Shown here piece after piece: positions 1-59,036 of a stretch of 59,036 nucleotides of DNA; the first letter of the stretch is position 1, and each line of letters starts with the position of its first letter. The stretch is from Candidatus Binatota bacterium (lineage in GTDB: Bacteria; Desulfobacterota; Binatia; JACPRU01). Position numbers and translations under genes: made by a program. The notes beneath the pieces are model-generated. The model did no database searches. It was given only the letters and a program-made list of their open reading frames with translations, and was not told the DNA's origin. The stretch is taken from positions 1-59,036 of the forward strand of contig JAXDLK010000005.1 in assembly GCA_034666665.1 (NCBI GenBank). Direction: 5' to 3'.

Positions 1-376
1 TCCGGCCGGCGACCACGAGCTCCAGCCACGCGTAGAAGGTGGGCCCCGAGAAGATCGCCCACAGAAGGTCGACGGCTGCCTCCGCTCGGTCCACGGCGGG
101 CGGAAGCTTGGCCATCGCCGTGCGGAATTCCTGGTTGCGGCGCTGGAAGAGGTGCTCGACGGCCGTGGTCACCAGCTCCGCTTTGGTGGGAAAATGGTGA
201 AGTTGGGCGCCGCGGGACACGCCCGCACGCTCCGCAATCACCGTCGTCGTCGTGCCGGCATAGCCGAGCTCCGCGAGGGAATCGATCGTCGCATCGAGGA
301 GCCGGGAACGCGTGCTGGCGCTGCGCTCCCCCTGAGTGCGTCGGATCTTCGGAAGGGCGGCGACGATTCCGGGCAT
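1..376 (-). CDS. TetR/AcrR family transcriptional regulator (C-terminus runs off the window)
   Basis: Absent from the ORF track because it is open at the window edge. Manual translation from ATG at 376..374 gives MPGIVAALPKIRRTQGERSASTRSRLLDATIDSLAELGYAGTTTTVIAERAGVSRGAQLHHFPTKAELVTTAVEHLF..., a canonical TetR N-terminal HTH. Third-position GC is high. Confidence 0.8.
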   Translation of the reverse strand, partial: MPGIVAALPKIRRTQGERSASTRSRLLDATIDSLAELGYAGTTTTVIAERAGVSRGAQLHHFPTKAELVTTAVEHLFQRRNQEFRTAMAKLPPAVDRAEAAVDLLWAIFSGPTFYAWLELVVAGR

Positions 377-532
377 CGATCATTCGATACCCACACAGCG
401 AAAAACAGTCAATCCTGAATGTTAGCGTAGCCGCATGTTCATCTCGCGAGGGACCTCCCCAGCGGGGGACAATCACCGATTACCATCAGGACTTTCCCGC
501 GAGAAATTTCTGGACAACCCGCACAACCAATG

Positions 533-584
533 TTGACTTCGAATGTTCATTCGACTAAATACTCATCAACCGAATTGTGATTCG
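533..584 (+). promoter_or_regulatory. Sigma-70-like promoter (TTGACT-N17-TAAATA) overlaid by palindromic operator candidates
   Basis: TTGACT at 533-538, a 17-nt spacer, then TAAATA at 556-561. The spacer is a perfect 7-2-7 palindrome, TCGAATG TT CATTCGA (539-554). A second palindrome, CGAAT-N4-ATTCG, lies at 571-584. The region is a locally low-GC island between divergent genes. Confidence 0.4.
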
Positions 585-681
585 AAATCCGGCGCATGAC
601 CCGAACGTAGGTTCTGGCCGCCGGACGGTCGACTGGGTCGTGGCGGGGCGCCTGATCCTGTCGACGAACAGGAGGACGACG

Positions 682-1050
682 ATGCCATCTCGTTCGGGTG
701 CTGCAGCTTGGGATACGAGCTCGTTGATGACGCCGGAGACCGTTCTCCCGGATCAGTACCAGGAGAAGCCGGATCCGCGTCGCGCCGGCGAAGTGGGCCT
801 GCTGTGGGCCATCTTCGTCGACGGCGTTCGAATCTACTGTCGCGAGATCATTCGCGGCACGATATCGAGCCCGGACTATCGCGAGGCCGAGCGCTGGGTA
901 TTTCGCTCCGGGAACGGGCTGACGTCGTTCGCGACGCTCTGCTCGGTCTTCGAGATCGACTCCCGCCGCCTGCGGCGCCAGCTTCTCGAGTTCCGTGATC
1001 GCCCGCAGGTCGGGCTGACGGAGCTCCTCGAGCAGCAGGTCGCCGCCTAG
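682..1050 (+). CDS. Hypothetical small protein (122 aa)
   Basis: ATG at 682 lies 6 nt after AGGAGG (aacAGGAGGacgacgATG). It is in frame with track ORF 577..1050. GC3 is high. I recognise no family. Confidence 0.55.
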   Translation: MPSRSGAAAWDTSSLMTPETVLPDQYQEKPDPRRAGEVGLLWAIFVDGVRIYCREIIRGTISSPDYREAERWVFRSGNGLTSFATLCSVFEIDSRRLRRQLLEFRDRPQVGLTELLEQQVAA

Positions 1051-1086
1051 TCGCGCCGTTCCCGCGGCGTTTCGCGACCGACCCGC

Positions 1087-2277
1087 TCAGGCGCGGGTCC
1101 CGACCAGCTTACGGAAGGCGTCGGTGATGCCGTCGACGCTGAGCGCGTACATCGGAAAGAGGCGTCGTACGATGCGCGTCGTGTGCCACTGATCCCAGCC
1201 CTCCTCCGGGTCGGGATTCACCCACACCGCTCGATCGAAGTGCTCGGCGATCCGCCGGAGCCACACGATCCCCGGCGTCGGTGTCGTCACCCGCGGATCG
1301 ATCCCTCCGTACGGGTCGAGCAGCTCCACCGGGTGCATCGCGCCGTCTCCGACCACCAGGACCTTCCAGTGCGCGTCGAGTCTCCGCAGGACGTCGCCGG
1401 TGGAGATCGCATCCGCACGTGTCATTCTCGCGCTCGTGTAGAGATGGTCGTATACGCAGTTGTGGAAGTAGTAGGGCTCGAGCGCGCGCAGGCCGTGATC
1501 GTCGTGCAGGGCGGTCAGCAGCTGGCTGACCGGCTCGAAGTGCGGATCCATCGTGCCGCCGACGTCCATCAGCAGCAGGAGACGGACGTCGTTCCGGCGG
1601 GGGGGACGAAAGACGATCTCGATCTCCCCGGCATTCTTGCAGGTCTCGTCGACGGTACGATCGAGGTCGAGCTCCGTCGGATCGCCGAGGCGAGTGAGGC
1701 TGCGTAGGCGCCGGAGCGCCACACGAAGGCTTCTCACGTCGAGGGCGAGATCGGTCCGGTAATTCCGGTATCGGCGCTCCTCGGCCACCTTCATCGCCGA
1801 CCGGTTGCGCCCCGGCCCACCGACGCGGATGCCCGTCGGATGGCGGCCGCCGTGGCCGAACGGCGAGCGCCCGCCGGTGCCGACCCATCGGTCTCCGCCG
1901 TCGTGCCGTTCCGTCTGCTTCTCGAGCGTCTCGAGAAATTTCCGCATGAGCTCGTCGGACGAGAGGCGCTGCAGCGCCGCGAGCTGCTCCGGGGTGAGAT
2001 CGGGCAGGTTCTTTGGCTCGCGTAGCCATTCGAGGATCTCGCTGGTGATCTCCTCTCCGAGCGCGCCTTCGATTCCGCGAAACACGCGAGCGAAGACGCG
2101 ATCGTACGCGTCGAAATAGGTCTCGCTCTTCACCAGGCAGGCGCGTCCGAGGTTGTAGAACCGGAGCAGCGCCGAGCCGTGCAGGCCCTGTTCGACCGCG
2201 GTCAGAAACGTCCGCCACTCCTGGGGAGAGACGGGAACGCCCTCCTCACGAAGGCCGTAGAAGAGATCGAGGAACAT
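1087..2277 (-). CDS. VWA domain-containing protein, CoxE-like
   Basis: The N-terminus MFLDLFYGLREEGVPVSPQEW..FYNLGRACLVKSETYFDAYDRVF is typical of CoxE-type VWA proteins. The C-terminal VWA core reads LLLLMDVGGTMDP. It sits 11 nt downstream of a MoxR ATPase gene. Confidence 0.85.
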   Translation of the reverse strand: MFLDLFYGLREEGVPVSPQEWRTFLTAVEQGLHGSALLRFYNLGRACLVKSETYFDAYDRVFARVFRGIEGALGEEITSEILEWLREPKNLPDLTPEQLAALQRLSSDELMRKFLETLEKQTERHDGGDRWVGTGGRSPFGHGGRHPTGIRVGGPGRNRSAMKVAEERRYRNYRTDLALDVRSLRVALRRLRSLTRLGDPTELDLDRTVDETCKNAGEIEIVFRPPRRNDVRLLLLMDVGGTMDPHFEPVSQLLTALHDDHGLRALEPYYFHNCVYDHLYTSARMTRADAISTGDVLRRLDAHWKVLVVGDGAMHPVELLDPYGGIDPRVTTPTPGIVWLRRIAEHFDRAVWVNPDPEEGWDQWHTTRIVRRLFPMYALSVDGITDAFRKLVGTRA

Positions 2278-2288
2278 GGAAGCTCAGC

Positions 2289-3170
2289 TCACTGGTTGTA
2301 ACGCGGCCCGAGCTCGGCCCAGCGCCGCGGCATCTTGCCGCCCGCGGACGCGAAGCGGTCCACGGCGTCCACGTCCTGTTCCTTCTTCAGCAGCGCCCCC
2401 AGGAACGGGATGTGCTCCTCGATCTTGTCGAGCGGCATGCCGGATCGCACCAGCGCGGCGATCCAGTCGACGAGCTCCGACGTCGAAGGCTTCTTTCTGA
2501 GCTCGTTCTGCTCCCGCAGCCAATAGAACTTGATCAGCACCTGATCGAGAAGCTTGGCGTCGAGATGAGGATGGTGAACCGCGATGATCCTGCGCATCAG
2601 GGCCACGTCGGGGAACTCGATGAAGTGGAAGATGCAGCGGCGCAGGAAAGCGTCCGGGAGCTCCTTTTCGTTGTTCGACGTGACGATGACGATCGGCCGC
2701 AGCCGCGCGACGATTTCCTCGCCGGTCTCGACGATCGTGAACCGCATCTCGTCGAGCTCGCGGAGAAGGTCGTTCGGGAACTCGAGATCGGCCTTGTCGA
2801 CCTCGTCGATCAGCAGTATGTGGCGCTCGTCTGCCGCGAACGTCCGCCCGAGCGGGCCGAGCCTGATGTAGCGGCCGATGTCCGACACCTGCCCGGTTCC
2901 GAAACGGCTGTCGTTCAAACGCTGCACGGTGTCGTAGACGTAGAGGCCGTCGGCCGCTTTCGTCGTCGACTTGATGTGCCAGGAGAGGATCGGAAGGCCG
3001 ACTCCGTCGGCGACGTGGCGGGCGAGCACCGTCTTTCCGGTTCCCGGCTCCCCCTTCAACAGGAGGGGGCGCTCGAGCGCGATCGCGCAGTTCACCGCGT
3101 CGACCAGCGGACCGGAGGCGATGTAGCCGGGGGTGCCCTGAAATCGAACGAAACCGTTTCCCTTGCTCAT
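2289..3170 (-). CDS. MoxR-like AAA+ ATPase (CoxD-like)
   Basis: Walker A is LLLKGEPGTGKT and Walker B is ILLIDEVDKA, followed by TSNNEKELPDAFLRRC. The start is set at ATG 3170 (MSKGNGFVRF). The upstream 41 codons of the track ORF look non-coding. Confidence 0.9.
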   Translation of the reverse strand: MSKGNGFVRFQGTPGYIASGPLVDAVNCAIALERPLLLKGEPGTGKTVLARHVADGVGLPILSWHIKSTTKAADGLYVYDTVQRLNDSRFGTGQVSDIGRYIRLGPLGRTFAADERHILLIDEVDKADLEFPNDLLRELDEMRFTIVETGEEIVARLRPIVIVTSNNEKELPDAFLRRCIFHFIEFPDVALMRRIIAVHHPHLDAKLLDQVLIKFYWLREQNELRKKPSTSELVDWIAALVRSGMPLDKIEEHIPFLGALLKKEQDVDAVDRFASAGGKMPRRWAELGPRYNQ

Positions 3171-3276
3171 GGCGTCCTGAATTAACGGGAGACGCCGGGA
3201 GAGGGAAGCCAGGGATTCACCCGGACGGCAGCATCCCCCGATCTCCGCCGACGCCACACAGCCGCGAAGGAGCCGC

Positions 3277-4398
3277 ATGAGAATCGGCGTCATCCCCGAA
3301 AATCCGGTCGAGTGGGCAGCAAGCGCTCTCGGCTACGTGCCGCGTCCCCTGCTCGAGACCATCCATCCGATGTTCCTTGCGCGGGCGATCATGGCGGGCG
3401 TCCGCCTCGGCGTATTCGAATATCTCGCGGTGAAGGGGCTCCGTACTCCGGAAGAGATCGCGGCGGATCTCCAGCTCCATGGCGTCGCCGTCGGGTTCTT
3501 GACCCGCGCCCTCGAGGCTCGCGGATATCTCCGCGAATCGGATGGGCGCTTCGGCAATACGCCGCTGACCGAACGATTCTTGCTGCGCGGCTCGCGACAC
3601 TCCGTCGCAGATCTCGTCGACTTCAACTACGATCAGTGGCAGATCTGGTCGGGCATCGAGAACACGATCCGCACGGGCGAGCAGCTCGACGTCTACGCGA
3701 TGCTGGCGGCTGGGACGCCGCCGGGGCCGGATGCTCCGACGGCGCTCCACCGCTTTCACGAGTACGCCCGGGAGGCAGGCGGTCCCGATGTCGTCCTCGA
3801 GCGGTCGACCCGCGGCCTCCGCGACCTCGCTCGCCTTCAGGAGGACGAGCTCTACCTTCGCCTGTGGCTACCAAGCTCGATTCGTTCGCTGCTGGACGTG
3901 GCCGGCGGCCACGGCGGTTATTCGGTCGCCTTCTGCCGGAGATATCCGGAGCTGACCGCCACCGTGATCGAGCTTTCCGAGACCGTGAAGATCGGCAGGA
4001 AGATCGTCGAGGAGGAAGGGCTTTCGGACCGCGTCCGGTTCGTCGAGGGCGACGCCACCACGATTCCTCTTGGTGGCCCCCATGACGTGGCCTTCTTCTT
4101 CAATCTCGCCCACCACCTGCCGGAGGACGAGAACCGCGCCATGTTCCGCCGGATCGCGGAGGTGCTGCGGCCCGGAGCAGCGATCGTCGTGATGGAGATG
4201 TTCGGCGATCTCGCCTCCGCCGACCAGTTCATGGTGGCGGCGTTCGGTCTCTACTTTCAACGGACCAGCGGCGCTCGCACCTACACGTCGAGGACGATCG
4301 CGGGGTGGCTGGAGGCGACCGGTTACCAGCGCGTCTGGACCAGCCCGTTACGATCTTCGGGCGGAATATCCGGGATCGTCGTCGGCCGGCGCGGCTGA
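3277..4398 (+). CDS. SAM-dependent O-methyltransferase (class I, with N-terminal dimerisation/winged-helix region)
   Basis: SAM motif I is LLDVAGGHGGYSVAF. Further motifs are RVRFVEGDATT and GAAIVVMEMF. The N-terminal helix-rich region resembles that of family-2 OMTs. Confidence 0.85.
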   Translation: MRIGVIPENPVEWAASALGYVPRPLLETIHPMFLARAIMAGVRLGVFEYLAVKGLRTPEEIAADLQLHGVAVGFLTRALEARGYLRESDGRFGNTPLTERFLLRGSRHSVADLVDFNYDQWQIWSGIENTIRTGEQLDVYAMLAAGTPPGPDAPTALHRFHEYAREAGGPDVVLERSTRGLRDLARLQEDELYLRLWLPSSIRSLLDVAGGHGGYSVAFCRRYPELTATVIELSETVKIGRKIVEEEGLSDRVRFVEGDATTIPLGGPHDVAFFFNLAHHLPEDENRAMFRRIAEVLRPGAAIVVMEMFGDLASADQFMVAAFGLYFQRTSGARTYTSRTIAGWLEATGYQRVWTSPLRSSGGISGIVVGRRG

Positions 4399-4717
4399 GC
4401 GCGCGTCAGGGGAGATTCGGCGGTGGCACCGCCCCGAAGGCCCCGAAGAGCCAGAGCAGGAAGAACGCCATCGAAGCGGACTGGAGAACCTGCATCCCGA
4501 GCTCGCTCGCCGGCCTGCCGGCCACTACACCGTGCCTCGACAGCATCGCTGAAACCCCCCGTTGGCTGCTCATGCTCACATATCCAAGCAAAGGGTGGGC
4601 CAGGGGTTTAAGTGCCGCTAACCACCTGAAATCACAAGGCTCCGCGGCAGACTAAGGGTTTTCCCCTATGCAAAGTCTTTCCAGAACGAAAAGTCTTGCA
4701 GAGGCCGGATGGAACAT

Positions 4718-5557
4718 TCATCGGACACGAGTCGTGTCTCCATAAACGTTCATGGTCGATCCCCGGAGGAACCCGACCAGCGTCATGCTCGCCGATCGAG
4801 CGAGGTCGATCGCCAACGACGACGGAGCGGATACGGCGGCGATCACCGGTATCCGCGCGGCGAGCGCCTTTTGGACGATCTCGTAGGAAACTCGACCCGA
4901 CACCATCAGGATGTGTCCCGCGAGGGGGAGCCGGCGGTCACCCGCCGCCCATCCGATGACCTTGTCGACCGCGTTGTGTCTACCGACGTCCTCGCGGATG
5001 ACGAGCATGTCCCCCGATCCGTCGAAGAGCGCCGCCGCATGCAGCCCACCGGTCGCTGAGAACGCGGCCTGGGACTGCCGGAGGAGATGCGGCAGCCGCG
5101 GGAACACGGTCACGTCCACCGGTGTCGAATCGGCCAGCGGCAGGGAGTTGCGGAGCACTCGTTCGATCGTCGCCTTGCCGCAGATGCCGCAGCTCGAGGT
5201 GGCGTAGAGGTTCCTCCTGAAGCGCTCGAGGTCCAGCGTCACGCCGGCTCGGAGCCGTACCTGAACGATGTTGTCGACGGCATCCGGATCGGGAGCGACG
5301 CTGCAGTGTGCGATCGACTCCACCTCGGCGAGGTCGCGGACGATGCCCTCGGTCATGAGAAAGCCCCGGACGAGGTCCTCGTCGTTTCCCGGAGTGCGCA
5401 TGACGACGGCGAGCGAAGCGCCGGCGATTCGAATCTCCAGGGGCTCCTCGCGAGCGACGACGTCCTCTCGGAGCGTACGCTGGCCCCCGTCGATGCGCAG
5501 GAGCGAGACCGAGTGTGTGAGATCCTCGTCGTCGGCCACAGGCGAACCGGCCGTCAT
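4718..5557 (-). CDS. fdhD: Formate dehydrogenase accessory sulfurtransferase FdhD
   Basis: Motifs seen: SSCGICGK, GGLHAAALF, EDVGRHNAVDKVIGW and SGRVSYEIVQKA. Confidence 0.9.
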   Translation of the reverse strand: MTAGSPVADDEDLTHSVSLLRIDGGQRTLREDVVAREEPLEIRIAGASLAVVMRTPGNDEDLVRGFLMTEGIVRDLAEVESIAHCSVAPDPDAVDNIVQVRLRAGVTLDLERFRRNLYATSSCGICGKATIERVLRNSLPLADSTPVDVTVFPRLPHLLRQSQAAFSATGGLHAAALFDGSGDMLVIREDVGRHNAVDKVIGWAAGDRRLPLAGHILMVSGRVSYEIVQKALAARIPVIAAVSAPSSLAIDLARSASMTLVGFLRGSTMNVYGDTTRVR

Positions 5558-5686
5558 CGCCGCCCCGTCTTCGGGCGGCCCGCCCCCACCGTCGTGCTTG
5601 CGATCCAGCGGTACCTCCTGACTTCGTCCACAGCGGGCGCTGGTGGTGTATACGCGCGCCCTGGGACGGGCTAGGGGAATCCCCGC

Positions 5687-6496
5687 GTGGCAGCCCGTTT
5701 CGATCTACCGAGTGAGCACCCGCACGTTGCGGTCGTCACCATCGAACGGCCGGAGCGGGCGAACGCGCTCGACCCGCCGACCCTCCGCGAGCTCGCGGCC
5801 GCTTGGCGCCGGGCTGCGGCCGACGACGACGTCCGCTGCGTCGTTTTGACGGGTGCGGGGGACCGGGTCTTTTGCTCCGGAATGGACATGACGACCACCA
5901 TCCCCGCGGCGCAGCGGCTGGCGAGGGGAGAGCGCGTCTCGGAGGACGAGTTCGAGGGGCTTCGCAGCGTGGCGACGGCGATGCTCGCCGGGTTCGACGT
6001 CGGCAAACCGATCGTTTGCGCCGTCAACGGCCACGCGCGTGGTGCGGGGTTCGACCTGATGCTCGCGACGGATCTTCGCTTTGCTGCGCCGCAGTCGACG
6101 TTCGCGCTCGAGGAGGTCGCGCGCGGACTGTACCCGACGGGGAATGCGACGGTCCTGCTGCCGCGGCAGATTCCGTGGGTGCACGCACAAGATCTGCTGT
6201 TGACCGCCCGGGCCATCTCCGCCGAGCGCGCCGCGGAGATTGGCCTCGTGAACGGCGTCGTCGCCGCCGGTGAGCTACTCGCGGTCGCGCTCGAAAGGGC
6301 AAGCGCGATTGCAGCGAACGCTCCACTCGCCGTGCGGGAGACGCGGCGGGGCGTTCGCGCGCTCCTCCACCTTCCGCTGGAGGAAGCGTATCGGAAGCAG
6401 GAGGAACTGGGGCGGCGCCTGCGGTCGACGGAGGACGCGCGCGAGGGCCAGCGCGCCTTCGTCGAGAAACGCGCGCCCGTGTGGCAGGGGCGGTGA
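5687..6496 (+). CDS. Enoyl-CoA hydratase/isomerase (crotonase) family protein
   Basis: GTG start. Motifs seen: RPERANALD, VLTGAGDRVFCSGMD, AVNGHARGAGFDL and EGQRAFVEKRAPVW. Confidence 0.9.
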   Translation: MAARFDLPSEHPHVAVVTIERPERANALDPPTLRELAAAWRRAAADDDVRCVVLTGAGDRVFCSGMDMTTTIPAAQRLARGERVSEDEFEGLRSVATAMLAGFDVGKPIVCAVNGHARGAGFDLMLATDLRFAAPQSTFALEEVARGLYPTGNATVLLPRQIPWVHAQDLLLTARAISAERAAEIGLVNGVVAAGELLAVALERASAIAANAPLAVRETRRGVRALLHLPLEEAYRKQEELGRRLRSTEDAREGQRAFVEKRAPVWQGR

Positions 6497-6498
6497 CC

Positions 6499-7422
6499 AT
6501 GTCCGTCGCGACGAAGCCGGAATGGCTTCGTCGTTCGTTTCCGTGGGCGCAGAAGGAGATCCGCGTCAACGGGCGCTGCATGGCGTACGTGGACGAAGGC
6601 ACCGCCGATCAGCCCCCGGTCTTGCTCCTCCACGGGAATCCCGCGTGGGGCTACCTCTACCGTGACTTCGTCGAGCCGCTCTGCCGCGCCGGATATCGCG
6701 TCATCATTCCCGACTGGATCGGCAGCGGATATTCCGACCATCCGCGAGTCGATGCCGCGCTGACCCTGCCGCACCACGCCGCCGACCTGGTATCGCTTCT
6801 CGACCAGCTGGACCTCCGCGGCTTCGTGGTGGTCGCGCAGGACTGGGGAGGCCCTCAGGGTGTGGGCGCCGCTCTTCGACGGGTCGAGCGCCTTGCCGCC
6901 CTGATCCTGATGAACACGTGGCTCTTCACCGGATACGTCGGCAAGTTCCACTCTTCCCCACGGCCGTGGACGACGTGGCACGCGCCGATCATCGGACAGT
7001 TCTTCATGAAGCGCTGGAAGGTCCTGTCGCATCATGGTCCGTCCGCGACGAGCGTTCGCGGCATGACGGCGGAGGAAGCGCGCGCCTATCACCACGTCTT
7101 CGACGAGGCCGATTCCGATCACGTGGTACTCACTTGGCCGCGCACGATCCCGCGCGCTGCGGGTGACCGCGGGTGGGCCGACATGAAGGCGATCGAAGAA
7201 CGCCTCGGGGAGCTGAGCGGTGTCCCGACGCTTCTCCTATGGGCCCCGGAGGACGAGGTCTTCCCCCTCGAGTACGCGGAGCGCTTGAAGGAGCTTCTGC
7301 CACATGCGGAAGGCCCGCTGCTCTTCGACCGCGCGCGCCACTTCCTGCAGGACGATCGCGGGCCGGACATCGCACCCGCGATCGTCGAGTTCCTGAAGCG
7401 GAGCCTTCCGGCGAAATCATGA
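6499..7422 (+). CDS. Alpha/beta hydrolase, haloalkane dehalogenase family
   Basis: Motifs seen: LLLHGNPAWGYLYR, the nucleophile elbow VAQDWGG, and the C-terminal ARHFLQDD. ATG 6499 lies 2 nt after the crotonase stop. A GTG at 6481 is also possible. Confidence 0.85.
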   Translation: MSVATKPEWLRRSFPWAQKEIRVNGRCMAYVDEGTADQPPVLLLHGNPAWGYLYRDFVEPLCRAGYRVIIPDWIGSGYSDHPRVDAALTLPHHAADLVSLLDQLDLRGFVVVAQDWGGPQGVGAALRRVERLAALILMNTWLFTGYVGKFHSSPRPWTTWHAPIIGQFFMKRWKVLSHHGPSATSVRGMTAEEARAYHHVFDEADSDHVVLTWPRTIPRAAGDRGWADMKAIEERLGELSGVPTLLLWAPEDEVFPLEYAERLKELLPHAEGPLLFDRARHFLQDDRGPDIAPAIVEFLKRSLPAKS

Positions 7423-8669
7423 TCTTCTTCGAGCCGCCGGCGGACGAGCTGAGCCTCCTCAGAGCCGATCCCCTGTTGTGGGAACAGGAGCTCGACGTAC
7501 GTCCGGAGGTCGCGGAGGCGATCGAGAAGGCGACCGGCAAGCGCGCCGGCCGCGTGTGGTGGCGATCGGGAAACGATCACCTGTACGCGCTCGAGCTCGC
7601 CGACCTGGGCCGAGGCCGTCCCTCGATGGCGATCGTCCACGGCTTCTGGGAGCGCTGGGAGCCACGCCCGCCGGAGCACGAGATCGACGCGGACCTGCTG
7701 GATCTCTCGCTCTGGGTCGCCGAGGTGAGCGACGGAATCGACCCCGCAGACGTCCATCGCGTCGCCAAGCACGCCGGCCTACGGACCACCTGGCCGGCCG
7801 ATCTCGTCCTTCGCACCCCGGACGAGCGCTTCCGTGACCTTCCCGATTTCGCCTGGGAGCCGCGCTTCATCGACGTCGAGGGCCTGCGCATGGCGTACGT
7901 CGAGGATGGCGCCGGCGATCCGATCCTGATGCTCCACGGCGAGCCGACGTGGGGCTTTCTCTACCGCTTCATGATCCCGCCCCTTGCGCAGGTTGGGCGC
8001 GTGGTGGTTCCCGACCTGATCGGCTTCGGCCGCTCCGACAAGCCACGGGTGGCGAACGCCTACACCTACCGAAGCCACGCCCGCTGGCTGAGGCGTTTCG
8101 TCGAGGCGCTCGACCTCCGCCAGGTCACGCTCCTCTGCCAGGACTGGGGCGGGCTCCTCGGCCTCCGGCTCCTGTCGCAGGTGCCGGAACGCTTTGCCCG
8201 CGTGGTGGCGATGAACACGGGGTTTCCGACCGGCGGCGACCCCGGAGCCGCGTTTCGCGTCTGGCGGCGATACGCCCTCGGGCAGAGCGCACTGGACGTT
8301 CCGGCGTTGATGAAGGCGACCGTGAAACGGCCGTCCTTCACCGACCACGAGGCTGCCGCTTACGGGGCGCCGTTCCCGTCGCCGGAGTACCAGACGGGCG
8401 CGCTGGCGTTCCCGAGGCTCGTGCCGATCCGTCCCGCCGACCTCGCCGCGTACGAGAATCGCCGCGCGGCGGCGGTGCTGCGGACGCTGGACGCTCCCGT
8501 GTTGCTTCCCTGGGCGGACGCGGATCCGATCACCGGGGCGTGGGAGCCCGGCCTCCGGTCGCTCTTCCGGAACGTGGCTCCACCGCTTCCGGTCCGTGGT
8601 GCCGGGCACTTCCTGCAAGAGGACGCGGGCGAAGAGATCGCCGGAGCGATCCGAAAGTGGCTCGCGTGA
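7419..8669 (+). CDS. Haloalkane dehalogenase, DhlA-like (HLD-I-like), with a ~125-aa N-terminal extension of unknown fold
   Basis: RTPDERFRDLPDFAWEPRFIDVEGLRMAYVEDG..LHGEPTWGFLYRFMIP..GFGRSDKP..CQDWGG..GAGHFLQED aligns by eye almost motif-for-motif with Xanthobacter DhlA. ATG 7419 overlaps the upstream stop (ATGA). The extension has coding-like GC3. Confidence 0.8.
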   Translation: MIFFEPPADELSLLRADPLLWEQELDVRPEVAEAIEKATGKRAGRVWWRSGNDHLYALELADLGRGRPSMAIVHGFWERWEPRPPEHEIDADLLDLSLWVAEVSDGIDPADVHRVAKHAGLRTTWPADLVLRTPDERFRDLPDFAWEPRFIDVEGLRMAYVEDGAGDPILMLHGEPTWGFLYRFMIPPLAQVGRVVVPDLIGFGRSDKPRVANAYTYRSHARWLRRFVEALDLRQVTLLCQDWGGLLGLRLLSQVPERFARVVAMNTGFPTGGDPGAAFRVWRRYALGQSALDVPALMKATVKRPSFTDHEAAAYGAPFPSPEYQTGALAFPRLVPIRPADLAAYENRRAAAVLRTLDAPVLLPWADADPITGAWEPGLRSLFRNVAPPLPVRGAGHFLQEDAGEEIAGAIRKWLA

Positions 8670-8818
8670 TCTCCTCGTGCACGGCCTACGCTCTCGGCGA
8701 AACGTTGCCATCGGCGGACGGGATCGCGGATCGATCGGCCCGCGGAATGGCGGCTTGACCGGTCGTCCGGCGTTCGCCATACGACCCGCAACCGCACCGG
8801 TCGCAACGGAGGAGCGCC

Positions 8819-9910
8819 ATGGTCAAGGCCGCAGTCATGTGGGGGTTCGGGGAGCCCCTGAAGATCGACTCGGTGGCGCTCAAGGCGCCCCGCGAGGACG
8901 AGGTCGTCGTCAAGGTCGTCGCCAGCGGCGTCTGTCACTCGGATCTCTCGGTGGTGCAGATGAAGATTCCCATTCCTCCGCCGGTGGTTCTCGGCCACGA
9001 GGGTGCGGGGATCGTCGAGGAGGTCGGAAAGAGCGTACGCGATCTCCGGCCGGGCGATCACGTCGTTCTCTCCTGGGTGGAGAATTGCGGCCATTGTCAC
9101 TACTGCGTCGCGGGGCACGGGCACCTCTGCGACACCGGCATCCGCAATTCGATGGCAGGGAAGGAGGCGGTGTTCGAGAAGGACGGAGTCGACATCGCGC
9201 GCATGGCGGGCGTGGCTTCGTTCGCCGAGCGCACGATCGTGCGAGCGACTTCGGCGATCAAGATCCGTGACGACGTTCCGCTCGACAAGGCGTGCCTCGT
9301 CGGCTGTGGGGTGATGACCGGCGTGGGCGCGGCGGTGAACACCGCGAAGGTGCGCCCCGGGGAGACCGTGGCAGTGTTCGGCTGCGGGGGGGTCGGCCTG
9401 AACGTGATCCAGGGGGCGGCGCTCTGTGGCGCCTCGCGGATCATCGCCATCGACCTCGTCGAATCGAAGCTCCGGCTCGCCGAGACGTTCGGCGCGACCG
9501 ACGTGCTCAACCCGAAGCAGGCGGGAGACGTCGGCGAAGCGATTCGCGGTCTCACCGACGGCCTCGGCGTCGACTACGCGTTCGAGGTGATCGGCCTCCC
9601 GGACGTGGTCGCCCAGGCGTTCATGTGCACGAAGCGTGGCGGCAAGACCGTCGTCGTCGGCGTCCCCGCGTTCGGTCAGACGATCTCGGTCGACGCCTTC
9701 CGTCTGCCCCTCGAGGAGAAGGCGTTGATCGGCTCCCTCTATGGGTCGGCGAACATGCGCCGCGACATGCCGAAGCTGATCGACCTCTACGTGCAGAAGA
9801 AGCTCAAGATCGACGAGCTCATCTCCCGGACGATCACTCTCGAAGAAGTGAACGAGGCGTTCTCGGCCATGGAGTCCGGCGAGGTCGCCCGGAGCGTGAT
9901 CGTCTACTGA
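8819..9910 (+). CDS. Zn-dependent alcohol dehydrogenase (MDR superfamily)
   Basis: Motifs seen: GVCHSDL, GHEGAGIVEEVG, the structural-Zn Cys cluster CGHCHYCVAGHGHLC, and the Rossmann motif VFGCGGVGL. Confidence 0.9.
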   Translation: MVKAAVMWGFGEPLKIDSVALKAPREDEVVVKVVASGVCHSDLSVVQMKIPIPPPVVLGHEGAGIVEEVGKSVRDLRPGDHVVLSWVENCGHCHYCVAGHGHLCDTGIRNSMAGKEAVFEKDGVDIARMAGVASFAERTIVRATSAIKIRDDVPLDKACLVGCGVMTGVGAAVNTAKVRPGETVAVFGCGGVGLNVIQGAALCGASRIIAIDLVESKLRLAETFGATDVLNPKQAGDVGEAIRGLTDGLGVDYAFEVIGLPDVVAQAFMCTKRGGKTVVVGVPAFGQTISVDAFRLPLEEKALIGSLYGSANMRRDMPKLIDLYVQKKLKIDELISRTITLEEVNEAFSAMESGEVARSVIVY

Positions 9911-10479
9911 GCCTTCCCTTCCGGCCGGGCGTAGCGACCGACGAGGCGTGCCTCCGCGAGCGATTCCTTCTCGATCGCCTCGCGTACCGCCTTGGTGCTC
10001 GTCTGATCGGACGGCTCGATCGGTTTCCCGAGCGCGTGGAACGCGAAGACGTAGCGATGAGGCGGCCCGGGCGGCGGACAGGGGCCGCCATAGCCGATCT
10101 TGCCGAAGCCGTTGGCGCCCTGCTTCGTTCCGTCGCCGAGGTCGGCAGCGGGCTTCACGCCTTCGTCGAGCGCTCGAGCGGCGCCGGGAATGTTGTAGAT
10201 CACCCAGTGCGTGAAGGTTCCCCCGGGTGCATCGGGATCATCGACCGTGAGGGCGAACGCCCTGGTCTCTTGCGGCGCACCGTTCCACTGGAGCTTGGGC
10301 GACCGATCGGCGCCGTCACACGTGAACGCCGTGGGAATGTCGCCGCCGTCCTTGAAGTCGGGGCTCGTCAGGACGAAGACGTCGTCGGCACGCGCTTGCT
10401 GATGAAGGGTGACGGCGACGACGGCGGCGATCGCCGTTGCCGTCCACCGAGTCGAGAGTGAGCCGGCCGGAAGTCTCAT
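9904..10479 (-). CDS. YbhB/YbcL family Raf-kinase-inhibitor-like (PEBP) protein, secreted
   Basis: Motifs seen: TCDGADRSPKLQW, LTVDDPDAP, FTHWVIYNIPG and PPPGPPHRYVFAFHAL. The start is set at ATG 10479 (MRLPAGSLSTRWTATAIAAVVAV, a signal peptide). Confidence 0.85.
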   Translation of the reverse strand: MRLPAGSLSTRWTATAIAAVVAVTLHQQARADDVFVLTSPDFKDGGDIPTAFTCDGADRSPKLQWNGAPQETRAFALTVDDPDAPGGTFTHWVIYNIPGAARALDEGVKPAADLGDGTKQGANGFGKIGYGGPCPPPGPPHRYVFAFHALGKPIEPSDQTSTKAVREAIEKESLAEARLVGRYARPEGKAQ

Positions 10480-10603
10480 GTTCGTCCTCCTCGTCGAAGA
10501 GTGGGGACATGGGCCGGACGTGCCCGGTGGTGCGGCGACGCCGCCGATCCCCGAGTCGATCGAACACGGACGAGGCGGAATTTCCTCGTCCCGGAGGTGA
10601 CGC

Positions 10604-12871
10604 ATGACCGAGCTGGCGACGGATCTACGCAGCGCTGCCGAGGAGCGCTACCTGAGCTACGCCCTCTCGGTGATCACCAGTCGCGCGCTGCCGGACGTGC
10701 GCGACGGCCTGAAACCGGTGCAGCGCCGGATCCTCTTCGCGATGGCCGAAAACCTCGGCCTGGCTCCGGGTGCGAGGCCGCGAAAATCCGCCGCCGTCGT
10801 CGGCGAGGTGCTCGGCAAATATCATCCCCACGGCGACCTGGCCGCGTACGAGGCGATGGTACGGATGGCGCAGCCGTTCGCGCTTCGGTACCCGCTCGTC
10901 GAGGGCGAGGGGAACTTCGGATCCCTCGACGGGGATGGCGCGGCGGCGATGCGGTACACGGAGGTGCGGCTCGCGCGGGTGGCCCAGGCACTGCTCGGCG
11001 AGCTCGACGCGGACACGGTTCCGTTTCACGCGAACTACGACGCCACGCGGGAGGAGCCGGTCGTCCTGCCGGCCGCGGTGCCGCAGCTCCTGATGAACGG
11101 CTCGACGGGCATCGCCGTCGGCATGGCCACGAACGTTCCGCCCCACAACCTGGGCGAGCTGGTGGACGCGCTGATCGCGATGATCGACGACCCCGCAGCC
11201 GAGACCAAGACGCTGCTGAAATTCGTCAAGGGCCCGGACTTCCCGACCGGCGGCGAGATCCTCAACACGAAGGCGGAGCTGCGCTCCATCTACGAGAGCG
11301 GACAGGGGGCGATTCGTCTCCGCGGCCAGTACCGGCTGGAGAGCCTGTCGCGCGGTCGCCAGCAGATCGTCATCACCTCCATCCCCTACGGGGCCAACAA
11401 GGCGACGCTCGTCGAGTCGATCGCGGAGCTGATCGTCAGCCGCAAGCTGCCTCAGGTGGTCGACGTCCGCGACGAGTCGACGAACGACGTGCGCGTCGTT
11501 CTCGAGCCGAAGAGCGGCACCGCGCCCGAGCTGATCATGGCGTACCTGTACAAGCACACCGACCTCGCTGCGAACTTCAACGTGAACCTGACGTGCCTGG
11601 TGCCGACCGCGAATCCGCTCGTCGGCCAACCGGCGCGGCTGTCGCTCCGCGAGCTCTGCCGCCATTTCCTCGATTTCCGCCTCCAGGTGGTGACCCGCCG
11701 TCTCGCGTACGAGAAGCGAAAGCTCGAGGAGCGGCTCCATCTCCTGGAGGGCTTCGCGATCCTCCACGGCGACCTCGACCGCGCGATCCGCATCATCCGG
11801 TCCGCAGAGTCACGCGAGGATGCCGCGGGGAAGCTCCAGGCGGCGTTCCGCCTGGATGACGTGCAGGTTCACGCGATCCTCGAGATCCGCCTCTACCAGC
11901 TCGCCCGTCTGGAGATGGGCAAGATCCAGAAGGAGCGCACGGAGAAGCGCGAGCGGCTCGCCGAGGTCGAGGACTTGCTGAAGAAGCCCAAGCGGCGCTG
12001 GCAGATCATCCGCGACGAGCTGGGGAAGGCGAAGAAGGACTATTCCGATGCACGCCGCACGGCGATCTCGCGCGCCGAGGAGCTCGCCTACGATCCCGAG
12101 GCGTACATCGTGCACGAGGAGGCGACGGTGCTCTTCTCGCGCGACGGGTGGGTGAAACGCGTCCGCGAGATCAAGGATCCGTCGACGACGCGGCTCCGGG
12201 AGGGCGACGCGCTCTTCCGTGTCCTCGCGGGGAGCACTCGCGACCGCATCACGGTCTTCTCGAGCTTCGGCGGGCTCTACGTGCTGCCGGTGAACACGCT
12301 GCCCGCCACCACCGGATACGGCGAGCCGATTCAATCGATGGCGAAGTTCGCCGACAACGAGCGAGTCATCGACGTCATGCTCGTGTCCGGATCGTCTGTG
12401 CCTTCGGAGCAGGGCACTCTCTTCGACAAATCGACGGCGCCGGCGCAGCTCCTGCTCGCGACCGCACGAGGGTTCGGGTTCCGCCTCACTCCCGATCTCT
12501 CGGAGACGACTCGCGCCGGTCGAAAGATCGCGCGCACCGGAAAGGGTGATGAGGTGGTGTCGATCTCCCCCGTCCGCGGGCGCGAGGTGATCGTCGCGGC
12601 GGCGAGGGGCAAGATGCTGCGGTTCCCGCTCGGCGAGGTGCCCGAGCTCTCCGGAGCGGGCAAGGGCGTCTACCTGATGCGGCCCGGGGAGGCAGCGGAC
12701 CGGATCGTGGGTGCGGTGTCGCCGCCCGCGGACGGCCGAATGGTCGTCGTCACCACGGACGGAGGGGAACGGCGCATTCACCCGTCGGACGTGCCCGTGG
12801 GCCGGCGCGGCGGCAAGGGACAGAAGGTCGTGAAGCGCGGCGGCATCGCCGCCGTCCGCCTGGAGGGATAG
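10604..12871 (+). CDS. Type IIA DNA topoisomerase subunit A (GyrA/ParC family; its 755-aa size suggests topoisomerase IV)
   Basis: Motifs seen: [32 protein letters not shown] and GKYHPHGD, plus the catalytic Tyr context [10 protein letters not shown]. The C-terminus carries beta-pinwheel repeats. Confidence 0.9.
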
Positions 12872-12882
12872 GGTCGCACCGG

Positions 12883-14811
12883 ATGGCGAGATCGAAGTAC
12901 ACGGCGGAAGACATCACCGTCCTCGAGGGACTCGAGCCGGTGCGCAAGCGGCCGGCGATGTACATCGGCGGCGTCGGGCCCGAAGGCTTGCACCATCTTC
13001 TCTGGGAGGTGGTCGACAACTCCGTCGACGAGGCGATCAACGGATACGCCGGGCGGATCCACGTGACGCTGCATGCCGACCGGTCGTCGGCGACGGTTGC
13101 GGACGACGGTCGCGGAATCCCCGTCGACCTCCACAAGAAGTACAAGAAGCCCGCGCTCGAGCTGATCCTCACGACGCTGCATGCGGGCGGCAAGTTCGAG
13201 GCGAAGAACTATCTCCATTCCGGCGGCCTTCACGGCGTCGGCGCGTCGGTGGTGACGGCGTTGTCGGTCGAAATGGTGGCGACGGTACGTCGCGACGGCG
13301 CCGAGTGGCAGCAGGCGTTCTCGCGCGGCAAACCGAGGACCAAGCTCAAGCGCACCGGCGCCGCGCGTGGCAGCGGCACGACGATCTTCTTCCGGCCGGA
13401 TCCGGAGATCTTCCCTTCGACGAAGCTCGATGCCGAGGTCATCGCCGCCCGCCTCGAGGCGAAGGCGTACCTGCACAAGGGCTTGACGGTGGTGTTCACC
13501 GACGAGGCCGCCGGCGACACGACGACGTTTCACTACGAGGACGGGATCCGCGCGTACCTCGCGAAGCTCGTCGCCGAGCGCGGCCTCGACCCGGTCGGCG
13601 GCGAGGTCTTCTACACGGAGCGATTGCAGCCGGCGCCCGAGGGAGGCGGCACGATTCCCGAGCTCGAGTGCGCCGTCGTGTGGACGGAGGCCACGTCGGA
13701 GACGTTCCTCACGTTCGTCAACAGCATTCCGACCACGGCCGGAGGAACGCACGAGAACGGGCTCAAGGCGGCGATCAATCGCGCGCTCAGAAACTATCTC
13801 GAGATTCACAACCGGGTTCCCCGCGGCCTCACGGTCGCCGCCGAGGACGTACGCGAGGGGGTCGTGGCGGTGCTCTCGTGTTACCTCACGAGCCCGCAGT
13901 TCCAGGGGCAGACGAAGGAGCGCCTGAACAACCCGGAGACGGCGGCGCTGGTCGACGCCGCGATCCGCACGGCGCTCGAGAACTACCTGATGGGCAACCG
14001 CTCCGTGGCCGATGCGATCGCGGAACGGGTGATCCTCGCGGCTCGGGCGCGGAGCGCGTCGCGCGTGGCGGCGCAGCAGGTCACCCGCAAAGGGGCGATC
14101 TCCCACCGCCTGAACCTGCCGGGAAAGCTGGCCGACTGCAGCTCGACCGATCCCGCGGAGTGCGAGCTCTTCATCGTCGAGGGCGACTCCGCCGGCGGCT
14201 CGGCGAAGCAGGGCCGCGATCGGCAGTTCCAGGCGATCCTGCCGCTCCGCGGAAAGGTGCTCAACACCGAGGAAGCAGCGACGGGGAAGGTGCTGACCAA
14301 CAAGGAGCTCGGGGATCTGGTTTCCGCGCTCGGCTGCGGCGCGGGCAGGGATTTCGACGCGGCGAAGCTCCGCTACCACAAGATCTGCCTGCTCATGGAC
14401 GCGGATTCCGACGGCAACCACATCTGCACGCTGCTGCTCACGTTCTTCTTTCGCCACCTGCCCGGGCTCGTGCAAGGCGGCTTCGTCTACATCGCGCAGC
14501 CGCCGCTCTACCGCATCGACGTCGGCAAGCAGACCCACTGGGCGCTCGACGATCGGGAGAAGGATCGGCTGCTCGGGTCCGTCGACGGAAAGTCCGTGCG
14601 GGTGACGCGCTTCAAGGGTCTCGGCGAGATGAACCCGAAGACGCTGAAGGAGACCACGCTCGATCCGGAGCATCGATCGCTCCTGCGCGTATCGCTGTCC
14701 GATCCGGAGGGAACCGACCGTACGTTCAAGACGCTCATGGGACGCGACGTCGCCCCACGCTTCCAGCTGATCATGGAGCGGGCGCCGAAGGTCGAAGAGC
14801 TCGATCTCTGA
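12883..14811 (+). CDS. Type IIA DNA topoisomerase subunit B (GyrB/ParE family)
   Basis: Motifs seen: EGLEPVRKRPAMYIG, HHLLWEVVDNSVDEA, the Toprim motif ELFIVEGDSAGGSAKQGRDR, PLRGKVLN and LMDADSDGNHI. It starts 11 nt after subunit A. Confidence 0.92.
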   Translation: MARSKYTAEDITVLEGLEPVRKRPAMYIGGVGPEGLHHLLWEVVDNSVDEAINGYAGRIHVTLHADRSSATVADDGRGIPVDLHKKYKKPALELILTTLHAGGKFEAKNYLHSGGLHGVGASVVTALSVEMVATVRRDGAEWQQAFSRGKPRTKLKRTGAARGSGTTIFFRPDPEIFPSTKLDAEVIAARLEAKAYLHKGLTVVFTDEAAGDTTTFHYEDGIRAYLAKLVAERGLDPVGGEVFYTERLQPAPEGGGTIPELECAVVWTEATSETFLTFVNSIPTTAGGTHENGLKAAINRALRNYLEIHNRVPRGLTVAAEDVREGVVAVLSCYLTSPQFQGQTKERLNNPETAALVDAAIRTALENYLMGNRSVADAIAERVILAARARSASRVAAQQVTRKGAISHRLNLPGKLADCSSTDPAECELFIVEGDSAGGSAKQGRDRQFQAILPLRGKVLNTEEAATGKVLTNKELGDLVSALGCGAGRDFDAAKLRYHKICLLMDADSDGNHICTLLLTFFFRHLPGLVQGGFVYIAQPPLYRIDVGKQTHWALDDREKDRLLGSVDGKSVRVTRFKGLGEMNPKTLKETTLDPEHRSLLRVSLSDPEGTDRTFKTLMGRDVAPRFQLIMERAPKVEELDL

Positions 14812-14872
14812 ACCCGACGCCGCGTGACGGCCGTCGGTTGAAACCGCCAACTCGAGCCTTCATGCTGGCCGG

Positions 14873-15874
14873 GTGCATCGCATCGCGCTGATCCCCGGAG
14901 ACGGGATCGGGCCGGAAGTGACGGACGCCGCCCGGACCGTCATCGAGGCCGCGGGCGTGCCCGTGGAGTGGGTGGTCGCGCAGGCGGGTGCCGGTGCCGC
15001 GACCGCGGCCGGCGATCCGCTGCCCGATGCGGTCCTCGACGCGATTCGCGATTCCGACGCCTCGCTCAAGGGTCCGGTGACCACGCCGATCGGCACCGGG
15101 TTCCAGAGCGTGAACGTGCGACTGCGGCGGGCGCTGGATCTCTACGCGAGCCTCCGGCCGGTGCGCTCGCTGCCGGGCATCGAGACGCGCCACCCGAACG
15201 TGGACCTCGTGGTCGTCCGCGAGAACACCGAGGGACTCTACTCCGGGATCGAGCACCGCGTGGTCCCGGGCGTCGTCGAGAGCCTCAAGATCATGACGGA
15301 GAAGGCGTGCACGCGGATCGCGGAGTTCGCCTTCGACTACTCCCAGCGTGCCGGCCGGCGCAAGGTGACGGCGGTTCACAAGGCAAACGTGATGCCGCTC
15401 GCCGACGGGCTCTTCTTGAACTGCGCGCAGCTCGTCGCGCGCCGCTATCCGCACATCGATTACGAGGAAGTGATCATCGACAACCTCTGCATGCGTCTGG
15501 TGCTCGATCCGTCCGAGTTCGACGTGATCCTGCTCGAGAATCTCTACGGCGACATCATCTCGGATCTCACCGCCGGCCTCGTGGGAGGGCTCGGGGTGGT
15601 GCCCGGCGCGAACATCGGTGCACGGCGCGCGGTGTACGAGGCGGTGCACGGAAGCGCGCCCGACATCGCCGGCAAGGGGCTCGCGAACCCGACGGCGCTG
15701 ATCCTCTCGTCGGTGCTGATGCTCGAGGATCTCGGCGAGCGTGACGCTGCCCGGCGGATCCGACGGGCGGTCGAGACGGTGCTCGGAGAAGCGAAGGTAC
15801 GCACCCGCGATCTCGGCGGCACGGCCACCACGGCGGAGTACGTGGACGCGCTCCTCCGCGAGGTCACCGCGTGA
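14873..15874 (+). CDS. NAD-type isocitrate/homoisocitrate dehydrogenase family subunit (IDH3-alpha-like, full catalytic motif set)
   Basis: GTG start. Motifs seen: IPGDGIGPEV, SVNVRLRRALDLYASLRP, VRENTEGLYSG, HKANVM, IDNLCMRLV, NLYGDIISDL and HGSAPDIAGKGLANP. Confidence 0.88.
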   Translation: MHRIALIPGDGIGPEVTDAARTVIEAAGVPVEWVVAQAGAGAATAAGDPLPDAVLDAIRDSDASLKGPVTTPIGTGFQSVNVRLRRALDLYASLRPVRSLPGIETRHPNVDLVVVRENTEGLYSGIEHRVVPGVVESLKIMTEKACTRIAEFAFDYSQRAGRRKVTAVHKANVMPLADGLFLNCAQLVARRYPHIDYEEVIIDNLCMRLVLDPSEFDVILLENLYGDIISDLTAGLVGGLGVVPGANIGARRAVYEAVHGSAPDIAGKGLANPTALILSSVLMLEDLGERDAARRIRRAVETVLGEAKVRTRDLGGTATTAEYVDALLREVTA

Positions 15875-16875
15875 GCGCCGCAGCGCATCGCGTGGTGCTG
15901 ATCCCGGGCGACTCCGTCGGTCCGGAGATCGCCGACGCGACGGTGCTCGTCGTCGAGGCGAGCGGGGCCCGCATCGAATGGCAGGAGGCGCTCTTCGGAA
16001 TGCGCGCGATGGTCAGCTACGGGACGCCGCTGCCGCAGGAATCGCTCGAGACGGTGCGGCGCATCGGGATCGCGCTCAAGGGCCGATTGCTGTCGGCTCC
16101 GGGGAGCGCCGTGCTGAACCCGAACGTCATGCTGCGACGTGCGCTCGGGCTCTTTGCCCAGATCCGGCCGGTGCGGAGCCTTCCGTGGAGCCGCTATCCG
16201 GATCTGGATCTCGTGGTCGTGCGCGAGACCACCGAGGGCGAGTACGCCGGGCTCGAGCATCGCGTGGTGCCGGGAGTCGTCGAGAGCATCAAGGTCGTCA
16301 CCCAGGCCGCCTGCGCCCGCATCGGCGCGTTCGCCTTCGAGCATGCCCGCGCGAGCGGGCGGAAGAAGGTGACGGCCGTTCACAAGGCGAACATCATGAA
16401 GCTCTCGGACGGTCTCTTCCTCGAGGCCGTACGTGAGGTCGCGCGGGCCCACTCGGACGTCGCTTACGAGGAGATGATCGTCGACAACGCGGCGATGCGG
16501 CTGGTGCTCGATCCGTACCGCTTCGACGTGCTGGTGATGGAGAACTTCTACGGCGATCTGATCGCCGATCTCTGTGCCGGCCTGGCCGGCGGAATCGCGG
16601 CCGCCCGTGCCGCCAGCCTCGGCGACGGCATGGCCGTGTTCGAGGCGGTGCACGGAGAGGCTCCGGAGCTCGTCGGCAAGAACCGCGCGGACCCGCTGAC
16701 GCTGCTCGGCTCGGCAGTCTTGATGCTCCAGCATCTGGGCGAGCACGACGCCGCGGTGCGAATCGAGCGCGCCGTCGATCGCGTGCTGCGCGATGGGAAG
16801 ACTCTGACGCACGATCTCGGTGGCACCGCACGCACCGTGGAGATGGCGCAGGCGATCGCCGCGGCGATGAGGTAG
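15871..16875 (+). CDS. Second, divergent IDH3-like subunit (possible regulatory or partner subunit)
   Basis: A GTGA overlap joins it to the upstream paralog. It keeps VRETTEGEYAG, HKANIMKLSDGLFL and NFYGDLIADL. It reads LNPNVMLRR where the partner has QSVNVRLRR, and HGEAPELVGK where the partner has HGSAPDIAGK. Confidence 0.85.
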   Translation: MSAAAHRVVLIPGDSVGPEIADATVLVVEASGARIEWQEALFGMRAMVSYGTPLPQESLETVRRIGIALKGRLLSAPGSAVLNPNVMLRRALGLFAQIRPVRSLPWSRYPDLDLVVVRETTEGEYAGLEHRVVPGVVESIKVVTQAACARIGAFAFEHARASGRKKVTAVHKANIMKLSDGLFLEAVREVARAHSDVAYEEMIVDNAAMRLVLDPYRFDVLVMENFYGDLIADLCAGLAGGIAAARAASLGDGMAVFEAVHGEAPELVGKNRADPLTLLGSAVLMLQHLGEHDAAVRIERAVDRVLRDGKTLTHDLGGTARTVEMAQAIAAAMR

Positions 16876-16923
16876 AGACGTCGGCGCATCCATTCGCGCC
16901 AGCTCCGTGATAATCGAGGGGGA

Positions 16924-18261
16924 ATGAGGGCGGCGGCAGAACGGCGAGTGATGCGGCGTGTACGCCGCTTCGGCGCCGTCGCGGCGACGGCGGCGCACGT
17001 CTATGCGAGCTACCGGCTCGCGCCGCTTCGCCGTCACCGCGACGCCGGGCGTCATCGCCGGAACGCCGAGCGCATCTATCGCCGCGCGGTCGAGCTCCAA
17101 GGGTTGCTGATCAAGGTGTGCCAGTGGCTCGGCACGCGAGCAGACTTGCTGCCGCCCGAGTACGTCGAGGTGCTGTCGCGGTTGCAGGACCGGGTTCCGC
17201 CGCGGCCGTTTCGCGAGATCCGCCCACATCTCGAGAGAAGCCTCGGGGGCCCGCTCGAGAAGACCTTCGCTCGCATCGACCCGGTTCCCATCGCCGCGGC
17301 CTCACTCGCGCAGGTGCACGAGGCATGGCTGCACGACGGCCGGCGCGTCGCGGTCAAGGTGCAGTACCCGGACATCGCCGCGCTGGTCGCCATGGACCTC
17401 TCCAACCTGCGGATCGTCTTCCGCACGCTGCAGGGCCTCGAACGGCAGCTCGACTTCGTGCCGCTGATCGACGAGGTCGAGCGCTACGTGAAAGAAGAGC
17501 TCGATTTCCTCCGCGAGGGGCGGAGCGCCGAGCACATGGCCGAACGGCTCGGCGGGCGGAGCGACGTCGCGGTCCCGGCGATCGTTTGGCAGCACTCGAC
17601 CTCCACGGTCCTGGTGATGGAGTTCCTCGAGGGGATCAAGGTCACGGACGTCCCTGCGCTGCGCGCGGCCGGGATCGATCCCGCGGGGATCGCCGATCGG
17701 CTGATCCGGCTCTACGCCGAACAAATCCTGCTCCACGGGTTCTTCCACGCCGATCCGCACCCGGGAAACCTCTTCGTGCAGCCGGCGAAGACCGCCGACG
17801 GAGAGCCGCGTCTCGTGCTCCTCGACTTCGGGCTCGTGAAGACGCTCTCGGAGGAGTTCCGCCGCGGTCTCGCGCAGGTGCTGCATGCGATGCTCCTCGG
17901 GCGGCCTTCCGAGGTGCTCGAAAAGCTCGGCGACATCGGCTTCCGCAATCGGCAGCGCACGATCGACGACATGGTTCCGCTGGTCGGCGCGATGCTGGCG
18001 TTCGCGGGAGAGCGTGCCGACCGGCTGTCGGACTCGGAAGTCTTCGAGCGCTTCGGGCCGGAGCTGCTGCGTGCTTATCGCGCGAATCCGCTGGTCCGCA
18101 TTCCCGAGGACATCCTGCTCGTGATGCGCGTCCTCGGCCTTCTCGGCGGCCTCGGCCGCCAGCTCGGCGGCCGTACGAACCTGATCACGGCGCTCCTTCC
18201 CTACGCGGCGCGGGGTGCCGAGCCGGACTCCGCGGCCGGTGCCGAGCCGTCCGGCAGCTGA
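16924..18261 (+). CDS. ABC1/UbiB/AarF atypical kinase family protein
   Basis: Motifs seen: PIAAASLAQVHEA, VAVKVQYPDI and FFHADPHPGNLF. The SD GAGGGGGA precedes the ATG. Confidence 0.88.
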   Translation: MRAAAERRVMRRVRRFGAVAATAAHVYASYRLAPLRRHRDAGRHRRNAERIYRRAVELQGLLIKVCQWLGTRADLLPPEYVEVLSRLQDRVPPRPFREIRPHLERSLGGPLEKTFARIDPVPIAAASLAQVHEAWLHDGRRVAVKVQYPDIAALVAMDLSNLRIVFRTLQGLERQLDFVPLIDEVERYVKEELDFLREGRSAEHMAERLGGRSDVAVPAIVWQHSTSTVLVMEFLEGIKVTDVPALRAAGIDPAGIADRLIRLYAEQILLHGFFHADPHPGNLFVQPAKTADGEPRLVLLDFGLVKTLSEEFRRGLAQVLHAMLLGRPSEVLEKLGDIGFRNRQRTIDDMVPLVGAMLAFAGERADRLSDSEVFERFGPELLRAYRANPLVRIPEDILLVMRVLGLLGGLGRQLGGRTNLITALLPYAARGAEPDSAAGAEPSGS

Positions 18262-19518
18262 TCAGGACGCAGGCAACTCCGCCGGCGGCGCGGCGGCGAT
18301 CGACGGTGATCCGTCGGCGCGACGTCCGTCGACCCACGTGGTGTCCAGCCAAACCTTGCCGTTCTCGTCCCACGAGATTTCCCGTCCGTGCTGCTTGCCG
18401 TCTCGGTACTCGCGCTCGATCCACGGCCGGCCGTCTTTGCGCCAGAACCTCCACAGCCCGTGCTCGCGTCCGTTGCGCCACTCGCCCTCGCGCTCCTTCC
18501 GGCCGTTCCGGTACCAGGTGATCTCCAGGCCCTCTCGCAGGCCGTGGACGTAGGCGAGCACGAGCTTCTTCTGGCCGTCGTCGTACCACTCGGTCCCTTC
18601 ACCGTCGCGCTGGTCGTGGTCCCAGGTTCCCTCCCAGTGCTTTTGACCGTTCTCGAACCAGGCCACCCAGTGGCCATGCTGCTCGTTGTCGCGCCACTCC
18701 CCTTCCGACTGTTTCGCTCCGTTGTCGTACCAGCGCGTCCACAGGCCTTCTTGCCGGCCATCGCGCCACTCGCCGACGAACTCCTTGCCGCCGTTCTCGT
18801 ACCAGCCGGCCTCCAGCCCGTGGAGCTGGCCGCCGCGGTAATGCTGCACGAGCATCTTGGTTCCGTTCGGGTACCACTCGGTCCAGCCGCCGTCTTTCAC
18901 TCCGCTCCGCCAGTGGCCCTCGAGCTGCTTGTGGCCGTTCGGATGCCACGTGACCTGCAGCCCGGACGGCTGGTCTTCGCGATACTCGACCTCTTCGGCT
19001 TTCTGACCGTCTTCGTGCCACCGGCGCCAGACACCGACCCGCCGACCAGCGTTCCACGAGCCCTGGCTTTGCACCGCGCCGTTCGGGTACCAGCCGATCT
19101 CCGGTCCATCGAGCACGCCATCGCGGAAACGTCGCTCCTGCCGCTTTGCACCGGTCTCGTACCAGTGCATCCACTGGCCTTCCTGCATTCCCTTCTTCCA
19201 GTGGATTTGCTCGCGGACCGTTCCGTCCTCGTACCAGGAGGTCTCATCACCGTCGGGCCGGCCGTACCGATACGAGATCGCGCGCTTGGGCTCTCCGCTC
19301 GGATATCGCGCGAGGTACGGGCCGTGCTTGTACGGCTTGCCGTCGTCGTCGACGGCTTCGCACCACTGCTCGGCGAACTTCGTCACCAAGTGGAGGGTTT
19401 CGAAGCGCCGTTCGGAGACCTTGTGCGTGCCGAAGGGGCAGGCGACGGGCTCGCAGGCCGGCAACGAGGCGGCCACCACCGCCACGAGGGGAAGGAGACG
19501 CAGGGTCGCGGAGCGCAT
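18262..19518 (-). CDS. MORN-repeat-variant (YwqK-like) lipoprotein
   Basis: The signal peptide and lipobox read MRSATLRLLPLVAVVAASLPAC. It has more than 12 tandem repeats of the type G.W..WYENG.K..EG.W..G...G. Confidence 0.8.
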   Translation of the reverse strand: MRSATLRLLPLVAVVAASLPACEPVACPFGTHKVSERRFETLHLVTKFAEQWCEAVDDDGKPYKHGPYLARYPSGEPKRAISYRYGRPDGDETSWYEDGTVREQIHWKKGMQEGQWMHWYETGAKRQERRFRDGVLDGPEIGWYPNGAVQSQGSWNAGRRVGVWRRWHEDGQKAEEVEYREDQPSGLQVTWHPNGHKQLEGHWRSGVKDGGWTEWYPNGTKMLVQHYRGGQLHGLEAGWYENGGKEFVGEWRDGRQEGLWTRWYDNGAKQSEGEWRDNEQHGHWVAWFENGQKHWEGTWDHDQRDGEGTEWYDDGQKKLVLAYVHGLREGLEITWYRNGRKEREGEWRNGREHGLWRFWRKDGRPWIEREYRDGKQHGREISWDENGKVWLDTTWVDGRRADGSPSIAAAPPAELPAS

Positions 19519-19665
19519 CGACTTCGAGTCGAATCTACGGCGTTCACGCCGCTCGGCACAAGAGGACGGGACTGCGCAGGAACGTCGAGACGTGAGCGAC
19601 GCCGCGGTTGTAAATCCGGGAACCTTCCTCTAGAGAAAGAGAGTTCGGAACGACTCACTCTACGC

Positions 19666-20160
19666 ATGCGCCCACTCCTGCGGATTGCGCTCACCGTACT
19701 GCTCCTCGCCGGCGCCCGATGCGCGTCGGCCGCCGACCTCTCGCCGGAGGAGACGCTCAAGCAGTACCTTTCGGGCGTGCAGGATCAGGAGTTCGACAAG
19801 GTCTACGACCTCGTCTCGGCGGGGATGAAACACGACAAGTCGAAGGAAGTCTGGGCGAAGGAGCAGCAGTACATCTTCCAGCTGTCGGAGGCGAAGATCT
19901 TCGACTTCGACGTCTATCCGTCGAAGATCGAGGGAGAGGTCGCCAAGGTCCCGAACATCCTGAGCTCGCAGGACAAGTTCCTGAACCAGCTCGGCGTCGA
20001 GGAGCACGAGCTCTACATACTGGTGAAGGAAGACGGGAAGTGGAAGGTCGACCGCCAAGAGGCGGTGGTCGAGAACGCCGACATCGACAAGTGGTTCCCC
20101 AAGAAGGCCCACGAAGACTCGCCCGCGAAGATCGAGACCAAGCCCCCGGACGCTCCCTGA
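19666..20160 (+). CDS. Secreted hypothetical protein (NTF2/DUF4878-like by eye)
   Basis: Only the last 164 codons of track ORF 18388..20160 look real. The rest is antisense to the MORN gene. ATG 19666 gives MRPLLRIALTVLLLAGARCASA, a signal peptide. The product is Lys/Glu-rich and globular. Confidence 0.65.
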   Translation: MRPLLRIALTVLLLAGARCASAADLSPEETLKQYLSGVQDQEFDKVYDLVSAGMKHDKSKEVWAKEQQYIFQLSEAKIFDFDVYPSKIEGEVAKVPNILSSQDKFLNQLGVEEHELYILVKEDGKWKVDRQEAVVENADIDKWFPKKAHEDSPAKIETKPPDAP

Positions 20161-20499
20161 TCCTGGATCGAGTCGGATGCTCGCGCCGTCGTCGCAAGCA
20201 CCTGTCGCCGAGACCCACATCGCCACCCGACGCTCCGGCTTCGCCAGGTGTGGACGCTGCAGCGGGGAGCAGGAACGACGCCGAGCGGCAGCTCGAGTCC
20301 GACGTCTCGATGCCGAGCCGTCGAGCCTGCCGACTCGCTCTGCCGGGGGCGTTGCTTGCCGGGCCGCCCCGAATGTTCTTGACACGCTCGCGCCGAGTTT
20401 GTTACGGGAGCCGCGATTTCTGTGGCATTTCAGCGCAGGAGGTTTTCCTGCGGGCGAATCGGGACGTATCTGGTCGCGGCCTTCCTCAAGGAGACGCAA

Positions 20500-21558
20500 A
20501 TGTTCCCACGGATGCCGCTCGTTGCGGCCTTGTCGTTGCTCGTTCTCGGCGCCTGCCACCAGGAGTTCGAGAACGTCCCTCTTGCTCAGCAGAAGATCTA
20601 CTTTTCCGACAAGTTCTTCGACGTGAAGGCCATTGGCCCCGATCACGCCGTGATCGTCGGCTACGGTGGCAAGATCCTCGAGACCTCCGACGGCGGGGTC
20701 ACGTTCGAGCGGCGAGAGAGCGGGACCGATCTGGCGCTCTACAAGGTCGCCGCGGTCGGACAGGATCTCTGGGTCTCCGGTCAAGAGGGCACCATCCTTC
20801 ACTCCGGCGACGGCGGGAAGACCTGGCAAAAGCAGCAGGCCGGCACGAACGTGTATCTTTTTTCCATCTTTTTCGTGGACCAGAGCCGCGGCTTCGCGGT
20901 CGGAGACAAATCGGCCTTCCTGCAGACGTCCGACGGCGGCAAGACCTGGCAGGCCGCCAAGATTGCACCCACGTTCGACAACAACGCCGATCCCGATCTC
21001 GCGCTCGCGATGCAGGACCCCGTGCTCTACGACGTTCACTTCCTCGACGCGCAGAATGGCTGGGTCGTCGGTGAGTTCGGCCGCATCTACAAGACCGAGG
21101 ATGGCGGCCAGTCATGGAAAGAGACGCAGAACTCGTTGATGAGCGCCGAAACGGGAATCGTCGACCCGATGGACATTCCCACGTTCTTCGGCATCGACGT
21201 GGTCTCGCCGCAGGAGGCGGTGGTCACGGGGCTCGAGGGCAGGATCGCGCGGACGACGGACGCGGGCGCGACGTGGCGCTTCGACGCGATGGAGCTGCAG
21301 TACCCGATCGTCGACCCACTCTACGAATCGTGGGTCGGCCCCGATGGTACGTCATGGGCGGTCGGCGCCGCGGGGGAGATCGTCTCGCGCGTGTCCGGTG
21401 CGACATCCTGGAAGCGTGCAGATCTCGGGATGCCGATCTACACTTGGATCCGGTCGATCGATTTTTCCGATCCGCAAAACGGCTGGTTGGTCGGCGGCTA
21501 CGGCACCGTGCTGCACACGGCCGACGGCGGCAAGAGCTGGAAGCTCTGCCTCGGTTAG
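20500..21558 (+). CDS. Ycf48-like / BNR-repeat beta-propeller lipoprotein (copy 1)
   Basis: AAGGAG lies 6 nt before ATG 20500. The lipobox is LLVLGAC. It has repeated S/TxDGGxTW sialidase-type motifs (SDGGVTF, GDGGKTW, SDGGKTW, EDGGQSW, TDAGATW, ADGGKSW). Confidence 0.85.
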   Translation: MFPRMPLVAALSLLVLGACHQEFENVPLAQQKIYFSDKFFDVKAIGPDHAVIVGYGGKILETSDGGVTFERRESGTDLALYKVAAVGQDLWVSGQEGTILHSGDGGKTWQKQQAGTNVYLFSIFFVDQSRGFAVGDKSAFLQTSDGGKTWQAAKIAPTFDNNADPDLALAMQDPVLYDVHFLDAQNGWVVGEFGRIYKTEDGGQSWKETQNSLMSAETGIVDPMDIPTFFGIDVVSPQEAVVTGLEGRIARTTDAGATWRFDAMELQYPIVDPLYESWVGPDGTSWAVGAAGEIVSRVSGATSWKRADLGMPIYTWIRSIDFSDPQNGWLVGGYGTVLHTADGGKSWKLCLG

Positions 21559-21654
21559 GAGCCGACGCCATGAGCCGACGATAGGAGCCGACGAGCGGAC
21601 GCGCAGCAGGGGACGGGGATGAGGACGAGGGGCGGCGAAAGGAGGAGGGGAGTC

Positions 21655-23553
21655 ATGGTCGGACGATGTAGCCTCGGGCGGCGTGGGGCGGTCCCTCGGT
21701 CGGGTTGGACGGTCGCGGCCGCATTGCTTCTCGCCTCGATCGTCGCCTCGCCCGCGCACGCGACGGTGCGCTACGGCGACATCCAGATCTCCGGGAACGT
21801 GCAGACGCAGGAGCTGTTCCGGATCCAGGAGCACTCGGACACCTTCAGCGCGTTCAACCCGGTCCAGCAGCGGAACACGTTTCGCCTGCAGTACGAGCAC
21901 CAGCTCGTCAAGGACGGAGGAAACTTCCTCCAAGGGATGGCGCAGCTTCCGTTCATTCGCAGCGCAAACCTCTTCGCCTACTACCGCTTCGTCTACGATT
22001 CGATCTACGACCTCGCGCCCGGGCCGCACCTCGAAGCGCAGGACGGAAGCCACGCGGGCAAGCTCGATCAGATCCCCAGGTCCGCGCGACACGACATCGC
22101 CTTCGAGAACGTGCTCCGCGAGTTCTTCATCGACATCGACCTCGCCCGCGTCCCGGTATCGCTGCGCATCGGCCGGCAACAGATCGTCTGGGGTGAAGCG
22201 CTCTCCTTCCGTGCTCTCGACAGCGTCAACGGCCTCGATCTCTCGTGGCACCTGCAGCAGGAAGCGGGGCTGCTCGGCAAGGTCGGCTTCGACGAGCTGC
22301 GCATCCCCGCGTGGACGATCAAGGCGCTCTGGGACATCGGGTCGGTCGGGCCGGTTTCGAACAGCTACCTCGAGATGTTCGACATCCCATTCGACTTCCA
22401 GCCCGCCTACGCGCGGTTCGAGCCCGCGCCCTGGTCGATCCCGGACCGGAACCCCTTCCGCGGCGGCCTCGTGATCCCGGCGGGACCGGCGTTCCTCCAG
22501 GCCTGCTTCGACGACACCGGGAACACGCAGCCGAACGCGGCGGCAAATCCGGATTTCAGCAATGCCTCCGAGACCGGGTTCTGCCCTTCGAGGGATCGGC
22601 AGCGTACCCGCATCCAGCAGGGTCTCTACGGTCGTCATGATGCCGGGGACGTGAACCAGGTGGGCGGCCGCTTCGGCGGCAACGCCTACGGGGTCGGCTT
22701 CACCTTGAACTACATGTACCGGCGGCATCTGGGTGTCGATCTACCCGGAGCCGGCGCCGTCAAGGCCCAGGTGGGTCTCGTGAACAACGGCCTCCCGGGC
22801 CAGCTCCAGATCGCCCCGCACACCACCCTCGATCCGATCACGCGCGAGGAACACGACACCATCGGCTACGTCCGCATTCCGATCGAGTGGTACTACCCGT
22901 ACGTCCACGTGGTCGGTGCGTCGGCGAACTACTTCGAGGAGTACACGTCAGCCGTGTGGACCGTCGAGGGGGCCCTCACGCACGGCATGCCGATCAATAC
23001 GCTCTCGCCGTTCGGCAACGGCTTGAAGAAGAAGGACGTGCTGCTCGGGGCGCTGAACTTCGATCGCCCCACGTGGATCAAATGGCTCAATCGGCGCTCC
23101 ACCTGGCTGATCATCGGCCAGTTGGATTTCAACTACATCTTCGGCCACGACAAGATCCGCACCGGGCCGAGCCCGTTCGTGCAGGACAACGGTGCGACGA
23201 TCGCTCTGGACGGCGACGTCGGTCTGCCGAACTCCTGCACGATCCCGGGTCAGTTCCGCTCACATTGCGACATCGACGAGCTGAAGCAGTTCGAAGCGCT
23301 GACGATCCTCGCGGCCACCACGTTCTACTGGGGCGGCTCGCTGGCTCCGATCGGGGCATGGATCAGCGACTGGGGGAATGCACCGTCGATGGCGTTCGCG
23401 CTGGGGGTCGATTACCTGCCGTCGCCGAACGTCATCATCACACCGGCGCTTCGCATCTACACGAACTTCAATCGCACGGTGGACGAGCCATGGGGCATCG
23501 GCCGGCTGTCGCAGTGGGACGAAGTCCAGCTGAAGCTCACGTATCAGTTCTGA
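21655..23553 (+). CDS. DUF1302-family outer-membrane protein (copy 1)
   Basis: AAAGGAGGAGG precedes ATG 21655. The signal peptide ends ASPAHA. The motif LRIGRQQIVWGEA is shared with the paralog at 50152..52203. The C-terminus LKLTYQF is typical of an OM barrel. Confidence 0.8.
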   Translation: MVGRCSLGRRGAVPRSGWTVAAALLLASIVASPAHATVRYGDIQISGNVQTQELFRIQEHSDTFSAFNPVQQRNTFRLQYEHQLVKDGGNFLQGMAQLPFIRSANLFAYYRFVYDSIYDLAPGPHLEAQDGSHAGKLDQIPRSARHDIAFENVLREFFIDIDLARVPVSLRIGRQQIVWGEALSFRALDSVNGLDLSWHLQQEAGLLGKVGFDELRIPAWTIKALWDIGSVGPVSNSYLEMFDIPFDFQPAYARFEPAPWSIPDRNPFRGGLVIPAGPAFLQACFDDTGNTQPNAAANPDFSNASETGFCPSRDRQRTRIQQGLYGRHDAGDVNQVGGRFGGNAYGVGFTLNYMYRRHLGVDLPGAGAVKAQVGLVNNGLPGQLQIAPHTTLDPITREEHDTIGYVRIPIEWYYPYVHVVGASANYFEEYTSAVWTVEGALTHGMPINTLSPFGNGLKKKDVLLGALNFDRPTWIKWLNRRSTWLIIGQLDFNYIFGHDKIRTGPSPFVQDNGATIALDGDVGLPNSCTIPGQFRSHCDIDELKQFEALTILAATTFYWGGSLAPIGAWISDWGNAPSMAFALGVDYLPSPNVIITPALRIYTNFNRTVDEPWGIGRLSQWDEVQLKLTYQF

Positions 23554-23567
23554 AGCGACGCGAACGA

Positions 23568-23597
23568 GCGCATGGCCGCAGTCGGGCGGCCATGCGC
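23568..23597 (+). terminator. Perfect 12-bp stem-loop downstream of DUF1302 copy 1 (no U-tract)
   Basis: The stem is GCGCATGGCCGC - agtcgg - GCGGCCATGCGC, starting 15 nt after the stop. A third GCGCATGG copy at 23601-23608 could pair alternatively. Confidence 0.4.
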
Positions 23598-23632
23598 GTC
23601 GCGCATGGGTCGGGTCGAGCCCGCATTCTGCG

Positions 23633-24085
23633 ATGACGCGTCCGCGCTTCGTACCGGCCGGCGAATCGGACGCACCCGAGATCGTCGCCATGATGCGCGA
23701 GCTCTACGAACTCGACGGCTACGGCTACGATGGCGCGCGGGCACTCGAGGCGGTGTGCGCCCTGCTCCGCGATCCCCGCTTCGGGCGCATCTGGCTGATC
23801 CATGCGGAAGAGCCGGAGCCGGTAGGCTACGTCGTCCTGACGCTCGGCTACAGCCTCGAGTTCCACGGCCGTGACGCTTTTCTCGACGAGCTGTACGTCC
23901 GCGAGCCGCATCGCGGCCGAGGCGTCGGCACCGCGGCGATCGCGGTCGTCGAGGAAGCCTGCCGAGAGCTCGGCGTCGGCGCGCTTCACCTCGAGGTGGA
24001 GCGGAGGAACGTCCGTGCCGCGGAGCTCTACCGCCGCCTCGCGTACGTCGACCACGATCGGTTCCTGATGACCAAGCGACTGTGA
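23633..24085 (+). CDS. GNAT family N-acetyltransferase
   Basis: The acetyl-CoA motif A reads LYVREPHRGRGVGTAAI. The product is 150 aa. Confidence 0.85.
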   Translation: MTRPRFVPAGESDAPEIVAMMRELYELDGYGYDGARALEAVCALLRDPRFGRIWLIHAEEPEPVGYVVLTLGYSLEFHGRDAFLDELYVREPHRGRGVGTAAIAVVEEACRELGVGALHLEVERRNVRAAELYRRLAYVDHDRFLMTKRL

Positions 24086-24125
24086 CGGATGGTCTCTGCG
24101 CGGGGGGCCGCCTAGGATCGACGCC

Positions 24126-24920
24126 ATGCAGGAAAATGCGCGCGGCCGGCGCATCCCGGCCCTCTTCGTCGGGCACGGCAACCCGATGAACGCGATCGAG
24201 GACAACGAGGTGTCTCGCTCGTGGCGGCGGCTCGGCGAAACGCTGCCGCGGCCGCGGGCGATCCTCTCGGTCTCGGCCCACTGGTACGTTCCCGGGTGCC
24301 GCGTCACCGTCGATGAACGTCCGCGCACTCTGCACGACTTCGGCGGGTTTCCCCGCCGGCTGCACGAGGTGGAGTACCCCGCGCCCGGCTCCCCGGAGGT
24401 CGCGCGCCGCGTGCGGGAGCTGCTCGCGCCACGGCCGGTGGAGCTCGACGACCGCTGGGGGCTCGACCACGGAACCTGGTCGGTCCTGGTGCATCTCTTT
24501 CCCGGAGCGGACGTTCCGGTCGTTCAGCTCGGGATCGACGAGACCCTACCGCCGGCTGAGCACTGGGAGGTCGCTCGCCGGCTCCGCCCGCTGCGTGAGG
24601 AAGGTGTGCTCGTGCTCGGCTCGGGAAACGTCGTGCACAACCTCCACGCGTATGCCTGGGGCCACCGGTCCGCGGAGCCGTTCGACTGGGCGGCTCGATT
24701 CGAACGCCGGATCCGCGAGTCCATGATCGCGCGGGATCCGCACGCGGTGGTGGGCTACGAAGCGCTCGGTCGAGATGCGGCTCTGGCTGCTCCCACGCCC
24801 GAGCATTTTCTGCCGCTCGTGTACGTCCTCGCACAGAGTGACGCCGGCGAGCCGGTCTCGTTTCCGGTCGAGGGGTTCGACGGCGGCTCGATCTCGATGC
24901 TCGCCGTCCTGTTCGGCTGA
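24126..24920 (+). CDS. ygiD: 4,5-DOPA dioxygenase extradiol (class III extradiol dioxygenase, YgiD-like)
   Basis: Motifs seen: PALFVGHGNPMNA, SAHWY, EYPAPG, LDHGTWSVL, GSGNVVHNL and HFLPLVY. Confidence 0.85.
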   Translation: MQENARGRRIPALFVGHGNPMNAIEDNEVSRSWRRLGETLPRPRAILSVSAHWYVPGCRVTVDERPRTLHDFGGFPRRLHEVEYPAPGSPEVARRVRELLAPRPVELDDRWGLDHGTWSVLVHLFPGADVPVVQLGIDETLPPAEHWEVARRLRPLREEGVLVLGSGNVVHNLHAYAWGHRSAEPFDWAARFERRIRESMIARDPHAVVGYEALGRDAALAAPTPEHFLPLVYVLAQSDAGEPVSFPVEGFDGGSISMLAVLFG

Positions 24921-24949
24921 TGTCGACGAACACTCTCGGCGCGTGAACG

Positions 24950-24983
24950 AAAAAAAAGAGCCGCCGGGACGATTCCCGGCGGC
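24950..24983 (-). terminator. Rho-independent terminator (strong on the minus strand, weak on plus)
   Basis: The minus strand reads GCCGCCGGGA-atcg-TCCCGGCGGC followed by TC-TTTTTTTT. On plus, the hairpin is followed only by CCCCTTTG. It lies between the convergent ygiD-like and DUF1329 genes. Confidence 0.75.
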
Positions 24984-25051
24984 CCCCTTTGCACCACGGA
25001 TCCCCTACGGCACGGACGATTCTGTCAGGTGATCACGACGGTGCGAATCCT

Positions 25052-25092
25052 GCGGAGCGGCGCGCCCCGCGGTTGGGGGTGCGCCGCTCCGC
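25052..25092 (-). terminator. 12-bp GC stem-loop 16 nt after the DUF1329 stop
   Basis: The stem is GCGGAGCGGCGC - 17 nt - GCGCCGCTCCGC. There is no U-tract, so it may be a stabiliser or attenuator rather than a terminator. Confidence 0.35.
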
Positions 25093-25108
25093 GTCGCGCA
25101 GGCTCGAT

Positions 25109-26440
25109 TTAGAAGCCGGCGCTCTTGATCAGGTAGTTGATGGTGAAGTTATCCGGCGTGTTCCACTCCTTCGTGGTGTTGTGGTACCAGTGCTTCACTC
25201 CCAGGTTCGGATAGAGATACCCGTCCGGGCAGTCCCACTTGGAGGTGTGGTTCAGCTGGTGATCGACCACGCCACCGTGGTTCGGGTAGATGTGGTCGTA
25301 GTCGTACGTCGGTGCGTTCGTCGTGCTGGTCGGCACGGTCTTGTAAGCCCCGCCTTCCTTCTTCACGTCGTGCGGGCTCTTGCCCGTGTCCGACATCATG
25401 TACCAGGTCCTCCACAGCTCGCCGCCGTGGTCATAGCCCTCGTTGTACTGGGCCATGTAGGACTCCTTGTCGATGTACAGGATGCGCTTCGAGAACGCGT
25501 ACTGTGAGAACCCGGTCGGCGTTCCCTCGATCACGATCGTGTCACGCACTTCGTGGGGCACGCACCAGATGAAGGCCTTCATGCCGCTCTTGCCATCGGG
25601 CTGGGCGCACCAGGCTTCACGCTGGCCGTAACCGCCCGCGTGGAACGCCGCGAGGAGCTTCTTCTCGCCGAGGAACTTGAACGTCCAGAAGGACAGCTTC
25701 GAGTTCCAAGTCCAGATCGAGTCGATGTCGATGTCCGTGCCCCAGAATGCGTCGGAGCGATTCGCCATCGAGAGACGGCGGACCTTCCGCAGCTCGGGGA
25801 GGTACATGTAGGAGTCGTCCGGAACGTCAGGGGAGACGTAACGGAAGTTGAGCACGCCCGCGCCCTTGAGGTCGTTCGGGTCGTGGAGGGGACCCCACTG
25901 CTCGGTGTAGATGATCGCCGGGTCGTGAGCCACGACCGGCTTCGGGTCCAGGTACAGACGGCCGCGCCACATCATGCGGCGCCAGAAGTTCGAGCCGAAG
26001 AAACGCTCGCGCTCACCGTTCGAGTTCACGAGCTCGACGTTCCAGCCGCAGCCGACGTTGTCGGTGTACGGGGTCTTCTGCTCGTGGTTCCACATCCACT
26101 TGTAGGCCGCGAGCGGATCATTGGGATCCACGTTCGGGAACGGTGCCCCGGCAACGTAGTTCTCCATGTTCCGGCCATCCGCCGACAGCTGAACCTGGGC
26201 CGAGTACTTCTCCGTCGCCTCACGATACTTCGGAGGCCATTCGTACTTGCCGTACTCGATGACCGGGATCTCCATGTCGGCGTTCTTGACGAAGTACGAG
26301 AGGCTCGGGAACAGAACCTCCTGATACTGCGCCATGTTCGCCTTGGTGATGATGGTGCCGGCCTTCGGAATCTCCGCCATCGCCGGCAGGGCGATCGCAA
26401 GCAGGGCCGCGACCGCCATCGAGGTACTAACTCTTCGCAT
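25109..26440 (-). CDS. DUF1329-family (LolA-like) periplasmic/outer-membrane protein
   Basis: The start is set at ATG 26440 after GGAGAAGG. The signal peptide is MRRVSTSMAVAALLAIALPAMA. Motifs typical of DUF1329 are YVAGAPFPN and WMWNHEQK. Confidence 0.8.
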   Translation of the reverse strand: MRRVSTSMAVAALLAIALPAMAEIPKAGTIITKANMAQYQEVLFPSLSYFVKNADMEIPVIEYGKYEWPPKYREATEKYSAQVQLSADGRNMENYVAGAPFPNVDPNDPLAAYKWMWNHEQKTPYTDNVGCGWNVELVNSNGERERFFGSNFWRRMMWRGRLYLDPKPVVAHDPAIIYTEQWGPLHDPNDLKGAGVLNFRYVSPDVPDDSYMYLPELRKVRRLSMANRSDAFWGTDIDIDSIWTWNSKLSFWTFKFLGEKKLLAAFHAGGYGQREAWCAQPDGKSGMKAFIWCVPHEVRDTIVIEGTPTGFSQYAFSKRILYIDKESYMAQYNEGYDHGGELWRTWYMMSDTGKSPHDVKKEGGAYKTVPTSTTNAPTYDYDHIYPNHGGVVDHQLNHTSKWDCPDGYLYPNLGVKHWYHNTTKEWNTPDNFTINYLIKSAGF

Positions 26441-26497
26441 ACCTTCTCCCCTTTCCGCGCCGCTCAGCGGCGCCGCTCTAATGAGCAATTGGTGTAG

Positions 26498-26513
26498 AGC
26501 AACGGCCGTGCCG
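26498..26513 (-). promoter_or_regulatory. Sigma-54 (-24/-12) promoter upstream of the DUF1329 gene
   Basis: The minus strand reads CGGCACGgccgTTGCT against the consensus TGGCACG-N4-TTGCW. The GG-N10-GC spacing is exact. It lies about 58-73 nt upstream of ATG 26440 and directly downstream of an NtrC-type activator gene. Confidence 0.65.
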
Positions 26514-26654
26514 CGTGTCAATCGAACGCCGCCCGGACGGGAAGCCACAACTGCATGAAATCGCAGCTCTTTCTCGAAGTAGTCCCAAAGAGGCGAGTAG
26601 GTAGTTCCACCGGAATTCGGGAATAATTCCGCAGCCCGGAGATTCTCCCCGACC

Positions 26655-28058
26655 TCAATCTCCCGCGTCCATGACCCGCCGGAGGTGCTTGTAGAGCGTC
26701 TTGGGATCGATGCCGAGCATGCGGGAGGCGAGGCTCTTGTTGCCGCCGCAACGCTCGAGCGCCTGCCGGACGTACTCGCTGACCACGTCCTCGAGCCGCC
26801 GGAGCGGCATCGGTTCCGTCGGGCTCTGGCGCGGCGACGGTTTTGACCCGCGGACGCTGGCGGGAAGGTCGGAGAGCTCGACGAGTGGCCCCGGCGCGAG
26901 GATCAACACCGCGGCGACGCAGTTCTTGAGCTCGCGCACGTTCCCCGGCCAGGAATACGAACGGAGTGCCGCCATGGCCTCGGCCGAGAAATCGCGCACG
27001 TGGGTATCCCGAGCAGGGAATGCCGCGGTGAAATGGCGTACCAGCGGCTCGACGTCATCGACGCGTTCACGAAGCGGGGGCAACTCGAGCACCACCGCGC
27101 TCAAGCGATAGAAGAGATCCTCGCGAAAGCGCCCGGTGCTCACCTCCTTGCGAAGGTCCTTGTTCGTCGCTGCCACGACCCGGACGTCCACGTGACTCGT
27201 GCGGTTCTCTCCGACTCGCCGCACCTCGCCCGACTCGAGAGCTCGGAGCACTTTCGCCTGCACCGCGGGGCTCATGTCGCCGATCTCGTCGAGGAAGATC
27301 GTGCCGCCGTCGGCGGCTTCCATGAGGCCGGGGCGCCGCTCGTGCGCACCGGTGAAGGCGCCCCGCTGGTGGCCGAAGAGCTCGCTCTCGAGCAGCGCAT
27401 CGGGGATCGCGCTGCAGTTCAGCACCACCAGCGGCTTCTCCCGACGTCGCGACAGCTCGTGAAGCTCGCGCGCGATGAGCTCCTTGCCGGTGCCGCTCTC
27501 CCCCTGGATGAGGATCGGCGCATCCGCGGGGGCGACGCGCTCCACCTTGCCGAGGACCGCCCTCATTCGGGCGCTCACCGCCACCAGCGCTCCGGTGTCG
27601 CGCCGATCGGCCATCAGCATCTTGAGGGCGGCATTCTCGCGCTCGAGCCGGCGATAGCTGACGGCACGGTTCAGCACCGTCGCCAGCTCGGCGAGCCGGC
27701 ACGGCTTGGTCAGGTAATCGTAGGCGCCGGCCCGCATCGCAGCGACCGCGCTCTCGATCGTGCCGTGGCCGGTCAGCATCACGACCTCGGTGCCGGGGCT
27801 CTCCTGTTTCAGGCGCTGGAGGGTCTCCATGCCGTCCATCGACGGCATCAGCACGTCGACGATCGCGACGGCGAAATCCTCGGCGGCCGCCAGCGCCACG
27901 CCTTCACCGCCCGAGCCGGCGGTCTTCACGTGAAAGCCGAGCCGCGGCAGCTCGCTCGCGAGCATCGTCCGCATCATCTCCTCGTCGTCGACGACGAGGA
28001 CCCACGGCTCGAAGGCCGCGCGGCGCGCCCCGAGCGGGTCCGTCTCAGGCGCGGGCAC
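26655..28058 (-). CDS. Sigma-54-dependent Fis-family response regulator (NtrC-like)
   Basis: It has a REC domain (VLVVDDE...DVLMPSMDG) and an AAA+ domain (GESGTGKE, the GAFTGA loop, FLDEIG). A C-terminal Fis HTH reads GGNKSLASRMLGIDPKTLYKHL. Confidence 0.92.
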   Translation of the reverse strand: MPAPETDPLGARRAAFEPWVLVVDDEEMMRTMLASELPRLGFHVKTAGSGGEGVALAAAEDFAVAIVDVLMPSMDGMETLQRLKQESPGTEVVMLTGHGTIESAVAAMRAGAYDYLTKPCRLAELATVLNRAVSYRRLERENAALKMLMADRRDTGALVAVSARMRAVLGKVERVAPADAPILIQGESGTGKELIARELHELSRRREKPLVVLNCSAIPDALLESELFGHQRGAFTGAHERRPGLMEAADGGTIFLDEIGDMSPAVQAKVLRALESGEVRRVGENRTSHVDVRVVAATNKDLRKEVSTGRFREDLFYRLSAVVLELPPLRERVDDVEPLVRHFTAAFPARDTHVRDFSAEAMAALRSYSWPGNVRELKNCVAAVLILAPGPLVELSDLPASVRGSKPSPRQSPTEPMPLRRLEDVVSEYVRQALERCGGNKSLASRMLGIDPKTLYKHLRRVMDAGD

Positions 28059-29997
28059 GCAGCTTCTCGGCTTCCGCGAGCGCCAGGCGCACGACGAAGA
28101 CGGTTCCGGCGCCCCTCGCCGGATCGTGGAGCTCGAGCTCGCCGCCGTTCTCGCGGACGAGATCGTGGCAGAGCGACAGCCCGAGCCCGGTGCCCTTCTC
28201 GGGGGGCTTGGTCGAGAAGAAGGGCTCGAACACGCGCTCCCGGAGCTCGACCGGAACGCCGGCGCCGTCGTCTTCCACGCGAAGCTCCGCGAAGCCGGCG
28301 ACGGGGAGCGTGCGCACGGTCACCCGCCCTCCTCGGTCGATTGCGTCGAGCCCGTTCAATGTCAGGTTCAGGAGCACCTGCTTCAACTGCTCCGGATCGG
28401 CATCCACCCACAGTGGCTCGCTGGCGACCGCACCCGCAAGATGCTTGCCGCCGATCCGCGAGTGGTTCGCGAGAAGCTCGAGGACCTGTCGCGCGACGTC
28501 GTTCACGTCCATGCGGCGCTTCTGGGGTGATTTGCTGCGGGCGAAGTTGAGGAACTTCTGCACGATCGTCTTCAGCCGGTCGACCTCGTCGACGATCAAT
28601 CGCAGGTGTCCCGGGAAATCGGTGAACGAGGGTTCCGCCGCGAGCCGGGGGTCGGCCGCGCGGTCGAGGAGCCCCTCCGCGAATCCCGAGAGGATGCCGA
28701 GGGGATTGTTGATCTCGTGAGCGACGCCGGCGGCGAGCCGTCCGACCGCGGCCATGCGGTCCTGCCGGATCAGCATCTGCTGCGCGTCGGCGAGCTCTCG
28801 CGTTCGCACCTCGACCTTGCGCTCGAGCTCGTCGTTCCACCGTCGCAGCGTCTCGAGCAGGCGGCGGTTCTCGGCGAGCGCGTCCTCGAGCGCGGAGGTC
28901 CGTTCCCGCACCATCTCCTCGAGGTGGGCCGTCAGCTCGCGAAGCTCGCCGATCCGCTCCTTCAACGATCGGCGCATCGATTCGAACGCGCGCGTCAGCT
29001 CCTCGACTTGCGCGCCGCCGCTCGGCGGCGGCAGCGGCGCGTCGTAGTTCCCCGCCCCGAGCTCGTGGGCAGCCACGGCGAGCTCCGAAAGCGGCCGGGC
29101 GACGGAGCGTGTCAGCAAGAAGCCCGCGGCCAGCGCCGCGAGAAAGACGAACCCGGCCGTCAGCACCAGCCGGCGCTCGAGCGCGCGGAGCGCGAGGGCG
29201 TCGGGCGAGAGCGAGCGCAGGATCGCATACGCTCCGACCGGCTTCGGCCCGATGCCGACGAAAGGCCGGACGACCAGCGCCGGCGCCTTGCCGTGGAGCT
29301 CGACCTCGCCGTACGCCGGACGCACGCCCTCGACGCGCCCTGCGAGATCGGAGATGGCGGCCCGCTCGTGAGGCGAAAGCTCGCGAGAGGAGGCGACGAC
29401 GTCGCTGCCGACGAGGAACGCGATGTCGTTTCCCGACAGCAGCGAGAGCTCGGTGGCGAACCGGCCGTCGACGCGGAATCCCACGCTCAGCGTCCCGGCG
29501 AGGCCGGTCGGCAGCCGCAGCGGCACCGAGACCATCTGGTAGAGCTTGTCTTCGTGGATCCACATGCTGCTCGCGCGCTCGCCGCGGAGCGCCCGAGCGA
29601 CGCTGGTGGTCTCGTCGAAGATGTCGCCGAGCTCCCAGCGGCGGTCCGAGCGGCCGAGGATCACCCCCGAGCGATCCGTGATCAGCACCACCTCGGAGCC
29701 GACGAGACGGTTGATCTCGCGCGAGGCGTACTCCAGGAACGGCGGGTCCCACGTGTGTGCCGGCTCGTGGAGGACCGGCAGCCGGGTTACCAGCGACGCC
29801 GCGGTGATCAGCGCGTTCGCCCGCGTATCGAGCAGCTCGTCGAACACCCGCTGCGCGGTCTCGAGCTCGTCGCGAACCGTTTGCCGCACCTGGTTCGTGA
29901 CGTGCCAATCCACGAGCCACAGCGAGCCGATCAAGGTCGCCGCCACGAGCAGACCGAAGTATCCGAGAATGCGGCCTTGGAAGCCGATCCGGCTCAC
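28045..29997 (-). CDS. Sensor histidine kinase with a large periplasmic sensor domain and HAMP
   Basis: GTG start. It has a TM helix, a ~270-aa periplasmic domain, a second TM helix, HAMP and a coiled coil. The H-box is AAGVAHEINNPL and the HATPase boxes are DDGAGVP and GTGLGLS. It overlaps the RR gene by 14 nt. Confidence 0.88.
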   Translation of the reverse strand: MSRIGFQGRILGYFGLLVAATLIGSLWLVDWHVTNQVRQTVRDELETAQRVFDELLDTRANALITAASLVTRLPVLHEPAHTWDPPFLEYASREINRLVGSEVVLITDRSGVILGRSDRRWELGDIFDETTSVARALRGERASSMWIHEDKLYQMVSVPLRLPTGLAGTLSVGFRVDGRFATELSLLSGNDIAFLVGSDVVASSRELSPHERAAISDLAGRVEGVRPAYGEVELHGKAPALVVRPFVGIGPKPVGAYAILRSLSPDALALRALERRLVLTAGFVFLAALAAGFLLTRSVARPLSELAVAAHELGAGNYDAPLPPPSGGAQVEELTRAFESMRRSLKERIGELRELTAHLEEMVRERTSALEDALAENRRLLETLRRWNDELERKVEVRTRELADAQQMLIRQDRMAAVGRLAAGVAHEINNPLGILSGFAEGLLDRAADPRLAAEPSFTDFPGHLRLIVDEVDRLKTIVQKFLNFARSKSPQKRRMDVNDVARQVLELLANHSRIGGKHLAGAVASEPLWVDADPEQLKQVLLNLTLNGLDAIDRGGRVTVRTLPVAGFAELRVEDDGAGVPVELRERVFEPFFSTKPPEKGTGLGLSLCHDLVRENGGELELHDPARGAGTVFVVRLALAEAEKLRARA

Positions 29998-30067
29998 GTT
30001 TGGGGAAGTATAGGAAGCGGCTCCCGCCGGCGCAATTCGCCCGGCGCGGGGCGCTTCGCGCCGATCG

Positions 30068-30472
30068 TCAGCCGCCGGTGCCGCCGGATTCTTCCGCGGT
30101 CGCGCGGCGGGCGCAGTCGGTGATGTCCGACAGCTTGGATCCGGGTCCGAAGACGCCGGCGACGCCGAGCTCGCGCAGGCGCGCGGCGTCCTTCCGATGC
30201 ACGATTCCGCCGACGAGCAGTGGAACGCCGTCGAGCCCGATCGCCTGCATTTCCGCGATCAGACCGGTGACGACCTCGACCGGATCGCGGTCCATGATGC
30301 GGAGCGCGATCAGGTCGGCGTCTTCCTGCGCGGTCGCGGCGGCGATCTCCCGCGGGAGCTGCTGCCCGGTGACGATCACCTCGAAGCCGGCGTCACGGAG
30401 GGCCTGGGCGACGACGTAGTATCCGGCGGTGTGGCCGCGGGTGTCGCTCGCTAAGAGCACGCGACGAGTCAT
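30068..30472 (-). CDS. Cobalamin-binding small subunit of an acyl-CoA mutase (variant His loop)
   Basis: By eye it aligns with IcmB and the MutB C-terminus (ALRDAGFEVIVTG, QEDADLIAL, LLVGGI). The loop reads TRGHTAG where the canonical motif is DGHDRG (DxHxxG). Confidence 0.75.
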   Translation of the reverse strand: MTRRVLLASDTRGHTAGYYVVAQALRDAGFEVIVTGQQLPREIAAATAQEDADLIALRIMDRDPVEVVTGLIAEMQAIGLDGVPLLVGGIVHRKDAARLRELGVAGVFGPGSKLSDITDCARRATAEESGGTGG

Positions 30473-30535
30473 CGCCCGCTCCGGAAGAGCGGATGACGAA
30501 TGCCGGCGGAGAACGACAGGGCGTTCATCGCCGGG

Positions 30536-32173
30536 TCAATAGAGGCGGATCATGAACCCGCCGCGCTTGCGGAGCTCGGTCTCGCCGGCGACCGCGGCCA
30601 GGGTCTCCACGATCTCGCCGATCGACAGATATGCTTCCGCGGCTTCGAGCGTCGGCTCGACGATCGGTTCGCGCAGCCGGTACGCTTCCGCGAGCCGCCG
30701 ACGCGCCGCCTCGGCCCCGCCCGGATCCCGTTCGCGCTTCACGCGCTCGAGGCGCCGGATCTGCTTCTCCCGCCACGCCGGATCGTAGTCCGGCTCGGCG
30801 CGGTGCGAGACGGGGCCGAAGGAAGGCTCCTCCTCGTCCTCCTCGACGAAACAGTTGACGCCGACCACGGGCCGGCGGCCGTCGTCGATCTCGAGCTGAC
30901 GCCGGTAGGCGGCGTCACGCGTGCACGCGCTGATGTGTCTCCATGCCCCCTCGGCGGAGAGGCGACCGAGCTCCGCGAAGATCTCCCGGGCGCGGGATTC
31001 CAGCTCGTTGGTGAGCACTTCGATGGCCCAGGAGCCGCCGAGCGGATCGGCGACGGCGGTGACGCCGGACTCGAGCTGGATGATCTGCTGGGTGCGGACC
31101 GAGAGCGTCTGCGCGAGCTTCGAGGGAATCGTGAAGGCCTCGTCGAAGGCGTTCACCGACATCGATTGCGCGCCGCCGAGCGCCGCCGCCAGCGCGTGCA
31201 GCGTGGCGCGGACGACGTTGTTCAGCGGCTGCTGTGCGGTGAGCGCCACGCCGGATGTCTGGACGTGGAAGCGGAGCTGACAGGCGCGGTCGTCGGTCGC
31301 TCCGAGCCGCTCGCGCATGATCCGCGCCCACATCCGCCGGACGGCGCGGAACTTCGCCACTTCCTCGAGGAAATCGCTCTCCGCGTTCAGGAAGAACGTC
31401 AGCCGCCGCCCGACGCGGTTCACGTCGGCGCCGCGCTCCTTCGCCGTCGCTGCGGCGTACCAACCTTCGTACAGGCCGAAGGCGATCTCCTGTGCCGCGC
31501 TGATCCCGGACTCGCGGGTGTTGCGCACCGAGATCGAGGTGTGGTTCCAGCGCGGCAGGTGCTTCGCGCAGTACTCGATCACGTCCACGTAGTGGTTGCC
31601 GGAATACTTCGGCGGCTCGCCCCACGGCAGCACGTAATTCTGGATCGTGCCGGAGAGATCGGCGAGCGGGATTCCGCGTCGCTTCGCGGTCGCGAGGATC
31701 ATGCAGAAGGCGGGGATCGAGTTGCCGGTCTGGTTGATGCTCGTGCGCTCGATCGGCACCTCGCGGAAGACGAGATCGACGTCGTCGAGGGTGTCGACCC
31801 AGACGCCGCCGCGACCGACGAGGCCCGCCGCCCGCGGGTCGGACGACTCGAAATGCGCGTAGCCGAGTCCCGTCAGGCTGATGCCGGTCTGCCCCTCTCG
31901 CAGCAGGTAGCGCAGGCGCTCGTTGGTCTCCTCCGCGGTGCCGAGTCCCATGACCTGGCGAACGGTCCACTTGCGCCCGCGGTAGCCGGAGGGTCGCGTG
32001 CCGCGGGTGAAGGGATATTCGCCGGGGTTGCCGAGGTCGCGACCGTAGTCGAGCTCTGCGACGTCGGCCGGCGAGTAGAAGGACCCGAGCTCGACGCCGG
32101 AGGTCGTGACGTGTGCCGGAGGCGTTCGACCCGTTCCGTCCCGCGAGTCACTCACCGCGACCGAGGCTCGCAA
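30536..32173 (-). CDS. Methylmalonyl-CoA mutase family large subunit, strongly divergent
   Basis: Motifs seen: GEYPFTRG, SGTIQN, FLEEVAKFRAVRRMWA, HVQTSGVALTAQQPLNNVVR and SMSVNAFDEA. The start is uncertain (TTG 32173 or GTG 32155) and there is no clear SD. Confidence 0.8.
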   Translation of the reverse strand: MRASVAVSDSRDGTGRTPPAHVTTSGVELGSFYSPADVAELDYGRDLGNPGEYPFTRGTRPSGYRGRKWTVRQVMGLGTAEETNERLRYLLREGQTGISLTGLGYAHFESSDPRAAGLVGRGGVWVDTLDDVDLVFREVPIERTSINQTGNSIPAFCMILATAKRRGIPLADLSGTIQNYVLPWGEPPKYSGNHYVDVIEYCAKHLPRWNHTSISVRNTRESGISAAQEIAFGLYEGWYAAATAKERGADVNRVGRRLTFFLNAESDFLEEVAKFRAVRRMWARIMRERLGATDDRACQLRFHVQTSGVALTAQQPLNNVVRATLHALAAALGGAQSMSVNAFDEAFTIPSKLAQTLSVRTQQIIQLESGVTAVADPLGGSWAIEVLTNELESRAREIFAELGRLSAEGAWRHISACTRDAAYRRQLEIDDGRRPVVGVNCFVEEDEEEPSFGPVSHRAEPDYDPAWREKQIRRLERVKRERDPGGAEAARRRLAEAYRLREPIVEPTLEAAEAYLSIGEIVETLAAVAGETELRKRGGFMIRLY

Positions 32174-32198
32174 GGAAAAGCGCGGAACGCAACCGGGA

Positions 32199-33419
32199 TC
32201 AGGCGGATACGGGCAGCGACTTCAGGCCTCGGCTGACGATCGTGGGATGCCACTCCGGGTGTTCCGCCGTCACCCGCAGTCCGGGGAGTCTCTGGAGGAG
32301 ACGCGGGAACGTGAGCTGACCTTCGAGCCGGGCGAGCGGTGCCCCGAGGCAGAAGTGGATGCCGTAGCCGAATGCCAGGTGATCGTTGTCGCCCCGCGCG
32401 ACGTCGAGCCGCTCGGCGTCCGGGAAGCGCGCCGGATCGCGGTTTGCCGCCGCCTGCACCAGGAACACGCGCTGGCCCCGCCGGATCCTTCGGCCACGCA
32501 GCTCGTGGTCCTCGCTCACGTAGCGGACCATCACCTTGGACGGTCCGTCGTAGCGGAGGAGCTCCTCGACCGCCGAGGCGGCGAGCTCCGGGTGGCGCGC
32601 GAGCTTCTCGCGCTCGGCGGGATTTCGGTAGAGCGCGAGAAAGCCGTTCGCGAGCAGATTCGTCGTGGTCTCGTGTCCCGCGAAGAGCAGGAGAATGCAG
32701 GTCGAGATCACCTCGTCCGCCGTCAGCACGTCGCCTTTCTCCTCCGCGACGGAAAGCGCCGTCAGCAGGTCTTCCGTCGGCGCTCGCCGGCGACGGTCGA
32801 GGAGGTCTCGGAAGTAACCCTCGAGCGCGAGCAAGCCTCGCGTGGCGCGTCCGTGGCGGTCGGCGTCGCCGGAGGCGCCGAACACCAGGTTCATCACTTC
32901 GTTCGACCACTCGCGAAAGCGCTCGTGGTCCTCGGGCGGCACGCCGAGCATCCGCGCGATCACGATCGCCGGCAGCGGCGCGGCGAAGTCGCTCACGAAG
33001 TCGGACGCTCCGCGTCGCTCGAGCTCGTCGACGAGGCCGTCGACCGCCTCGACGATCTGCGAGCGCGATCGCTCGACGATCCGCGTGGTGAAGGCCATGT
33101 GGACGAGCCGGCGAAGGCGCCCGTGATCGGGCGGATCCTTGAAGACCATCCAGTTGCCGAGCAGCCGCACGATCGCATCGAAGGAGCCGCGATCCTCGGC
33201 GGCGACCTTCTCGTTGACGAACGTGTTCACGCGGTCGGCCGAGAGACGGGCGTCACGGAAGGCCTGCGTGACGTCGTCGTGGCGCAGCAGCATCCACGCG
33301 TGGTGCGCCTCGCTCCAGTGGACCGGATCTTCGGCGCGGAGCCTCCGGAAGTACGGATAGGGGTCGTCCACCCGCTCCGCGGTCAGCAGGTCGCCGCCGG
33401 TGCTCGTCGAGACGCTCAT
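32199..33419 (-). CDS. Cytochrome P450
   Basis: The I-helix reads LLLFAGHETTTN. EELLRY matches ExxR. The heme loop is FGYGIHFCLGAPLA. ATG 33419 overlaps the thiolase stop (ATGA). Confidence 0.92.
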   Translation of the reverse strand: MSVSTSTGGDLLTAERVDDPYPYFRRLRAEDPVHWSEAHHAWMLLRHDDVTQAFRDARLSADRVNTFVNEKVAAEDRGSFDAIVRLLGNWMVFKDPPDHGRLRRLVHMAFTTRIVERSRSQIVEAVDGLVDELERRGASDFVSDFAAPLPAIVIARMLGVPPEDHERFREWSNEVMNLVFGASGDADRHGRATRGLLALEGYFRDLLDRRRRAPTEDLLTALSVAEEKGDVLTADEVISTCILLLFAGHETTTNLLANGFLALYRNPAEREKLARHPELAASAVEELLRYDGPSKVMVRYVSEDHELRGRRIRRGQRVFLVQAAANRDPARFPDAERLDVARGDNDHLAFGYGIHFCLGAPLARLEGQLTFPRLLQRLPGLRVTAEHPEWHPTIVSRGLKSLPVSA

Positions 33420-34534
33420 CCGCCGAGCACCGCGACCACGCACGCGTTGGCATCGATGCCCGCGACTCCTCCGCCCATGGTCTCGACCACGCCCACGCGA
33501 GCATCCTCGACTTGGCGCTCGCCGGCCTCGCCGCGGAGCTGCCAGACGATCTCCGCGACTTGCGCGAGACCGGTGGCGCCGAGCGGATGCCCTCGCGAGA
33601 GCAGGCCGCCGGAGGTGTTCACCGGCTGCGAGCCGCCGAGCCCGAAGCGGCCGCTCTCGATCGCCGCCGCGCCTCGGCCGATCTCGACCAGGCCGAGAGC
33701 CTCGACCGTGACGATCTCGCCGATGGTGAAGGCATCGTGCACCTCGAGGACGTCGACATCGCCGGGCTCGATCCCCGCCTTCTCGAACGCGGCGCGCGCG
33801 GTGTCGCGCGCGACCTCGAAACCCCAGACGAACGGCGAGCGGTGGTCCCAGAGCTTGCCGGAACGGAGCACCGACGCCCGGATCGGCACGTCTCGAGCTC
33901 GCCGCGCGGGAGCGATCACCGCCGCGGCGGCGGCGTCGGCGATCGGGCAGCACTGCAGGAGCGTCAGCGGGTCCGCGATCATGCGCGAGGCGAGCACCTC
34001 CTCGATCGTGGTCTCGCGCCGGAACTGCGCCCGCGAATTGCCGACCGCGTGGCGGCGGTTCTTGACGGCGACCGCCGCGAGCTGCCACGGCTGCACGCCG
34101 AACTCGTGGCGATAGCGTGCCGCGGACATCGCGTAGAGGCCCGGCAGGGCCATGCCACTGCGTCCCTCCGGGTCGGTCGCCTCCGGATGGATCGCACCGT
34201 CGAAGAGCGTGCTCATCTGCTCGATGCCGAGCGCGAGCACGCGCTCGAAGCGGCCGGACGCGACCGCGATCCGGGCTTCGTGGAACGCCGACGTGCCGCT
34301 CGCGCAGGCGTTCTCGATCGTCAGGATCGGCACCTCGGTGATGCCGAAGCCGTGGAGCGCTCGCTGCGCCGCACCGGGCGCGGCGAAGACGCTGCCGACG
34401 TACACGGCGTCGACGGAGGTCACGCCGGCATCCGCGAACGCCTCCTCGATCGCCGTCCACGCGAGAGAGGCGAGGCTCCTCTGCGACTGCTTCGCGAACG
34501 CGGAGGTTCCGACGCCGCAAACCGCGGCGGTCAC
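33416..34534 (-). CDS. Thiolase family protein (SCP-x/archaeal-type, catalytic Cys retained)
   Basis: Motifs seen: ILTIENACASGTSAF and NTSGGLLSRGHPLGATG. The GTG start overlaps the DUF35 stop (GTGA). Confidence 0.88.
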   Translation of the reverse strand: MTAAVCGVGTSAFAKQSQRSLASLAWTAIEEAFADAGVTSVDAVYVGSVFAAPGAAQRALHGFGITEVPILTIENACASGTSAFHEARIAVASGRFERVLALGIEQMSTLFDGAIHPEATDPEGRSGMALPGLYAMSAARYRHEFGVQPWQLAAVAVKNRRHAVGNSRAQFRRETTIEEVLASRMIADPLTLLQCCPIADAAAAAVIAPARRARDVPIRASVLRSGKLWDHRSPFVWGFEVARDTARAAFEKAGIEPGDVDVLEVHDAFTIGEIVTVEALGLVEIGRGAAAIESGRFGLGGSQPVNTSGGLLSRGHPLGATGLAQVAEIVWQLRGEAGERQVEDARVGVVETMGGGVAGIDANACVVAVLGG

Positions 34535-34923
34535 GGGTCCTCCTCGACGACGAGGTCGCCGCCCGCGGAGATGCCCGTCAGTCGCACGCGAGTGCCGATT
34601 CGGAGCGGAGCGTCGGCTTGCCTTGCGGCGTGCGCGAGGATTCTCGGGCCGTCGTCCAGGTCGACGTAGGCCAGGGCGTACGGCGGCGTGCGGCCGGGAA
34701 CCGGGATGCGCACCACGGTGGACGACCAGACCGTTCCGAGCGGTCCGAACAGGTCTCCGGCGACTGCAGCGCCGCAAGCCGGACAGCGCAGGCGCGCGAA
34801 CGCCACCGGCAGGCGACACTCGGTGCAACGCACGCCCTCGATCCGCGAGCTGCCGTCTCCGTGGGCGATCAGCCGCGGGCGCGGGTCGGGAGCATCGCAC
34901 GGTCGTGGGGAGATCCCGGTCAC
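34531..34923 (-). CDS. DUF35 Zn-ribbon/OB-fold protein (thiolase partner)
   Basis: The rubredoxin-like ribbon reads CTECRLPVAFARLRCPACG and is followed by an OB-fold region (YALAYVDLDDGPRILA). The GTG start overlaps the RND stop (GTGA). Confidence 0.8.
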   Translation of the reverse strand: MTGISPRPCDAPDPRPRLIAHGDGSSRIEGVRCTECRLPVAFARLRCPACGAAVAGDLFGPLGTVWSSTVVRIPVPGRTPPYALAYVDLDDGPRILAHAARQADAPLRIGTRVRLTGISAGGDLVVEEDP

Positions 34924-37280
34924 CCGGGTGGCACCCCCGCACCGGCAGCCAAGAAGCGCGGTCGCAGTGCCACCAACAGCGCCGGCAGCAGGGTCACGCT
35001 CGCGAGGAAGCTCACCACCATCCAGATCGCCAGCAGGAACCCCATCTCGGCGTTGAAGCGGATCTCCGAAAACCCCCAGAAGAGGATGCCGGCCACCATG
35101 GTGATCGCGGTGAAGGTGACGGTCTTGCCCGCGGTGCGGAGCGCTTCGAGCACCGCCTTGTCGATCGAGCCCGCGCGGGCGAGCTCCTCCTGTGCCCGGC
35201 TGACGACGTAGAACGCGAAGTCGATGCCGAACCCGATGCCGACCGTGACGACGGGGAGCGTGTGCACGTTGATACCGATCCCCCGCGCCCCCATGTAGGC
35301 GTTCACCGTCGCGTTGGCGATCACCAGCGGCGCCACCATCAGGATCGCACCGACGATCGATCGGTAGGTGATCGCGACGATCAGCAGGATCGTGATGTAG
35401 CCGAGGGCGTTCAGCAGTACGTCGTTCTTGACGAGCTCCTCGTTCGCCGCGGCCAGGACGCCGATCAGTCCGCCGGCGAGACGGAACTGCGCCTTTTCGA
35501 GGGGATGCCCGGCGACGAACTCCTTCGCGTGGGCGATCGCTTGCCGGATGGTGTCGCCCCTGTGGTCCTTGCAGTAGAAGAAGACCGCCGTCTTGGTGAA
35601 GTCGGCGTCCATGAACCGGGCGGTCTCCTGGTACGACGTGCCCATGAAGTAGGCTCCGAAGAGCATGCTCACCATCCCCGGGCTGGTGGGGATCACCGCC
35701 CACTTCGGCTCGTACTCGTGGATCGCCATCGCCATCGTCACGATCACGTCGGCGAAGGAGAAGCTGGCGCCGACGCCCGGGTCCTTCTCCATGAAGCGCT
35801 GGAACTCGCTGATCGTCTTGACGTTCTGCGGTATGCGGACGGCACCGGGCGTGGACGCTTCGACGACGACGATCAGCGGCTCGACGCCGCCGAAGGTGTC
35901 CTGGATCCGCCGGTGTGCCTCGTTGTACTTCGACCCGTGCGGGAGAAGCGGAGTCACCGCCTCGGAGTCTCCGACTTTGACCTGCGTCCAGAGCACGACG
36001 CTCACCAGGAAGACCGCGGCCCAGGCGGCGAACACGACCGTGCGACCGGTCCGTGAGACGATCGCGGGTGCGATCGCATCGACGATCCGCTGGAAGATAC
36101 CGCGTGGCCGGGCTTCGACGATCTCGCGATCGGGCGGCGCGAGCAGCGAGTAGATCACCGGGTTCAGCAACAGCTCGCTGACGACGATCGCCGCGATCCA
36201 GAAGGACGCGCTGATCGCGAGCTTCTGCAAGAGCACGATCGGCACGAGCAGGATCGCGAGCACCCCGAGGGCGTCGGTGATGATCCCCGACAGCGTCGGC
36301 ACGAAGAGCGCGGCGAAGGAGCGGACGATCGCGTCCTCCTGGTTCCAGTTCGAATCGCGGTACTCCTCGTAATACCGGTCGTGCATCTGCGCCGAATGGC
36401 TGACGGCGCGGGCGGTGATGAAGAAGGGAATCACCAAGGTCAGCGGATCGAGCGTGAAGCCGATCAGCTTGATGAAACCGAGGCCCCAGATCGCCGCCAC
36501 CGTGCCGGAGAGCGTCGGTCGGAGCGCGCCCCGCCAGTCGCGGAAGTAGACGTAGAGGAGGATCCAGGCGACCGCCAGCGTCGCCGCCAGGATCCAGTAC
36601 GCCTGGGATGCGTAATAGTAGACCCAGCCGTACAGCTCGGGCTCGCCGGCGATCACGATGTCGTGCGTGTCGTCCTCGAACGCGCGCACGACCTTCGTGC
36701 GGATGTCGTTGAATAGCCGCCGGTGGTCGAGGCGGCCCTCGATGAAGCTCGCGCGGATCAACGCCGCGCGGTCGTCGAGCGACACCAGAACGCCGTAGAG
36801 GTTCTGCGACGTGTGCACGATCCGGCGGACGCGCCGTACGTCCTCGTCCGTCTTCGGTCCGCGGTCCATCACGGGCTGCATCTCCATGAGCCCGCCGGCG
36901 CCGATCCGCAGCGTGCGGTTCGTGCGGTGCGCGATGGATTCGATCTGGTAGTGGTTGACGCCGTAGATCGTGTCGAGGACCTGCGTCATGTTGAAGATCT
37001 TGTTCAGCGTCGGCAGGTCGAAGATCGTGCCGGACTTCGACTCGATCAGGATCAGGATCGTGTTCGCGCCGCCGAAGGTCTTCGCGTACTTCGTGTGAGT
37101 CTGCACGAACGGATGATCGGTCGGCAGGATCTCGTCGAAACGGCTCATCATCCGGAGCCCGGCGGTGTGGTACGCGAAGAAGGCCGTCACCGCGAGCACG
37201 GACACGAGGACCGTCGAGCGCCACCGGATCAGCCAACGGCCGAACCGGACGAGACGATCGCTTTCCGCAGGTGCGCTCAT
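34920..37280 (-). CDS. RND-superfamily transporter, COG1033/MMPL/HpnN-like (786 aa)
   Basis: Only the C-terminal 786 codons of the 1706-aa track ORF look real. ATG 37280 (MSAPAESDRLVRFGRWLIRW) overlaps the upstream stop (ATGA). It has two 6-TM bundles with two periplasmic loops. Confidence 0.88.
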   Translation of the reverse strand: MSAPAESDRLVRFGRWLIRWRSTVLVSVLAVTAFFAYHTAGLRMMSRFDEILPTDHPFVQTHTKYAKTFGGANTILILIESKSGTIFDLPTLNKIFNMTQVLDTIYGVNHYQIESIAHRTNRTLRIGAGGLMEMQPVMDRGPKTDEDVRRVRRIVHTSQNLYGVLVSLDDRAALIRASFIEGRLDHRRLFNDIRTKVVRAFEDDTHDIVIAGEPELYGWVYYYASQAYWILAATLAVAWILLYVYFRDWRGALRPTLSGTVAAIWGLGFIKLIGFTLDPLTLVIPFFITARAVSHSAQMHDRYYEEYRDSNWNQEDAIVRSFAALFVPTLSGIITDALGVLAILLVPIVLLQKLAISASFWIAAIVVSELLLNPVIYSLLAPPDREIVEARPRGIFQRIVDAIAPAIVSRTGRTVVFAAWAAVFLVSVVLWTQVKVGDSEAVTPLLPHGSKYNEAHRRIQDTFGGVEPLIVVVEASTPGAVRIPQNVKTISEFQRFMEKDPGVGASFSFADVIVTMAMAIHEYEPKWAVIPTSPGMVSMLFGAYFMGTSYQETARFMDADFTKTAVFFYCKDHRGDTIRQAIAHAKEFVAGHPLEKAQFRLAGGLIGVLAAANEELVKNDVLLNALGYITILLIVAITYRSIVGAILMVAPLVIANATVNAYMGARGIGINVHTLPVVTVGIGFGIDFAFYVVSRAQEELARAGSIDKAVLEALRTAGKTVTFTAITMVAGILFWGFSEIRFNAEMGFLLAIWMVVSFLASVTLLPALLVALRPRFLAAGAGVPPG

Positions 37281-40123
37281 CGTTCCTCCATCTCTCGCTC
37301 GATCCGCGAACGCGCTTCGGGAAGCGCAGGGTTCGCGGGGTCGAGCGCTTCGAGGCGCCGGACCGTCTCGATCGCTTCCCGGTACCGCTGCGCGCGCTCG
37401 TAGGCATACGCCAGGTTCGACAGATACGCGAAGTTGTCCGGTCGTTCGGTCGCGGCCCGTTCGAGGTACGGGATCGCGTCCGGGAATCGCTCGACCCGCA
37501 GCAACGCGGCCCCGAGCAGCTGGTTCAGGAAATGGTCCGTCGGCTGGATCTCCTGAGCATACGAAGCGAAGCGGATCGTCCGCTCCGGATCGGGTCCGCC
37601 GAGGAGGGTCCGGTAGTCGCTCCCGAGGAACCTCAGGAACCGGCCGCGGAGCTCGGTGAGCAACACGCCGACGTCCGCGTCCCGCGGGTTCAGCCGCCGC
37701 GCGCTTTCCAGGTCCTGAAGGGCCGCGAACGCGGAATCGACGGACGGATCGACGGCGCGGAGCTTGGCATCGAAGAGCTTCCGGCGCGCGGTGAAGACGG
37801 TCTCCGGCAGCCGGGTGGCCCGCGAAAGCGCGGCACCGTCCATGCCCTTCGCGAGGATCTCGAGGTCCATGCGGAAGGTGTTCGGCACCGCGATCCGGTT
37901 GAGCTCCGCGAACTCGACCGAAGCACGGTCGTCCGTCAGGAGCTCGGCACCGCCGCTCAGGCGATCGACGCCGCCGTCGGCGGCGACGACGTATCGGAGC
38001 ACGTCCTCGCCGCGCTCGACGCCCACCGACGCCAGGTCGGCGGCGACTTCCGGCCGCTGCCGCATGCGCGCATCGATCGCCGCGGGATCGACGTCGAGCG
38101 GGGTGAGCGAGCCGATCAGGACCGAGTAGCGCTCGACGAAGAGGACGAGCACGTGGGGAAATGCCGATCGGAACGTCTTCAGCGAGGCGACGAAGTCGGA
38201 CGCCACCATGTTGTGGAGCGGCAGCCACTGGGCGAAGATCCCGCCCGGCGCGAGCTTCGACGAAACGATCCCGTAATACTCCCGCGTGTAGAGCGGCCAG
38301 CTCTCGCCGGCCGCCGGATGCGTCGCGTCCGCCGTGATGACGTCGTAGCGCTCCGTGGTCATGCGCAGGTAGTTGCGGCCGTCGTCGTGGATCAGGCGCC
38401 AGTCCGAGCGCGCCGCCGCGTTGCCGTTCTCCTTGGCGAAGAGCGCCATGGCGTCGCGGACTTCCGGGACCAGCTCGACCGCTTCGACCGTGACGGGATG
38501 CCGCAGCACCGCACCGAGCGTGATGCCGCCGCCGAGCGCGTTCACCAGCACGCGCTGGGGGTGCGGGTGGAGGAGGAGCGGCGTATGGCCGAGCAGCTTG
38601 AAGAGCAGCAGGGCGTCGCGATGGTTCGGCACTTCCTCGATGCAGTTGATCAGGAGGTCGCGCCGATCCCCTACCTGGAAGACGGAGATCGTCCCGAAGG
38701 CGCCCTCGCGGTAATAGAGGAGATCCCCGCGGACGCCTTCGTGTCCGTCGTACCACCGCGTGAGCGTGAGCGGCTCGGCGACGACGAGCGCGATCACGGC
38801 GGCGCCCGCCAGTGGAGCGGCTCCGAGGACGAGCTCGCGGAAGTTCCGCCGGAGCACCACGAGCACGATGACCGCGGTGACGGCGGCGAGCAGGCCCATC
38901 GCGACGAGCGACCGCCCGATGCCGATTCCCGGAATCAGCCCGAAGCCTGCCGTGAGCGCGCCGGCGACGCTGCCGATCGAGTCCGCGGCGAAGACGGTGG
39001 AGACCGCGGGCGCCGCGTCCTCGTCCGCCTCGGATCGGAGTAAGTCGACGAGCAGCGGCAGCAGAAACGCACCCGCCGCCGCCGCGGGGCCGACCGGGAG
39101 GATCGCCACCAGCAGTCGCACGAGGAGGAGGTCGGCCGGCCCGTCGATGACGATGACGTCCGAGAGAGCGCGTGCGACGTCGTAGAGTCGGTTGAGGAGC
39201 GGGATCGACGCGGCGACGTACACGCAGAGGAAGATCTCCACCGCCACGAAGAGCCGAAGGCGGCCGCCGTGCGACACGATCCGTCGGGCGATCGATGCGT
39301 AGAGCCAGGCTCCCACGGCCGATCCGAGAAGCACCGAGGCGAGGATGAGGGAGAACGAGGTGGTGTTGTTCTCGACGACGCAGACGAGCGTGCGGTTCCA
39401 GACCACCTGCAGAGCCATGGTCTGGAAGCCGGCGAGGAACGCCGCGACGCCGAGCGCGAATGCGACCCGGCCGGCACGCGCGCGGGCGGGCACCGGCGAC
39501 GTCTCGATCGCCGGCTCCGCCCTCCCGCGTGATGCGAGGGCCAGTGCCCCGAGGGCCGCCGCGAGGTTCACCGCCACCGCGACGCCGGCACTGGTCGCCG
39601 CTCCGAACCAGCGGATCAGGTACCAGGCGGTCGCGAGCGTACCGACGACGCCGCCGGTGGTATTCGCGGCGAAGAGTCCGGCCGCGGCTTGTCCCGCCGT
39701 ACCCCCCGTCGAGAGAGCGCGCGCGACGACCGGGAGCGTGAGCCCCATGAGGATCGTCGGGGGGAGAAGAGCCGCGAATGCGAGCACCGCGCGCACGGCG
39801 ATCGATCCGCCGGAAGCGACGTACGCCGCGTCCACCGCCGCGTGAACGGCCGGGAACGCGAGGGCGTAGACGGCAACGGCCGCCTCGGCCGCGGCATACA
39901 CGCGGAGCGCCCGGAACCGGGCGAGGCGCGGAGAGCGCCCGAGCGCATAGCCGAGCGACAGTCCGGCCATGAACGCCGCGGTGACCACCGCCACGGAGTA
40001 CGTGGAGACGCCGAAGGACAGCCGGAGCGCTCGCTCCCACAGCACTTCGTAGGCGAGCGCGGAAAACCCGGACAGCAGGAAGAGAGCTTGTACCGCCGCG
40101 CGCTCGAGGCTCGGAGTGGGCAC
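37277..40123 (-). CDS. Membrane-fused spermidine-synthase-like (PABS fold) protein with C-terminal TPR repeats
   Basis: The N-terminus LFLLSGFSALAYEVLWERAL plus ~10 TM helices is typical of fused MFS/spermidine-synthase proteins. The Rossmann region reads VLVNALGGGITLG...YDVITADATHP. The C-terminal TPR region reads AYLSNLAYAYERAQRYREAI. Confidence 0.85.
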   Translation of the reverse strand: MPTPSLERAAVQALFLLSGFSALAYEVLWERALRLSFGVSTYSVAVVTAAFMAGLSLGYALGRSPRLARFRALRVYAAAEAAVAVYALAFPAVHAAVDAAYVASGGSIAVRAVLAFAALLPPTILMGLTLPVVARALSTGGTAGQAAAGLFAANTTGGVVGTLATAWYLIRWFGAATSAGVAVAVNLAAALGALALASRGRAEPAIETSPVPARARAGRVAFALGVAAFLAGFQTMALQVVWNRTLVCVVENNTTSFSLILASVLLGSAVGAWLYASIARRIVSHGGRLRLFVAVEIFLCVYVAASIPLLNRLYDVARALSDVIVIDGPADLLLVRLLVAILPVGPAAAAGAFLLPLLVDLLRSEADEDAAPAVSTVFAADSIGSVAGALTAGFGLIPGIGIGRSLVAMGLLAAVTAVIVLVVLRRNFRELVLGAAPLAGAAVIALVVAEPLTLTRWYDGHEGVRGDLLYYREGAFGTISVFQVGDRRDLLINCIEEVPNHRDALLLFKLLGHTPLLLHPHPQRVLVNALGGGITLGAVLRHPVTVEAVELVPEVRDAMALFAKENGNAAARSDWRLIHDDGRNYLRMTTERYDVITADATHPAAGESWPLYTREYYGIVSSKLAPGGIFAQWLPLHNMVASDFVASLKTFRSAFPHVLVLFVERYSVLIGSLTPLDVDPAAIDARMRQRPEVAADLASVGVERGEDVLRYVVAADGGVDRLSGGAELLTDDRASVEFAELNRIAVPNTFRMDLEILAKGMDGAALSRATRLPETVFTARRKLFDAKLRAVDPSVDSAFAALQDLESARRLNPRDADVGVLLTELRGRFLRFLGSDYRTLLGGPDPERTIRFASYAQEIQPTDHFLNQLLGAALLRVERFPDAIPYLERAATERPDNFAYLSNLAYAYERAQRYREAIETVRRLEALDPANPALPEARSRIEREMEER

Positions 40124-40139
40124 GGCAGCGTGGGCTCGA

Positions 40140-40934
40140 TCAGGAGGGGAACTCGAAGTCGAACTCGTCGCCTTCCCCCGTCTCCTCGTCCACGATGGTG
40201 ATCGTCATGCTGCGGTAGTCGCCGCCAGGATAGAAGACGAAACCTTTCGCCGCGTCGCCTTTGCGCAGCAGCGCCGGCGCGATCACCTTCGTGCCGATCT
40301 CCGGGTCGCCCGCGAGCTGGCTGCGTGCGCGGTCCGCGGCGATCGGGGCGGTGTTTCCGCTGCCGCCGGCGCCATGAGCCAACATCTTGGCGGGGTCGAT
40401 GCGGACGTGACGATCTCCGCCGTTGATGATCGTCACGCGCACCGCGGACAGCCCGGCCGAAGACGGATTCACGCTGAACTCCACCGTCGCCTCCGGCCCC
40501 TTGATGAGCTCGGCGTTCACCCGGAGCGCGGTCGGCGGCGGCCAGATCTTGTCGCCCTGCTGGGCGATCTGATGGAAGCTGAAGCGCAGCCCGTCGTCCG
40601 CCCACTTGCCACCGCCGGACGGAGTGACCGAGACGCCCCCGCCGGTGCACTGGACGTCGAGACGCGAAGACGTTGCCCCTTCCCGCGACGCGGTGCTGCC
40701 TTTTTCGCCGGCGACGAATCCACCCGTCGGTCCGCGCCCGGCGTCCGTCAGCTTGTAGCCGTTGGTCTTGAGCGCGCGGGCGGCGTACCGGAAGGCGTCG
40801 GTGCAGGCGATCGGATAAACCTCGTGCGCGATCGGGGCCTCGGAGGGTTGGAGCACGTCGGCGACGCATCCGGCGACGCATCCGAAGGCGCCGATGACGA
40901 GAGCGAGCAGACCGGTGATTTTCGTGCGTTGCAT
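40140..40934 (-). CDS. Hypothetical lipoprotein (264 aa)
   Basis: ATG 40934 gives MQRTKITGLLALVIGAFGCVAGC, which contains a lipobox. The stop lies 16 nt upstream of the PABS-like gene start. The acidic tail reads EETGEGDEFDFEFPS. Confidence 0.65.
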   Translation of the reverse strand: MQRTKITGLLALVIGAFGCVAGCVADVLQPSEAPIAHEVYPIACTDAFRYAARALKTNGYKLTDAGRGPTGGFVAGEKGSTASREGATSSRLDVQCTGGGVSVTPSGGGKWADDGLRFSFHQIAQQGDKIWPPPTALRVNAELIKGPEATVEFSVNPSSAGLSAVRVTIINGGDRHVRIDPAKMLAHGAGGSGNTAPIAADRARSQLAGDPEIGTKVIAPALLRKGDAAKGFVFYPGGDYRSMTITIVDEETGEGDEFDFEFPS

Positions 40935-41075
40935 CGCTCGGCGATCGCCGCGAAGGGCCCTCGCGCTTCTTAGGGACAAAACGCTGACCGGGCAAGCCGA
41001 AGCGTCACGAATGAACGGGTCCTCGGAGCCGTCGGCTGCGTTGACAGGTCGGAACGCCTCGGTTACAGCGACCAC

Positions 41076-41453
41076 ATGGCTAAGGAAGAAACGGCAGCGG
41101 GCCAACAGGAACTCCAGGAGGCGGTCTGGCAGTACACGGGATGGGGTGTGCTGCTCGCCCTCGTCCTCGCATCGGGCACGGTGATCGGGTACCTGCTGTG
41201 GGGCGATGCGCCGAACCTCCGCACGCAGCTTCAAGAGGCGAGTCAGAAGATTCAGGCGGTCCGGTCGGAGCGCGAGAACCTGAATTACGAGATCAGTCGT
41301 TTGAAGCGAGCCAACGAGAAGCTGCAACGAGACCTCGACGCCGCAAAGACGGCTTCGCCTCCTGCGGACGGAGGAGCCGCTGCCGCCACGGGTGGCGCGC
41401 CCGCGGCTGGTGGAGCGCCCGCGACGGGCGGAGCACCCGCCGCCGGTCACTAG
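41076..41453 (+). CDS. Bitopic membrane protein with a coiled coil and a Gly/Ala/Pro-rich tail
   Basis: The TM helix is WGVLLALVLASGTVIGYLLWG. A heptad-rich segment reads LRTQLQEASQKIQAVRSERENLNYEISRLKRANEKLQRDL. Three in-frame 18-nt repeats (41391-41444) encode GGAPAA-type hexapeptides. Confidence 0.6.
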   Translation: MAKEETAAGQQELQEAVWQYTGWGVLLALVLASGTVIGYLLWGDAPNLRTQLQEASQKIQAVRSERENLNYEISRLKRANEKLQRDLDAAKTASPPADGGAAAATGGAPAAGGAPATGGAPAAGH

Positions 41454-41673
41454 CCCGGAGACTCGACTGGCGTCGTTTGGTCGCGGAGTGATCTCCGGCC
41501 GGCTCGCGCCGTCGCTCCCGGGCGATGGTGTCGTGGCCTCCCGCCCGACGGAATCCCGCGATCCCCCGTCCGGTCCCCACTAGCGGCGGCGCTCGCAGAC
41601 GCTTACCCTTGTCAGTGCGCGGGGGGCGTCTCGCCGCACCCGTGCGTCCGCTCGCCTAGAATGGAAGGCCGAC

Positions 41674-42912
41674 ATGGGACAGAAACCCTTCGAAAGTAAT
41701 CGTTCCAGCCCCGAACGCAGCGCTGCCAACTGGTATCCCTGGCTTCGTCGCGGCCGCTTCCGCACCAGCGTCGCGTACCTGGTCTCGCTCGCCATCCACG
41801 CCGGAATCTTTCTTCTCCTGCTTGCCACCGTCGTGCTCGATGGTGGCGGCGGTCCAGGCGACAGTTACGGCGGTGAGGGCAAGCTGTTCTCGCTCCTCTC
41901 CGGCCATGGACGGCTCGACTATCAGACCGAGCGGATGGAGAAGTCCGACTCGCTCCACGAGGAGATCGCCAAGGCGGTTCAGCAGGTCGAGCCGTTGCCG
42001 GAGGTCACCAACGAAGAGGTCGTTCCGGAGATCGCCGAGGAGGGGGTGAAGCTCGCCGCCGTGGCCCCCCGGATCAACACCGTTCCGCAGGCCGCTTCGA
42101 GCATGCGCAACATGGCGCCGGCGTCGACCGGCGGCGGCATGGCGCTCGGACCGGGCGTGGGTGCCGGCGGCGGGCTCGGTGGAGGCATCGGCCGCGGATT
42201 CGGGCGCGGATTCGGCGACTTCGTCGGCCTCCTGCAGAAGTGGGGATTCGACGCGGTCTTCGTGATCGATGCGACGAACAGCATGGAGTTTGCGATCTCC
42301 GCCGTTCGCGGCCGCATCGCGGATCTGGTCGGTGACATCCAGCAGCTGGTGCCGAATGCCCGGGTCGGCCTCGTCGTCTACAAGGACAAGGGTGAGGACT
42401 TCGTCGTGCGGAAGTCCGACCTCTCGTTTCGATTGGAGAAGCTCCGCGCGTTCGTATCCAGCGTCGAGACCAGCGGCGGCGGCGACTACGAGGAGGGAGT
42501 GCTCGACGGTTTGCGCACGGCGGTTCAGGAGATCACGTGGCGGCAGTACGCTCATCGGGTGATCGTCCTGGTGCCGAGCTCGCCGCCGCGCCGTGACGAA
42601 ATGCCGGAGATCGAGAGCCTCGTCACCGGATTCCACTCGAAGGGCGGGATGCTCCACGTGATCGACCTCGCGGATCTGATGCACGTGAACTTCGAGCGCG
42701 AGTTCGAGAAGCGCATGTACGGAAAGGAACCGGAGAAGATCACGGCTCTGCCGGACTTCTATCGCGACATGCAGACGTTCTTCACCAGGCTGGCGGGCGA
42801 GGGCGGCGGCCAGATGATCGCGCTCCAGAGCAAGCAAGCGATCACGGAGCAGCTGCTGATCGCGGCCTTCGGACCTCGCTGGAAGGCCGAGGTCGCGAAG
42901 CTGTCCAAATGA
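41674..42912 (+). CDS. Membrane-anchored VWA domain protein with a TonB/TolA-like SxxxH anchor
   Basis: GGAAGG precedes the ATG. The N-terminal TM is YPWLRRGRFRTSVAYLVSLAIHAGIFLLLLATVV (compare E. coli TonB RRFPWPTLLSVCIHGAVV). The VWA core reads AVFVIDATNSM...VGLVVYKDKG...SGGGDYEEG. Confidence 0.8.
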   Translation: MGQKPFESNRSSPERSAANWYPWLRRGRFRTSVAYLVSLAIHAGIFLLLLATVVLDGGGGPGDSYGGEGKLFSLLSGHGRLDYQTERMEKSDSLHEEIAKAVQQVEPLPEVTNEEVVPEIAEEGVKLAAVAPRINTVPQAASSMRNMAPASTGGGMALGPGVGAGGGLGGGIGRGFGRGFGDFVGLLQKWGFDAVFVIDATNSMEFAISAVRGRIADLVGDIQQLVPNARVGLVVYKDKGEDFVVRKSDLSFRLEKLRAFVSSVETSGGGDYEEGVLDGLRTAVQEITWRQYAHRVIVLVPSSPPRRDEMPEIESLVTGFHSKGGMLHVIDLADLMHVNFEREFEKRMYGKEPEKITALPDFYRDMQTFFTRLAGEGGGQMIALQSKQAITEQLLIAAFGPRWKAEVAKLSK

Positions 42913-42979
42913 CCGCGAGGCTCTGCGAGTGAACGCCAAGCTCTGCAAATGAGCGCGAAGCTCTGCAAATGAAGCGGAT
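42900..42979 (+). repeat. Four tandem 20-bp units spanning the VWA stop and the TPR start
   Basis: The units are gctgtccaaatgaccgcgag, gctctgcgagtgaacgccaa, gctctgcaaatgagcgcgaa and gctctgcaaatgaagcggat. They generate three 7-codon mini-ORFs, each overlapping its neighbour by ATGA or GTGA: 42909-42932 MTARLCE, 42929-42952 VNAKLCK and 42949-42972 MSAKLCK. Confidence 0.9.
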
Positions 42980-45290
42980 CCTTCGGTTCGTCGCGCTGCT
43001 GCTGTTTCCCACCATGGTCTCGGCAGCGACCCTCGCCGAGGTCTCCGGCGGCGTCGACCGCGCCGTACGCGGCGGCATGTCCGAGGCGGAGGAACAGTCG
43101 CTCCTCGGCAGCCTGGGTACGATCTCGGCGGAGGTCGCGGATCGCTACGATGCCTGGACGCGCAGTGGAAGCTCGGAGAGCCGCGGCGCGGCCACCGGTC
43201 TCGCCGACGCGCTACTCCCGGTCTTGGAGCGCCTGCACCGGTACCATCAGGACGCGATCGATCGGATGCAGAACGCGATCATCGCCGTCGATGGCAATCC
43301 CGAAGTCCTCTACGGACAGCGAGAGTGGCAGGTGCATCGAGGGTTCGCGCTCGCGTCCATGGGGCAGCTGGCCTGGCTCTACTATCGCTGCGCGATGCTT
43401 CACCCCGAGAAGAAGGAAGCGCGGAACGATTGGCTCCGCCGCGCGGTCGAGGGCTTCGGCGACTTCATCTTCGCCGAAGATCCGCGCTTGCGGGACGAGA
43501 GTCTCCTCGGGCGGGCGCTGGCGGAGCGCGAGCTCGGAGAGTGGGACCCGGCGAAGAACGATCTCCGTGCGGTGATCGAGCGCGGCAAGGGAGGACCGCT
43601 CTACTGGGCCGCGCGCGTGACGCTCGCCGAGGTCGCCGTCGCCGCGGGTGGGCCAGGGGCGCTGACCGAGACCGAGAACCTGCTTCGCGAGGCCGGCGGC
43701 GGATCCCTCGACACCATCCAGCAAGCGCGGTTCCTGCGCTTTCAGGCGCTGTCGGAAGCCGCCCGTCGCGGGGGTGGCGAGGGGCTCCGTCGCGAGGCCC
43801 GCGGTCTCGCCGCCGCGCTCGCCGAGGGAGGCCCGGTCTGGTCGAAGCGCGTCCAGGAGGTCGCGATGGGAGCGCACCGGGACCCGCGCGAGGTCCTCGG
43901 CGACAGCGCTCCGGCGGAATGGCAGGCGGCGGAGAACTTCGCGAGCGAGGACAAGCTCCGCGAGGCGGCGCCGCTCTACGAGCGCGTGCTCAAGAGCCCG
44001 GACCGGCAGCACGCCACGCTCGCACATCAGCGGCTCGGGGTCTGCTATTTCCGTCTCGGCCGGTTCGCCGATGCGGAGCGCGAGTTCCGGACGTTCCTGA
44101 ACGCGGCGCCCCGTTCGGCGCTCGCATCCGAGGCTTCGTTCCTGCGCTTCCGCGCCGCCGAGGGCGTGTACCGTGGCCGTCCGACGAAGGAGACGCGCGA
44201 GCTCTTCCGCGGCGCCGTGCAAGCGTTCGTGCAGGCATACCCAAAGCACGAGAGCGCCCACGAGGCGTTCTACCGCTGGGGCGAGCTGCTGCAGGCCGAC
44301 CGTCGCTGGCAGGAAGCGGCCGACGCGTACGCGCGCGTCCGGGGCGCACCGGTATTCGAGCTCCGCGCGGCGGCGTCGGAAGTCCAGTGCCTCGCCGAGG
44401 CGATGGTGGCGCCGGCGAAGGACGCAAAGCCCGAATGGTTCGAGCGCACGAGACGGCGCGCGCGAGAGGCCTTCTCCCGCTTTCAGAAGCTCGCCGCGCG
44501 CGCGCCGAAGGACGAGTCGATGCCGGACCTTCGCGCTCGTGCGACGCTGTCGAGCGCGATGGTGGAGGTGAGCGGTCCCGGAGGACGTCCGGAGCCGGCG
44601 GTCCAGGCGCTCGGAGGATTCGAGAAGACGTATCCGACGGCGAAGGACCTGCATCCGCTCGCCGGCGCGCTGCGGCTCTCCGCGCTGAACCAGCTCGGCC
44701 GTCTCGAGGAAGCGGAGACGAACCTCCCCGTGTGGTTGGCGAGCGTCGACGGAGCACGCCCGGAGATCAGCGAGAAGCTCGCGACGGCGTTCCTCCATAC
44801 CTCGATCGACTCCGCGCCGGACGACGCCGCGAAGAGCAGGCGCTGGGCGGTCTTGGCGTCGCGGGTCTTCGACCGACTGAAAGCAGAGGGCCGGCCGCTG
44901 CCCGCCGAGGCGAAGCCGGTGCTGGCGCCGATCTACACCGAGGAAGGCCGGCTCGCGGAGGCGGCGCAGCTCTACCGGGAGCTGCTCGCCACCACGCCAT
45001 CCTCGAAGTCCCTGCTGCGCAGTGCGGCGATGGTGGCGGACCAGCTCGGTGCCTTCGCGGAAGCTGCGGATTACTGGACGCGGCTGGCGAAACGCCAGGA
45101 GGTGGCTTCTCCCATCTGGTACGACGCGCGGCTGAACGGTGCCCGCGCGCTCTTTCGCGCGGGCAACAAGCAACGGGCGTGCGCAGAGATCCGTGAGGTG
45201 AACGCCTTCCGGCCCGACCTCCGCGATGCGGCGACGCGGACGAAGTACGATCAACTCGCCGCTCAGACGTGCGGTCCGGCGGCCTGCTGA
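42969..45290 (+). CDS. Secreted TPR-repeat protein (773 aa)
   Basis: The signal peptide is MKRILRFVALLLFPTMVSA. The body is all-helical and Ala/Leu/Arg/Glu-rich with recurring TPR-like W/Y..A...Y..L patterns. Confidence 0.8.
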   Translation: MKRILRFVALLLFPTMVSAATLAEVSGGVDRAVRGGMSEAEEQSLLGSLGTISAEVADRYDAWTRSGSSESRGAATGLADALLPVLERLHRYHQDAIDRMQNAIIAVDGNPEVLYGQREWQVHRGFALASMGQLAWLYYRCAMLHPEKKEARNDWLRRAVEGFGDFIFAEDPRLRDESLLGRALAERELGEWDPAKNDLRAVIERGKGGPLYWAARVTLAEVAVAAGGPGALTETENLLREAGGGSLDTIQQARFLRFQALSEAARRGGGEGLRREARGLAAALAEGGPVWSKRVQEVAMGAHRDPREVLGDSAPAEWQAAENFASEDKLREAAPLYERVLKSPDRQHATLAHQRLGVCYFRLGRFADAEREFRTFLNAAPRSALASEASFLRFRAAEGVYRGRPTKETRELFRGAVQAFVQAYPKHESAHEAFYRWGELLQADRRWQEAADAYARVRGAPVFELRAAASEVQCLAEAMVAPAKDAKPEWFERTRRRAREAFSRFQKLAARAPKDESMPDLRARATLSSAMVEVSGPGGRPEPAVQALGGFEKTYPTAKDLHPLAGALRLSALNQLGRLEEAETNLPVWLASVDGARPEISEKLATAFLHTSIDSAPDDAAKSRRWAVLASRVFDRLKAEGRPLPAEAKPVLAPIYTEEGRLAEAAQLYRELLATTPSSKSLLRSAAMVADQLGAFAEAADYWTRLAKRQEVASPIWYDARLNGARALFRAGNKQRACAEIREVNAFRPDLRDAATRTKYDQLAAQTCGPAAC

Positions 45291-45340
45291 AGGCGGGCGG
45301 ATCGCGAGCCGCGGGGAGCGAACGAGGGAGGAACGCACGA

Positions 45341-45994
45341 ATGGAAGTGGCTGGAACTTTGAGCGTGATGGATCTGATCCGCCAGGGCTGGTACGCGACG
45401 TACCCGCTGATCGGCTTCTCGGTGATCATGATGAGCATCGTGATCGAACGCATGTGGGCGCTCAGCCGCATCGGCCCCGGGGTCGAGCGGCTGACCGGCG
45501 AGGTCGTGGACCTGCTGCAGAAGGGCGACATCTCCGGGACCACGACGCTGCTCGAAGGGCGGCGGCGGCGGACGCCGGCCTCGCGCATGTACGCCGCGAT
45601 CGTGCCTCTGCTCGGCCGCGGGCCCCTCGACGAGGTGCTCGAGCTCGGCGAGCGGCGCCGGCTGGACGAGAGCCGCTGGTTCCGCCGCAACATCTGGGTG
45701 CTCGGAACGATCGCAGCTTCGGCGCCGTTCATCGGTCTCTTCGGCACGGTGGTCGGCATCATCAAATCGTTCCACCAGATGGCGGTGATGGGTACCGGCG
45801 GGTTCTCCGTGGTCGCCGCCGGCATCTCCGAAGCGCTGGTCGCGACCGCGCTCGGACTGATCGTCGCGATCGTCGCGGTGATCTTCTACAATTATCTCCA
45901 GGTGAAGGTCGGCAATCTCGACACCACGATGCGCGTCGGATTGGGCCAGGTGGTCGAGGCTGCCACCCTCGGGGGCGTACATGGCGCTCGGTAA
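45341..45994 (+). CDS. exbB: MotA/TolQ/ExbB proton-channel family protein
   Basis: GAGGGAGGA precedes ATG 45341. Motifs seen: GTIAASAPFIGLFGTVVGII and GISEALVATALGLIVAIVAVIFYNYL. Confidence 0.9.
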   Translation: MEVAGTLSVMDLIRQGWYATYPLIGFSVIMMSIVIERMWALSRIGPGVERLTGEVVDLLQKGDISGTTTLLEGRRRRTPASRMYAAIVPLLGRGPLDEVLELGERRRLDESRWFRRNIWVLGTIAASAPFIGLFGTVVGIIKSFHQMAVMGTGGFSVVAAGISEALVATALGLIVAIVAVIFYNYLQVKVGNLDTTMRVGLGQVVEAATLGGVHGAR

Positions 45995-46460
45995 GCTCGG
46001 CGGCGGTGACGGCGGCGAAGGCGCCGACGTCATGGCCGAGATCAACATCACGCCGCTCACCGACATCTTCCTGGTGCTGCTGATCATCTTCATGATCACG
46101 CAGTCGGCGCTGGTGGAGTCGGCCGCGAAGGTGAACCTGCCGAAAGCCACGCAGACCACGCAGGAATCCCGCGGCGTCACCGTGACCGTGACCAAGGACG
46201 AACGCATCTTCGTGAACCAGCTTCCCGTCGACGAGGCGCAGCTCCAGGGCACGTTGCAGGACCTGCTCGCCGACGATCCCCGGAAGCTCGTGATCCTCCA
46301 GGGGGACCGTTCCGTCATGCTCGGCGAGGCCGTCCGCCTGATGGACATCGCCAAGCGCGCCGGGGCGCAGGCGATCTCGATTTCGGCGGAGAAGGAAGAG
46401 TCCCCCGCCGGCTCCGCACCGGCCGTGCCCTCGGCCGCGCCGGCCGCGCCGGCGCAGTGA
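45981..46460 (+). CDS. exbD: ExbD/TolR biopolymer transport protein
   Basis: EINITPLTDIFLVLLIIFMI carries the conserved TM Asp. It overlaps exbB by 14 nt. Confidence 0.9.
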   Translation: MALGKLGGGDGGEGADVMAEINITPLTDIFLVLLIIFMITQSALVESAAKVNLPKATQTTQESRGVTVTVTKDERIFVNQLPVDEAQLQGTLQDLLADDPRKLVILQGDRSVMLGEAVRLMDIAKRAGAQAISISAEKEESPAGSAPAVPSAAPAAPAQ

Positions 46461-46461
46461 C

Positions 46462-47112
46462 GTGGACACCGCCCTCGACCTGATCCTCCATCTCGACCAC
46501 CACCTCGTCGCGCTGACACAGGCGGCCGGTGCGTGGACGTACGTGATTCTCTTTGCCATCGTCTTCTGCGAGACCGGCCTCGTGGTGACGCCGTTCCTTC
46601 CCGGCGATTCGCTGCTGTTCACGGTCGGGGCGATCGCGGCGAGCGGCGGCCTCGATCCGGCGGCTGCCGCCGTGCTGCTCGCCATCGCCGCGATCACGGG
46701 CGACTCGGTGAACTACTGGATCGGGAATGTCGTGGGCCCGCGGGTCTTCCGCCAGGAGGACTCGCGCTGGCTCGACCGGCGGCACCTCGACCGCACGCGC
46801 GAGTTCTTCGAGCGCTACGGCGCGAAGACCATCGTCATCGCCCGGTTCGTGCCGATCGTGCGAACGTTCGCGCCGTTCGTCGCGGGGATCGGCCGCATGG
46901 CGTACCGCCGGTTCTTCTTCTACAACGTCGCGGGCGGGATCGCCTGGGTCGGCGGGCTGGTCGGCGCCGGCTACTGGTTCGGCAATCTGCCGGCCGTGCG
47001 AGAGAATTTCTCGCTGGTGATCCTGATGATCATCGTGCTGTCGATCCTCCCGGCGATCGTCGAAGCTCTCCGCACACGCGTGCGGCCGCCTCGCCCGGCC
47101 GCGGGAGTTTGA
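46462..47112 (+). CDS. dedA: DedA family (VTT domain) membrane protein
   Basis: The GTG start lies 1 nt after the exbD stop. Motifs seen: FCETGLVVTPFLPGDSLLF, GAKTIVIARFVPIVRTFAPFVAG and YRRFFFYNVAGGIAW. Confidence 0.88.
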   Translation: MDTALDLILHLDHHLVALTQAAGAWTYVILFAIVFCETGLVVTPFLPGDSLLFTVGAIAASGGLDPAAAAVLLAIAAITGDSVNYWIGNVVGPRVFRQEDSRWLDRRHLDRTREFFERYGAKTIVIARFVPIVRTFAPFVAGIGRMAYRRFFFYNVAGGIAWVGGLVGAGYWFGNLPAVRENFSLVILMIIVLSILPAIVEALRTRVRPPRPAAGV

Positions 47113-47186
47113 GCGGAGCTCCGCCGCCGCGAGCGTCATTGAAGCGCCGACGGCGCTGAGCTATCAGTCGGCCTCTCGGACACCCC

Positions 47187-49160
47187 ATGAAAACGCGTTC
47201 GGGGCGCAAGTCGAAGGACGACCCTGTCGCGCGACGGAGAGCCGGCAAGCAGAAGCCCGATCTGCAGACGCCGCCTCCGAGAGCGGAGCGCCGGCGTCTG
47301 GAGAAGAAGAGCGGACGGGAAACGTCCGCCTTCGCGGCGCCGCTCCGGCTCGCGCTCGTGCCGCCACTGATCCTGGCGGCACTTTCCCTGCTCCCTCGGG
47401 TCGGCGCGAACCCATGGCTCAGGTCGTCCTTCTGGGGGGCAGCGCTGGCGCTCGTCCTCATGCAAGCGGTTCTCTGGCAGCAAGTGCGCCGCACCGGACG
47501 CACTCTCACCTGCCAGGTGGTTCCGCTGCCGGTGCATTGGGTGCAGGCCAGCATGCAGGCGTGCATCTACGCGTACTGGGGATCGTACTGGCCCGAGGTC
47601 TACCGCCACGTGCCGCTGATCGTGGCGCAGATCGTCCTCGTCTACGGCTTGGACATGCTGGTCTCCTGGTTCCGGCGGGACCAGTGGGTCCTCGGCTTCG
47701 GGCCGTTTCCCATCGTTCTCAGCACGAACCTCTTCATGTGGTTCAAGGACGACTGGTTCTTCCTCCAGTTCCTCATGGTGGCGACCGGAGTGCTCGGCAA
47801 GGAGTTCATCAAGTGGACGCGCGACGGCCGCCGCACGCACATCTTCAATCCGTCGGCGCTGTCGCTGTTCCTCTTCTCGGTGGGTCTGATCGTCACGCAC
47901 TCGACCGACATCACCTGGGGACCGGAGATCGCCGCCACGATCGGTCTTCCCCCGCGGATGTACCTGTGGATCTTCCTGGTCGGTCTGGTGGTCCAGGGGC
48001 TCTTCTCGGTGACGCTGGTCACGCTCTCCGCGGCCGCGACCTTGTTCGCGCTGAACCTCGTCTACACCGGGTCGACGGGGATCTATCACTTCATCATCAC
48101 GAACATCCCGGTGGCGGTCTTCCTCGGGCTCCATCTACTGGTCACCGACCCCGCGACGTCGCCGCGGAGACCATTCGGCAAAGTGCTGTTCGGCGCCGCG
48201 TATGGCGTCAGCGCCTTCGCGCTCTTCGGCCTGCTCGGCCGTGTCGGAATTCCCACCTTCTACGACAAGCTCCTCTGCGTCCCCGTCCTCAACCTGACCG
48301 TCCGGGTGCTCGATCGAATCAGCGACGCGCTCGCGGCACGCTTCCGTGTCCCGATGGTCTTTCCGGAGTGGAGCCCTCGGGCGAGTAACCTCGCGGCCAT
48401 GGCGGTTTGGGCGTCGCTCTTCGTGACCATGTCGGCGAGCGGCTTCCTCGGTCGCGATCACCCCGGACGCGATGCCGAGTTCTGGCGGCGCGCGTGCTCG
48501 GAGGGCCGGCGGAGCGGCTGCGAGACCTGGGTGATGTTCCTCGAAGCCTCCTGCCAGGCGGCGGACGGCGAATCCTGCAAGATGCTCGGGGACCTCAAGC
48601 GGGATGGCCGCGTCGTGCCGGCGAACCGGCTCGAAGCGGGGAAGAGCTTCGGTCGCGCCTGCGACGTGGGGCTCGCGGAAGGATGCGACGAGCTGAAACG
48701 GTTCGCCGACGCCGACGGGCGCGCGGTCTTCGAGAAGTCGTGCGCCGGCGGGGACAGCTACAGCTGCTTCGTCCTCGGCGAGGTGCACGCGCACGGCCTC
48801 GGCGTTTCACAGGACCGTCACGCGGCGATCGAGTTCTTCGAACGATCCTGTGCCGGCGGCTGGCCGCGCGGGTGCGGGCGCCTCGGCGAGGTGTACCTCC
48901 TCGGCGAAGGCACGCCCACGGACGTCGGCAAGGCGGTCGAGAATTTCGAGAAAGCCTGTCGAGGCGGCCACGCGGCGAGCTGCTCCGCCGTGGCCATGGT
49001 GTATCGCCGCGGGATCGGCGGCCTCGGCAACGAGACGCTCGCGGACGAACGTCAGCGGCAAGCGTGTCGCCTCGGGCTTTCCGCCGCGTGCTCGCCAGGA
49101 GACGCTCCCGCGTCCGCCGGGGCGGTGGCGCCAATCGACGTCCTTCGGCTCGGCGGCTAG
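47187..49160 (+). CDS. Polytopic membrane protein (RnfD/NqrB-like motifs) fused to C-terminal Cys-rich Sel1-like repeats
   Basis: The N-terminal tail is highly basic and is followed by ~10 TM helices. Motifs are HIFNPSAL (47844-47855 = FNPS) and LLVTDPATSP (48144-48164). The C-terminal ~225 aa carry six CxxxxxxxC pairs in the pattern A..fF.kAC.gG...gC..LG..Y..G.G, as in Hcp/SLR proteins. Confidence 0.75.
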   Translation: MKTRSGRKSKDDPVARRRAGKQKPDLQTPPPRAERRRLEKKSGRETSAFAAPLRLALVPPLILAALSLLPRVGANPWLRSSFWGAALALVLMQAVLWQQVRRTGRTLTCQVVPLPVHWVQASMQACIYAYWGSYWPEVYRHVPLIVAQIVLVYGLDMLVSWFRRDQWVLGFGPFPIVLSTNLFMWFKDDWFFLQFLMVATGVLGKEFIKWTRDGRRTHIFNPSALSLFLFSVGLIVTHSTDITWGPEIAATIGLPPRMYLWIFLVGLVVQGLFSVTLVTLSAAATLFALNLVYTGSTGIYHFIITNIPVAVFLGLHLLVTDPATSPRRPFGKVLFGAAYGVSAFALFGLLGRVGIPTFYDKLLCVPVLNLTVRVLDRISDALAARFRVPMVFPEWSPRASNLAAMAVWASLFVTMSASGFLGRDHPGRDAEFWRRACSEGRRSGCETWVMFLEASCQAADGESCKMLGDLKRDGRVVPANRLEAGKSFGRACDVGLAEGCDELKRFADADGRAVFEKSCAGGDSYSCFVLGEVHAHGLGVSQDRHAAIEFFERSCAGGWPRGCGRLGEVYLLGEGTPTDVGKAVENFEKACRGGHAASCSAVAMVYRRGIGGLGNETLADERQRQACRLGLSAACSPGDAPASAGAVAPIDVLRLGG

Positions 49161-49295
49161 GGCGCGGTCCGAGCCGTGCAGGCCCGCTCCGAGCTGGCGA
49201 GGAGCATGTTGGGCCCCCGAGCTCTTCTGCGAGGGCTGGACCATCTGCGCCCGCGAGCTCTTCCGCGAGCGCGTTCGGCCGGGTTGGGTCGGTGG

Positions 49296-50144
49296 CTAGG
49301 AAGTCTTCTCGGCCGCGGCCGGCTCTCGCGCGGCGGGCGCCACCTCGTACTCGAGGAGCTCGATCCGGGTGCGCTCCTTCTCGCGCCGCGCGTCGTCCCA
49401 CTGCTCGGTGCGGATGAGGCCCACCCCGGGGGCGTACCAATCGGAGTAATAGAAGACGATCTCCTCGCCGTTCTTGCCCGACCCCGGACCTTGCGTGGAA
49501 TAGGTGTCGATGCGGACGCAGTCCTCGAAGCTTCCCGCCGGCACCTGAACGGCCTTCGTCTCGATTGCCGCCGAGTGGCGATGGCTGACGTTGAAGCCGA
49601 GGCCGCTCATTCCGCCGCCCACGCGGAACGCCTGCGTCGCGCTCTCCCACTTCGCACCGTCGTCGAGGACCACGGGCAGATACCGGGTGTCGCCCGAGCC
49701 GCTGGCCTGCACGAGCTTGCCCGCCTGCAGCGTCATGAACATGCGGTGCAGGAATCCCTCGTTGCGAAAGTAGATGATCGGCTCCGACTCCTCGACGTAG
49801 AAGGGGCCGCCCTCGCTGGAGTAGCGCTCGGTCACCTCGATGCCTTCGCCGCCGAGCGCCTCGTAGTACTTCGGGCCGTGAACCTGGACCTTGTTCACGT
49901 AGGTCCACTTCTTCGCGAGGTCCAGGACCCGGTACGTCCAGTGACTTCGCGGCGTCAAGGGAAAATACTTCTCGACGGGGATGCGACTGGTCGCCGCGGG
50001 CTGCTTCGCGACGGGTCGGGGGCCGCCGCCCGGCCGCGACCAGCCACACGCGGCGGCGAGCGTCAGAGTCGCGAGGAGGAGGCAGGGGAGGGCGAGTCGG
50101 ACGCCCCGATCGCTCTCCCGCCGCTCTCCTCGCGTTTCGCTCAC
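49296..50144 (-). CDS. Hypothetical lipoprotein (282 aa) at the end of envelope module 2
   Basis: The lipobox is LATLTLAAAC. The gene starts 7 nt after the DUF1302 copy 2 stop. The product is beta-rich with the motif YYSDWYAPGVGLIRTE. I recognise no family. Confidence 0.65.
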   Translation of the reverse strand: MSETRGERRESDRGVRLALPCLLLATLTLAAACGWSRPGGGPRPVAKQPAATSRIPVEKYFPLTPRSHWTYRVLDLAKKWTYVNKVQVHGPKYYEALGGEGIEVTERYSSEGGPFYVEESEPIIYFRNEGFLHRMFMTLQAGKLVQASGSGDTRYLPVVLDDGAKWESATQAFRVGGGMSGLGFNVSHRHSAAIETKAVQVPAGSFEDCVRIDTYSTQGPGSGKNGEEIVFYYSDWYAPGVGLIRTEQWDDARREKERTRIELLEYEVAPAAREPAAAEKTS

Positions 50145-50151
50145 ACTCCGA

Positions 50152-52203
50152 TCAGAGCAGGTAGTACTCGAGCCGGACGAAGAGGTTGTCGCGGTCCGCG
50201 TACTTGTGAAGGAAGAGGAAGCTCTCGGCGTCCTTGCTTCCCATGTACATGATGTCGCCGAAGCGAATGGCGAACTTGTTGGTGAGGAAGTACTGCATCT
50301 GCAGCCAGGCGACGTGCGTCTGCGCGTTCACGTCGTAGCCGTACGCCCAGAAGGGACGCAGCTTCTGGTTCATGAAGAAGCCGGTCATGACGTACGTGAG
50401 CACCGGGTTGTAGTGCTGCATGCGATCGGTGACGGAATCGAGGAGCCCGATCTGTCCGTCGACGTGCGGGTAGTACTCGTTGAAGAACTGGAACGTGAAG
50501 AACCACTGGTCGGTCAGCCACGTCGACAGCCATTTCCGCGAGCGGATCCATGGCGGCGGTTTCGGATAGATGGTGCGCAGGTAGTCGAAACCGATCATGC
50601 TCCGCCACGCGCCGGTGGTGCGCTTCCCGTGACTCTCGAAGTCACGCGTCGCGGGGAAGTTGCCGGCACGAGGTCCGGCGAGGGGCGGCGCGCCATTCCG
50701 CGGCTCCTTCGTCGAGTAACTCTGCTCGACGCGCCAGATGAACCCCGTGTAGTCGAAGTCGTTATACGTGAGCGTCCCGCCGATGATGTGCGTCCACGGG
50801 TACCAGAAACCGACCATCTCGCAGCCGGTGGCGCCGTTGACGGTCTCGTACGCGGTGTTCGTCTGGTCGTCGAAATTGTAGTGCGGACCGTGCATGCCTT
50901 TGAGGATGATCGTCGGCCTTTGATCGTAGATGCACCGCGCGACCGCTCGGTCCTGCCCGTCCGGGACACCGTTGCCGTCGTTGTCGGGTGTCGCGAGATC
51001 CGCTGCGGCTCGCGCCAGCGAGTAGTGGTCGTCGGGACCAATCGCGTCGTCCGCTTCGGCGCCGGTGCGGAAGTTGTTCATGTTCCCGTTCTCGTCGGAC
51101 GGCCGCGCGGGATCGAAGAGATCGGACACACGCAGCGCCGTACCCGGGACTTCGCTCTTCTTGAAGATGTAGTTGAGCGTGAAGTCGAGACCGGCGAACG
51201 TCTGGCCACCGAAGCGAAAGCCGAACATGCTCGTATCCACATCGAGCACGTTCGTGGGCACTCCGTTCTGCAGAAGATAGACGAAGTCACCACAACGCAG
51301 GCCCTGGGGTCCGTCCGCGCACCCAGGTGCGGGCGCGAGATCCGCCTGGTCTGGTGCATCCGTCCGATGCGTGCCGACGCGCGTCACCTCCCACGGAGCG
51401 CGCACCATGCGCCAGGGTAGGATGTTCGGCCGGCGGAACGTCGGTGAGTTGAACGTTGGCGAGCCGCTCGGACATCCGTCGGCCGAGGGGCAGTAGTTTT
51501 GGTCGACACCGATGCGGAACGCCTCGCTCACCAGGATCCGGTCCGTGAGCGGCCGCCAGTTGGGTGACCAGAAGGCTTCCAAGTACGAGTTCTCCGCAAC
51601 GAATGGCACCGGCCCGATCGAGTACAGGGCCTTGGCGATCCACAGCGGCTCTCGGTAGTCGTCGAAGTCCTCGCCGATGAGACCATTCTGGTCGAGACGC
51701 AGCGGGTTGATGACGTCGAGCGACCGGAAGAGGTCCGCCTCGCCCCATACCACCTGCTGCTTGCCGAGCCGCAGCGACAGACCGTCGATCGGCTCGGTGA
51801 AGGAGACGTCGAAGAACAGCTCCCGAGGAATCTTGCCTTCCGGGAACCGGAAGTCGTCGCGCTGGTATCCGCGCTTCTTGTACCTGTCGACGAGGTCGTA
51901 CACCGCGTCGTAACGCGCGCGGTACAGCATGTTGAAGCGGACGTTGTTGATCGGCCCCGCCGTCACCCCTTGTGGCAGCAGGAAGTAACGCAGGTCGAAG
52001 CGGAATTCGTTCCGCCACTGCGCCCACTCGATATCGTTGATCGAGTTATGATGGAACGTGTTCTGAACCGTGACCGTCGAGGCAGCCTCGATTCGCTGGT
52101 CCCCCGACATGTACGAGGCGTGCGCCATCCCTGCGCACGCCAGCATCGTCAGCATGGCCACCGCGGGCGCCCACCGCGGCAGTCTTCGTCCGTGCCCTTT
52201 CAT
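50152..52203 (-). CDS. DUF1302-family outer-membrane protein (copy 2)
   Basis: ATG 52203 follows AAGGGGGG. The signal peptide ends ACAGMAHA. LRLGKQQVVWGEADLFRSLDVINPL is paralogous to copy 1. Confidence 0.8.
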   Translation of the reverse strand: MKGHGRRLPRWAPAVAMLTMLACAGMAHASYMSGDQRIEAASTVTVQNTFHHNSINDIEWAQWRNEFRFDLRYFLLPQGVTAGPINNVRFNMLYRARYDAVYDLVDRYKKRGYQRDDFRFPEGKIPRELFFDVSFTEPIDGLSLRLGKQQVVWGEADLFRSLDVINPLRLDQNGLIGEDFDDYREPLWIAKALYSIGPVPFVAENSYLEAFWSPNWRPLTDRILVSEAFRIGVDQNYCPSADGCPSGSPTFNSPTFRRPNILPWRMVRAPWEVTRVGTHRTDAPDQADLAPAPGCADGPQGLRCGDFVYLLQNGVPTNVLDVDTSMFGFRFGGQTFAGLDFTLNYIFKKSEVPGTALRVSDLFDPARPSDENGNMNNFRTGAEADDAIGPDDHYSLARAAADLATPDNDGNGVPDGQDRAVARCIYDQRPTIILKGMHGPHYNFDDQTNTAYETVNGATGCEMVGFWYPWTHIIGGTLTYNDFDYTGFIWRVEQSYSTKEPRNGAPPLAGPRAGNFPATRDFESHGKRTTGAWRSMIGFDYLRTIYPKPPPWIRSRKWLSTWLTDQWFFTFQFFNEYYPHVDGQIGLLDSVTDRMQHYNPVLTYVMTGFFMNQKLRPFWAYGYDVNAQTHVAWLQMQYFLTNKFAIRFGDIMYMGSKDAESFLFLHKYADRDNLFVRLEYYLL

Positions 52204-52356
52204 CACACTACCCCCCTTTTTCCCTGGTATCGCCGCGAGGGACCCGCACGAAGGCATAATGGGCGCATGGAGATCGGCCGGCGCCCTCCGGCCCGGGTTC
52301 CGCGTCGCGGTTAACTCACCACACCTCTTCTCTTCCCGTCGACGTTTCGAATCGCG

Positions 52357-53466
52357 TCAGCCATTGGTCTTCCATTCCCAAGTCTTGCCCATGTCACCGC
52401 TGGTCAACACCAGACCGTGTCCGCCGACCGCGACCCCGACACCGCTCGGATCGAAAGCCACTGCGGAAATCCAGGTGAACACGCCTGGAGGCAGCTCCGC
52501 CGCCTTCCAGCCGCTCTCGGCATTGCCGCGCAGCACGATGCCGCTCGCACCGACGATCAGCGCGTCCCCATCGGCGAGATACTTGATGTCGTAGAGCGGC
52601 TCGAGAACGGGCGACTTGAAGAAGTTCCAAGTCTGGCCGCCGTCCTGGGTGGTGATGATCATGCCGTAGGTGCCGACCGCCACCCCGTTCTGCCGGTCGC
52701 GCATGCGCAGGCAGAGGATCGTCGGCAGCGACATGATGTCGCGGTACATGCTGGTGAGGAGCGACTGGTGCTGGGCTCCCCACGTCGCGCCGCCGTCCTC
52801 GGTGAAGCGGATCTGGCCGAACTCGCCGCCGACCCATCCGGTCTTCTCGTCCAAGAAGTCGACCGAGTAGAAGATCGGGTCGCTGATCGCCAGCGACATG
52901 TCCTCGCGGACGCCGATCTGCGACATCGGGATCTTCTCGGACTTCCACGTCTGTCCGCCGTCGCCGGTCGAGATCACCGTCGAAACGTCGCCGACGGCCC
53001 AGCCCTTCTGATCGGTCGGGAAGTCCACGTCGAAGAGAGACGCCTCCGTGCCGCTCTCCTCCTTCGCCCACGACTGCCCGCCGTCCTCGGTCTTGAAGAC
53101 GTTGCCGACGTGGCCCACGCCCCATCCCTTGCCTCCGTCGACGAAGCTCATCCGCGTGAGGCTCACCTTCGTCGCCGGGTTCAGCTTCCGGAACGTGCCG
53201 CCCGCGTCGTCCGTGCGCCAGAGCTTGCTCTGATAGCCGAGCAGCAAGAAGCTCTTGTTGCCGAGCGGCTTGACGTCGAAGAACTTGTCCGTGATCGCGA
53301 ACATCGGCGGCGGTGGCAGGACCTTCTCCTCCTGCCGGCACGCAGTCACCGCGAGCGGCAGCACCAGCGAGGCGAACAACCAAGCGATCGCGCCTCGTCG
53401 ATTCCGAGAAACACTCACTGCACCATGCGGCGCCATCGGGAGCCGCCGGCCGCTACTCGTTTCCAT
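52357..53466 (-). CDS. Ycf48-like / BNR-repeat beta-propeller lipoprotein (copy 2)
   Basis: AGGAGGA lies 9 nt before ATG 53466. The lipobox is LPLAVTAC. BNR motifs seen: TDDAGGTF, EDGGQSW, GDGGQTW, EDGGATW, QDGGQTW and GDMGKTW. Confidence 0.85.
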   Translation of the reverse strand: METSSGRRLPMAPHGAVSVSRNRRGAIAWLFASLVLPLAVTACRQEEKVLPPPPMFAITDKFFDVKPLGNKSFLLLGYQSKLWRTDDAGGTFRKLNPATKVSLTRMSFVDGGKGWGVGHVGNVFKTEDGGQSWAKEESGTEASLFDVDFPTDQKGWAVGDVSTVISTGDGGQTWKSEKIPMSQIGVREDMSLAISDPIFYSVDFLDEKTGWVGGEFGQIRFTEDGGATWGAQHQSLLTSMYRDIMSLPTILCLRMRDRQNGVAVGTYGMIITTQDGGQTWNFFKSPVLEPLYDIKYLADGDALIVGASGIVLRGNAESGWKAAELPPGVFTWISAVAFDPSGVGVAVGGHGLVLTSGDMGKTWEWKTNG

Positions 53467-53781
53467 TATCCGAGATCCTCCTGTGCGTTGGATCGATCCG
53501 GCCGGAGCGATCGTGGGATCGCGCAGCCTCGCCGCACCGAGCCTGTCCACTCGAGCCTTCCGCCCCCATCGAAGCCTGGCTTACCTACAATGCTTTCGGC
53601 GTGCCCGCCAGCCCTGAAACGACGCGGCGTTCCGCGTTTCCCTTCCGTGGATCGATGCTCCGGAAAATACCCCGACCCTCGCTCCACCCCAGCGGAAGTG
53701 CGAAGGAATCGACAGGTAGCTTCAGGCGCGGCACCCGGTCAAGAGCCGATCCGCTCGACCTCGTCGGGCAGCGGCGATCGG

Positions 53782-54189
53782 TTACGCGTCGAGCAGGTCC
53801 TGGCGGCCGGCGCGTTCGAGCAACTCGCGGTACCGCGGGAACACCTGGCGGGCGACCGGCACCAGCTTGATGATCTTGGCGATCGGCCCTTTCGCGCGGA
53901 TCTCCCCCTTGAGAAGCGCGAGGGCGATGTCGACCTTGCCGAGCCAGAAGCGATGACCGACATCGCCCGTGGTGGTCATCTCCACCGTCGGCTTCGCTCC
54001 GTCGTCGCCACGGGTCACCGTGCCGTTCACCATGTCGATCACGAGCGCCGCAGGCGGGTCCGTGAACTTGAGCTTGAGGACGACGCCCGAGTCCGCGAAC
54101 CGCTTCCGCACCTCGGCGTCGGCGAACGCCTCCTCGAAGATGGCGCCCATGTACCGGTAGAGCTCGTCCGCGTCGGCAAATGCTGTCAT
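53782..54189 (-). CDS. SCP2 sterol/lipid-carrier domain protein
   Basis: The 135-aa product reads VVLKLKFTDPPAALVIDMVNGTV...GDVGHRFWLGKVDIALALLKGEIRAKGPIAKIIKL, a typical SCP2 fold signature. Confidence 0.8.
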   Translation of the reverse strand: MTAFADADELYRYMGAIFEEAFADAEVRKRFADSGVVLKLKFTDPPAALVIDMVNGTVTRGDDGAKPTVEMTTTGDVGHRFWLGKVDIALALLKGEIRAKGPIAKIIKLVPVARQVFPRYRELLERAGRQDLLDA

Positions 54190-54210
54190 GCGTTCCCCGC
54201 GTCACCGCCG

Positions 54211-54891
54211 TTACAGCGACGACTCCTTGGAGGGCTGCGCCGCCGGCGCCACCCAGTCGATCAGCTTCTGCCTGAGAGCGATCGTCACCGCGTGGGCGCG
54301 GTTCTGCGCGCCGATCTTCGCATAGATGTTTCGCAGGTGCGCCTTGACCGTCACCTCCGTGATGCCGAGACGTTCCGCGATCTCCTTGTTCGCCGCGCCC
54401 GCGGCGATCAGCTCGAGGATCTCGATCTCGCGGTCCGAGAGCGGATGCTTCTGGGTTTCGAGCCGTGCGTCCTCGGCGAGCTTTCGCAAGACCGGCAGGG
54501 TGACGGCAGTCATCAGATACCCTTGCCCGGCGCTCACCGTACGCACCGCGCGAACGACTTCCTCTCCGGGGGCTTCCTTCAGCAGGTAGCCGAGCGCCCC
54601 GGCGGCGATCGCCTCGTTCACGTAGGCGGGGCTGTCGAACATCGTCAGCACCAGCACCTTGACCGAGGGCATCTCCGAGTGGACCCTGCGGATCGTGGCG
54701 AGCGCGCCTCCGCCCGGCATGCCGAGGTCGAAGATCGCGACGTCCGGCTTCAGCTGCCGCACCGCCTTCAACGCGTCGGCGGCATTGCCGGCCACTCCCA
54801 TCACCTGGATGTCGCGCTCCCGCTCGAGGAGCAGGCGCACCCCGTCGCGGAATACCTGATGGTCGTCAGCGTGAAAAACTCGAATGGGCAT
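54211..54891 (-). CDS. NarL/FixJ (LuxR-type HTH) response regulator
   Basis: The REC domain reads ADDHQVFRDG..DVAIFDLGMPGG. The LuxR HTH reads LSDREIEILELIAAGAANKEIAERLGITEVTVKAHLRNIYAKIG. ATG 54891 is preferred over the TTG at 54897. Confidence 0.9.
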   Translation of the reverse strand: MPIRVFHADDHQVFRDGVRLLLERERDIQVMGVAGNAADALKAVRQLKPDVAIFDLGMPGGGALATIRRVHSEMPSVKVLVLTMFDSPAYVNEAIAAGALGYLLKEAPGEEVVRAVRTVSAGQGYLMTAVTLPVLRKLAEDARLETQKHPLSDREIEILELIAAGAANKEIAERLGITEVTVKAHLRNIYAKIGAQNRAHAVTIALRQKLIDWVAPAAQPSKESSL

Positions 54892-56203
54892 TTCCAAGTC
54901 CTAGCTGTGGGGGGTCGGGGACCCAGGCGGAGACCCGTGTCCCGCGGACGACCGCGGCACCGATCCAAAGTCGCCCGCCGAGCGCCTCGACCCGTTCGCG
55001 CATCGTGCGCAGGCCGAGACCGGGAGCGCGCGTCGCGACGCCCCTGCCGTCATCCTCGATCGTGAGCTGCCATCCGCCGTCGCTGCGAGCGAAGCGGACC
55101 GCCGTCGCGCGGGCGCCCGCGTGCCGGCGGACGTTGGTGAGCGCCTCCTGGGCGACTCGGTAGAAGGCGAGCGCGCTTTCCGGCTCCGGACGCGAGTCCG
55201 CGTCGATCTCGAGCGTGAAGCGGATCGAGCTGAGCGCTCGCTCGCGGGTCAGCAGATCGCGTAGCGCCTCGGCGATGCCGAGGTCGTCGAGTAGCTGCGG
55301 CCGCAGGTCCGCGAGGAACGTGCGTAGATCCTTGACGGTGGCCTCCGTGGTGCCGATCAGCCGGTCCACCTCGACGGCGGCGGCCGCGTCTCGAGGGTGG
55401 ACGACCTCGCGCAGACGACGGAGACCGTGGAGCAAGGTGAAGAGGGCGCCCCCGCCGCGATCGTGAAGGTCGCCGGCGATTCGCCGCCGCTCCTCTTCCG
55501 CCGATCGCAGGAGACGGTGGAGGAGGCTTCGCTGGGCCGCATGGCCGGCGAGCACCTCCGCGAGGCGCGCCCGTGCTTCCTCGACGAGCGGGGTCACGAA
55601 CGCGACGGCGAGAAACACGTAGCTCATCTTGGCGACGAGAAGCCCGGGGCGGAACCGGTGCTCGGTGGCGGCGAGGATCGCGAGCTCGGCGGCGTACACG
55701 CCGACGATCCCGAGCGCCGTGCGGAGCGGCAGTCGCATGCAGACGCTCACCATCGCCAGGCACATGAACGTGGTGAGGATGCTGTCGAGTGCTCCGCTGC
55801 AGTAGCTCATGCCCGCGAGATAGAGGCTGTCGACGAGCGCGGTTCCGTAGCTCAAGTGGGGCCGTTGACTGCCGCGGGACAGCGAGAAGGCGACGGCGAA
55901 GTTGTAGGCCACCGCCGTGGCCATCAGAGCGAAGAACGGCCCCCAAGCGACGGGCGCCGGCGCCAGCCATGCGAGCACCGGGATCGCGGCCAGCGACAGC
56001 CATCGGAGGCGGACCGCCAGCCCCTCCGCGGCGAAACGGAAACGGACCTCCGCGTCCGCGACCGTGTCGTCGCCGACGGACGCGGACGGCGACCCGAGCT
56101 GCGCGGGCGGAACCGAAGCGGCCGGTGGAGCGAAGTCGTCCGGCGGGGCCGGCTGCAGGGCTTCCGCTGCGCTACTTCGGCGACCAGAAAGCGGTATGGC
56201 CAT
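54866..56203 (-). CDS. Membrane-embedded sensor histidine kinase, HisKA_3 type (DesK/LiaS-like architecture)
   Basis: It has about 5-6 TM helices and no sizeable periplasmic domain. The H-box is RRRIAGDLHDRGGGAL. The HATPase region reads EALTNVRRHA...EDDGRG. The start is uncertain because the ORF overlaps the upstream gene by 32 nt. Confidence 0.85.
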   Translation of the reverse strand: MAIPLSGRRSSAAEALQPAPPDDFAPPAASVPPAQLGSPSASVGDDTVADAEVRFRFAAEGLAVRLRWLSLAAIPVLAWLAPAPVAWGPFFALMATAVAYNFAVAFSLSRGSQRPHLSYGTALVDSLYLAGMSYCSGALDSILTTFMCLAMVSVCMRLPLRTALGIVGVYAAELAILAATEHRFRPGLLVAKMSYVFLAVAFVTPLVEEARARLAEVLAGHAAQRSLLHRLLRSAEEERRRIAGDLHDRGGGALFTLLHGLRRLREVVHPRDAAAAVEVDRLIGTTEATVKDLRTFLADLRPQLLDDLGIAEALRDLLTRERALSSIRFTLEIDADSRPEPESALAFYRVAQEALTNVRRHAGARATAVRFARSDGGWQLTIEDDGRGVATRAPGLGLRTMRERVEALGGRLWIGAAVVRGTRVSAWVPDPPQLGLGNAHSSFSR

Positions 56204-57458
56204 TCCCGATCTGCCGCGGTGCGGCCTTCCCGTCGGCTGACATCACGTAGACGCGCGGGGAAGTCCAGGGCTCCCCCTGCTGGTAGTCGGCCTCGGCGAT
56301 CCCGGAGAAGACGAAGGCGCGGCCGTCCGGCGACCAAACGCGATGCGAGAGCGCGTACTGGTCGAAGTACTGGAAGACCATCGTCAGCGGACGGGACGGG
56401 AAGAAGCGCCCGAGGTCACGTGACTTCCGGGTCGCGACGTCCACGACCGCCCAGACCCAGTCACCCTTCTCGATATCGCGCTTCGCGTAGAGGATCCGGT
56501 CGCCCTTCGGCGACCAGAAGAACGCCGCGATCGCTCCACCGGTGGCGAGGCTCGACGACTTGCCGGAACGAGCGTCGACCAGCCGGATCTCCTTGTACAG
56601 GGGCTCTTGTTCCGAGGTCGTGGCGAGCGCCAGCACCGGGCTGGTCGGCGACCAAACGAAGGCGACGCGCTGGGAGATGTCGGAAACGGAGTGAGGCTTT
56701 CCGCCTTCCGGATTCGCCACCACCAGCTGGGCTTGCGCCTTGTCCGTGACCCTGCCGTACGCCATCCAATCCCCGTCCGCGGACCAAGACGGCGGGCCGA
56801 ACGTCGCGGGCGTGAGCGAGATCACCTCGCGCTTGCCGCTCGACAGCAAGAGCAGCTTCACCGAATGACCCGCCGGGGAGTCGGGATCGTTGCCGACGTG
56901 AAGCAGCAGCGAGGTCGCGTCCTTCTTCCAGTCGAAGAAGAACGGTACCCCGTCGGCGATGCTCTTCGGCTTCTCTCCCGTGGGCGAGGGCCACAGGGAG
57001 AGGGAGAACCCGCTCGGGTTCTGCAGCAGCAGCGCCAAACGAGTCCCGTCCGGAGACCAGTACGCGTAGATCGGGCGGAGCTTCGGGCTCGAATAGACGT
57101 CCAGGATCCGGCTGCTCGCCGCATCGAAGACGTAGAGGCCGTCGATCAGCTGCTCGCCCTCCTGGCTGACGCGGAAGACCATCACTCGTTTGCCGTCGGG
57201 CGACCATGCCGGCCAGGTGTAGAAGTCGTCTCCCTGGTCGCCTTGAGTGGGCGAGAAGGAAATCGCATGCACCGGGCCGCCCTTGGTGAGCTTCCGCGGA
57301 TCGGTACCGTCGGGGTGGACGACCCAGAGCTCGCCTTCGAGGTCGACGTAGGCGATGAGGCCGGGTGCGCCGGCATCCTCTCCGGCAACGGCGAGGGACA
57401 GGCACACGGCGACCGCGACGAGCGCGGCTGCGGCAGCGAGCCGCCGGGGGAAGGTCAA
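56172..57458 (-). CDS. TolB-like PD40/WD40 beta-propeller protein, secreted
   Basis: Recurring WSPDG/WSADG/WSPKG blades are present. The TTG start at 57458 follows AAGAGGGTGAA and gives LTFPRRLAAAAALVAVAVCLSLAVA, a signal peptide. The upstream part of the 608-aa track ORF is Arg-rich shadow. Confidence 0.75.
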   Translation of the reverse strand: MTFPRRLAAAAALVAVAVCLSLAVAGEDAGAPGLIAYVDLEGELWVVHPDGTDPRKLTKGGPVHAISFSPTQGDQGDDFYTWPAWSPDGKRVMVFRVSQEGEQLIDGLYVFDAASSRILDVYSSPKLRPIYAYWSPDGTRLALLLQNPSGFSLSLWPSPTGEKPKSIADGVPFFFDWKKDATSLLLHVGNDPDSPAGHSVKLLLLSSGKREVISLTPATFGPPSWSADGDWMAYGRVTDKAQAQLVVANPEGGKPHSVSDISQRVAFVWSPTSPVLALATTSEQEPLYKEIRLVDARSGKSSSLATGGAIAAFFWSPKGDRILYAKRDIEKGDWVWAVVDVATRKSRDLGRFFPSRPLTMVFQYFDQYALSHRVWSPDGRAFVFSGIAEADYQQGEPWTSPRVYVMSADGKAAPRQIGNGHTAFWSPK

Positions 57459-57488
57459 TCGTTCACCCTCTTTTCCTTTTCGCGTAAA

Positions 57489-57504
57489 AGCCCGCGACTT
57501 GCCA
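57489..57504 (-). promoter_or_regulatory. Candidate sigma-54 -24/-12 element upstream of the TolB-like gene
   Basis: The minus strand reads TGGCAAGtcgcGGGCT. The GG-N10-GC spacing is correct, but the -12 flank is GGGC instead of TTGC. It lies about 30 nt upstream of the TTG start. Confidence 0.3.
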
Positions 57505-57554
57505 GTGCTCGTTCGCTCTCGATAAGGAGATCCGGAAGAGCGACGTTGCTGCAG

Positions 57555-58205
57555 ATGCGATTTACGGGGCGCGGCGCGCCGGCGGTTTTGTCGATCGCGC
57601 TTTTCGTGGCGCCTGCCGCGGCGTCCGAGCGTTCGTACTCGATGGACGCGTTCGCACGCGACGTGAGCGCGGCGGTTCATGCCGGAGGAGGGGAGGGCCG
57701 AACGCTCGAGCGGGTGGCGGCGGCGGTCACGCACTTCCTTCGCGACGGAGCTCTCGACGATCGCTACCAGCAGCCGCATCCCGGCCTCGAGGTGACGACC
57801 TATCTCGCCCGCCTCGCTCCGGATGCGTCGTTCTCGATCGCCGTTCTGGTTCTGCGTCCGGGAGCGAGGACTCCCGTGCACGACCATCACACCTGGACGG
57901 TATGGGGCACGCTCCGCGGACACGAGCACGAGGTCAGGTACACGCGCTCGACGGTGAAAGACGGGGAGTTCCCGGCGCTGCAGGTCGTTGCCGAGCACAC
58001 GCTCCCGGAAGACGGAGTGTCCGTGATCCCGTCACCGCCGGGCGACGTCCACCGCGTCGAGAACGTGGGCACGATCCCGTCCGTGTCCATTCACGTGCAC
58101 GGCGCCGACATCAGCACGCAAACCCGTTCCCGCTACGATCTCGAGCGGCATGCGGTGATTCCGTTCGTGCAGAGCTACGAGAGACCAGATTCGGAGGCAC
58201 GATGA
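57555..58205 (+). CDS. Cupin, cysteine-dioxygenase-type-I-like (3-His metal site)
   Basis: Motifs seen: RTPVHDHHTW and PPGDVHRVENVG, within a double-stranded beta-helix. The start is uncertain. ATG 57555 would add a signal-peptide-like MRFTGRGAPAVLSIALFVAPAAA. ATG 57642 would give a cytoplasmic form. Confidence 0.7.
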   Translation: MRFTGRGAPAVLSIALFVAPAAASERSYSMDAFARDVSAAVHAGGGEGRTLERVAAAVTHFLRDGALDDRYQQPHPGLEVTTYLARLAPDASFSIAVLVLRPGARTPVHDHHTWTVWGTLRGHEHEVRYTRSTVKDGEFPALQVVAEHTLPEDGVSVIPSPPGDVHRVENVGTIPSVSIHVHGADISTQTRSRYDLERHAVIPFVQSYERPDSEAR

Positions 58206-58639
58206 GGGTTCGACTGGGAATGCTGGCTTGTGCCGCGCTCTTCGCCGCGCGTGCGGTCGCCGGAGAGGCTGGGCCGGTGACGCTTGCGCATCAGGAGGGG
58301 AGCTGGGAGATGGCCTACGGCGACGTCTATTACCGCGTCGTCGGCAAGGTCGAGAACCGCTCCAAGAAACCGGTGAAGGCCGTGAAGCTCAAGCTCGAGC
58401 TTCTCGACGCCGGTGGGAAGCCGGTCGTCGAGCGAGTCGGCTACAACCAGAAGGCGGAGGTGCTCGGCGGCGTCGACGGTTACGACACCGGGGGCAGCGA
58501 CGAGCAGAAGCTGGCCAAGGTGGAGCCGATCCCGCCGGGTGGGGATGACCTCTTCCGCCTCGGCGTCGGCAAGAACGAGATCCCGAAGAAGCCGAAGTTC
58601 AAGTCGTTCCGAGTCTCCATCGTCGAGGTGAAGCAATGA
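58202..58639 (+). CDS. Secreted hypothetical Ig-like/FxLYD-like protein (145 aa)
   Basis: An ATGA overlap joins it to the cupin stop. The signal peptide is MRVRLGMLACAALFAARAVA. The beta-sandwich-like core reads YYRVVGKVENRSKKPVKAVKLKLELLDAGGKPV. Confidence 0.6.
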   Translation: MRVRLGMLACAALFAARAVAGEAGPVTLAHQEGSWEMAYGDVYYRVVGKVENRSKKPVKAVKLKLELLDAGGKPVVERVGYNQKAEVLGGVDGYDTGGSDEQKLAKVEPIPPGGDDLFRLGVGKNEIPKKPKFKSFRVSIVEVKQ

Positions 58640-58911
58640 AGCGCCGCATGGCCGGCTGTCTATCGGTCGCAGTCTTCGTCGCCGCAGCGTTCCTGGCGCC
58701 GCCGCTCCGCGCCGCGGACGCGAAGATCGACGTGAACTCCGCGACCGAGGAGGAGCTCAAGAAGCTCCCCGGAATGAACGAGGCGCGGGCGAAGGCGATC
58801 GTCAATTACCGCAAGAACACCGGCGAGCTCATCCAGCTCGAGGAGCTCAAGCTGATCCCGCAGGTGAAGCCGATCTACGACCAGATCGCCGGCCGCTTGA
58901 CGGTCGAGTGA
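58636..58911 (+). CDS. comEA: ComEA-family helix-hairpin-helix protein, secreted
   Basis: An ATGA overlap joins it to the upstream gene. A signal peptide is followed by IDVNSATEEELKKLPGMNEARAKAIVNYRKNTG. Confidence 0.8.
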   Translation: MKRRMAGCLSVAVFVAAAFLAPPLRAADAKIDVNSATEEELKKLPGMNEARAKAIVNYRKNTGELIQLEELKLIPQVKPIYDQIAGRLTVE

Positions 58912-59036
58912 CGGCAGCCGAAAGATAGCCGGCCGTACGGCGATTGGAGGATTGGCCTGCGGTCGTCGAATCGCCAGATGGATCGCGGCCGTCGCGCGTC
59001 GCGGCTCCGGCAGCGGCGGAAATGTCCACGGCAAAG

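Follow-up and report, generated by a model that had tools for sequence, protein, structure and literature searches.

Four families of envelope proteins, namely DUF1302, DUF1329, the COG4447-type BNR propeller and the COG1033 RND transporter, form a widespread quartet, which is near-universal in Pseudomonas aeruginosa, is also found in SAR11 and in hydrocarbon degraders, and shows strong mutant phenotypes. The association, which the initial annotation of the DNA studied here had named correctly, shows in fitness data from several bacteria, where the four families are cofit (bioRxiv 10.1101/072470). In Shewanella and P. stutzeri, the cofit genes have pleiotropic phenotypes, and outer-membrane vesicles contain the proteins (10.1101/072470). 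In P. putida, the quartet is required for growth on fatty esters and not on free fatty acids, as found in a pooled assay, in which shared functions would not show (10.1101/2020.07.04.188060). AmeABCD of Castellaniella defragrans 65Phen belongs to the same four families: AmeA is the DUF1302 outer-membrane protein, AmeB the LolA-like DUF1329 protein, AmeC the Ycf48-like COG4447 protein and AmeD the HAE3 RND. Its deletion raises Nile Red accumulation and lowers monoterpene tolerance (PMC6394551). The initial annotation also gave a link to growth on fatty acids or alcohols; the link to growth stands, and the phenotypes in the literature are for esters and monoterpenes, not for fatty acids or alcohols as such. 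AlphaFold contacts have been published for DUF1302-DUF1329 and for BNR-RND (PMC10866462), with an ipTM of 0.84 for DUF1302-DUF1329 (PMC13499233). As that annotation stated, the literature offers no established mechanism for the quartet.

Here, a stretch of 59,036 nucleotides from a Candidatus Binatota bacterium (the window) was analysed, and its features are collected in Table 1. It is somewhat probable, in our judgement, that the NTF2-like, BNR1, DUF1302_1 and DUF1329_1 genes (module 1) encode one half, that of the periplasm and outer membrane, of an AmeABCD-type system that handles hydrophobic compounds in the envelope, in a rearranged form and with one extra part.

Table 1. Positions of genes and predicted elements in the window.
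Feature	Position	Strand	Remarks
Promoter-like element TTGTAA-N17-TAGAGA	19608-19636	+	upstream of NTF2-like gene
NTF2-like gene	19666-20160	+	164 aa, secreted, type-I signal peptide ASA/AD; GC3-supported frame
Promoter-like element TTGACA-N18-TACGGG	20379-20408	+	NTF2-BNR gap, ~95 nt before BNR1 start
BNR1, Ycf48-like (COG4447-type) beta-propeller lipoprotein	20500-21558	+	PF14870 PSII_BNR; GC3-supported frame
DUF1302_1 outer-membrane beta-barrel	21655-23553	+	PF06980; GC3-supported frame
Strong stem-loop without T run	23565-23601	+	directly 3' of barrel stop codon
GNAT acetyltransferase	23633-24085	+	Pfam/NCBIfam; between barrel and DUF1329
YgiD-type DOPA 4,5-dioxygenase	24126-24920	+	340 bits, cut-off 233; between barrel and DUF1329
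17-bp G+C-rich hairpin, A run before, T run after	24953-24990		between convergent units; terminator scan and sequence
DUF1329_1, periplasmic LolA-like carrier	25109-26440	-	PF07044 and PF17131; type-I signal peptide; GC3-supported frame
Predicted sigma-54 (-24/-12) promoter CGGCACGGCCGTTGCT	26498-26513	-	58 nt before DUF1329_1 start codon
NtrC/AtoC-like sigma-54 response regulator (RR54)	26655-28058	-	Pfam
dCache_3-HAMP histidine kinase (HK)	28045-29997	-	Pfam
HAE3/MMPL-type RND transporter	34920-37280	-	PF03176 MMPL, TIGR00921 HAE3
YmcC-like (DUF3108-like) lipoprotein, module 2	49296-50144	-	predicted fold
DUF1302_2	50152-52257	-	Pfam
BNR2	52357-53550	-	Pfam

The BNR lipoprotein, the DUF1302 barrel and the DUF1329 protein had first been recognised from the letters of the DNA, and the frames and HMMs confirmed each of them in its place. 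BNR1 matches PF14870 PSII_BNR (E 1.6e-39, 136 bits, cut-off 27), DUF1302_1 matches PF06980 (E 2.8e-18, 66.7 bits, cut-off 23.2), and DUF1329_1 matches both PF07044 (E 3.1e-44, 152 bits, cut-off 23.1) and PF17131 LolA_like (58.5 bits, cut-off 30). BNR1 carries the lipobox L-G-A-C, and DUF1302_1 has a signal peptide ending in AHA and a C-terminal Phe (...YQF); the Shine-Dalgarno sites expected before these two genes are AAGGAG and AAGGAGGAGG, respectively. In the PDB, DUF1329_1 matches only LolA-like proteins (3bk5, 9tp6), and no relative of solved structure was found for DUF1302_1. The closest solved structures to BNR1 are those of Ycf48/HCF136 (8am5, 2xbg). BNR1 is ruled out as Ycf48 proper, because its score for the NCBIfam equivalog NF010237 is 136.5 bits (BNR2, 88 bits), far under the cut-off of 326 bits. 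The RND gene, which had been proposed as the probable partner, is real: it passes PF03176 MMPL (E 3.5e-29), its best model is TIGR00921 HAE3, matched over the full length (E 3e-49) with 167.7 bits against a curated cut-off of 351.9, and it is syntenic with DUF1329 in a close relative. This RND is probably the inner-membrane engine of the system.

The relative in question (G004) is one genome of a different genus in the same family, and it is the only close relative that carries both modules. There, a single block of ~28 kb without interruptions holds both modules together with DUF1329, the RND and the two-component pair. One arm of this contig reads HK3-LuxR-LuxR-BNR2-DUF1302_2-YmcC-like-x40140-SpeE/TPR-RND-HK-RR54-DUF1329_1, and it converges on DUF1302-DUF1302-BNR1-RnfD/Sel1-DUF1302-NTF2. 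RND-HK-RR-DUF1329 is contiguous in this arm, without intervening catabolic genes. In the window, DUF1329_1 likewise closes a long minus-strand series that runs from the RND to the histidine kinase and response regulator, and the RND gene forms a chain with P450, thiolase and mutase genes. The DUF1329_1 orthologue of the relative is 85% identical and occupies the same position, and that of DUF1302_1 (60% identity) is the neighbour of the BNR1 orthologue. The GNAT and DOPA-dioxygenase genes split the set between barrel and DUF1329, as had been noted. They are absent from the syntenic block, which has a further DUF1302 copy in that place. Since the block is uninterrupted, these two genes and the catabolic genes are regarded as local inserts, and the GNAT and DOPA-dioxygenase genes are outside the system. 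The stem-loop after the barrel gene (RNA fold -37.9 kcal/mol, z -2.98, 0/200 shuffles as stable) is likely the end of the BNR1-DUF1302 transcript, and the hairpin between the convergent units is a probable two-way terminator. The co-occurrence profiling that had been suggested was carried out on 41 genomes: each of the 31 genomes with DUF1302 and each of the 30 with DUF1329 also has BNR and RND, so that DUF1302 and DUF1329 are found only together with BNR and RND, and all four families are missing from four genomes. Co-occurrence and synteny support the quartet as one system. On the other side, BNR1 and DUF1302 are adjacent only in the window and this relative; in the five other family members that have a DUF1329_1 orthologue, the DUF1302_1 query finds weak matches only (E 1e-11 to 1e-21), and within 10 kb of the four orthologues with fetched loci (L020-L023) lies no homologue of DUF1302 or RR54.

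The extra part is the NTF2-like protein. No family passes in a Pfam search with it, and NCBIfam gives a weak match to the NTF2-like N-terminus of MecA. Its AlphaFold model (pLDDT 84.7) has three to four helices and then five strands, in the cone-shaped alpha+beta arrangement of helices followed by a curved antiparallel sheet. Foldseek matches it with probability 1.0 to the NTF2 domains of PBP2a, RsgI9, 3k7c and KSI-like proteins (TM 0.4-0.65). Signal peptide and fold thus agree with the secreted NTF2-like protein of the initial annotation. Lipid-bound Ttg2D/MlaC (5uwb) appears at rank 45 as a weak fold match. A simple lipid pocket is a poor fit, because several invariant residues are polar or acidic (E113, E115, Y117, E122, D103). 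The family has at least 498 homologues, several of them named Candidatus Binatia, and no lipoproteins were found among its members.

BNR is the next gene after the NTF2-like gene in 16 of 20 related genomes and at 49 of 54 metagenome loci, and NTF2-BNR-RND is contiguous in 7 genomes and at 10 of the 19 loci with room. The conserved core is NTF2-BNR, often followed by RND. In most relatives, the pair stands alone or before an RND or a YmcC-like lipoprotein gene; ABC-transporter genes accompany the latter at L028, the one such locus with genes listed. The gap between NTF2 and BNR contains TTGAC[AT] in 59 of 61 cases, with TA ~18 nt downstream in at least 70% of the 57 distinct gap sequences, and perfect TTGACA in 32 of 61, against ~0.7 expected in 8.6 kb as estimated from base composition. 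In the relative, the TTGACA-type element remains with BNR1 although NTF2 is 4 kb distant. The element upstream of the NTF2-like gene is also found at -52 to -65 in its closest metagenome homologues, and sigma-54 elements show no enrichment ahead of NTF2-like genes. The NTF2-fold protein is proposed to be a conserved fifth, periplasmic component of the quartet system. Tentatively, NTF2 and the BNR propeller may be a conserved and separately promoted periplasmic adaptor pair, which in Binatia could work with more than one kind of engine, an HAE3 RND or probably a GldG-type ABC transporter, and with either DUF1302 barrels or YmcC-like lipoproteins as outer partners. In that case, the NTF2-fold protein would be a soluble cargo carrier or a cargo-modifying enzyme, and the whole a five-part modular platform for lipid or hydrophobe trafficking, not the four-part pump described so far.

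DUF1329 appears to be controlled separately. The element CGGCACGGCCGTTGCT has one mismatch to TGGCAC-N5-TTGCW, and at most one mismatch is reached in 0.5% of random 320-nt stretches. All six DUF1329_1 clade members examined have GG-N10-GC at -73 to -99. Judged by sequence, DUF1329_1 has its own predicted and conserved sigma-54 promoter beside an NtrC-type regulator. The regulator and kinase, whose best NCBIfam matches are AtoC/AtoS, under cut-off, are proposed as the inducer of DUF1329.

The set had also been described as duplicated at 49296-53466. A second module does exist, at 49296-53550; its sequence marks it as an apparently ancient paralogue of module 1 (BNR2 38%, DUF1302_2 30% identity), and it contains a YmcC-like lipoprotein and no DUF1329. 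The model of this lipoprotein (pLDDT 83.2) matches the YmcC-like folds 4fvs, 3fzx and 2in5 (E 4e-8) and weakly resembles EPDR1, RseB and LprG (TM <=0.35). In the relative, the orthologues of module 2 keep the same order, and the RND could work for module 2 just as well as for module 1, because there it lies between module 2 and the regulator. The source genome has ~8 barrels and 6-7 LolA-like genes versus 3 BNR genes and ~3 such pumps, and DUF1302 and DUF1329 paralogues are located near P450 or thiolase genes.

In the proposed working, the proton gradient would drive the RND pump at the inner membrane, and the BNR lipoprotein would dock on its periplasmic loops. Cargo would be carried through the periplasm by two soluble carriers, the LolA-like DUF1329 protein and the small NTF2-fold protein, and the DUF1302 barrel would be the outer-membrane gate. 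NTF2 and BNR1-DUF1302 would each have a TTGACA-type promoter, and the nearby sensor kinase and NtrC-type regulator would turn on DUF1329 via the sigma-54 promoter. In an inward role, bulky hydrophobic growth substrates would be passed to catabolic enzymes. We lean towards this direction, at somewhat under even chances, then towards efflux, and least towards export of the cell's own envelope lipid. Barrels and carriers outnumber pumps, and many gates per engine would be the pattern of an uptake system; the paralogues near P450 and thiolase genes and the ester-specific growth failure of P. putida also count for the inward direction.

The same machine may instead run outward, which we regard as possible and rather doubtful. 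It would be an inducible efflux or tolerance system, expelling toxic hydrophobic substrates or intermediates out of inner membrane and periplasm via the DUF1302 barrel, as has been proposed for AmeABCD. To our knowledge, all characterised bacterial RND relatives are exporters, and the nearest solved relatives of this RND are the exporters MmpL3/4/5 and HpnN. This and the AmeABCD deletion phenotype count for the outward direction, and the substrates of the P450, thiolase and mutase genes chained to the RND could be toxic. However, efflux usually employs one outer-membrane channel for many pumps, the reverse of the ratio seen here, and the P. putida phenotype is specific to ester growth, not to general tolerance.

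It is improbable that the machine exports an envelope lipid or lipid-linked component of the cell itself to the outer membrane, like HpnN (hopanoids) or Lol (lipoproteins), as Price et al. originally proposed. The pleiotropic phenotypes of Shewanella and P. stutzeri, the proteins in outer-membrane vesicles, the LolA-like and YmcC-like carrier folds, and the consensus -35 box of the BNR gene, which suggests steady expression, would suit such a role. But a housekeeping exporter is not expected as 6-8 diverged paralogues beside P450 and thiolase genes, nor with one carrier under a sensor-kinase/sigma-54 switch, nor to be missing from the four genomes without any of the families.

Least probable of all is that NTF2-BNR1 is an independent pair and that barrel, DUF1329 and RND became its neighbours only by lineage-specific rearrangement. 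For this reading, a barrel follows BNR only in two genera, outside them the DUF1329_1 orthologues are orphans, NTF2-BNR in most relatives is alone or has an RND or YmcC-like lipoprotein gene after it, and the window has several local insertions. Against it, the same neighbours persist over ~28 kb in the relative despite rearrangements, none of the 41 genomes has a barrel or LolA-like gene and lacks BNR or RND, and the four families are cofit (10.1101/072470).

If module 1 is half of an AmeABCD-type system, its fifth, strictly linked small soluble protein would be easily purified and testable for ligand binding. The split into independently regulated units shows which pairs hold through evolution: BNR remains linked to NTF2, and in many cases to RND, and the barrel and LolA-like protein are movable. 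The gate-to-engine ratio points to substrate-specific entry. Binatia are proposed oxidisers of alkanes and methyl compounds, and the system would give them the route that has been missing for hydrophobic substrates; a published Binatota genome survey mentions neither RND nor any transporters.

Like AmeABCD, the system in the window is associated with a catabolic island whose substrates are hydrophobic. Whereas AmeABCD is one four-gene cluster, the quartet genes here are spread within 18 kb over at least three transcription units on two strands and do not form one operon. The putatively sigma-54-controlled DUF1329, the added NTF2-fold protein and the host, which belongs to Binatia and is not a proteobacterium, are further differences. 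The cofit genes of Shewanella, Kangiella and Pseudomonas (P. putida PP_0765/0766 and PP_2018/2019) belong to the same families, and Pseudomonas has a two-locus split as in the window. A LuxR-type regulator stands beside the DUF1302 module in those systems and beside module 2 here. The Pseudomonas pairs are barrel with LolA-like protein and BNR with RND; in the window, BNR is with the barrel and DUF1329 is alone behind the two-component system. Moreover, the barrel and LolA-like paralogue families are large in the source genome compared with Pseudomonas (8 and 7 matches). BNR1 shares the propeller family PF14870 and the lipoprotein nature with Ycf48/HCF136, a photosystem II assembly factor, but its gene context is an envelope transporter instead of photosynthesis. 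As in MlaC/Ttg2D and NPC2-NPC1, the gene for a small exported cone-fold protein neighbours that of an RND-superfamily or ABC transporter. The NTF2-like protein may resemble these in the logic by which a small soluble carrier hands lipid over to a transporter in the membrane; the sequences are unrelated, and its putative pocket residues are partly polar.

The source genome is metagenome-assembled (3.63 Mb in 387 contigs, 84% complete, 67.5% G+C), and coding frames were set by third-position G+C frame plots. These frames, together with Pfam and NCBIfam matches, agree throughout with the coordinates and family guesses of the initial annotation. An NCBIfam search gave no names for the DUF1302 and DUF1329 proteins or for the YmcC-like lipoprotein of the second module, and it ruled out that BNR1, the propeller lipoprotein of the first module, is Ycf48 proper. 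An Rfam search for known RNA elements in 19400-26800 returned one chance-level match and nothing else.

Coordinates and properties of the features discussed in the text
Feature	Position	Strand	Properties
NTF2-like	19666-20160	+	164 aa; type-I signal peptide ...ASA/ADLSPEE
Non-coding gap, NTF2-like to BNR1	20161-20499		339 nt
TTGACA-type element before BNR1	20379-20408	+	
Ycf48-like BNR lipoprotein (BNR1)	20500-21558	+	PF14870, E 1.6e-39; lipobox LGAC; SD AAGGAG
DUF1302 protein	21655-23553	+	PF06980, E 2.8e-18, 66.7 bits (cut-off 23.2); signal peptide ...AHA/TV; C-terminal residues YQF; SD site AAGGAGGAGG
GNAT gene	23633-24085	+	
YgiD-type DOPA 4,5-dioxygenase gene	24126-24920	+	
17-bp hairpin	24953-24990		between the convergent units
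DUF1329	25109-26440	-	PF07044, E 3.1e-44; also LolA_like
Sigma-54 element before DUF1329	26513-26498	-	CGGCACGGCCGTTGCT; one mismatch from consensus
Inverted repeat	26612-26630		GGAATT-N7-AATTCC
Series ending in DUF1329	37280 down to 25109	-	HAE3/MMPL RND, DUF35, SCP-x thiolase, P450, B12 mutase (two subunits), dCache_3-HAMP histidine kinase, NtrC-type sigma-54 response regulator, DUF1329
P450	32199-33419	-	
RND	34920-37280	-	786 aa
RnfD/Sel1 fusion gene	47187-49160		
Module-2 lipoprotein	49296-50144	-	third gene of module 2
Region upstream of BNR2	53440-53790	-	TTGACC-N18-TACCTG

In a survey of 41 related genomes, a homologue of the NTF2-like protein was found in 20 besides the window's own. 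In 16 of these 20, it is the gene directly 5' of the best BNR1 homologue and shares its strand, and the matched NTF2 and BNR stretches are 21-215 nt apart there. The two genes are on separate contigs in 3 of the 20, and in the closest relative with orthologues (G004, same family but another genus) they stand 4 kb apart inside the cluster. The pair also occurs on four long public contigs. Via NTF2 alignment, 80 metagenome loci were fetched, and 54 of them extend 500 nt or more past the NTF2 gene; the BNR gene starts no more than 400 nt past NTF2 in 49 of the 54, and no more than 470 nt past it in 52. At the 19 loci with at least 2.5 kb downstream, the gene after BNR is RND (10), a YmcC-like (DUF3108-like) lipoprotein (7) or another gene (2), and NTF2-BNR-RND is contiguous in seven sampled genomes. 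Among all sampled genomes and loci, a DUF1302 gene directly follows BNR1 only in the window and in G004. Thus, NTF2 and BNR (with RND) are the stable evolutionary unit, and the barrel was attached in the window/G004 lineage.

A second conserved architecture, NTF2-like, BNR and YmcC-like lipoprotein, was seen at the fetched loci L028 (10001-16011), L061, L064, L070, L077, L080, L097 and L098. L028 is the one such locus with Pfam-listed genes, and a GldG-type ABC set (ABC_tran, ABC2_membrane, ABC_transp_aux/DUF7088, DUF4340) lies 3' of its lipoprotein. The RND proteins that follow BNR in other families (e.g., G020:C18:689871-692450, L041 and L087) have about 890-900 aa, longer than that of the window. 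They align to the window RND in two pieces with a break near residue 205, which points to an inserted domain absent from the window protein.

In G004, the whole gene set is on one contig. Its plus strand carries HK3, LuxR, LuxR, BNR2, DUF1302_2, the YmcC-like lipoprotein, x40140, a SpeE/TPR membrane protein, RND, a histidine kinase, the NtrC-type regulator and DUF1329_1 (85% identical to its window orthologue), and the converging opposite strand carries NTF2-like, DUF1302, RnfD/Sel1, BNR1 (63% identity, tblastn), DUF1302 (60% for this one after BNR1) and DUF1302. The block is without GNAT, DOPA dioxygenase, DUF35/thiolase/P450/mutase and the ExbBD-VWA cluster, and in the window these genes were inserted locally into what was an ancestral super-cluster. 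Because of this block, the GNAT and dioxygenase genes can be said merely to split the set, as had been proposed, and the window RND, proposed as partner of module 1, does belong with the gene set. It is not assignable to module 1 alone, since the RND of G004 stands between module 2 and the regulator. The NTF2-BNR1 gap of the window is longer than the roughly 20-215 nt that separate the matched stretches of relatives. This position is occupied in G004 by the RnfD/Sel1 fusion gene together with a paralogue of DUF1302 (L014, G004:C9 6245-10190); in the window, the fusion gene is 27 kb off, beside module 2. The enlarged gap looks like a rearrangement scar.

Module 2 had been read as a duplicate of the set within the same window. 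BNR2 and DUF1302_2 are only 38% and 30% identical to their module-1 counterparts, and BNR1, BNR2, DUF1302_1 and DUF1302_2 each have their own 58-63% orthologue in G004, which rules out recent duplication. The third gene encodes a lipoprotein modelled with pLDDT 83.2; its predicted fold is YmcC-like (4fvs, 3fzx, 2in5) and only weakly like that of LolA-class lipid binders. Module 2 is therefore an ancient paralogue with a different third partner. Other family members have an RND paralogue 3' of the BNR2-type gene. A homologue 59% identical to the lipoprotein bears the NCBI name "TapB family protein"; neither protein matches any of the NCBIfam models searched, and a literature search for TapB/DUF3108 gave unrelated papers only.

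Across the 41 genomes, which are related and hence non-independent and were queried with differing thresholds, so that the counts are descriptive, matches were found in 31 for DUF1302, 30 for DUF1329, 36 for BNR and 37 for RND. All genomes with a barrel or LolA-like gene also have BNR and RND, four have BNR and RND without DUF1302 and DUF1329, and four lack all four families. This nesting is consistent with outer parts, barrel and LolA-like protein, that depend on a BNR-RND engine. The window's genome has 8 DUF1302 and 7 DUF1329 HMM matches, against 3 BNR genes and about 3 HAE3-like pumps. Several DUF1329 and DUF1302 paralogues, in this genome and in relatives, are near P450 or thiolase genes. 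Paralogues 1-6 kb from cytochrome P450 genes are found on contigs C97, C362 and C189 of the genome and at loci L020 and L021, whose P450s are 61% identical to that of the window.

The two convergent units differ in their predicted promoters. A TTGAC[AT] hexamer is present in 59 of 61 NTF2-BNR gaps, and a TA about 18 nt past it belongs to the 70% consensus, being found in at least 70% of 57 distinct gap sequences. Perfect TTGACA occurs in 32 of the 61 gaps (8.6 kb in total), where about 0.7 would be expected by an estimate from base composition. In G004, the element is kept with BNR1 though NTF2 has moved away. A simple sigma-70 scan of the region gave no match; the -10 box of the TTGACA-N18-TA elements is non-canonical, and they were found only via locus comparison. 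Housekeeping promoters in this group probably take the TTGACA-N17/18-TA form as a rule, and BNR and barrel have a predicted promoter of this type. The same type was seen upstream of BNR2 and, in G004, ahead of both BNR1 and the DUF1302 gene after NTF2. NTF2 has its own element, TTGTAA-N17-TAGAGA, common to its closest homologues. A stem-loop of -37.9 kcal/mol at 23565-23601 lies 3' of the barrel stop codon and is predicted to end the BNR1-DUF1302 unit. Each of the six DUF1329_1 clade members examined has a GG-N10-GC element at -73 to -99, and no more than one mismatch to the sigma-54 consensus occurs in 0.5% of random 320-nt stretches. The DUF1329 transcript of the window is predicted to begin about 12 nt past 26498. 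The best NCBIfam matches of the adjacent kinase and regulator are AtoS/AtoC, below cut-off. From the conserved element, the LolA-like carrier DUF1329 is probably induced by this kinase and NtrC-type regulator. A sigma-54 regulator is often divergent and upstream of NTF2-like genes, accompanied by a kinase in the second architecture, yet no sigma-54 promoter is detectable there: at 34 loci, the best matches before NTF2-like genes, BNR1 or DUF1302 follow the mismatch distribution of random stretches. The inverted repeat, considered as a candidate enhancer site, occurs once in the window and is not conserved as a repeat in the intergenic region of G004.

Since Pfam gave no match for the NTF2-like protein, homologues were collected (at least 498), several bearing the NCBI name "Candidatus Binatia bacterium" and some JGI labels such as DUF4878, ketosteroid-isomerase-like and limonene-epoxide-hydrolase. 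The family has type-I signal peptides and is not lipoproteins. The predicted structure (pLDDT 84.7, pTM 0.74) matches NTF2-fold domains in the PDB with Foldseek probability 1.0, including the PBP2a N-terminal domain, RsgI9 NTF2, the NTF2-like protein 3k7c, CaMKII hubs and KSI-like proteins, with lipid-bound Ttg2D/MlaC (5uwb) at rank 45. With a consistent weak NCBIfam match to the MecA N-terminus, the proposed secreted NTF2 fold holds. In an alignment of 43 homologues, E113-E115-Y117-L119 on one strand face, D103, E122 and W126 are among the invariant residues, so that the pocket may be partly polar. The best-conserved stretch, residues 96-126, is polar (PNILSSQDKFLNQLGVEE, then the E-x-E-x-Y-x-L strand). 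This speaks less for a plain lipid cavity than for a contact surface with another protein, or for a pocket that is catalytic or binds a polar ligand.

The noted pairing of DUF1302/DUF1329 with BNR and COG1033 RND proteins is borne out by the literature. Cofitness of DUF1302, DUF1329, COG4447 BNR and COG1033 RND is known in Shewanella, Kangiella and Pseudomonas, and export of an envelope component was proposed (Price et al., 10.1101/072470). In P. putida, PP_0765/0766 and PP_2018/2019 are needed specifically on Tween 20 and butyl stearate and are dispensable on laurate and myristate (Thompson et al., 10.1101/2020.07.04.188060). AlphaFold contacts were reported between barrel and LolA-like protein and between BNR and RND (Foldy, PMC10866462), and an 18-strand barrel was predicted with ipTM 0.84 with DUF1329, no DUF1302 structure being solved (ECLIPSE, PMC13499233); our PDB search likewise found no solved relative. 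In Castellaniella, mutants deleted for the four, AmeABCD, tolerate monoterpenes less well and accumulate more Nile Red (PMC6394551). The literature search found no later mechanistic paper on the quartet.

Family membership, localisation signals, synteny and regulatory motifs come from our analysis; contacts of the components and cargo hand-over are what we infer from published predictions and analogy. RND and the BNR propeller would act at the inner membrane and the DUF1302 barrel in the outer one, with two soluble proteins, LolA-like and NTF2-fold, in the periplasm between them; the LolA-like carrier would be inducible. We lean towards inward transport because there are many gates per engine, because paralogues adjoin catabolic genes and because P. 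putida shows an ester-specific, cell-autonomous phenotype. The same machine may instead run outward, as do all solved RND relatives, which are exporters, and the AmeABCD deletion data also speak for this direction.

The locus is of value mainly for its tightly linked NTF2-fold partner and for showing which parts stay together in evolution, both of which facilitate tests of the family's mechanism. Systems of this kind are already known, and, with moderate confidence, we regard the locus as a five-part variant of the four-family AmeABCD type.

What the first reader, a model, noticed from the sequence alone, without database searches (positions are those of the whole stretch)
30068..32173. Two-subunit B12 acyl-CoA mutase lacking several hallmark active-site residues
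I aligned the 545-aa large subunit by eye to P. shermanii MutB. It keeps the fold markers PFTRG, TIQN, the FxxEVAKFRA helix and HxQTSG. It diverges at several places:
- RQY(89)AGF becomes RQVMGL.
- AFDLPT becomes TGLGYA.
- There is a 7-residue deletion around Arg207.
- SISGY(243)H(244)MQEAG becomes SISVRNTRESG.

The substrate-specifying Tyr89 and Arg207 and the catalytic Tyr243 and His244 are therefore all changed. The 134-aa small subunit has RGHTAG where the canonical motif is DxHxxG. The separate small and large subunits follow the ICM/HCM architecture. The residue set matches neither MCM nor, to my knowledge, ICM or HCM. This suggests a new substrate class or a non-mutase function.
Basis: partly seen in the sequence, partly recalled or inferred. 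Interest (0 to 1): 0.6.

Follow-up and report, generated by a model that had tools for sequence, protein, structure and literature searches.

The report
Uncharacterised Arg-Asn type B12 acyl-CoA mutase
These two genes encode an intact vitamin-B12 acyl-CoA mutase from a widespread but unstudied branch of the family, in which the usual catalytic and cobalt-tuning residues are replaced by a different, strictly conserved set, so it probably rearranges a CoA ester that no studied mutase handles.

Summary
Rigorous alignments to solved MCM and HCM structures do not restore Tyr89, Arg207, Tyr243 or His244. The large subunit (30536-32173, minus strand) reads Val, a 7-residue deletion, Arg and Asn at those sites. 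The small subunit (30068-30472) keeps the cobalt-binding His but lacks the Asp of DxHxxG and the Ser of SxL.

These changes are not decay. All 120 closest homologues (54-79% identity; Chloroflexota/Dehalococcoidia, Binatia, Rokubacteria/NC10, Nitrospinae, Thermodesulfobacteriota) carry the same signature, and 57 partner small subunits carry a matching altered motif.

The clade has 100/100 support. It lies outside the branch holding MCM, HCM, ICM-like and ECM-like enzymes, and an AU test rejects joining it to HCM (p = 5e-5). The fold is intact (TM 0.86 to MCM and HCM), and the residues recalled as CoA and adenosylcobalamin contacts are conserved.

The only recurrent neighbours are beta-oxidation genes, so the best reading is a working B12 mutase acting on an unknown, probably branched or carboxylated, acyl-CoA.

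Two things temper the surprise. Only 56 of the 150 nearest family representatives keep Tyr-His. This scan has also already described the same Arg-Asn clade on other DNA (e1-4466127, e1-4830880).

The parts
30536..32173 (-). Large (substrate-binding TIM-barrel) subunit of an Arg-Asn type acyl-CoA mutase. It is 545 aa from TTG 32173; the alternative start GTG 32155 gives the 539-aa database protein P0001.
   Evidence: PF01642 E = 4.5e-141 and TIGR00641 at 425.7 bits. Best solved relative is HCM 4r3u_A, E = 2.8e-100. AF2 model has pTM 0.86, and Foldseek gives TM 0.86 to human MCM and to HCM.
30068..30472 (-). Small cobalamin-binding subunit, 134 aa. A GGAG Shine-Dalgarno sequence lies 6 nt before the ATG.
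   Evidence: PF02310 E = 8.1e-16 and TIGR00640. Best solved relative is 2yxb 'coenzyme B12-dependent mutase', E = 3.2e-23. Sequence read.
31943..31960 (-). RQVMGL. Val74 stands at the Tyr89 position of MCM (Phe in ICM, Ile in HCM).
   Evidence: HMMER alignment to the Y89F chain 5req_A. Val is invariant in 114 clade members.
31850..31879 (-). SLTGLGYAHF. This segment replaces the family-wide S-x-A-F-D-L-P-T pocket segment and carries a 2-residue deletion.
   Evidence: G-x-G-Y is invariant in the clade; A/F/D/P/T are 85-96% conserved in Tyr-His type mutases.
31589..31648 (-). TIQNYVLPWGEPPKYSGNHY. T/Q/N are kept. The loop that carries Arg207 (MCM) or Gln (ICM, HCM) is shortened by 7 residues, and no conserved basic residue remains in it.
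31505..31537 (-). SISVRNTRESG. Arg217 and Asn218 stand at the Tyr243 and His244 positions. Arg220, Glu221 and Gly223 are kept.
   Evidence: Across the clade Arg is 100% and Asn 97% conserved, against Tyr 98% and His 96% in canonical sequences.
31250..31270 (-). FHVQTSG, the H328/Q330 motif, retained.
31136..31147 (-). FDEA, the D369/E370 motif, retained.
30422..30448 (-). SDTRGHTAG. His14 (the presumed cobalt ligand) and Gly17 are kept. The Asp of DxHxxG is Arg here and variable in relatives. Asp10 is invariant.
30281..30304 (-). LRIMDRDP. This stands where S-x-L-S-G-x-H is expected. Arg58 and Asp61 are invariant and Pro64 is 96% conserved in the clade.
   Evidence: 57 clade small subunits against 9 canonical ones.

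Best explanation
The two genes encode a working two-subunit, adenosylcobalamin-dependent acyl-CoA mutase from a distinct and so far unassayed clade, which I call 'Arg-Asn type'.

**Shown**
- The MCM-family fold is intact.
- The family's invariant residues are conserved, including those I recall as CoA-tunnel and adenosyl/corrin contacts.
- The cobalt-binding His is kept.
- The new residues are strictly conserved in both subunits.
- The clade is monophyletic and lies outside all characterised types.

**Inferred**
- The enzyme binds a CoA thioester in the barrel.
- Homolysis of the Co-C bond gives a 5'-deoxyadenosyl radical, which abstracts a substrate hydrogen.
- A 1,2-shift of the thioester-bearing carbon follows.
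- The Arg217/Asn218 pair, rather than His244, polarises the thioester carbonyl or holds an anionic or polar group of the substrate.
- The two shortened pocket loops make room for a substituent that MCM, ICM and HCM cannot accept.

The substrate is unknown. Gene neighbourhoods point to a step that unblocks beta-oxidation of a branched, alpha-substituted or carboxylated acyl-CoA.

In this window the mutase is probably co-transcribed with a P450, an SCP-x type thiolase and its DUF35 partner.
For: **Family membership and fold:**

**Signature conserved in relatives**
- All 120 best homologues, down to 54% identity, carry it.
- It is also present in 71 fetched loci.
- There are 28 sites where the clade and canonical sequences are each conserved but differ, against 66 shared invariant columns.
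- R87, T195, Q197, N198, N236, H328, Q330, Q361, S362, N366, D369 and E370 are all 100% conserved in the clade.

**Small subunit**
- 57 clade sequences keep His14, Gly17 and GG together with new invariant residues D10, Y18, R58 and D61. This looks like a rewired site, not a decayed one.
- Natural small-large fusions of 674 aa exist.

**Phylogeny**
- The clade has 100/100 support.
- All characterised types lie across a 95/98 branch.
- The AU test rejects a clade with HCM at p = 5e-5.

**Gene context in 29 dereplicated loci**
- Acyl-CoA dehydrogenase 9, SDR 6, enoyl-CoA hydratase 6, SCP-x thiolase 5, TetR 5.
- There are operons such as ligase-ACAD-ECH-SDR-mutase (L107), and a sub-clade (L140, L152, L153, L157) that carries TetR, the mutase pair, an ACAD and an ECH in varying order.
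- Acyl-CoA dehydrogenases in Arg-Asn loci lack the catalytic Glu of the YEG motif in 17 of 17 ORFs (6 lineages). In canonical-mutase loci 40 of 41 have it.

**Cofactor supply:** the genome has a PduO-type adenosyltransferase, CobS and CbiB.

**Operon:** no promoter or terminator match lies between the P450 and the end of the small subunit.
Against: - No biochemical data exist for any member that I could find.
- His244 and Tyr243 are conserved in every characterised acyl-CoA mutase, and His244 mutants of MCM are strongly impaired (own knowledge: Maiti 1999, Thoma 2000). An Asn at this site may therefore mean different chemistry.
- The Asp of DxHxxG and the Ser of SxL, which tune the His-Co bond and the nucleotide tail pocket, are both lost. 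Cobalamin binding is inferred, not shown.
- No MeaB chaperone was found in the genome, though the genome is only 84% complete.
- Gene context beyond the two subunits varies and includes TRAP/PrpD-like, CoA-transferase, luciferase-like and nitroreductase genes. No single pathway emerges from it.
- The AF2 model has low confidence in two active-site loops, residues 303-307 and 336-343.
Confidence: 0.62

Rival explanations
1. It is a B12-dependent radical enzyme on the mutase scaffold that performs chemistry other than the classical thioester-carbonyl 1,2-shift. Examples would be migration of a different group, an elimination, or action on a non-CoA pantetheine substrate. It might also use a cobamide with a different lower ligand or tail.
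For: - Both residues thought to assist carbonyl migration are replaced by an invariant Arg-Asn pair.
- Four pocket segments are rebuilt.
- In the small subunit, the residues that normally contact the His ligand and the dimethylbenzimidazole tail (D12, S58, L60, S61, H64) are all changed in a conserved way.
- Sister lineages also have Arg-Asn or Arg-Cys.
Against: - CoA-side residues (R87, T85, T195, Q197, R283, F287) and adenosyl-side residues (Q330, D369, E370) are conserved as in true mutases.
- The neighbours are CoA-ester enzymes.
Confidence: 0.2
2. It is a non-catalytic paralogue, in the manner of the MutA beta subunit of MCM, or a B12-sensing or regulatory protein. On this reading the lost catalytic residues reflect a loss of enzyme function.
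For: - Several hallmark residues are missing in both subunits.
- Some loci place it beside another mutase large subunit (L004, L102).
Against: - The replaced positions are invariant across more than 110 sequences, whereas relaxed selection would leave them variable.
- It always has its own small subunit with the His ligand.
- Similarity to catalytic subunits (E = 1e-70 to 1e-100) is far higher than to MutA (E = 1e-19 to 1e-21).
- Most loci, including this genome's window, hold no canonical partner nearby.
Confidence: 0.08
3. It is an ordinary member of a characterised type (MCM, ICM, HCM/RCM, ECM or PCM), and the apparent residue losses are alignment artefacts.
For: Databases name it methylmalonyl-CoA mutase. 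The best solved relative is HCM.
Against: - Four independent HMMER alignments and two MAFFT alignments agree on the substitutions.
- NCBIfam equivalog models are missed by wide margins: 359.8 bits against the 876 cut-off for MCM, and 152.6 against 1500 for IcmF.
- The tree and the AU test place it outside these types.
- Reference sequences for RCM and PCM were not available. All Tyr-His type sequences nevertheless fall on the other side of the tree.
Confidence: 0.03

Closest known systems
2-Hydroxyisobutyryl-CoA mutase HcmAB (Aquincola tertiaricarbonis, PDB 4R3U)
   Same: - It is the best solved relative by sequence (E = 2.8e-100, about 38% identity) and by fold (TM 0.86).
- It has the same split architecture of a large subunit plus a small B12 subunit of about 135 aa.
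- It has an aliphatic residue (Ile90) where this protein has Val74.
- EVAKFRA, HxQT and DEA are shared.
   Different: - HCM keeps FDMPT with Asp117, the full Gln208 loop, Gly-Tyr-His, and DGHDRG plus SxL in HcmB.
- This protein has lost or replaced all of these.
- The AU test rejects a common clade (p = 5e-5).
Methylmalonyl-CoA mutase (P. shermanii MutB 1REQ/5REQ; human MMUT 2XIJ)
   Same: The fold is shared (TM 0.84-0.86). Also shared are R87, T195/Q197/N198, H328/Q330, D369/E370 and His-on cobalamin binding by a Rossmann-like domain.
   Different: - Tyr89 is Val, the Arg207 loop is deleted, Tyr243 is Arg and His244 is Asn.
- The B12 domain is a separate protein.
- Of the Asp608/Lys604 partners of His610, the Asp position is variable in the clade and the Lys position is not conserved as Lys.
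- It scores far below the MCM equivalog cut-off.
Phenylsuccinyl-CoA / benzylmalonyl-CoA mutase IaaGH of Aromatoleum aromaticum (iaa operon; PMC8360864)
   Same: - It is a split B12 mutase that works next to a family III CoA-transferase and an acyl-CoA dehydrogenase lacking the catalytic Glu (IaaF, GGG motif).
- Arg-Asn loci likewise carry Glu-less ACADs and, in L088, three family III CoA-transferases.
   Different: - No IaaG sequence could be fetched, so its residues and clade are unknown to me.
- No IaaF-type GGG dehydrogenase occurs in any of the fetched loci.
- The iaa pathway is anaerobic, whereas this operon contains a P450.
Other unassayed non-Tyr-His branches of PF01642 in metagenomes (Tyr-Asn, Tyr-Asp, Arg-Cys types)
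   Same: - They lie on the same side of the family tree (95/98 branch).
- The nearest sisters, P0125 (Arg-Asn) and P0132 (Arg-Cys), also have a shortened 207 loop.
   Different: - They are less than 45% identical to this protein.
- There is a sharp score gap, from 622 to 414 bits.
- Their pocket residues differ.

Membership tests
AdoCbl-dependent acyl-CoA mutase superfamily (PF01642 + PF02310) | Homologous substrate-binding TIM-barrel subunit | tested here: met
   PF01642 E = 4.5e-141 over profile positions 2-512 of 512. TIGR00641 scores 425.7 against a cut-off of 303.8. TM 0.86 to MCM and HCM.
AdoCbl-dependent acyl-CoA mutase superfamily (PF01642 + PF02310) | Partner Rossmann-like B12 domain with the cobalt-ligating His and the GG motif | tested here: met
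   His14, Gly17 and Gly88-Gly89 are invariant in 57 clade small subunits. Natural fusions exist.
AdoCbl-dependent acyl-CoA mutase superfamily (PF01642 + PF02310) | Full DxHxxG ... SxL ... GG cobalamin motif | tested here: not met
   The Asp position holds Arg here and Pro, Ser or Arg in relatives. The Ser of SxL is an invariant Arg and the Leu is Met.
AdoCbl-dependent acyl-CoA mutase superfamily (PF01642 + PF02310) | Tyr243-His244 pair, conserved in all characterised acyl-CoA mutases | tested here: not met
   Arg217-Asn218. Arg is 100% and Asn 97% conserved in the clade.
AdoCbl-dependent acyl-CoA mutase superfamily (PF01642 + PF02310) | Binds AdoCbl and isomerises an acyl-CoA | not testable with these tools
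   This needs protein biochemistry.
Methylmalonyl-CoA mutase (EC 5.4.99.2) | Tyr89 and Arg207, which hold the substrate carboxylate | tested here: not met
   Val74, and a 7-residue deletion that removes the Arg207 loop. NF006944 scores 359.8 against a cut-off of 876.
Isobutyryl-CoA mutase / IcmF (EC 5.4.99.13) | Phe at the 89 position and Gln at the 207 position | tested here: not met
   Val, and a deleted loop. NF045497 scores 152.6 against a cut-off of 1500. ICM-like sequences (RQFAG ... AQKEW) lie across the 95/98 branch.
2-Hydroxyisobutyryl-CoA mutase HCM | Ile90, Asp117 in the TDFDMPT segment, and the Gln208 loop | tested here: not met
   Val74 resembles Ile90, but the FD segment is replaced by LTGLGY and the loop is deleted. 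The AU test rejects the clade.
Ethylmalonyl-CoA mutase (MeaA) | TY(A/S)GH segment together with Tyr-His | tested here: not met
   The genome's own ECM-like paralogue on contig C323 has TYSGH and SYHLQEAG. The window protein does not.
RCM (Kyrpidia tusciae RcmAB) and pivalyl-CoA mutase | Their published specificity residues | not tested
Indirectly, every Tyr-His type sequence falls outside the clade.
IaaGH phenylsuccinyl-CoA mutase | Sequence identity or clade membership with IaaG | not tested
No IaaF-type GGG dehydrogenase was found in the fetched loci.

The most novel reading that the evidence does not exclude
The Arg-Asn clade catalyses a B12-dependent carbon-skeleton rearrangement not yet in the enzyme list. 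On this reading, an invariant Arg (in place of Tyr243) binds a carboxylate or other anionic group of a bulky or alpha-substituted acyl-CoA. A rewired His-on site (Asp10, Arg58 and Asp61 instead of the Asp/Ser/Lys network) tunes the cobalt. The enzyme would be the missing step that lets uncultured soil and sediment bacteria beta-oxidise branched or dicarboxylic acids. In this Binatia-like genome those acids would derive from a P450-hydroxylated hydrophobic substrate.
Probability: 0.35. Interest if true: 0.75.

Novelty: new variant of a known kind. Interest (0 to 1): 0.55.

Why it matters
Only about six substrate specificities are known for B12 acyl-CoA mutases. Each new one has opened a pathway: ethylmalonyl-CoA, 2-hydroxyisobutyrate/MTBE and pivalate. 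Some have also given a biotechnological tool.

This clade is common in soil, groundwater and sediment metagenomes, across several phyla that are mostly uncultured. It differs at exactly the residues used to explain catalysis in the textbook enzyme.

Assaying one member would do three things:
- Test how essential His244 and Tyr243 and the Asp-His cobalt relay really are.
- Probably reveal a new rearrangement.
- Correct the 'methylmalonyl-CoA mutase' label that databases now give these genes, which distorts metabolic reconstructions of these phyla.

Tried and rejected
- **Misalignment.** Rejected: HMMER alignments to five solved chains and two MAFFT alignments all agree.
- **Membership in HCM, MCM, ICM or ECM.** Rejected by the trees and the AU test. 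The AU test for a clade with MCM did not finish in the time allowed.
- **Cobalamin riboswitch or any Rfam RNA in the window.** None found.
- **Promoter or terminator between the P450 and the small subunit.** None found.
- **Exact look-up of the window protein in public contigs.** Not on record.
- **Genome-contig scan.** Only 2 Arg-Asn loci came back, because the search patterns came from the query's own peptides. The metagenome scan gave about 57 more.
- **Plasmid collection.** No relative above 42% identity, so no cultured, annotated example.
- **IaaGH hypothesis.** I looked for IaaF-type GGG dehydrogenases in all fetched loci and found none. The IaaG sequence itself could not be fetched.
- **MeaB adjacency.** Found in 3 of 41 Arg-Asn loci and 10 of 65 canonical loci, which is not informative.
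- **Literature.** I found no paper describing this signature. Jost et al. 2015 is not held.
- **Distances in the AF2 model.** Coordinates are not exposed, so I could not measure the distance of Arg217 or Asn218 from the modelled pocket.
Full report
**What is there.** On the minus strand, 30536-32173 encodes a 545-aa protein from TTG. The public gene call starts at GTG 32155 and gives 539 aa (P0001). 30068-30472 encodes a 134-aa protein preceded by GGAG.
- The large protein is a full-length match to the methylmalonyl-CoA mutase family: PF01642, E = 4.5e-141, profile positions 2-512 of 512; TIGR00641 425.7 bits.
- The small protein is a B12-binding domain of the mutase type (PF02310, TIGR00640).
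- NCBI's equivalog models are missed by wide margins: 359.8 against 876 for MCM, and 152.6 against 1500 for IcmF.

**Checking the residue claims.** I aligned the large subunit with HMMER to solved chains. The chain 5req_A is the Y89F mutant of P. shermanii MutB, so its Phe fixes the numbering without doubt.
- Val74 of the window protein aligns with residue 89.
- A 7-residue gap spans E203-T209 and removes Arg207.
- Arg217 and Asn218 align with Tyr243 and His244. Glu221 and Gly223 align with Glu247 and Gly249.
- The family-wide segment S-x-A-F-D-L-P-T is replaced by S-L-T-G-L-G-Y with two residues fewer.
- The same picture comes from HCM (4r3u), human MCM and M. tuberculosis MCM, and from two MAFFT alignments.
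- In the small subunit, GLDGHDRG reads DTRGHTAG.

The by-eye observation is therefore confirmed. Window coordinates of every motif were verified by translation.

**The changes are conserved, not decay.**
- The 120 best hits among 5.8 billion proteins are 54-79% identical. Every one has RQV[MV]G, G[LM]GY, the short TIQN-x-V-x-P-x-G loop, S[VA]RN-x-R[ED] and FHVQT.
- I compared 114 clade members with 102 Tyr-His type sequences. There are 28 sites where each group is conserved on a different state, and 66 columns that are invariant in both.
- Residues I recall as CoA-tunnel and adenosyl/corrin contacts in MCM are 100% conserved in the clade: R87, T85, T195, Q197, N198, N236, F287, H328, Q330, Q361, S362, N366, D369 and E370 (the structural roles are from my own knowledge).
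- An AlphaFold2 model (pLDDT 80.9, pTM 0.86) superposes on human MCM and HCM at TM 0.86.

**The small subunit is rewired in step.** From 57 clade loci I recovered the partner small subunit.
- His14, Gly17 and Gly88-Gly89 are invariant.
- The canonical K-G-L-D-G-H-D-R-G-A ... S-x-L-S-G-x-H reads x-D-x-x-G-H-T-x-G-Y ... R-x-M-D-x-x-P.
- Asp10, Tyr18, Arg58 and Asp61 are invariant and Pro64 is nearly so.
- In some Binatia-type relatives the small subunit is fused to the N-terminus of the large one (674 aa), which confirms that the two work together.

**Place in the family.**
- A search of 1.84 billion 50%-identity representatives shows a sharp gap. One full-length representative scores 622 bits, and the next full-length one scores 414 bits at 45% identity.
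- In a 90-row tree and a careful 38-row tree the clade has 100/100 support.
- Its sisters are two unassayed lineages with Arg-Asn and Arg-Cys.
- All characterised types sit across a branch with 95/98 support: HCM 4r3u; MCM of human, M. tuberculosis and P. shermanii; ICM-like RQFAG/AQKEW sequences; and the genome's own ECM-like paralogue on contig C323.
- Forcing the clade together with HCM costs 87 log-likelihood units (p-AU = 5e-5).
- Only 56 of the 150 nearest representatives keep Tyr-His. 17 have Tyr-Asn and 7 have Tyr-Asp. Unassayed variants of this pocket are therefore common in metagenomes.

**Distribution.**
- Named hits are all MAGs: Chloroflexota/Dehalococcoidia, Binatia, Rokubacteria, NC10, Nitrospinae, Thermodesulfobacteriota and 'Deltaproteobacteria'.
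- Within the window genome's own GTDB phylum, 11 of 401 sampled genomes have it. Ten of those belong to a single other family, and none of the genomes listed as same-class has it. The distribution is patchy.
- No plasmid in PLSDB has a relative above 42% identity.
- I found no cultured organism carrying it.

**Gene context.** I collected 71 Arg-Asn loci and reduced them to 29 lineages.
- Apart from the small subunit, the only recurrent neighbours within 6 kb are an acyl-CoA dehydrogenase (9), SDR (6), enoyl-CoA hydratase (6), SCP-x thiolase (5) and TetR (5).
- Clear operons exist. L107 reads ECH, acyl-CoA ligase, ACAD, ECH, SDR, mutase large, mutase small. One sub-clade (L140, L152, L153, L157) carries TetR, the mutase pair, an ACAD and an ECH in varying order.
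- Other lineages add TRAP transporters, PrpD/MmgE-like proteins and a GntR regulator (L101, L103), or three family III CoA-transferases and a molybdopterin oxidoreductase (L088).
- The dehydrogenases in Arg-Asn loci lack the catalytic Glu of the YEG motif in 17 of 17 ORFs (six lineages: GPI, GDG, SAG, IGG, YLG, VDG). One further lineage has GEG, but 6 kb away on the other strand. Those beside canonical mutases have [YGF]EG in 40 of 41.
- According to PMC8360864, departures from YEG mark dehydrogenases for branched, bulky or alpha-carboxylated substrates. Related loci are not independent, so I treat this as a lead only.

**In this window.** The order is DUF35, SCP-x thiolase (best solved relatives are SCP2-thiolase type-1, then the benzoylsuccinyl-CoA thiolase subunit BbsB, E = 3e-61), a CYP107-like P450, mutase large, mutase small.
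- No promoter or terminator match lies between them.
- There is no riboswitch.
- The genome (3.6 Mb, 84% complete) has a PduO-type adenosyltransferase, CobS and CbiB, but no MeaB was detected.

**Interpretation.**
- The simplest account is a working AdoCbl mutase with a rebuilt pocket. The CoA tunnel, the adenosyl cavity and the His ligand are kept. The carboxylate clamp of MCM (Tyr89, Arg207) and the carbonyl-activating pair (Tyr243, His244) are exchanged for Val, a shorter loop and Arg-Asn.
- A newly invariant Arg in the pocket suggests an anionic or strongly polar substrate group. The neighbours include dicarboxylate-type transporters, CoA-transferases and Glu-less dehydrogenases, which points the same way.
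- The shortened loops suggest room for a substituent. All of this is inference.
- The known enzyme whose context looks most similar is IaaGH (phenylsuccinyl-CoA to benzylmalonyl-CoA). I could not fetch its sequence, and no IaaF-type GGG dehydrogenase occurs in the fetched loci.
- Rivals: different radical chemistry on the same scaffold (0.2), a non-catalytic paralogue (0.08), or an ordinary known type (0.03).

**Relation to earlier notes of this scan.** The same Arg-Asn clade, with SPGHTTG / YRIMDR small subunits, was already reported on other genomes (e1-4466127, e1-4830880). My analysis was done independently and agrees with them. The assignment of this genome to Binatota comes from another note (e1-3303842) and was not checked here.

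**Verdict.** The protein is a new variant of a known kind of enzyme with an unknown substrate. It is moderately interesting, and direct biochemistry is needed.

Noticed in passing
L157:3200-4357, L152, L153, L140 and 8 more metagenome loci: The acyl-CoA dehydrogenase encoded in the same operon as the Arg-Asn mutase (alongside TetR and an ECH) reads I-G-P-I-T where the catalytic I-Y-E-G-T is expected. It therefore lacks the usual proton-abstracting Glu. Across six lineages none of the ACADs in Arg-Asn loci has that Glu, against 40 of 41 beside canonical mutases.
   Followed up: partly
G000 contig C323:12640-14106 (L002:970-2976, minus strand): The genome holds a second, fused 668-aa mutase with TYSGH, SYHLQEAG and a canonical GLDGHSNG motif. 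It looks like an ethylmalonyl-CoA mutase type. It sits beside an ABC1/UbiB-like kinase ORF and an acyl-CoA dehydrogenase.
   Followed up: partly
Representatives P0121-P0270: Of the 150 nearest 50%-identity representatives of the mutase family, only 56 keep Tyr243-His244. 17 have Tyr-Asn, 7 have Tyr-Asp, and many others differ in further ways. The family therefore holds many unassayed pocket types.
   Followed up: partly
P0038, P0040, P0044, P0046; L006:8567-11581: In Binatia-type and 'delta proteobacterium' MAGs the small B12 subunit is fused to the N-terminus of the Arg-Asn large subunit (674 aa). The domain order is the same as in IcmF, but without the G-protein.
   Followed up: no
L003:10001-13764: In a Chloroflexota MAG a luciferase-like monooxygenase gene and a nitroreductase-family gene lie between the large and small mutase genes. 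A nitroreductase also follows the pair in L005. Luciferase-like genes recur near several other loci.
   Followed up: no
L102:9164-13466 and L004:7923-12106: In L102 an Arg-Asn pair stands in tandem with a second, different non-canonical mutase pair whose small subunit has the canonical GLDGH. In L004 a Tyr-His type large subunit with no small subunit of its own precedes the Arg-Asn pair.
   Followed up: partly
window 29997-30068: The sensor histidine kinase gene (start 29997) follows the mutase small subunit after only about 70 nt on the same strand, with no terminator match between them. The kinase and the NtrC-type regulator may therefore be transcribed together with the operon.
   Followed up: no
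L101:3055-18884 and L103: In one family of the window genome's phylum the Arg-Asn mutase sits between a TRAP transporter (DctM plus three tandem ~337-aa ORFs upstream that I did not annotate) and a block of Usp, GntR, ECH, PrpD-like, acyl-CoA ligase and PrpD-like genes. In L103 an OYE-type enoate/dienoyl-CoA reductase and a FAD_binding_2 dehydrogenase follow the pair.
   Followed up: partly

Follow-up and report, generated by a model that had tools for sequence, protein, structure and literature searches.

Acyl-CoA modules in an envelope-transporter operon of Candidatus Binatia: a probable lineage-specific mosaic

Results

Gene content and organisation of the cluster

The stretch of DNA analysed (the window, 59,036 nucleotides) carries on its minus strand a ~11 kb cluster of eight genes, the coordinates and domain identities of which, as assigned by open reading frames, Pfam and NCBIfam, agreed with those of the initial annotation (Table 1). 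The four consecutive 4-nt start/stop overlaps previously proposed were also confirmed as real, reading ATGA between the PABS-like/TPR and RND genes, GTGA at each of the next two junctions, and ATGA between the thiolase and P450 genes. Overlaps of this length occur in 5 of the 35 co-directional neighbour pairs in the window, four of the five forming the run in question. The initially reported gaps of 16 nt between the lipoprotein and PABS-like/TPR genes and of 63 nt between the mutase subunits were upheld, but that of 25 nt following the P450 gene becomes 43 nt when the NCBI start of the mutase large subunit (GTG 32155; P0121, 539 aa) is adopted.

Table 1. Positions of the clustered genes and of the regulatory features that follow them
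Feature	Position	Strand	Basis or remark
Lipoprotein, 264 aa	40140..40934	-	ORF; first gene of operon
PABS-like/TPR polytopic membrane protein, 948 aa	37277..40123	-	Pfam Spermine_synth + TPR; NCBIfam NF037959
HAE3/MMPL-type RND inner-membrane transporter, 786 aa	34920..37280	-	Pfam MMPL; NCBIfam TIGR00921
DUF35 / OB_ChsH2_C protein, 130 aa	34531..34923	-	Pfam PF01796; first gene of putative inserted cassette
SCP2-type thiolase, 372 aa	33416..34534	-	Pfam Thiolase_C_1 + Thiolase_N
Cytochrome P450, 406 aa	32199..33419	-	Pfam p450
Large subunit, divergent B12-dependent acyl-CoA-mutase-like enzyme	30536..32173	-	Pfam MM_CoA_mutase
Small B12-binding mutase subunit, 134 aa	30068..30472	-	Pfam B12-binding; TIGR00640
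σ70-like promoter of HK-NtrC	29998..30045	-	Conserved in relatives; downstream edge of insertion
dCache/HAMP histidine kinase (HK)	28045-29997	-	Pfam
NtrC-type σ54 activator	26655-28058	-	Pfam
σ54 promoter core, CGGCAC-N5-TTGC	26499-26513	-	Same core in L005
DUF1329 LolA-like periplasmic protein	ATG 26440 to 25109	-	Shine-Dalgarno + signal peptide
Strong terminator	24953-24990		3' of DUF1329

The start codons underlying the overlaps are supported by Shine-Dalgarno sequences, homology, the overlaps of relatives and an NCBI ORF. GGAGG lies 5 nt upstream of both the RND and thiolase starts, the lipoprotein ORF is identical to the NCBI call (P0241), and the homology of cassette DUF35 proteins begins at residues 8-13 of the DUF35 protein in the window, so that the next in-frame start (codon 31) would cut conserved sequence and the GTG start overlapping the RND stop is to be preferred. 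No terminator-like sites were found in the intergenic gaps between 40934 and 25109, and GC3 was homogeneous (0.82-0.93) over both the conserved backbone and the intervening genes described below. The lack of terminators, combined with overlapping or closely spaced genes, suggests co-transcription, and co-expression of the cluster inside this genome is likely.

The kinase gene is preceded by TTGCGC, 17 nt, TATACT and then 9 nt to its GTG start, an element recurring as TTGCCG, 17 nt, TATACT, 8-9 nt and GTG or ATG ahead of the kinase in six related loci (L001, L002, L004, L005, L011, L038). No Shine-Dalgarno sequence was found ahead of the kinase start, and with TATACT only 9 nt from the GTG the transcript is probably leaderless; because HK-NtrC has a conserved promoter of its own, the operon probably ends at 30068. 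The σ54-driven DUF1329 gene of the initial annotation was retained in part: its promoter looks real, the core GGCAC-N5-TTGC also preceding the 82%-identical DUF1329 gene of L005, but translation most likely begins at ATG 26440, which has a Shine-Dalgarno sequence, a signal peptide and the σ54 core upstream, rather than at GTG 26548.

The lipoprotein, PABS-like/TPR and RND genes

The lipoprotein has a signal peptide and lipobox (VAGC, Cys22) and no match in Pfam or NCBIfam; homologues 37-43% identical occupy the equivalent position in the same six loci, and its AF2 model (pLDDT 56) was too low in confidence to use. The PABS-like/TPR protein combines a spermidine-synthase-like Rossmann domain (~470-700) with a C-terminal TPR region (~845-935), and scored 102 bits against NF037959, 'fused MFS/spermidine synthase' (cutoff 40). 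Its polytopic N-terminal domain and Spermine_synth fold are shared with membrane-anchored spermidine synthases and NF037959, but it differs from them in its C-terminal TPR, in falling far under every SpeE equivalog cutoff, and in the replacement of the dcSAM-selective GGGDG and of the second Asp of DSxDP, LGGGI and an invariant D-A-T-H-P standing in place of GGGDG and D-S-x-D-P respectively. Homologues 56-61% identical, where labelled by taxon, came almost entirely from Candidatus Binatia or delta-proteobacterial MAGs; linkage to an RND gene was confined to this orthologue clade, a ~44%-identical paralogue clade being located among housekeeping genes.

The RND protein (Pfam MMPL, 102 bits; top NCBIfam match TIGR00921, HAE3) displayed two large loops by hydropathy (36-223 and 433-616), and its orthologues (67-68% identity) in L001 and L002 follow the PABS-like/TPR gene, likewise overlapping it by 4 nt. 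That pairing, conserved together with its overlap, is one of two less ordinary points of the locus.

Gene order in related loci

The gene order treated as one unit by the initial annotation does not extend beyond this genome. The lipoprotein-PABS/TPR-RND trio is followed directly by HK and NtrC in 8 of 8 distinct orthologous Candidatus Binatia loci (L006 covers the same contig region as L002), being contiguous in L001, L002, L004, L005, L011, L038 and L040, and in all eight the DUF35, thiolase, P450 and mutase genes were absent from the interval; neither the RND-DUF35 nor the mutase-HK junction is therefore conserved. L005 further carries BNR-DUF1302-DUF3108 upstream and DUF1329-DUF1302 downstream of the trio.

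The two additional modules lie between the RND stop and the conserved kinase promoter, and since the RND-DUF35 junction has no counterpart in the sampled relatives, the arrangement looks more like a local mosaic than like a new conserved pathway. Neither repeats nor remnants of mobile elements were found flanking the insert. Since the nearest relatives available share only ~56-68% protein sequence identity, unsampled close relatives could carry the insertion as well. A second lineage-specific insertion, VWA-TPR-ExbB-ExbD-VTT, was recorded in the neighbouring divergent operon.

The DUF35-thiolase-P450 cassette and the mutase-like pair

The DUF35 protein contains a CxxC...CxxC zinc ribbon, the thiolase keeps its nucleophile Cys77 (NACASG) along with HDAF and GHP motifs, and the P450 motifs are intact (heme-Cys, FGYGIHFCLG; AGHETT; EELLR). 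The nearest solved structures were SCP2-thiolase type-1 (6HSJ), BbsB (7PXP) and an archaeal thiolase (6ESQ) for the thiolase, and PksS (4YZR), BioI (3EJB) and Vdh (3A4G) for the P450. Thiolases 57-69% identical were found in DUF35-thiolase-P450 cassettes of metagenomes, a P450 gene (45-51% identical) immediately following the thiolase gene in 8 of 15 loci and lying within 5 kb in three more, and the flanks encoded an AMP-binding ligase (9 loci), SDR (9), TetR (5), luciferase-like monooxygenase (4) and ACAD (3). By way of contrast, homologues of the RND, PABS, lipoprotein, DUF1302, DUF1329 and BNR genes were present in none of the 84 loci holding thiolase or mutase relatives.

The mutase large subunit (Pfam MM_CoA_mutase, 471 bits) had HcmA as its best solved match (4R3U, E 2.8e-100), and the small subunit scored 84.7 bits against TIGR00640, over its cutoff. 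Orthologues of the mutase occur in at least five different contexts: that of the MAG holding L002 is on a different contig in a Rieske-ECH-ligase-ACAD-ECH-SDR-MutL-MutS-SDR operon, and that of L131 has a similar acyl-CoA context. Judged by these neighbourhoods, the trio, the cassette and the mutase pair are three separately conserved modules.

Discussion

Origin and possible function of the cluster

The most probable explanation of the ~11 kb cluster, to which we give reasonable though not strong credence, is a lineage-specific mosaic operon in which two independent cytoplasmic acyl-CoA modules were inserted into a Binatia envelope-transporter operon, downstream of the RND stop codon and ahead of the kinase promoter, and would now be read from the transporter promoter and translationally coupled to the transporter. 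The backbone would be the Binatia-conserved lipoprotein, PABS-like/TPR protein and HAE3 RND, followed by sensor kinase, NtrC and σ54-driven DUF1329; with two BNR/DUF1302 pairs and a DUF3108-like lipoprotein encoded elsewhere in the window, it would make up a DUF1302/DUF1329/BNR/RND (AmeABCD-type) system, which by analogy would shift hydrophobic molecules among inner membrane, periplasm and an outer-membrane β-barrel at the expense of the proton-motive force. The cargo, in whichever direction it travels, would be a hydrophobic growth substrate that the P450 hydroxylates, either directly or as a derivative, with oxidation and CoA activation provided by enzymes encoded elsewhere in the genome. 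By rearranging a branched, non-carboxylated acyl-CoA skeleton, the mutase might then let β-oxidation go on, and the DUF35-thiolase complex would act last, cleaving a bulky or 2-substituted 3-oxoacyl-CoA. The window encodes neither the acyl-CoA ligase, SDR and ACAD found with related cassettes nor redox partners for the P450, and the proposed pathway is consequently not completable from this contig.

An unlikely alternative is that the acyl-CoA modules simply occupy a permissive site 3' of the RND gene, co-transcribed but acting on a substrate unrelated to the transporter cargo. Their independent mobility, as seen in the varied contexts of the mutase, would fit, as would the second insertion, which implies that the region tolerates insertions; the exact RND-DUF35 overlap and the compaction of the cassette nevertheless suggest selection for coupled expression, and AmeABCD-type systems are typically embedded among hydrophobe-catabolic genes.

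It is distinctly unlikely that the thiolase/DUF35, P450 and mutase make or modify a lipid-like metabolite for export to the envelope by the RND protein. The transporter is MMPL/HpnN-like, HpnN and MmpL transporters adjoin biosynthetic genes for their cargo, PksS and BioI are biosynthetic, DUF35/thiolase complexes can condense (archaeal thiolase/HMGCS, 6ESQ; PhlC, 5M3K), and export of cell-wall components was proposed for such transporters by Price et al. (10.1101/072470). However, related cassettes have hallmark genes of catabolism on their flanks (acyl-CoA ligase, ACAD, SDR, TetR), mutase orthologues reside in β-oxidation-type operons, and the presence of the envelope module without acyl-CoA genes in all relatives implies a native cargo independent of those genes.

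The initial annotation had viewed eleven genes as one integrated, undescribed and evolutionarily conserved trans-envelope uptake-and-processing pathway, for which the overlaps with their strong Shine-Dalgarno sequences, the lack of intergenic terminators and the homogeneous composition could be cited. This is now highly improbable and largely refuted by synteny, given that acyl-CoA genes adjoin the RND gene in none of the eight loci, that no envelope component accompanies thiolase or mutase relatives in any of the 84 loci, and that every module has a conserved context of its own elsewhere.

A chimeric assembly bringing acyl-CoA genes from another organism or locus is scarcely credible, since, although the window is a metagenome-assembled contig and the arrangement unique to it, it would take two precise junctions, one of them creating an in-frame GTGA overlap with intact ORFs on both sides, while backbone synteny restarts exactly at the conserved kinase promoter and GC3 is uniform.

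Comparison with known systems

Within the mosaic operon here preferred, a DUF35 zinc-ribbon/OB gene immediately before an SCP2-type thiolase gene recalls the BbsAB benzoylsuccinyl-CoA thiolase, Ltp2-ChsH2 and IpfDE; like SCP2-thiolase/DUF35 modules for side-chain C-C cleavage of steroids and aromatics, the cassette has a P450 in the same operon and relatives in acyl-CoA catabolic contexts, but in the window no MaoC hydratase or ACAD adjoins it. We take the igr operon of M. tuberculosis, with Ltp2-ChsH2 (DUF35) and also cyp125, to be comparable. Scores against NCBIfam equivalogs, BbsA and BbsB included, were all below cutoff. An Ltp2-type aldolase was ruled out as the identity of the thiolase because the nucleophilic Cys is retained; the match to 6HSJ (SCP2-thiolase, E 8.5e-65) is also much stronger than that to 6OK1 (Ltp2, E 5e-28).

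The mutase-like pair resembles HcmAB and the wider family (MCM, ICM, ECM, PCM) in its two subunits, a ~540-aa substrate-binding barrel and ~135-aa B12-binding protein, and HcmAB in its association with oxygenases; like HcmA, it has neither the Tyr nor the Arg with which MCM binds carboxylate. It departs from HcmAB in having Val for Tyr89/Ile90, in lacking the FDxxT and HcmA Asp117 segments, in deletion of the Arg207/Gln loop, in VRN or ARN for the otherwise conserved GYH, and in the B12 motif D-T-x-G-H-x-x-G rather than the D-x-H-x-x-G recorded on comparing orthologues with canonical subunits; the large-subunit changes are common to 120 homologues. With residues mapped to specificity after the MCM, ICM and HCM structures, the pair is a divergent B12 acyl-CoA-mutase-like enzyme, of putative catalysis and far removed from characterised active sites, and this subfamily with its remodelled active site is the second less ordinary point.

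The envelope part is, on gene content, a variant of the AmeABCD-type hydrophobe transport system, already described though poorly understood, rather than part of a single pathway lacking any described counterpart. Such systems comprise a DUF1302 outer-membrane barrel, a LolA-like DUF1329 protein, a BNR/Ycf48-like propeller and a HAE3 (COG1033) RND, as in Castellaniella defragrans AmeABCD, P. putida PP_0765/0766 with PP_2018/2019, and Shewanella Sama_1588-1591; their genes show cofitness (10.1101/072470), P. putida requires its system to grow on Tween 20 and on fatty esters (10.1101/2020.07.04.188060), and complexes have been predicted (PMC10866462, PMC13499233). AmeABCD lies within a monoterpene catabolic island (PMC6394551), and with published systems so placed (10.1101/072470; PMC6394551) the initially proposed connection of a trans-envelope hydrophobe transporter with catabolic processing remains plausible by analogy, though not as one conserved pathway.

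The window contains members of all four component families, the likeness of its HAE3-type RND to AmeD being one of family and architecture, not sequence alignment; a LuxR-type regulator pair adjoins one of the BNR-DUF1302 units, a placement also reported for DUF1302 loci, and catabolic genes for hydrophobic compounds are immediate neighbours, a feature shared with the ame, phn, pip and steroid islands. The published descriptions (10.1101/072470, PMC6394551, 10.1101/2020.07.04.188060, PMC10866462, PMC13499233) make no mention of PABS-like/TPR or lipoprotein partners, whereas the RND gene of the window is not beside a BNR gene but translationally coupled to that for the PABS-like/TPR protein, with the lipoprotein gene upstream. 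The window differs further in having its components spread over about 33 kb, in regulation via dCache-HK/NtrC/σ54, and in the DUF3108-like lipoprotein as an extra conserved member.

Composition and Probable Translational Coupling of the Cluster

The minus-strand cluster is a mosaic, in which a conserved envelope module carries a DUF35-thiolase-P450 cassette and a B12-dependent mutase pair downstream of its RND gene, and the locus fits best with a known kind of transporter locus into which catabolic genes have been inserted in this lineage. Stop-to-stop analysis of open reading frames exactly reproduced the gene layout proposed in the initial annotation, each domain call of which was confirmed by Pfam and NCBIfam searches, and placed genes for a histidine kinase (HK), NtrC and DUF1329 downstream of the mutase genes on the same strand.

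Coordinates of the cluster genes and of other envelope-related genes in the window
Feature	Position	Strand	Remarks
Lipoprotein	40140-40934	-	Stop-to-stop analysis; then 16-nt gap
PABS-like/TPR protein	37277-40123	-	Stop-to-stop analysis; ATGA overlap with RND
RND (MMPL/HAE3)	34920-37280	-	Stop-to-stop analysis; GTGA overlap with DUF35
DUF35	34531-34923	-	Stop-to-stop analysis; GTGA overlap with thiolase
Thiolase	33416-34534	-	Stop-to-stop analysis; ATGA overlap with P450
P450	32199-33419	-	Stop-to-stop analysis; 25-nt gap to mutase large subunit
Mutase large subunit (MutL)	30536-32173	-	Stop-to-stop analysis; 63-nt gap to small subunit
Mutase small subunit (MutS)	30068-30472	-	Stop-to-stop analysis
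DUF1329	25109-26440	-	Start most likely ATG 26440
DUF1302 (two genes)	21619-23553 and 50152-52257		
BNR/PSII_BNR (two genes)	20422-21558 and 52357-53550		Ycf48-like propellers, each beside one DUF1302 barrel

The overlapping start codons are credible because a GGAGG Shine-Dalgarno sequence precedes both the RND and the thiolase start, the DUF35 protein aligns with its homologues from residues 8-13 onward while its next possible start is at codon 31, and the ATGA overlap between the PABS-like and RND genes is also present in relatives. The window has 35 co-directional gene pairs, and five share such a 4-nt overlap. Four of these five lie in this run; the only other belongs to a tandem isocitrate/isopropylmalate-dehydrogenase-family gene pair at 14873-16875 on the plus strand. 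Co-transcription and translational coupling of the cluster within this genome remain the most economical reading of the gene arrangement. In the NCBI annotation MutL begins at GTG 32155, which widens the gap after the P450 gene to 43 nt. The window spans an entire contig (59,036 bp) of a MAG that NCBI lists as 'Candidatus Binatota bacterium'; P0121 and P0241 are the protein-collection entries for its own mutase and lipoprotein, and an exact-sequence search of the contig index with the PABS-like, P450 and P0121 sequences gave no match.

Synteny of the Envelope Module in Related Genomes

Forty genomic loci containing homologues of the PABS-like/TPR protein were compared with the window by tblastn using all of its proteins, and the orthologous clade amounted to eight distinct loci (L001, L002/L006, L003, L004, L005, L011, L038 and L040, each retrieved from other genomes or metagenomes). 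At seven of these eight the lipoprotein, PABS-like/TPR and RND genes are followed directly by HK and NtrC, and the contig of L003 is short, breaking off within the RND gene. No DUF35, thiolase, P450 or mutase gene was detected by tblastn at any of the eight, and the novel conserved trans-envelope pathway originally envisaged consequently fails the synteny check, the RND-DUF35 order being found at none of them. What survives of that interpretation is the genes themselves, their overlaps and a plausible link between transport and catabolism; the arrangement as a whole is a mosaic that occurs just once in the available genomes.

The best match to the wider layout of the window was L005, with BNR-DUF1302-DUF3108 followed at a distance by lipoprotein-PABS/TPR-RND-HK-NtrC-DUF1329-DUF1302. 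The locus in L040 (CAVQEA010000021.1) was matched by tblastn as numerous separate segments, a pattern suggestive of multiple frameshifts, and its 75% identity is a best-segment figure, the overall value being ~60%. Five genes on the plus strand of the window (41674-47112: VWA, a 773-aa TPR protein, ExbB, ExbD and a VTT/DedA-like protein) separate a small coiled-coil TM gene (~41076-41453) from a Sel1-repeat gene, these last two being adjacent in L001.

The DUF35-Thiolase-P450 Cassette

The thiolase and its DUF35 partner are of the SCP2-type, as in BbsAB and the archaeal thiolase: the former has its nucleophile Cys77 in ENACASG together with EVHDAF and RGHPLGATG, in line with the SCP2-type signature (a nucleophilic Cys in N-x-C-x-S-G, an HDxF fingerprint and a GHP motif), and the latter combines a C33/C36/C47/C50 zinc ribbon with an OB_ChsH2_C domain. 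The best solved matches to the thiolase were 6HSJ (SCP2-thiolase), 7PXP (BbsB) and 6ESQ (archaeal thiolase). Assignment to BbsAB itself was rejected on equivalog scores (BbsA, 25 bits vs 250; BbsB, 232 vs 750), as was a steroid side-chain aldolase of the Ltp2 type, given the retained Cys and an E value for Ltp2 (6OK1) of 5e-28 vs 8.5e-65 for SCP2-thiolase. The P450 (Pfam, 100 bits) has an intact FGYGIHFCLG heme-thiolate loop, EELLR as its EXXR motif and the acid-alcohol pair of the I-helix in AGHETT, its closest solved structures being PksS, BioI and Vdh. Judged by these motifs, all three proteins look functional.

A metagenome scan with the thiolase yielded 80 loci, which were then searched by tblastn, and the genes for the closest relatives of the enzyme (57-69% identity) proved to be part of a DUF35-thiolase-P450 cassette that recurs. 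At 8 of 15 cassette loci the P450 gene is directly downstream of the thiolase gene, and within 5 kb at three more. Clustering of neighbouring genes followed by a Pfam scan identified in the flanks acyl-CoA ligase (nine loci), SDR (nine), TetR (five), luciferase-like monooxygenase (four) and acyl-CoA dehydrogenase (three), a context of cytoplasmic acid activation and oxidation. No description of the cassette beyond steroid side-chain systems was found in the literature, and RND, mutase and thiolase all go unmentioned in the Binatota genome paper.

Homologues of the RND, PABS-like, lipoprotein, DUF1302, DUF1329, BNR and DUF3108 proteins were detected at none of 84 thiolase or mutase loci (E ≤ 1e-4). 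Neutral hitch-hiking, whereby the inserted acyl-CoA genes would be functionally unrelated to the transporter, is judged improbable; a functional link between the two is plausible because transport systems of the AmeABCD type (DUF1302/DUF1329/BNR/HAE3-RND) are as a rule surrounded by genes for the catabolism of hydrophobic substrates. Two adjacent α/β-hydrolase genes (Abhydrolase_1; 6481-8669, plus strand), beside an enoyl-CoA hydratase and a Zn-alcohol dehydrogenase, form the only other candidate lipid/xenobiotic catabolic cluster on the contig.

The B12-Dependent Mutase Pair

Membership of the acyl-CoA mutase superfamily is evident from the MM_CoA_mutase and B12-binding domains, both of which scored above cutoff (TIGR00641, 425.7 bits vs 303.8; TIGR00640, 84.7 vs 57.45), and from the presence of the lower-ligand His; the closest solved structure to the large subunit is HcmA, 2-hydroxyisobutyryl-CoA mutase. 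In the small subunit DTxGHxxG (DTRGHTAG) replaces DxHxxG, so that the lower-ligand His is retained and the Asp shifted. The large subunit has Val in place of Tyr89 (MCM) or Ile90 (HcmA), a deletion of the Arg207/Gln loop, VRN for GYH, and none of the FDxxT segment (TDFDMPT) that holds Asp117 in HcmA. These changes affect every position known to set specificity: Tyr89 and Arg207, which bind the substrate carboxylate, plus Tyr243-His244 in MCM, and Ile90 and Asp117 in HcmAB. MCM or any other dicarboxyl-CoA mutase was thus rejected on the changed key residues and an MCM equivalog score of 360 bits vs 876, and HcmAB on the Val at the Ile90 position and the missing Asp117 segment.

The same remodelled active site, with (V/A)RN for GYH, was common to all 120 homologues retrieved (55-79% identity), the named sources including MAGs of Binatia, Dehalococcoidia, NC10, Rokubacteria and Nitrospinae. 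Sequence comparison thus defines a coherent, uncharacterised and apparently widespread subfamily. It may carry out a new B12-dependent rearrangement of carbon skeletons within pathways of the β-oxidation type and, as a candidate new isomerisation, has a value extending beyond this locus.

Orthologues of the pair were found at L131 among thiolase, ECH, SDR, ACAD and CoA-transferase genes, and in GCA_016189835.1, the MAG of L002, where a 75%-identical pair lies on a contig other than that of L002 in an operon ordered Rieske-ECH-ligase-ACAD-ECH-SDR-MutL-MutS-SDR. These contexts place the mutase pair in catabolism of the β-oxidation type, and its location differs in the window's lineage from that in the GCA_016189835.1 operon. 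At L047 and L130 the mutase has unrelated neighbours. Another oxygenase association of the subfamily was seen at L044-L046 (GCA_964438865.1 and Logan contigs), with a luciferase-like monooxygenase gene and a nitroreductase-family gene between MutL and MutS.

The MutL-MutS-(DUF35)-thiolase linkage at ~17 more distant loci was set aside as direct support, those mutases belonging to another subfamily since they are only 33-40% identical and retain Tyr89 and Arg207. Canonical Tyr89/Arg207 mutases linked in this way to an SCP2-type thiolase (L076-L078, L087, L089, L095-L097, L100, L103, L116 and L119) suggest a separate conserved pathway for dicarboxyl-CoA substrates.

Recruitment of the mutase pair into the transporter operon, if true, would point to a branched hydrophobic substrate. 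The transporter would handle a hydrophobic compound, a branched acyl-CoA derivative of which would be hydroxylated, rearranged and cleaved. The opposite arrangement, biosynthesis followed by export through the RND in place of catabolism, is considered improbable.

Probable Promoters and the Boundary of the Insertion

The extra 4.85 kb of the window extends exactly from the RND stop codon to an element (29998-30045) comprising TTGCGC, 17 nt and TATACT, then 9 nt to the HK start, with no Shine-Dalgarno sequence. An equivalent TTGCCG-17 nt-TATACT precedes the HK start by 8-9 nt in six relatives (L001, L002, L004, L005, L011 and L038), the rest of the intergenic region being unconserved. This conservation suggests a σ70-type promoter and a leaderless or near-leaderless HK-NtrC transcript; the element was found by cross-species alignment only, a consensus σ70 scan of the window having given no match. 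Since the extra DNA abuts this conserved promoter, the transporter operon probably ends at 30068. An assembly chimera is unlikely, because two precise junctions would have had to arise, one of them creating an in-frame overlap, and the backbone resumes exactly at the HK promoter. GC3 is uniform across the cluster (0.82-0.93), no direct or inverted repeats flanking the insertion and no mobile-element traces were detected, and an Rfam scan gave no family match and no B12 riboswitch, so that the insertion is not visibly recent.

A σ54 core (CGGCAC-N5-TTGC, 26499-26513) precedes DUF1329, which is followed by a strong terminator, and has a counterpart (AGGCAC-N5-TTGC) before an 82%-identical gene in L005. 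This was the only σ54 site in the window that both its position and a conserved counterpart in L005 support: a consensus scan of the whole window showed no enrichment (25 matches vs 37 expected from shuffles) and detected no site before the lipoprotein gene, and a σ54-like site at 53606 before the second BNR gene was dropped as it is not conserved in relatives. GGAGA-rich inverted repeats upstream of the DUF1329 core (26560-26654, minus strand) and in L005 (~17410-17450) may be NtrC enhancer sites.

The PABS-Like/TPR Protein

The Rossmann domain of this protein has LGGGI for GGGDG/GGGEG and D-A-T-H-P for D-S-x-D-P, the His being invariant in 15 homologues; the replaced motifs are those for dcSAM binding and for the catalytic and amine-binding Asp pair of SpeE, respectively. 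With these signatures lost and equivalog scores of 63-117 bits vs cutoffs of 249-472, a role as spermidine synthase or aminopropyltransferase (SpeE) was rejected, and the protein scored above cutoff (102.4 bits vs 40) for NCBIfam NF037959, fused MFS/spermidine synthase. Homologues reach ~60% identity at most, those labelled by taxon being nearly all from Candidatus Binatia or delta-proteobacterial MAGs. Conservation of the pairing with the RND and of the start/stop overlap, together with retention of many invariant residues despite loss of the aminopropyltransferase signatures, suggests that the protein is a dedicated partner of the RND. The ~44%-identical PABS/TPR clade was discarded as a wider RND partner, since its gene neighbours are housekeeping genes (IspG, FolD and ClpB) and include no RND.

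It is possible, if doubtful, that the lipoprotein-PABS/TPR-RND trio is a new RND accessory-subunit architecture and the mutase pair an uncharacterised, widespread B12 subfamily; a membrane-embedded SAM-fold protein other than an aminopropyltransferase could then modify, gate or sense the cargo. The conserved pairing with the RND offers a testable hypothesis for the unknown family 'fused MFS/spermidine synthase'. The lipoprotein was modelled with AlphaFold from a two-sequence alignment (pLDDT 56).

Comparison with AmeABCD-Type Transport Systems

All four component families of an AmeABCD-type system (DUF1302, DUF1329, BNR and MMPL/HAE3 RND) are present within the window, which also encodes a two-component pair of the HisKA_3/LuxR type, a lipoprotein resembling DUF3108 and a protein weakly similar to SCP2. 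Hydropathy analysis of the RND revealed two large periplasmic loops (36-223 and 433-616) between TM clusters, the expected 12-TM RND/MMPL layout with such loops after TM1 and TM7; it scored 102 bits against Pfam MMPL (cutoff 20.5), and its best NCBIfam match was TIGR00921 HAE3 at 167.7 bits, under the 351.9-bit cutoff. Relatives encode a paralogous RND, 51-53% identical to that of the window, directly after BNR and, in L001, before DUF1302. This second HAE3 RND occurs in L001, L002, L011 and L038; the window and L005 are without it, the PABS-coupled RND being the only one at the locus in each. The SCP2-like protein (135 aa; 53782-54189, minus strand), between the LuxR-type response regulator and BNR, scored 19.9 bits for SCP2 sterol transfer vs a cutoff of 21.3, and no homologue was detected at the same position in relatives.

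Proteins of the DUF1302, DUF1329, BNR and COG1033/HAE3 RND families are cofit in several bacteria (10.1101/072470), and AlphaFold-based predictions have been reported for DUF1302-DUF1329 and DUF1329-BNR-RND complexes (PMC10866462, PMC13499233). The AmeABCD genes of Castellaniella defragrans form part of a catabolic island for monoterpenes, and the organism needs them both to tolerate these compounds and to grow on them (PMC6394551); P. putida likewise depends on its four-part system to grow on Tween 20 and fatty esters (10.1101/2020.07.04.188060). Since these four families make up a described system, the envelope part of the cluster probably belongs to this known kind or is a variant of it. 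Synteny is conserved within Binatia, and the four proteins of the window may act together. Should the operon prove to be expressed as one unit, as seems to be the case, this MAG would constitute a natural experiment in which an AmeABCD-type transporter is tied to specific acyl-CoA enzymes; as the cargo and direction of such transporters are still debated, that tie could help to identify the substrate class of both.
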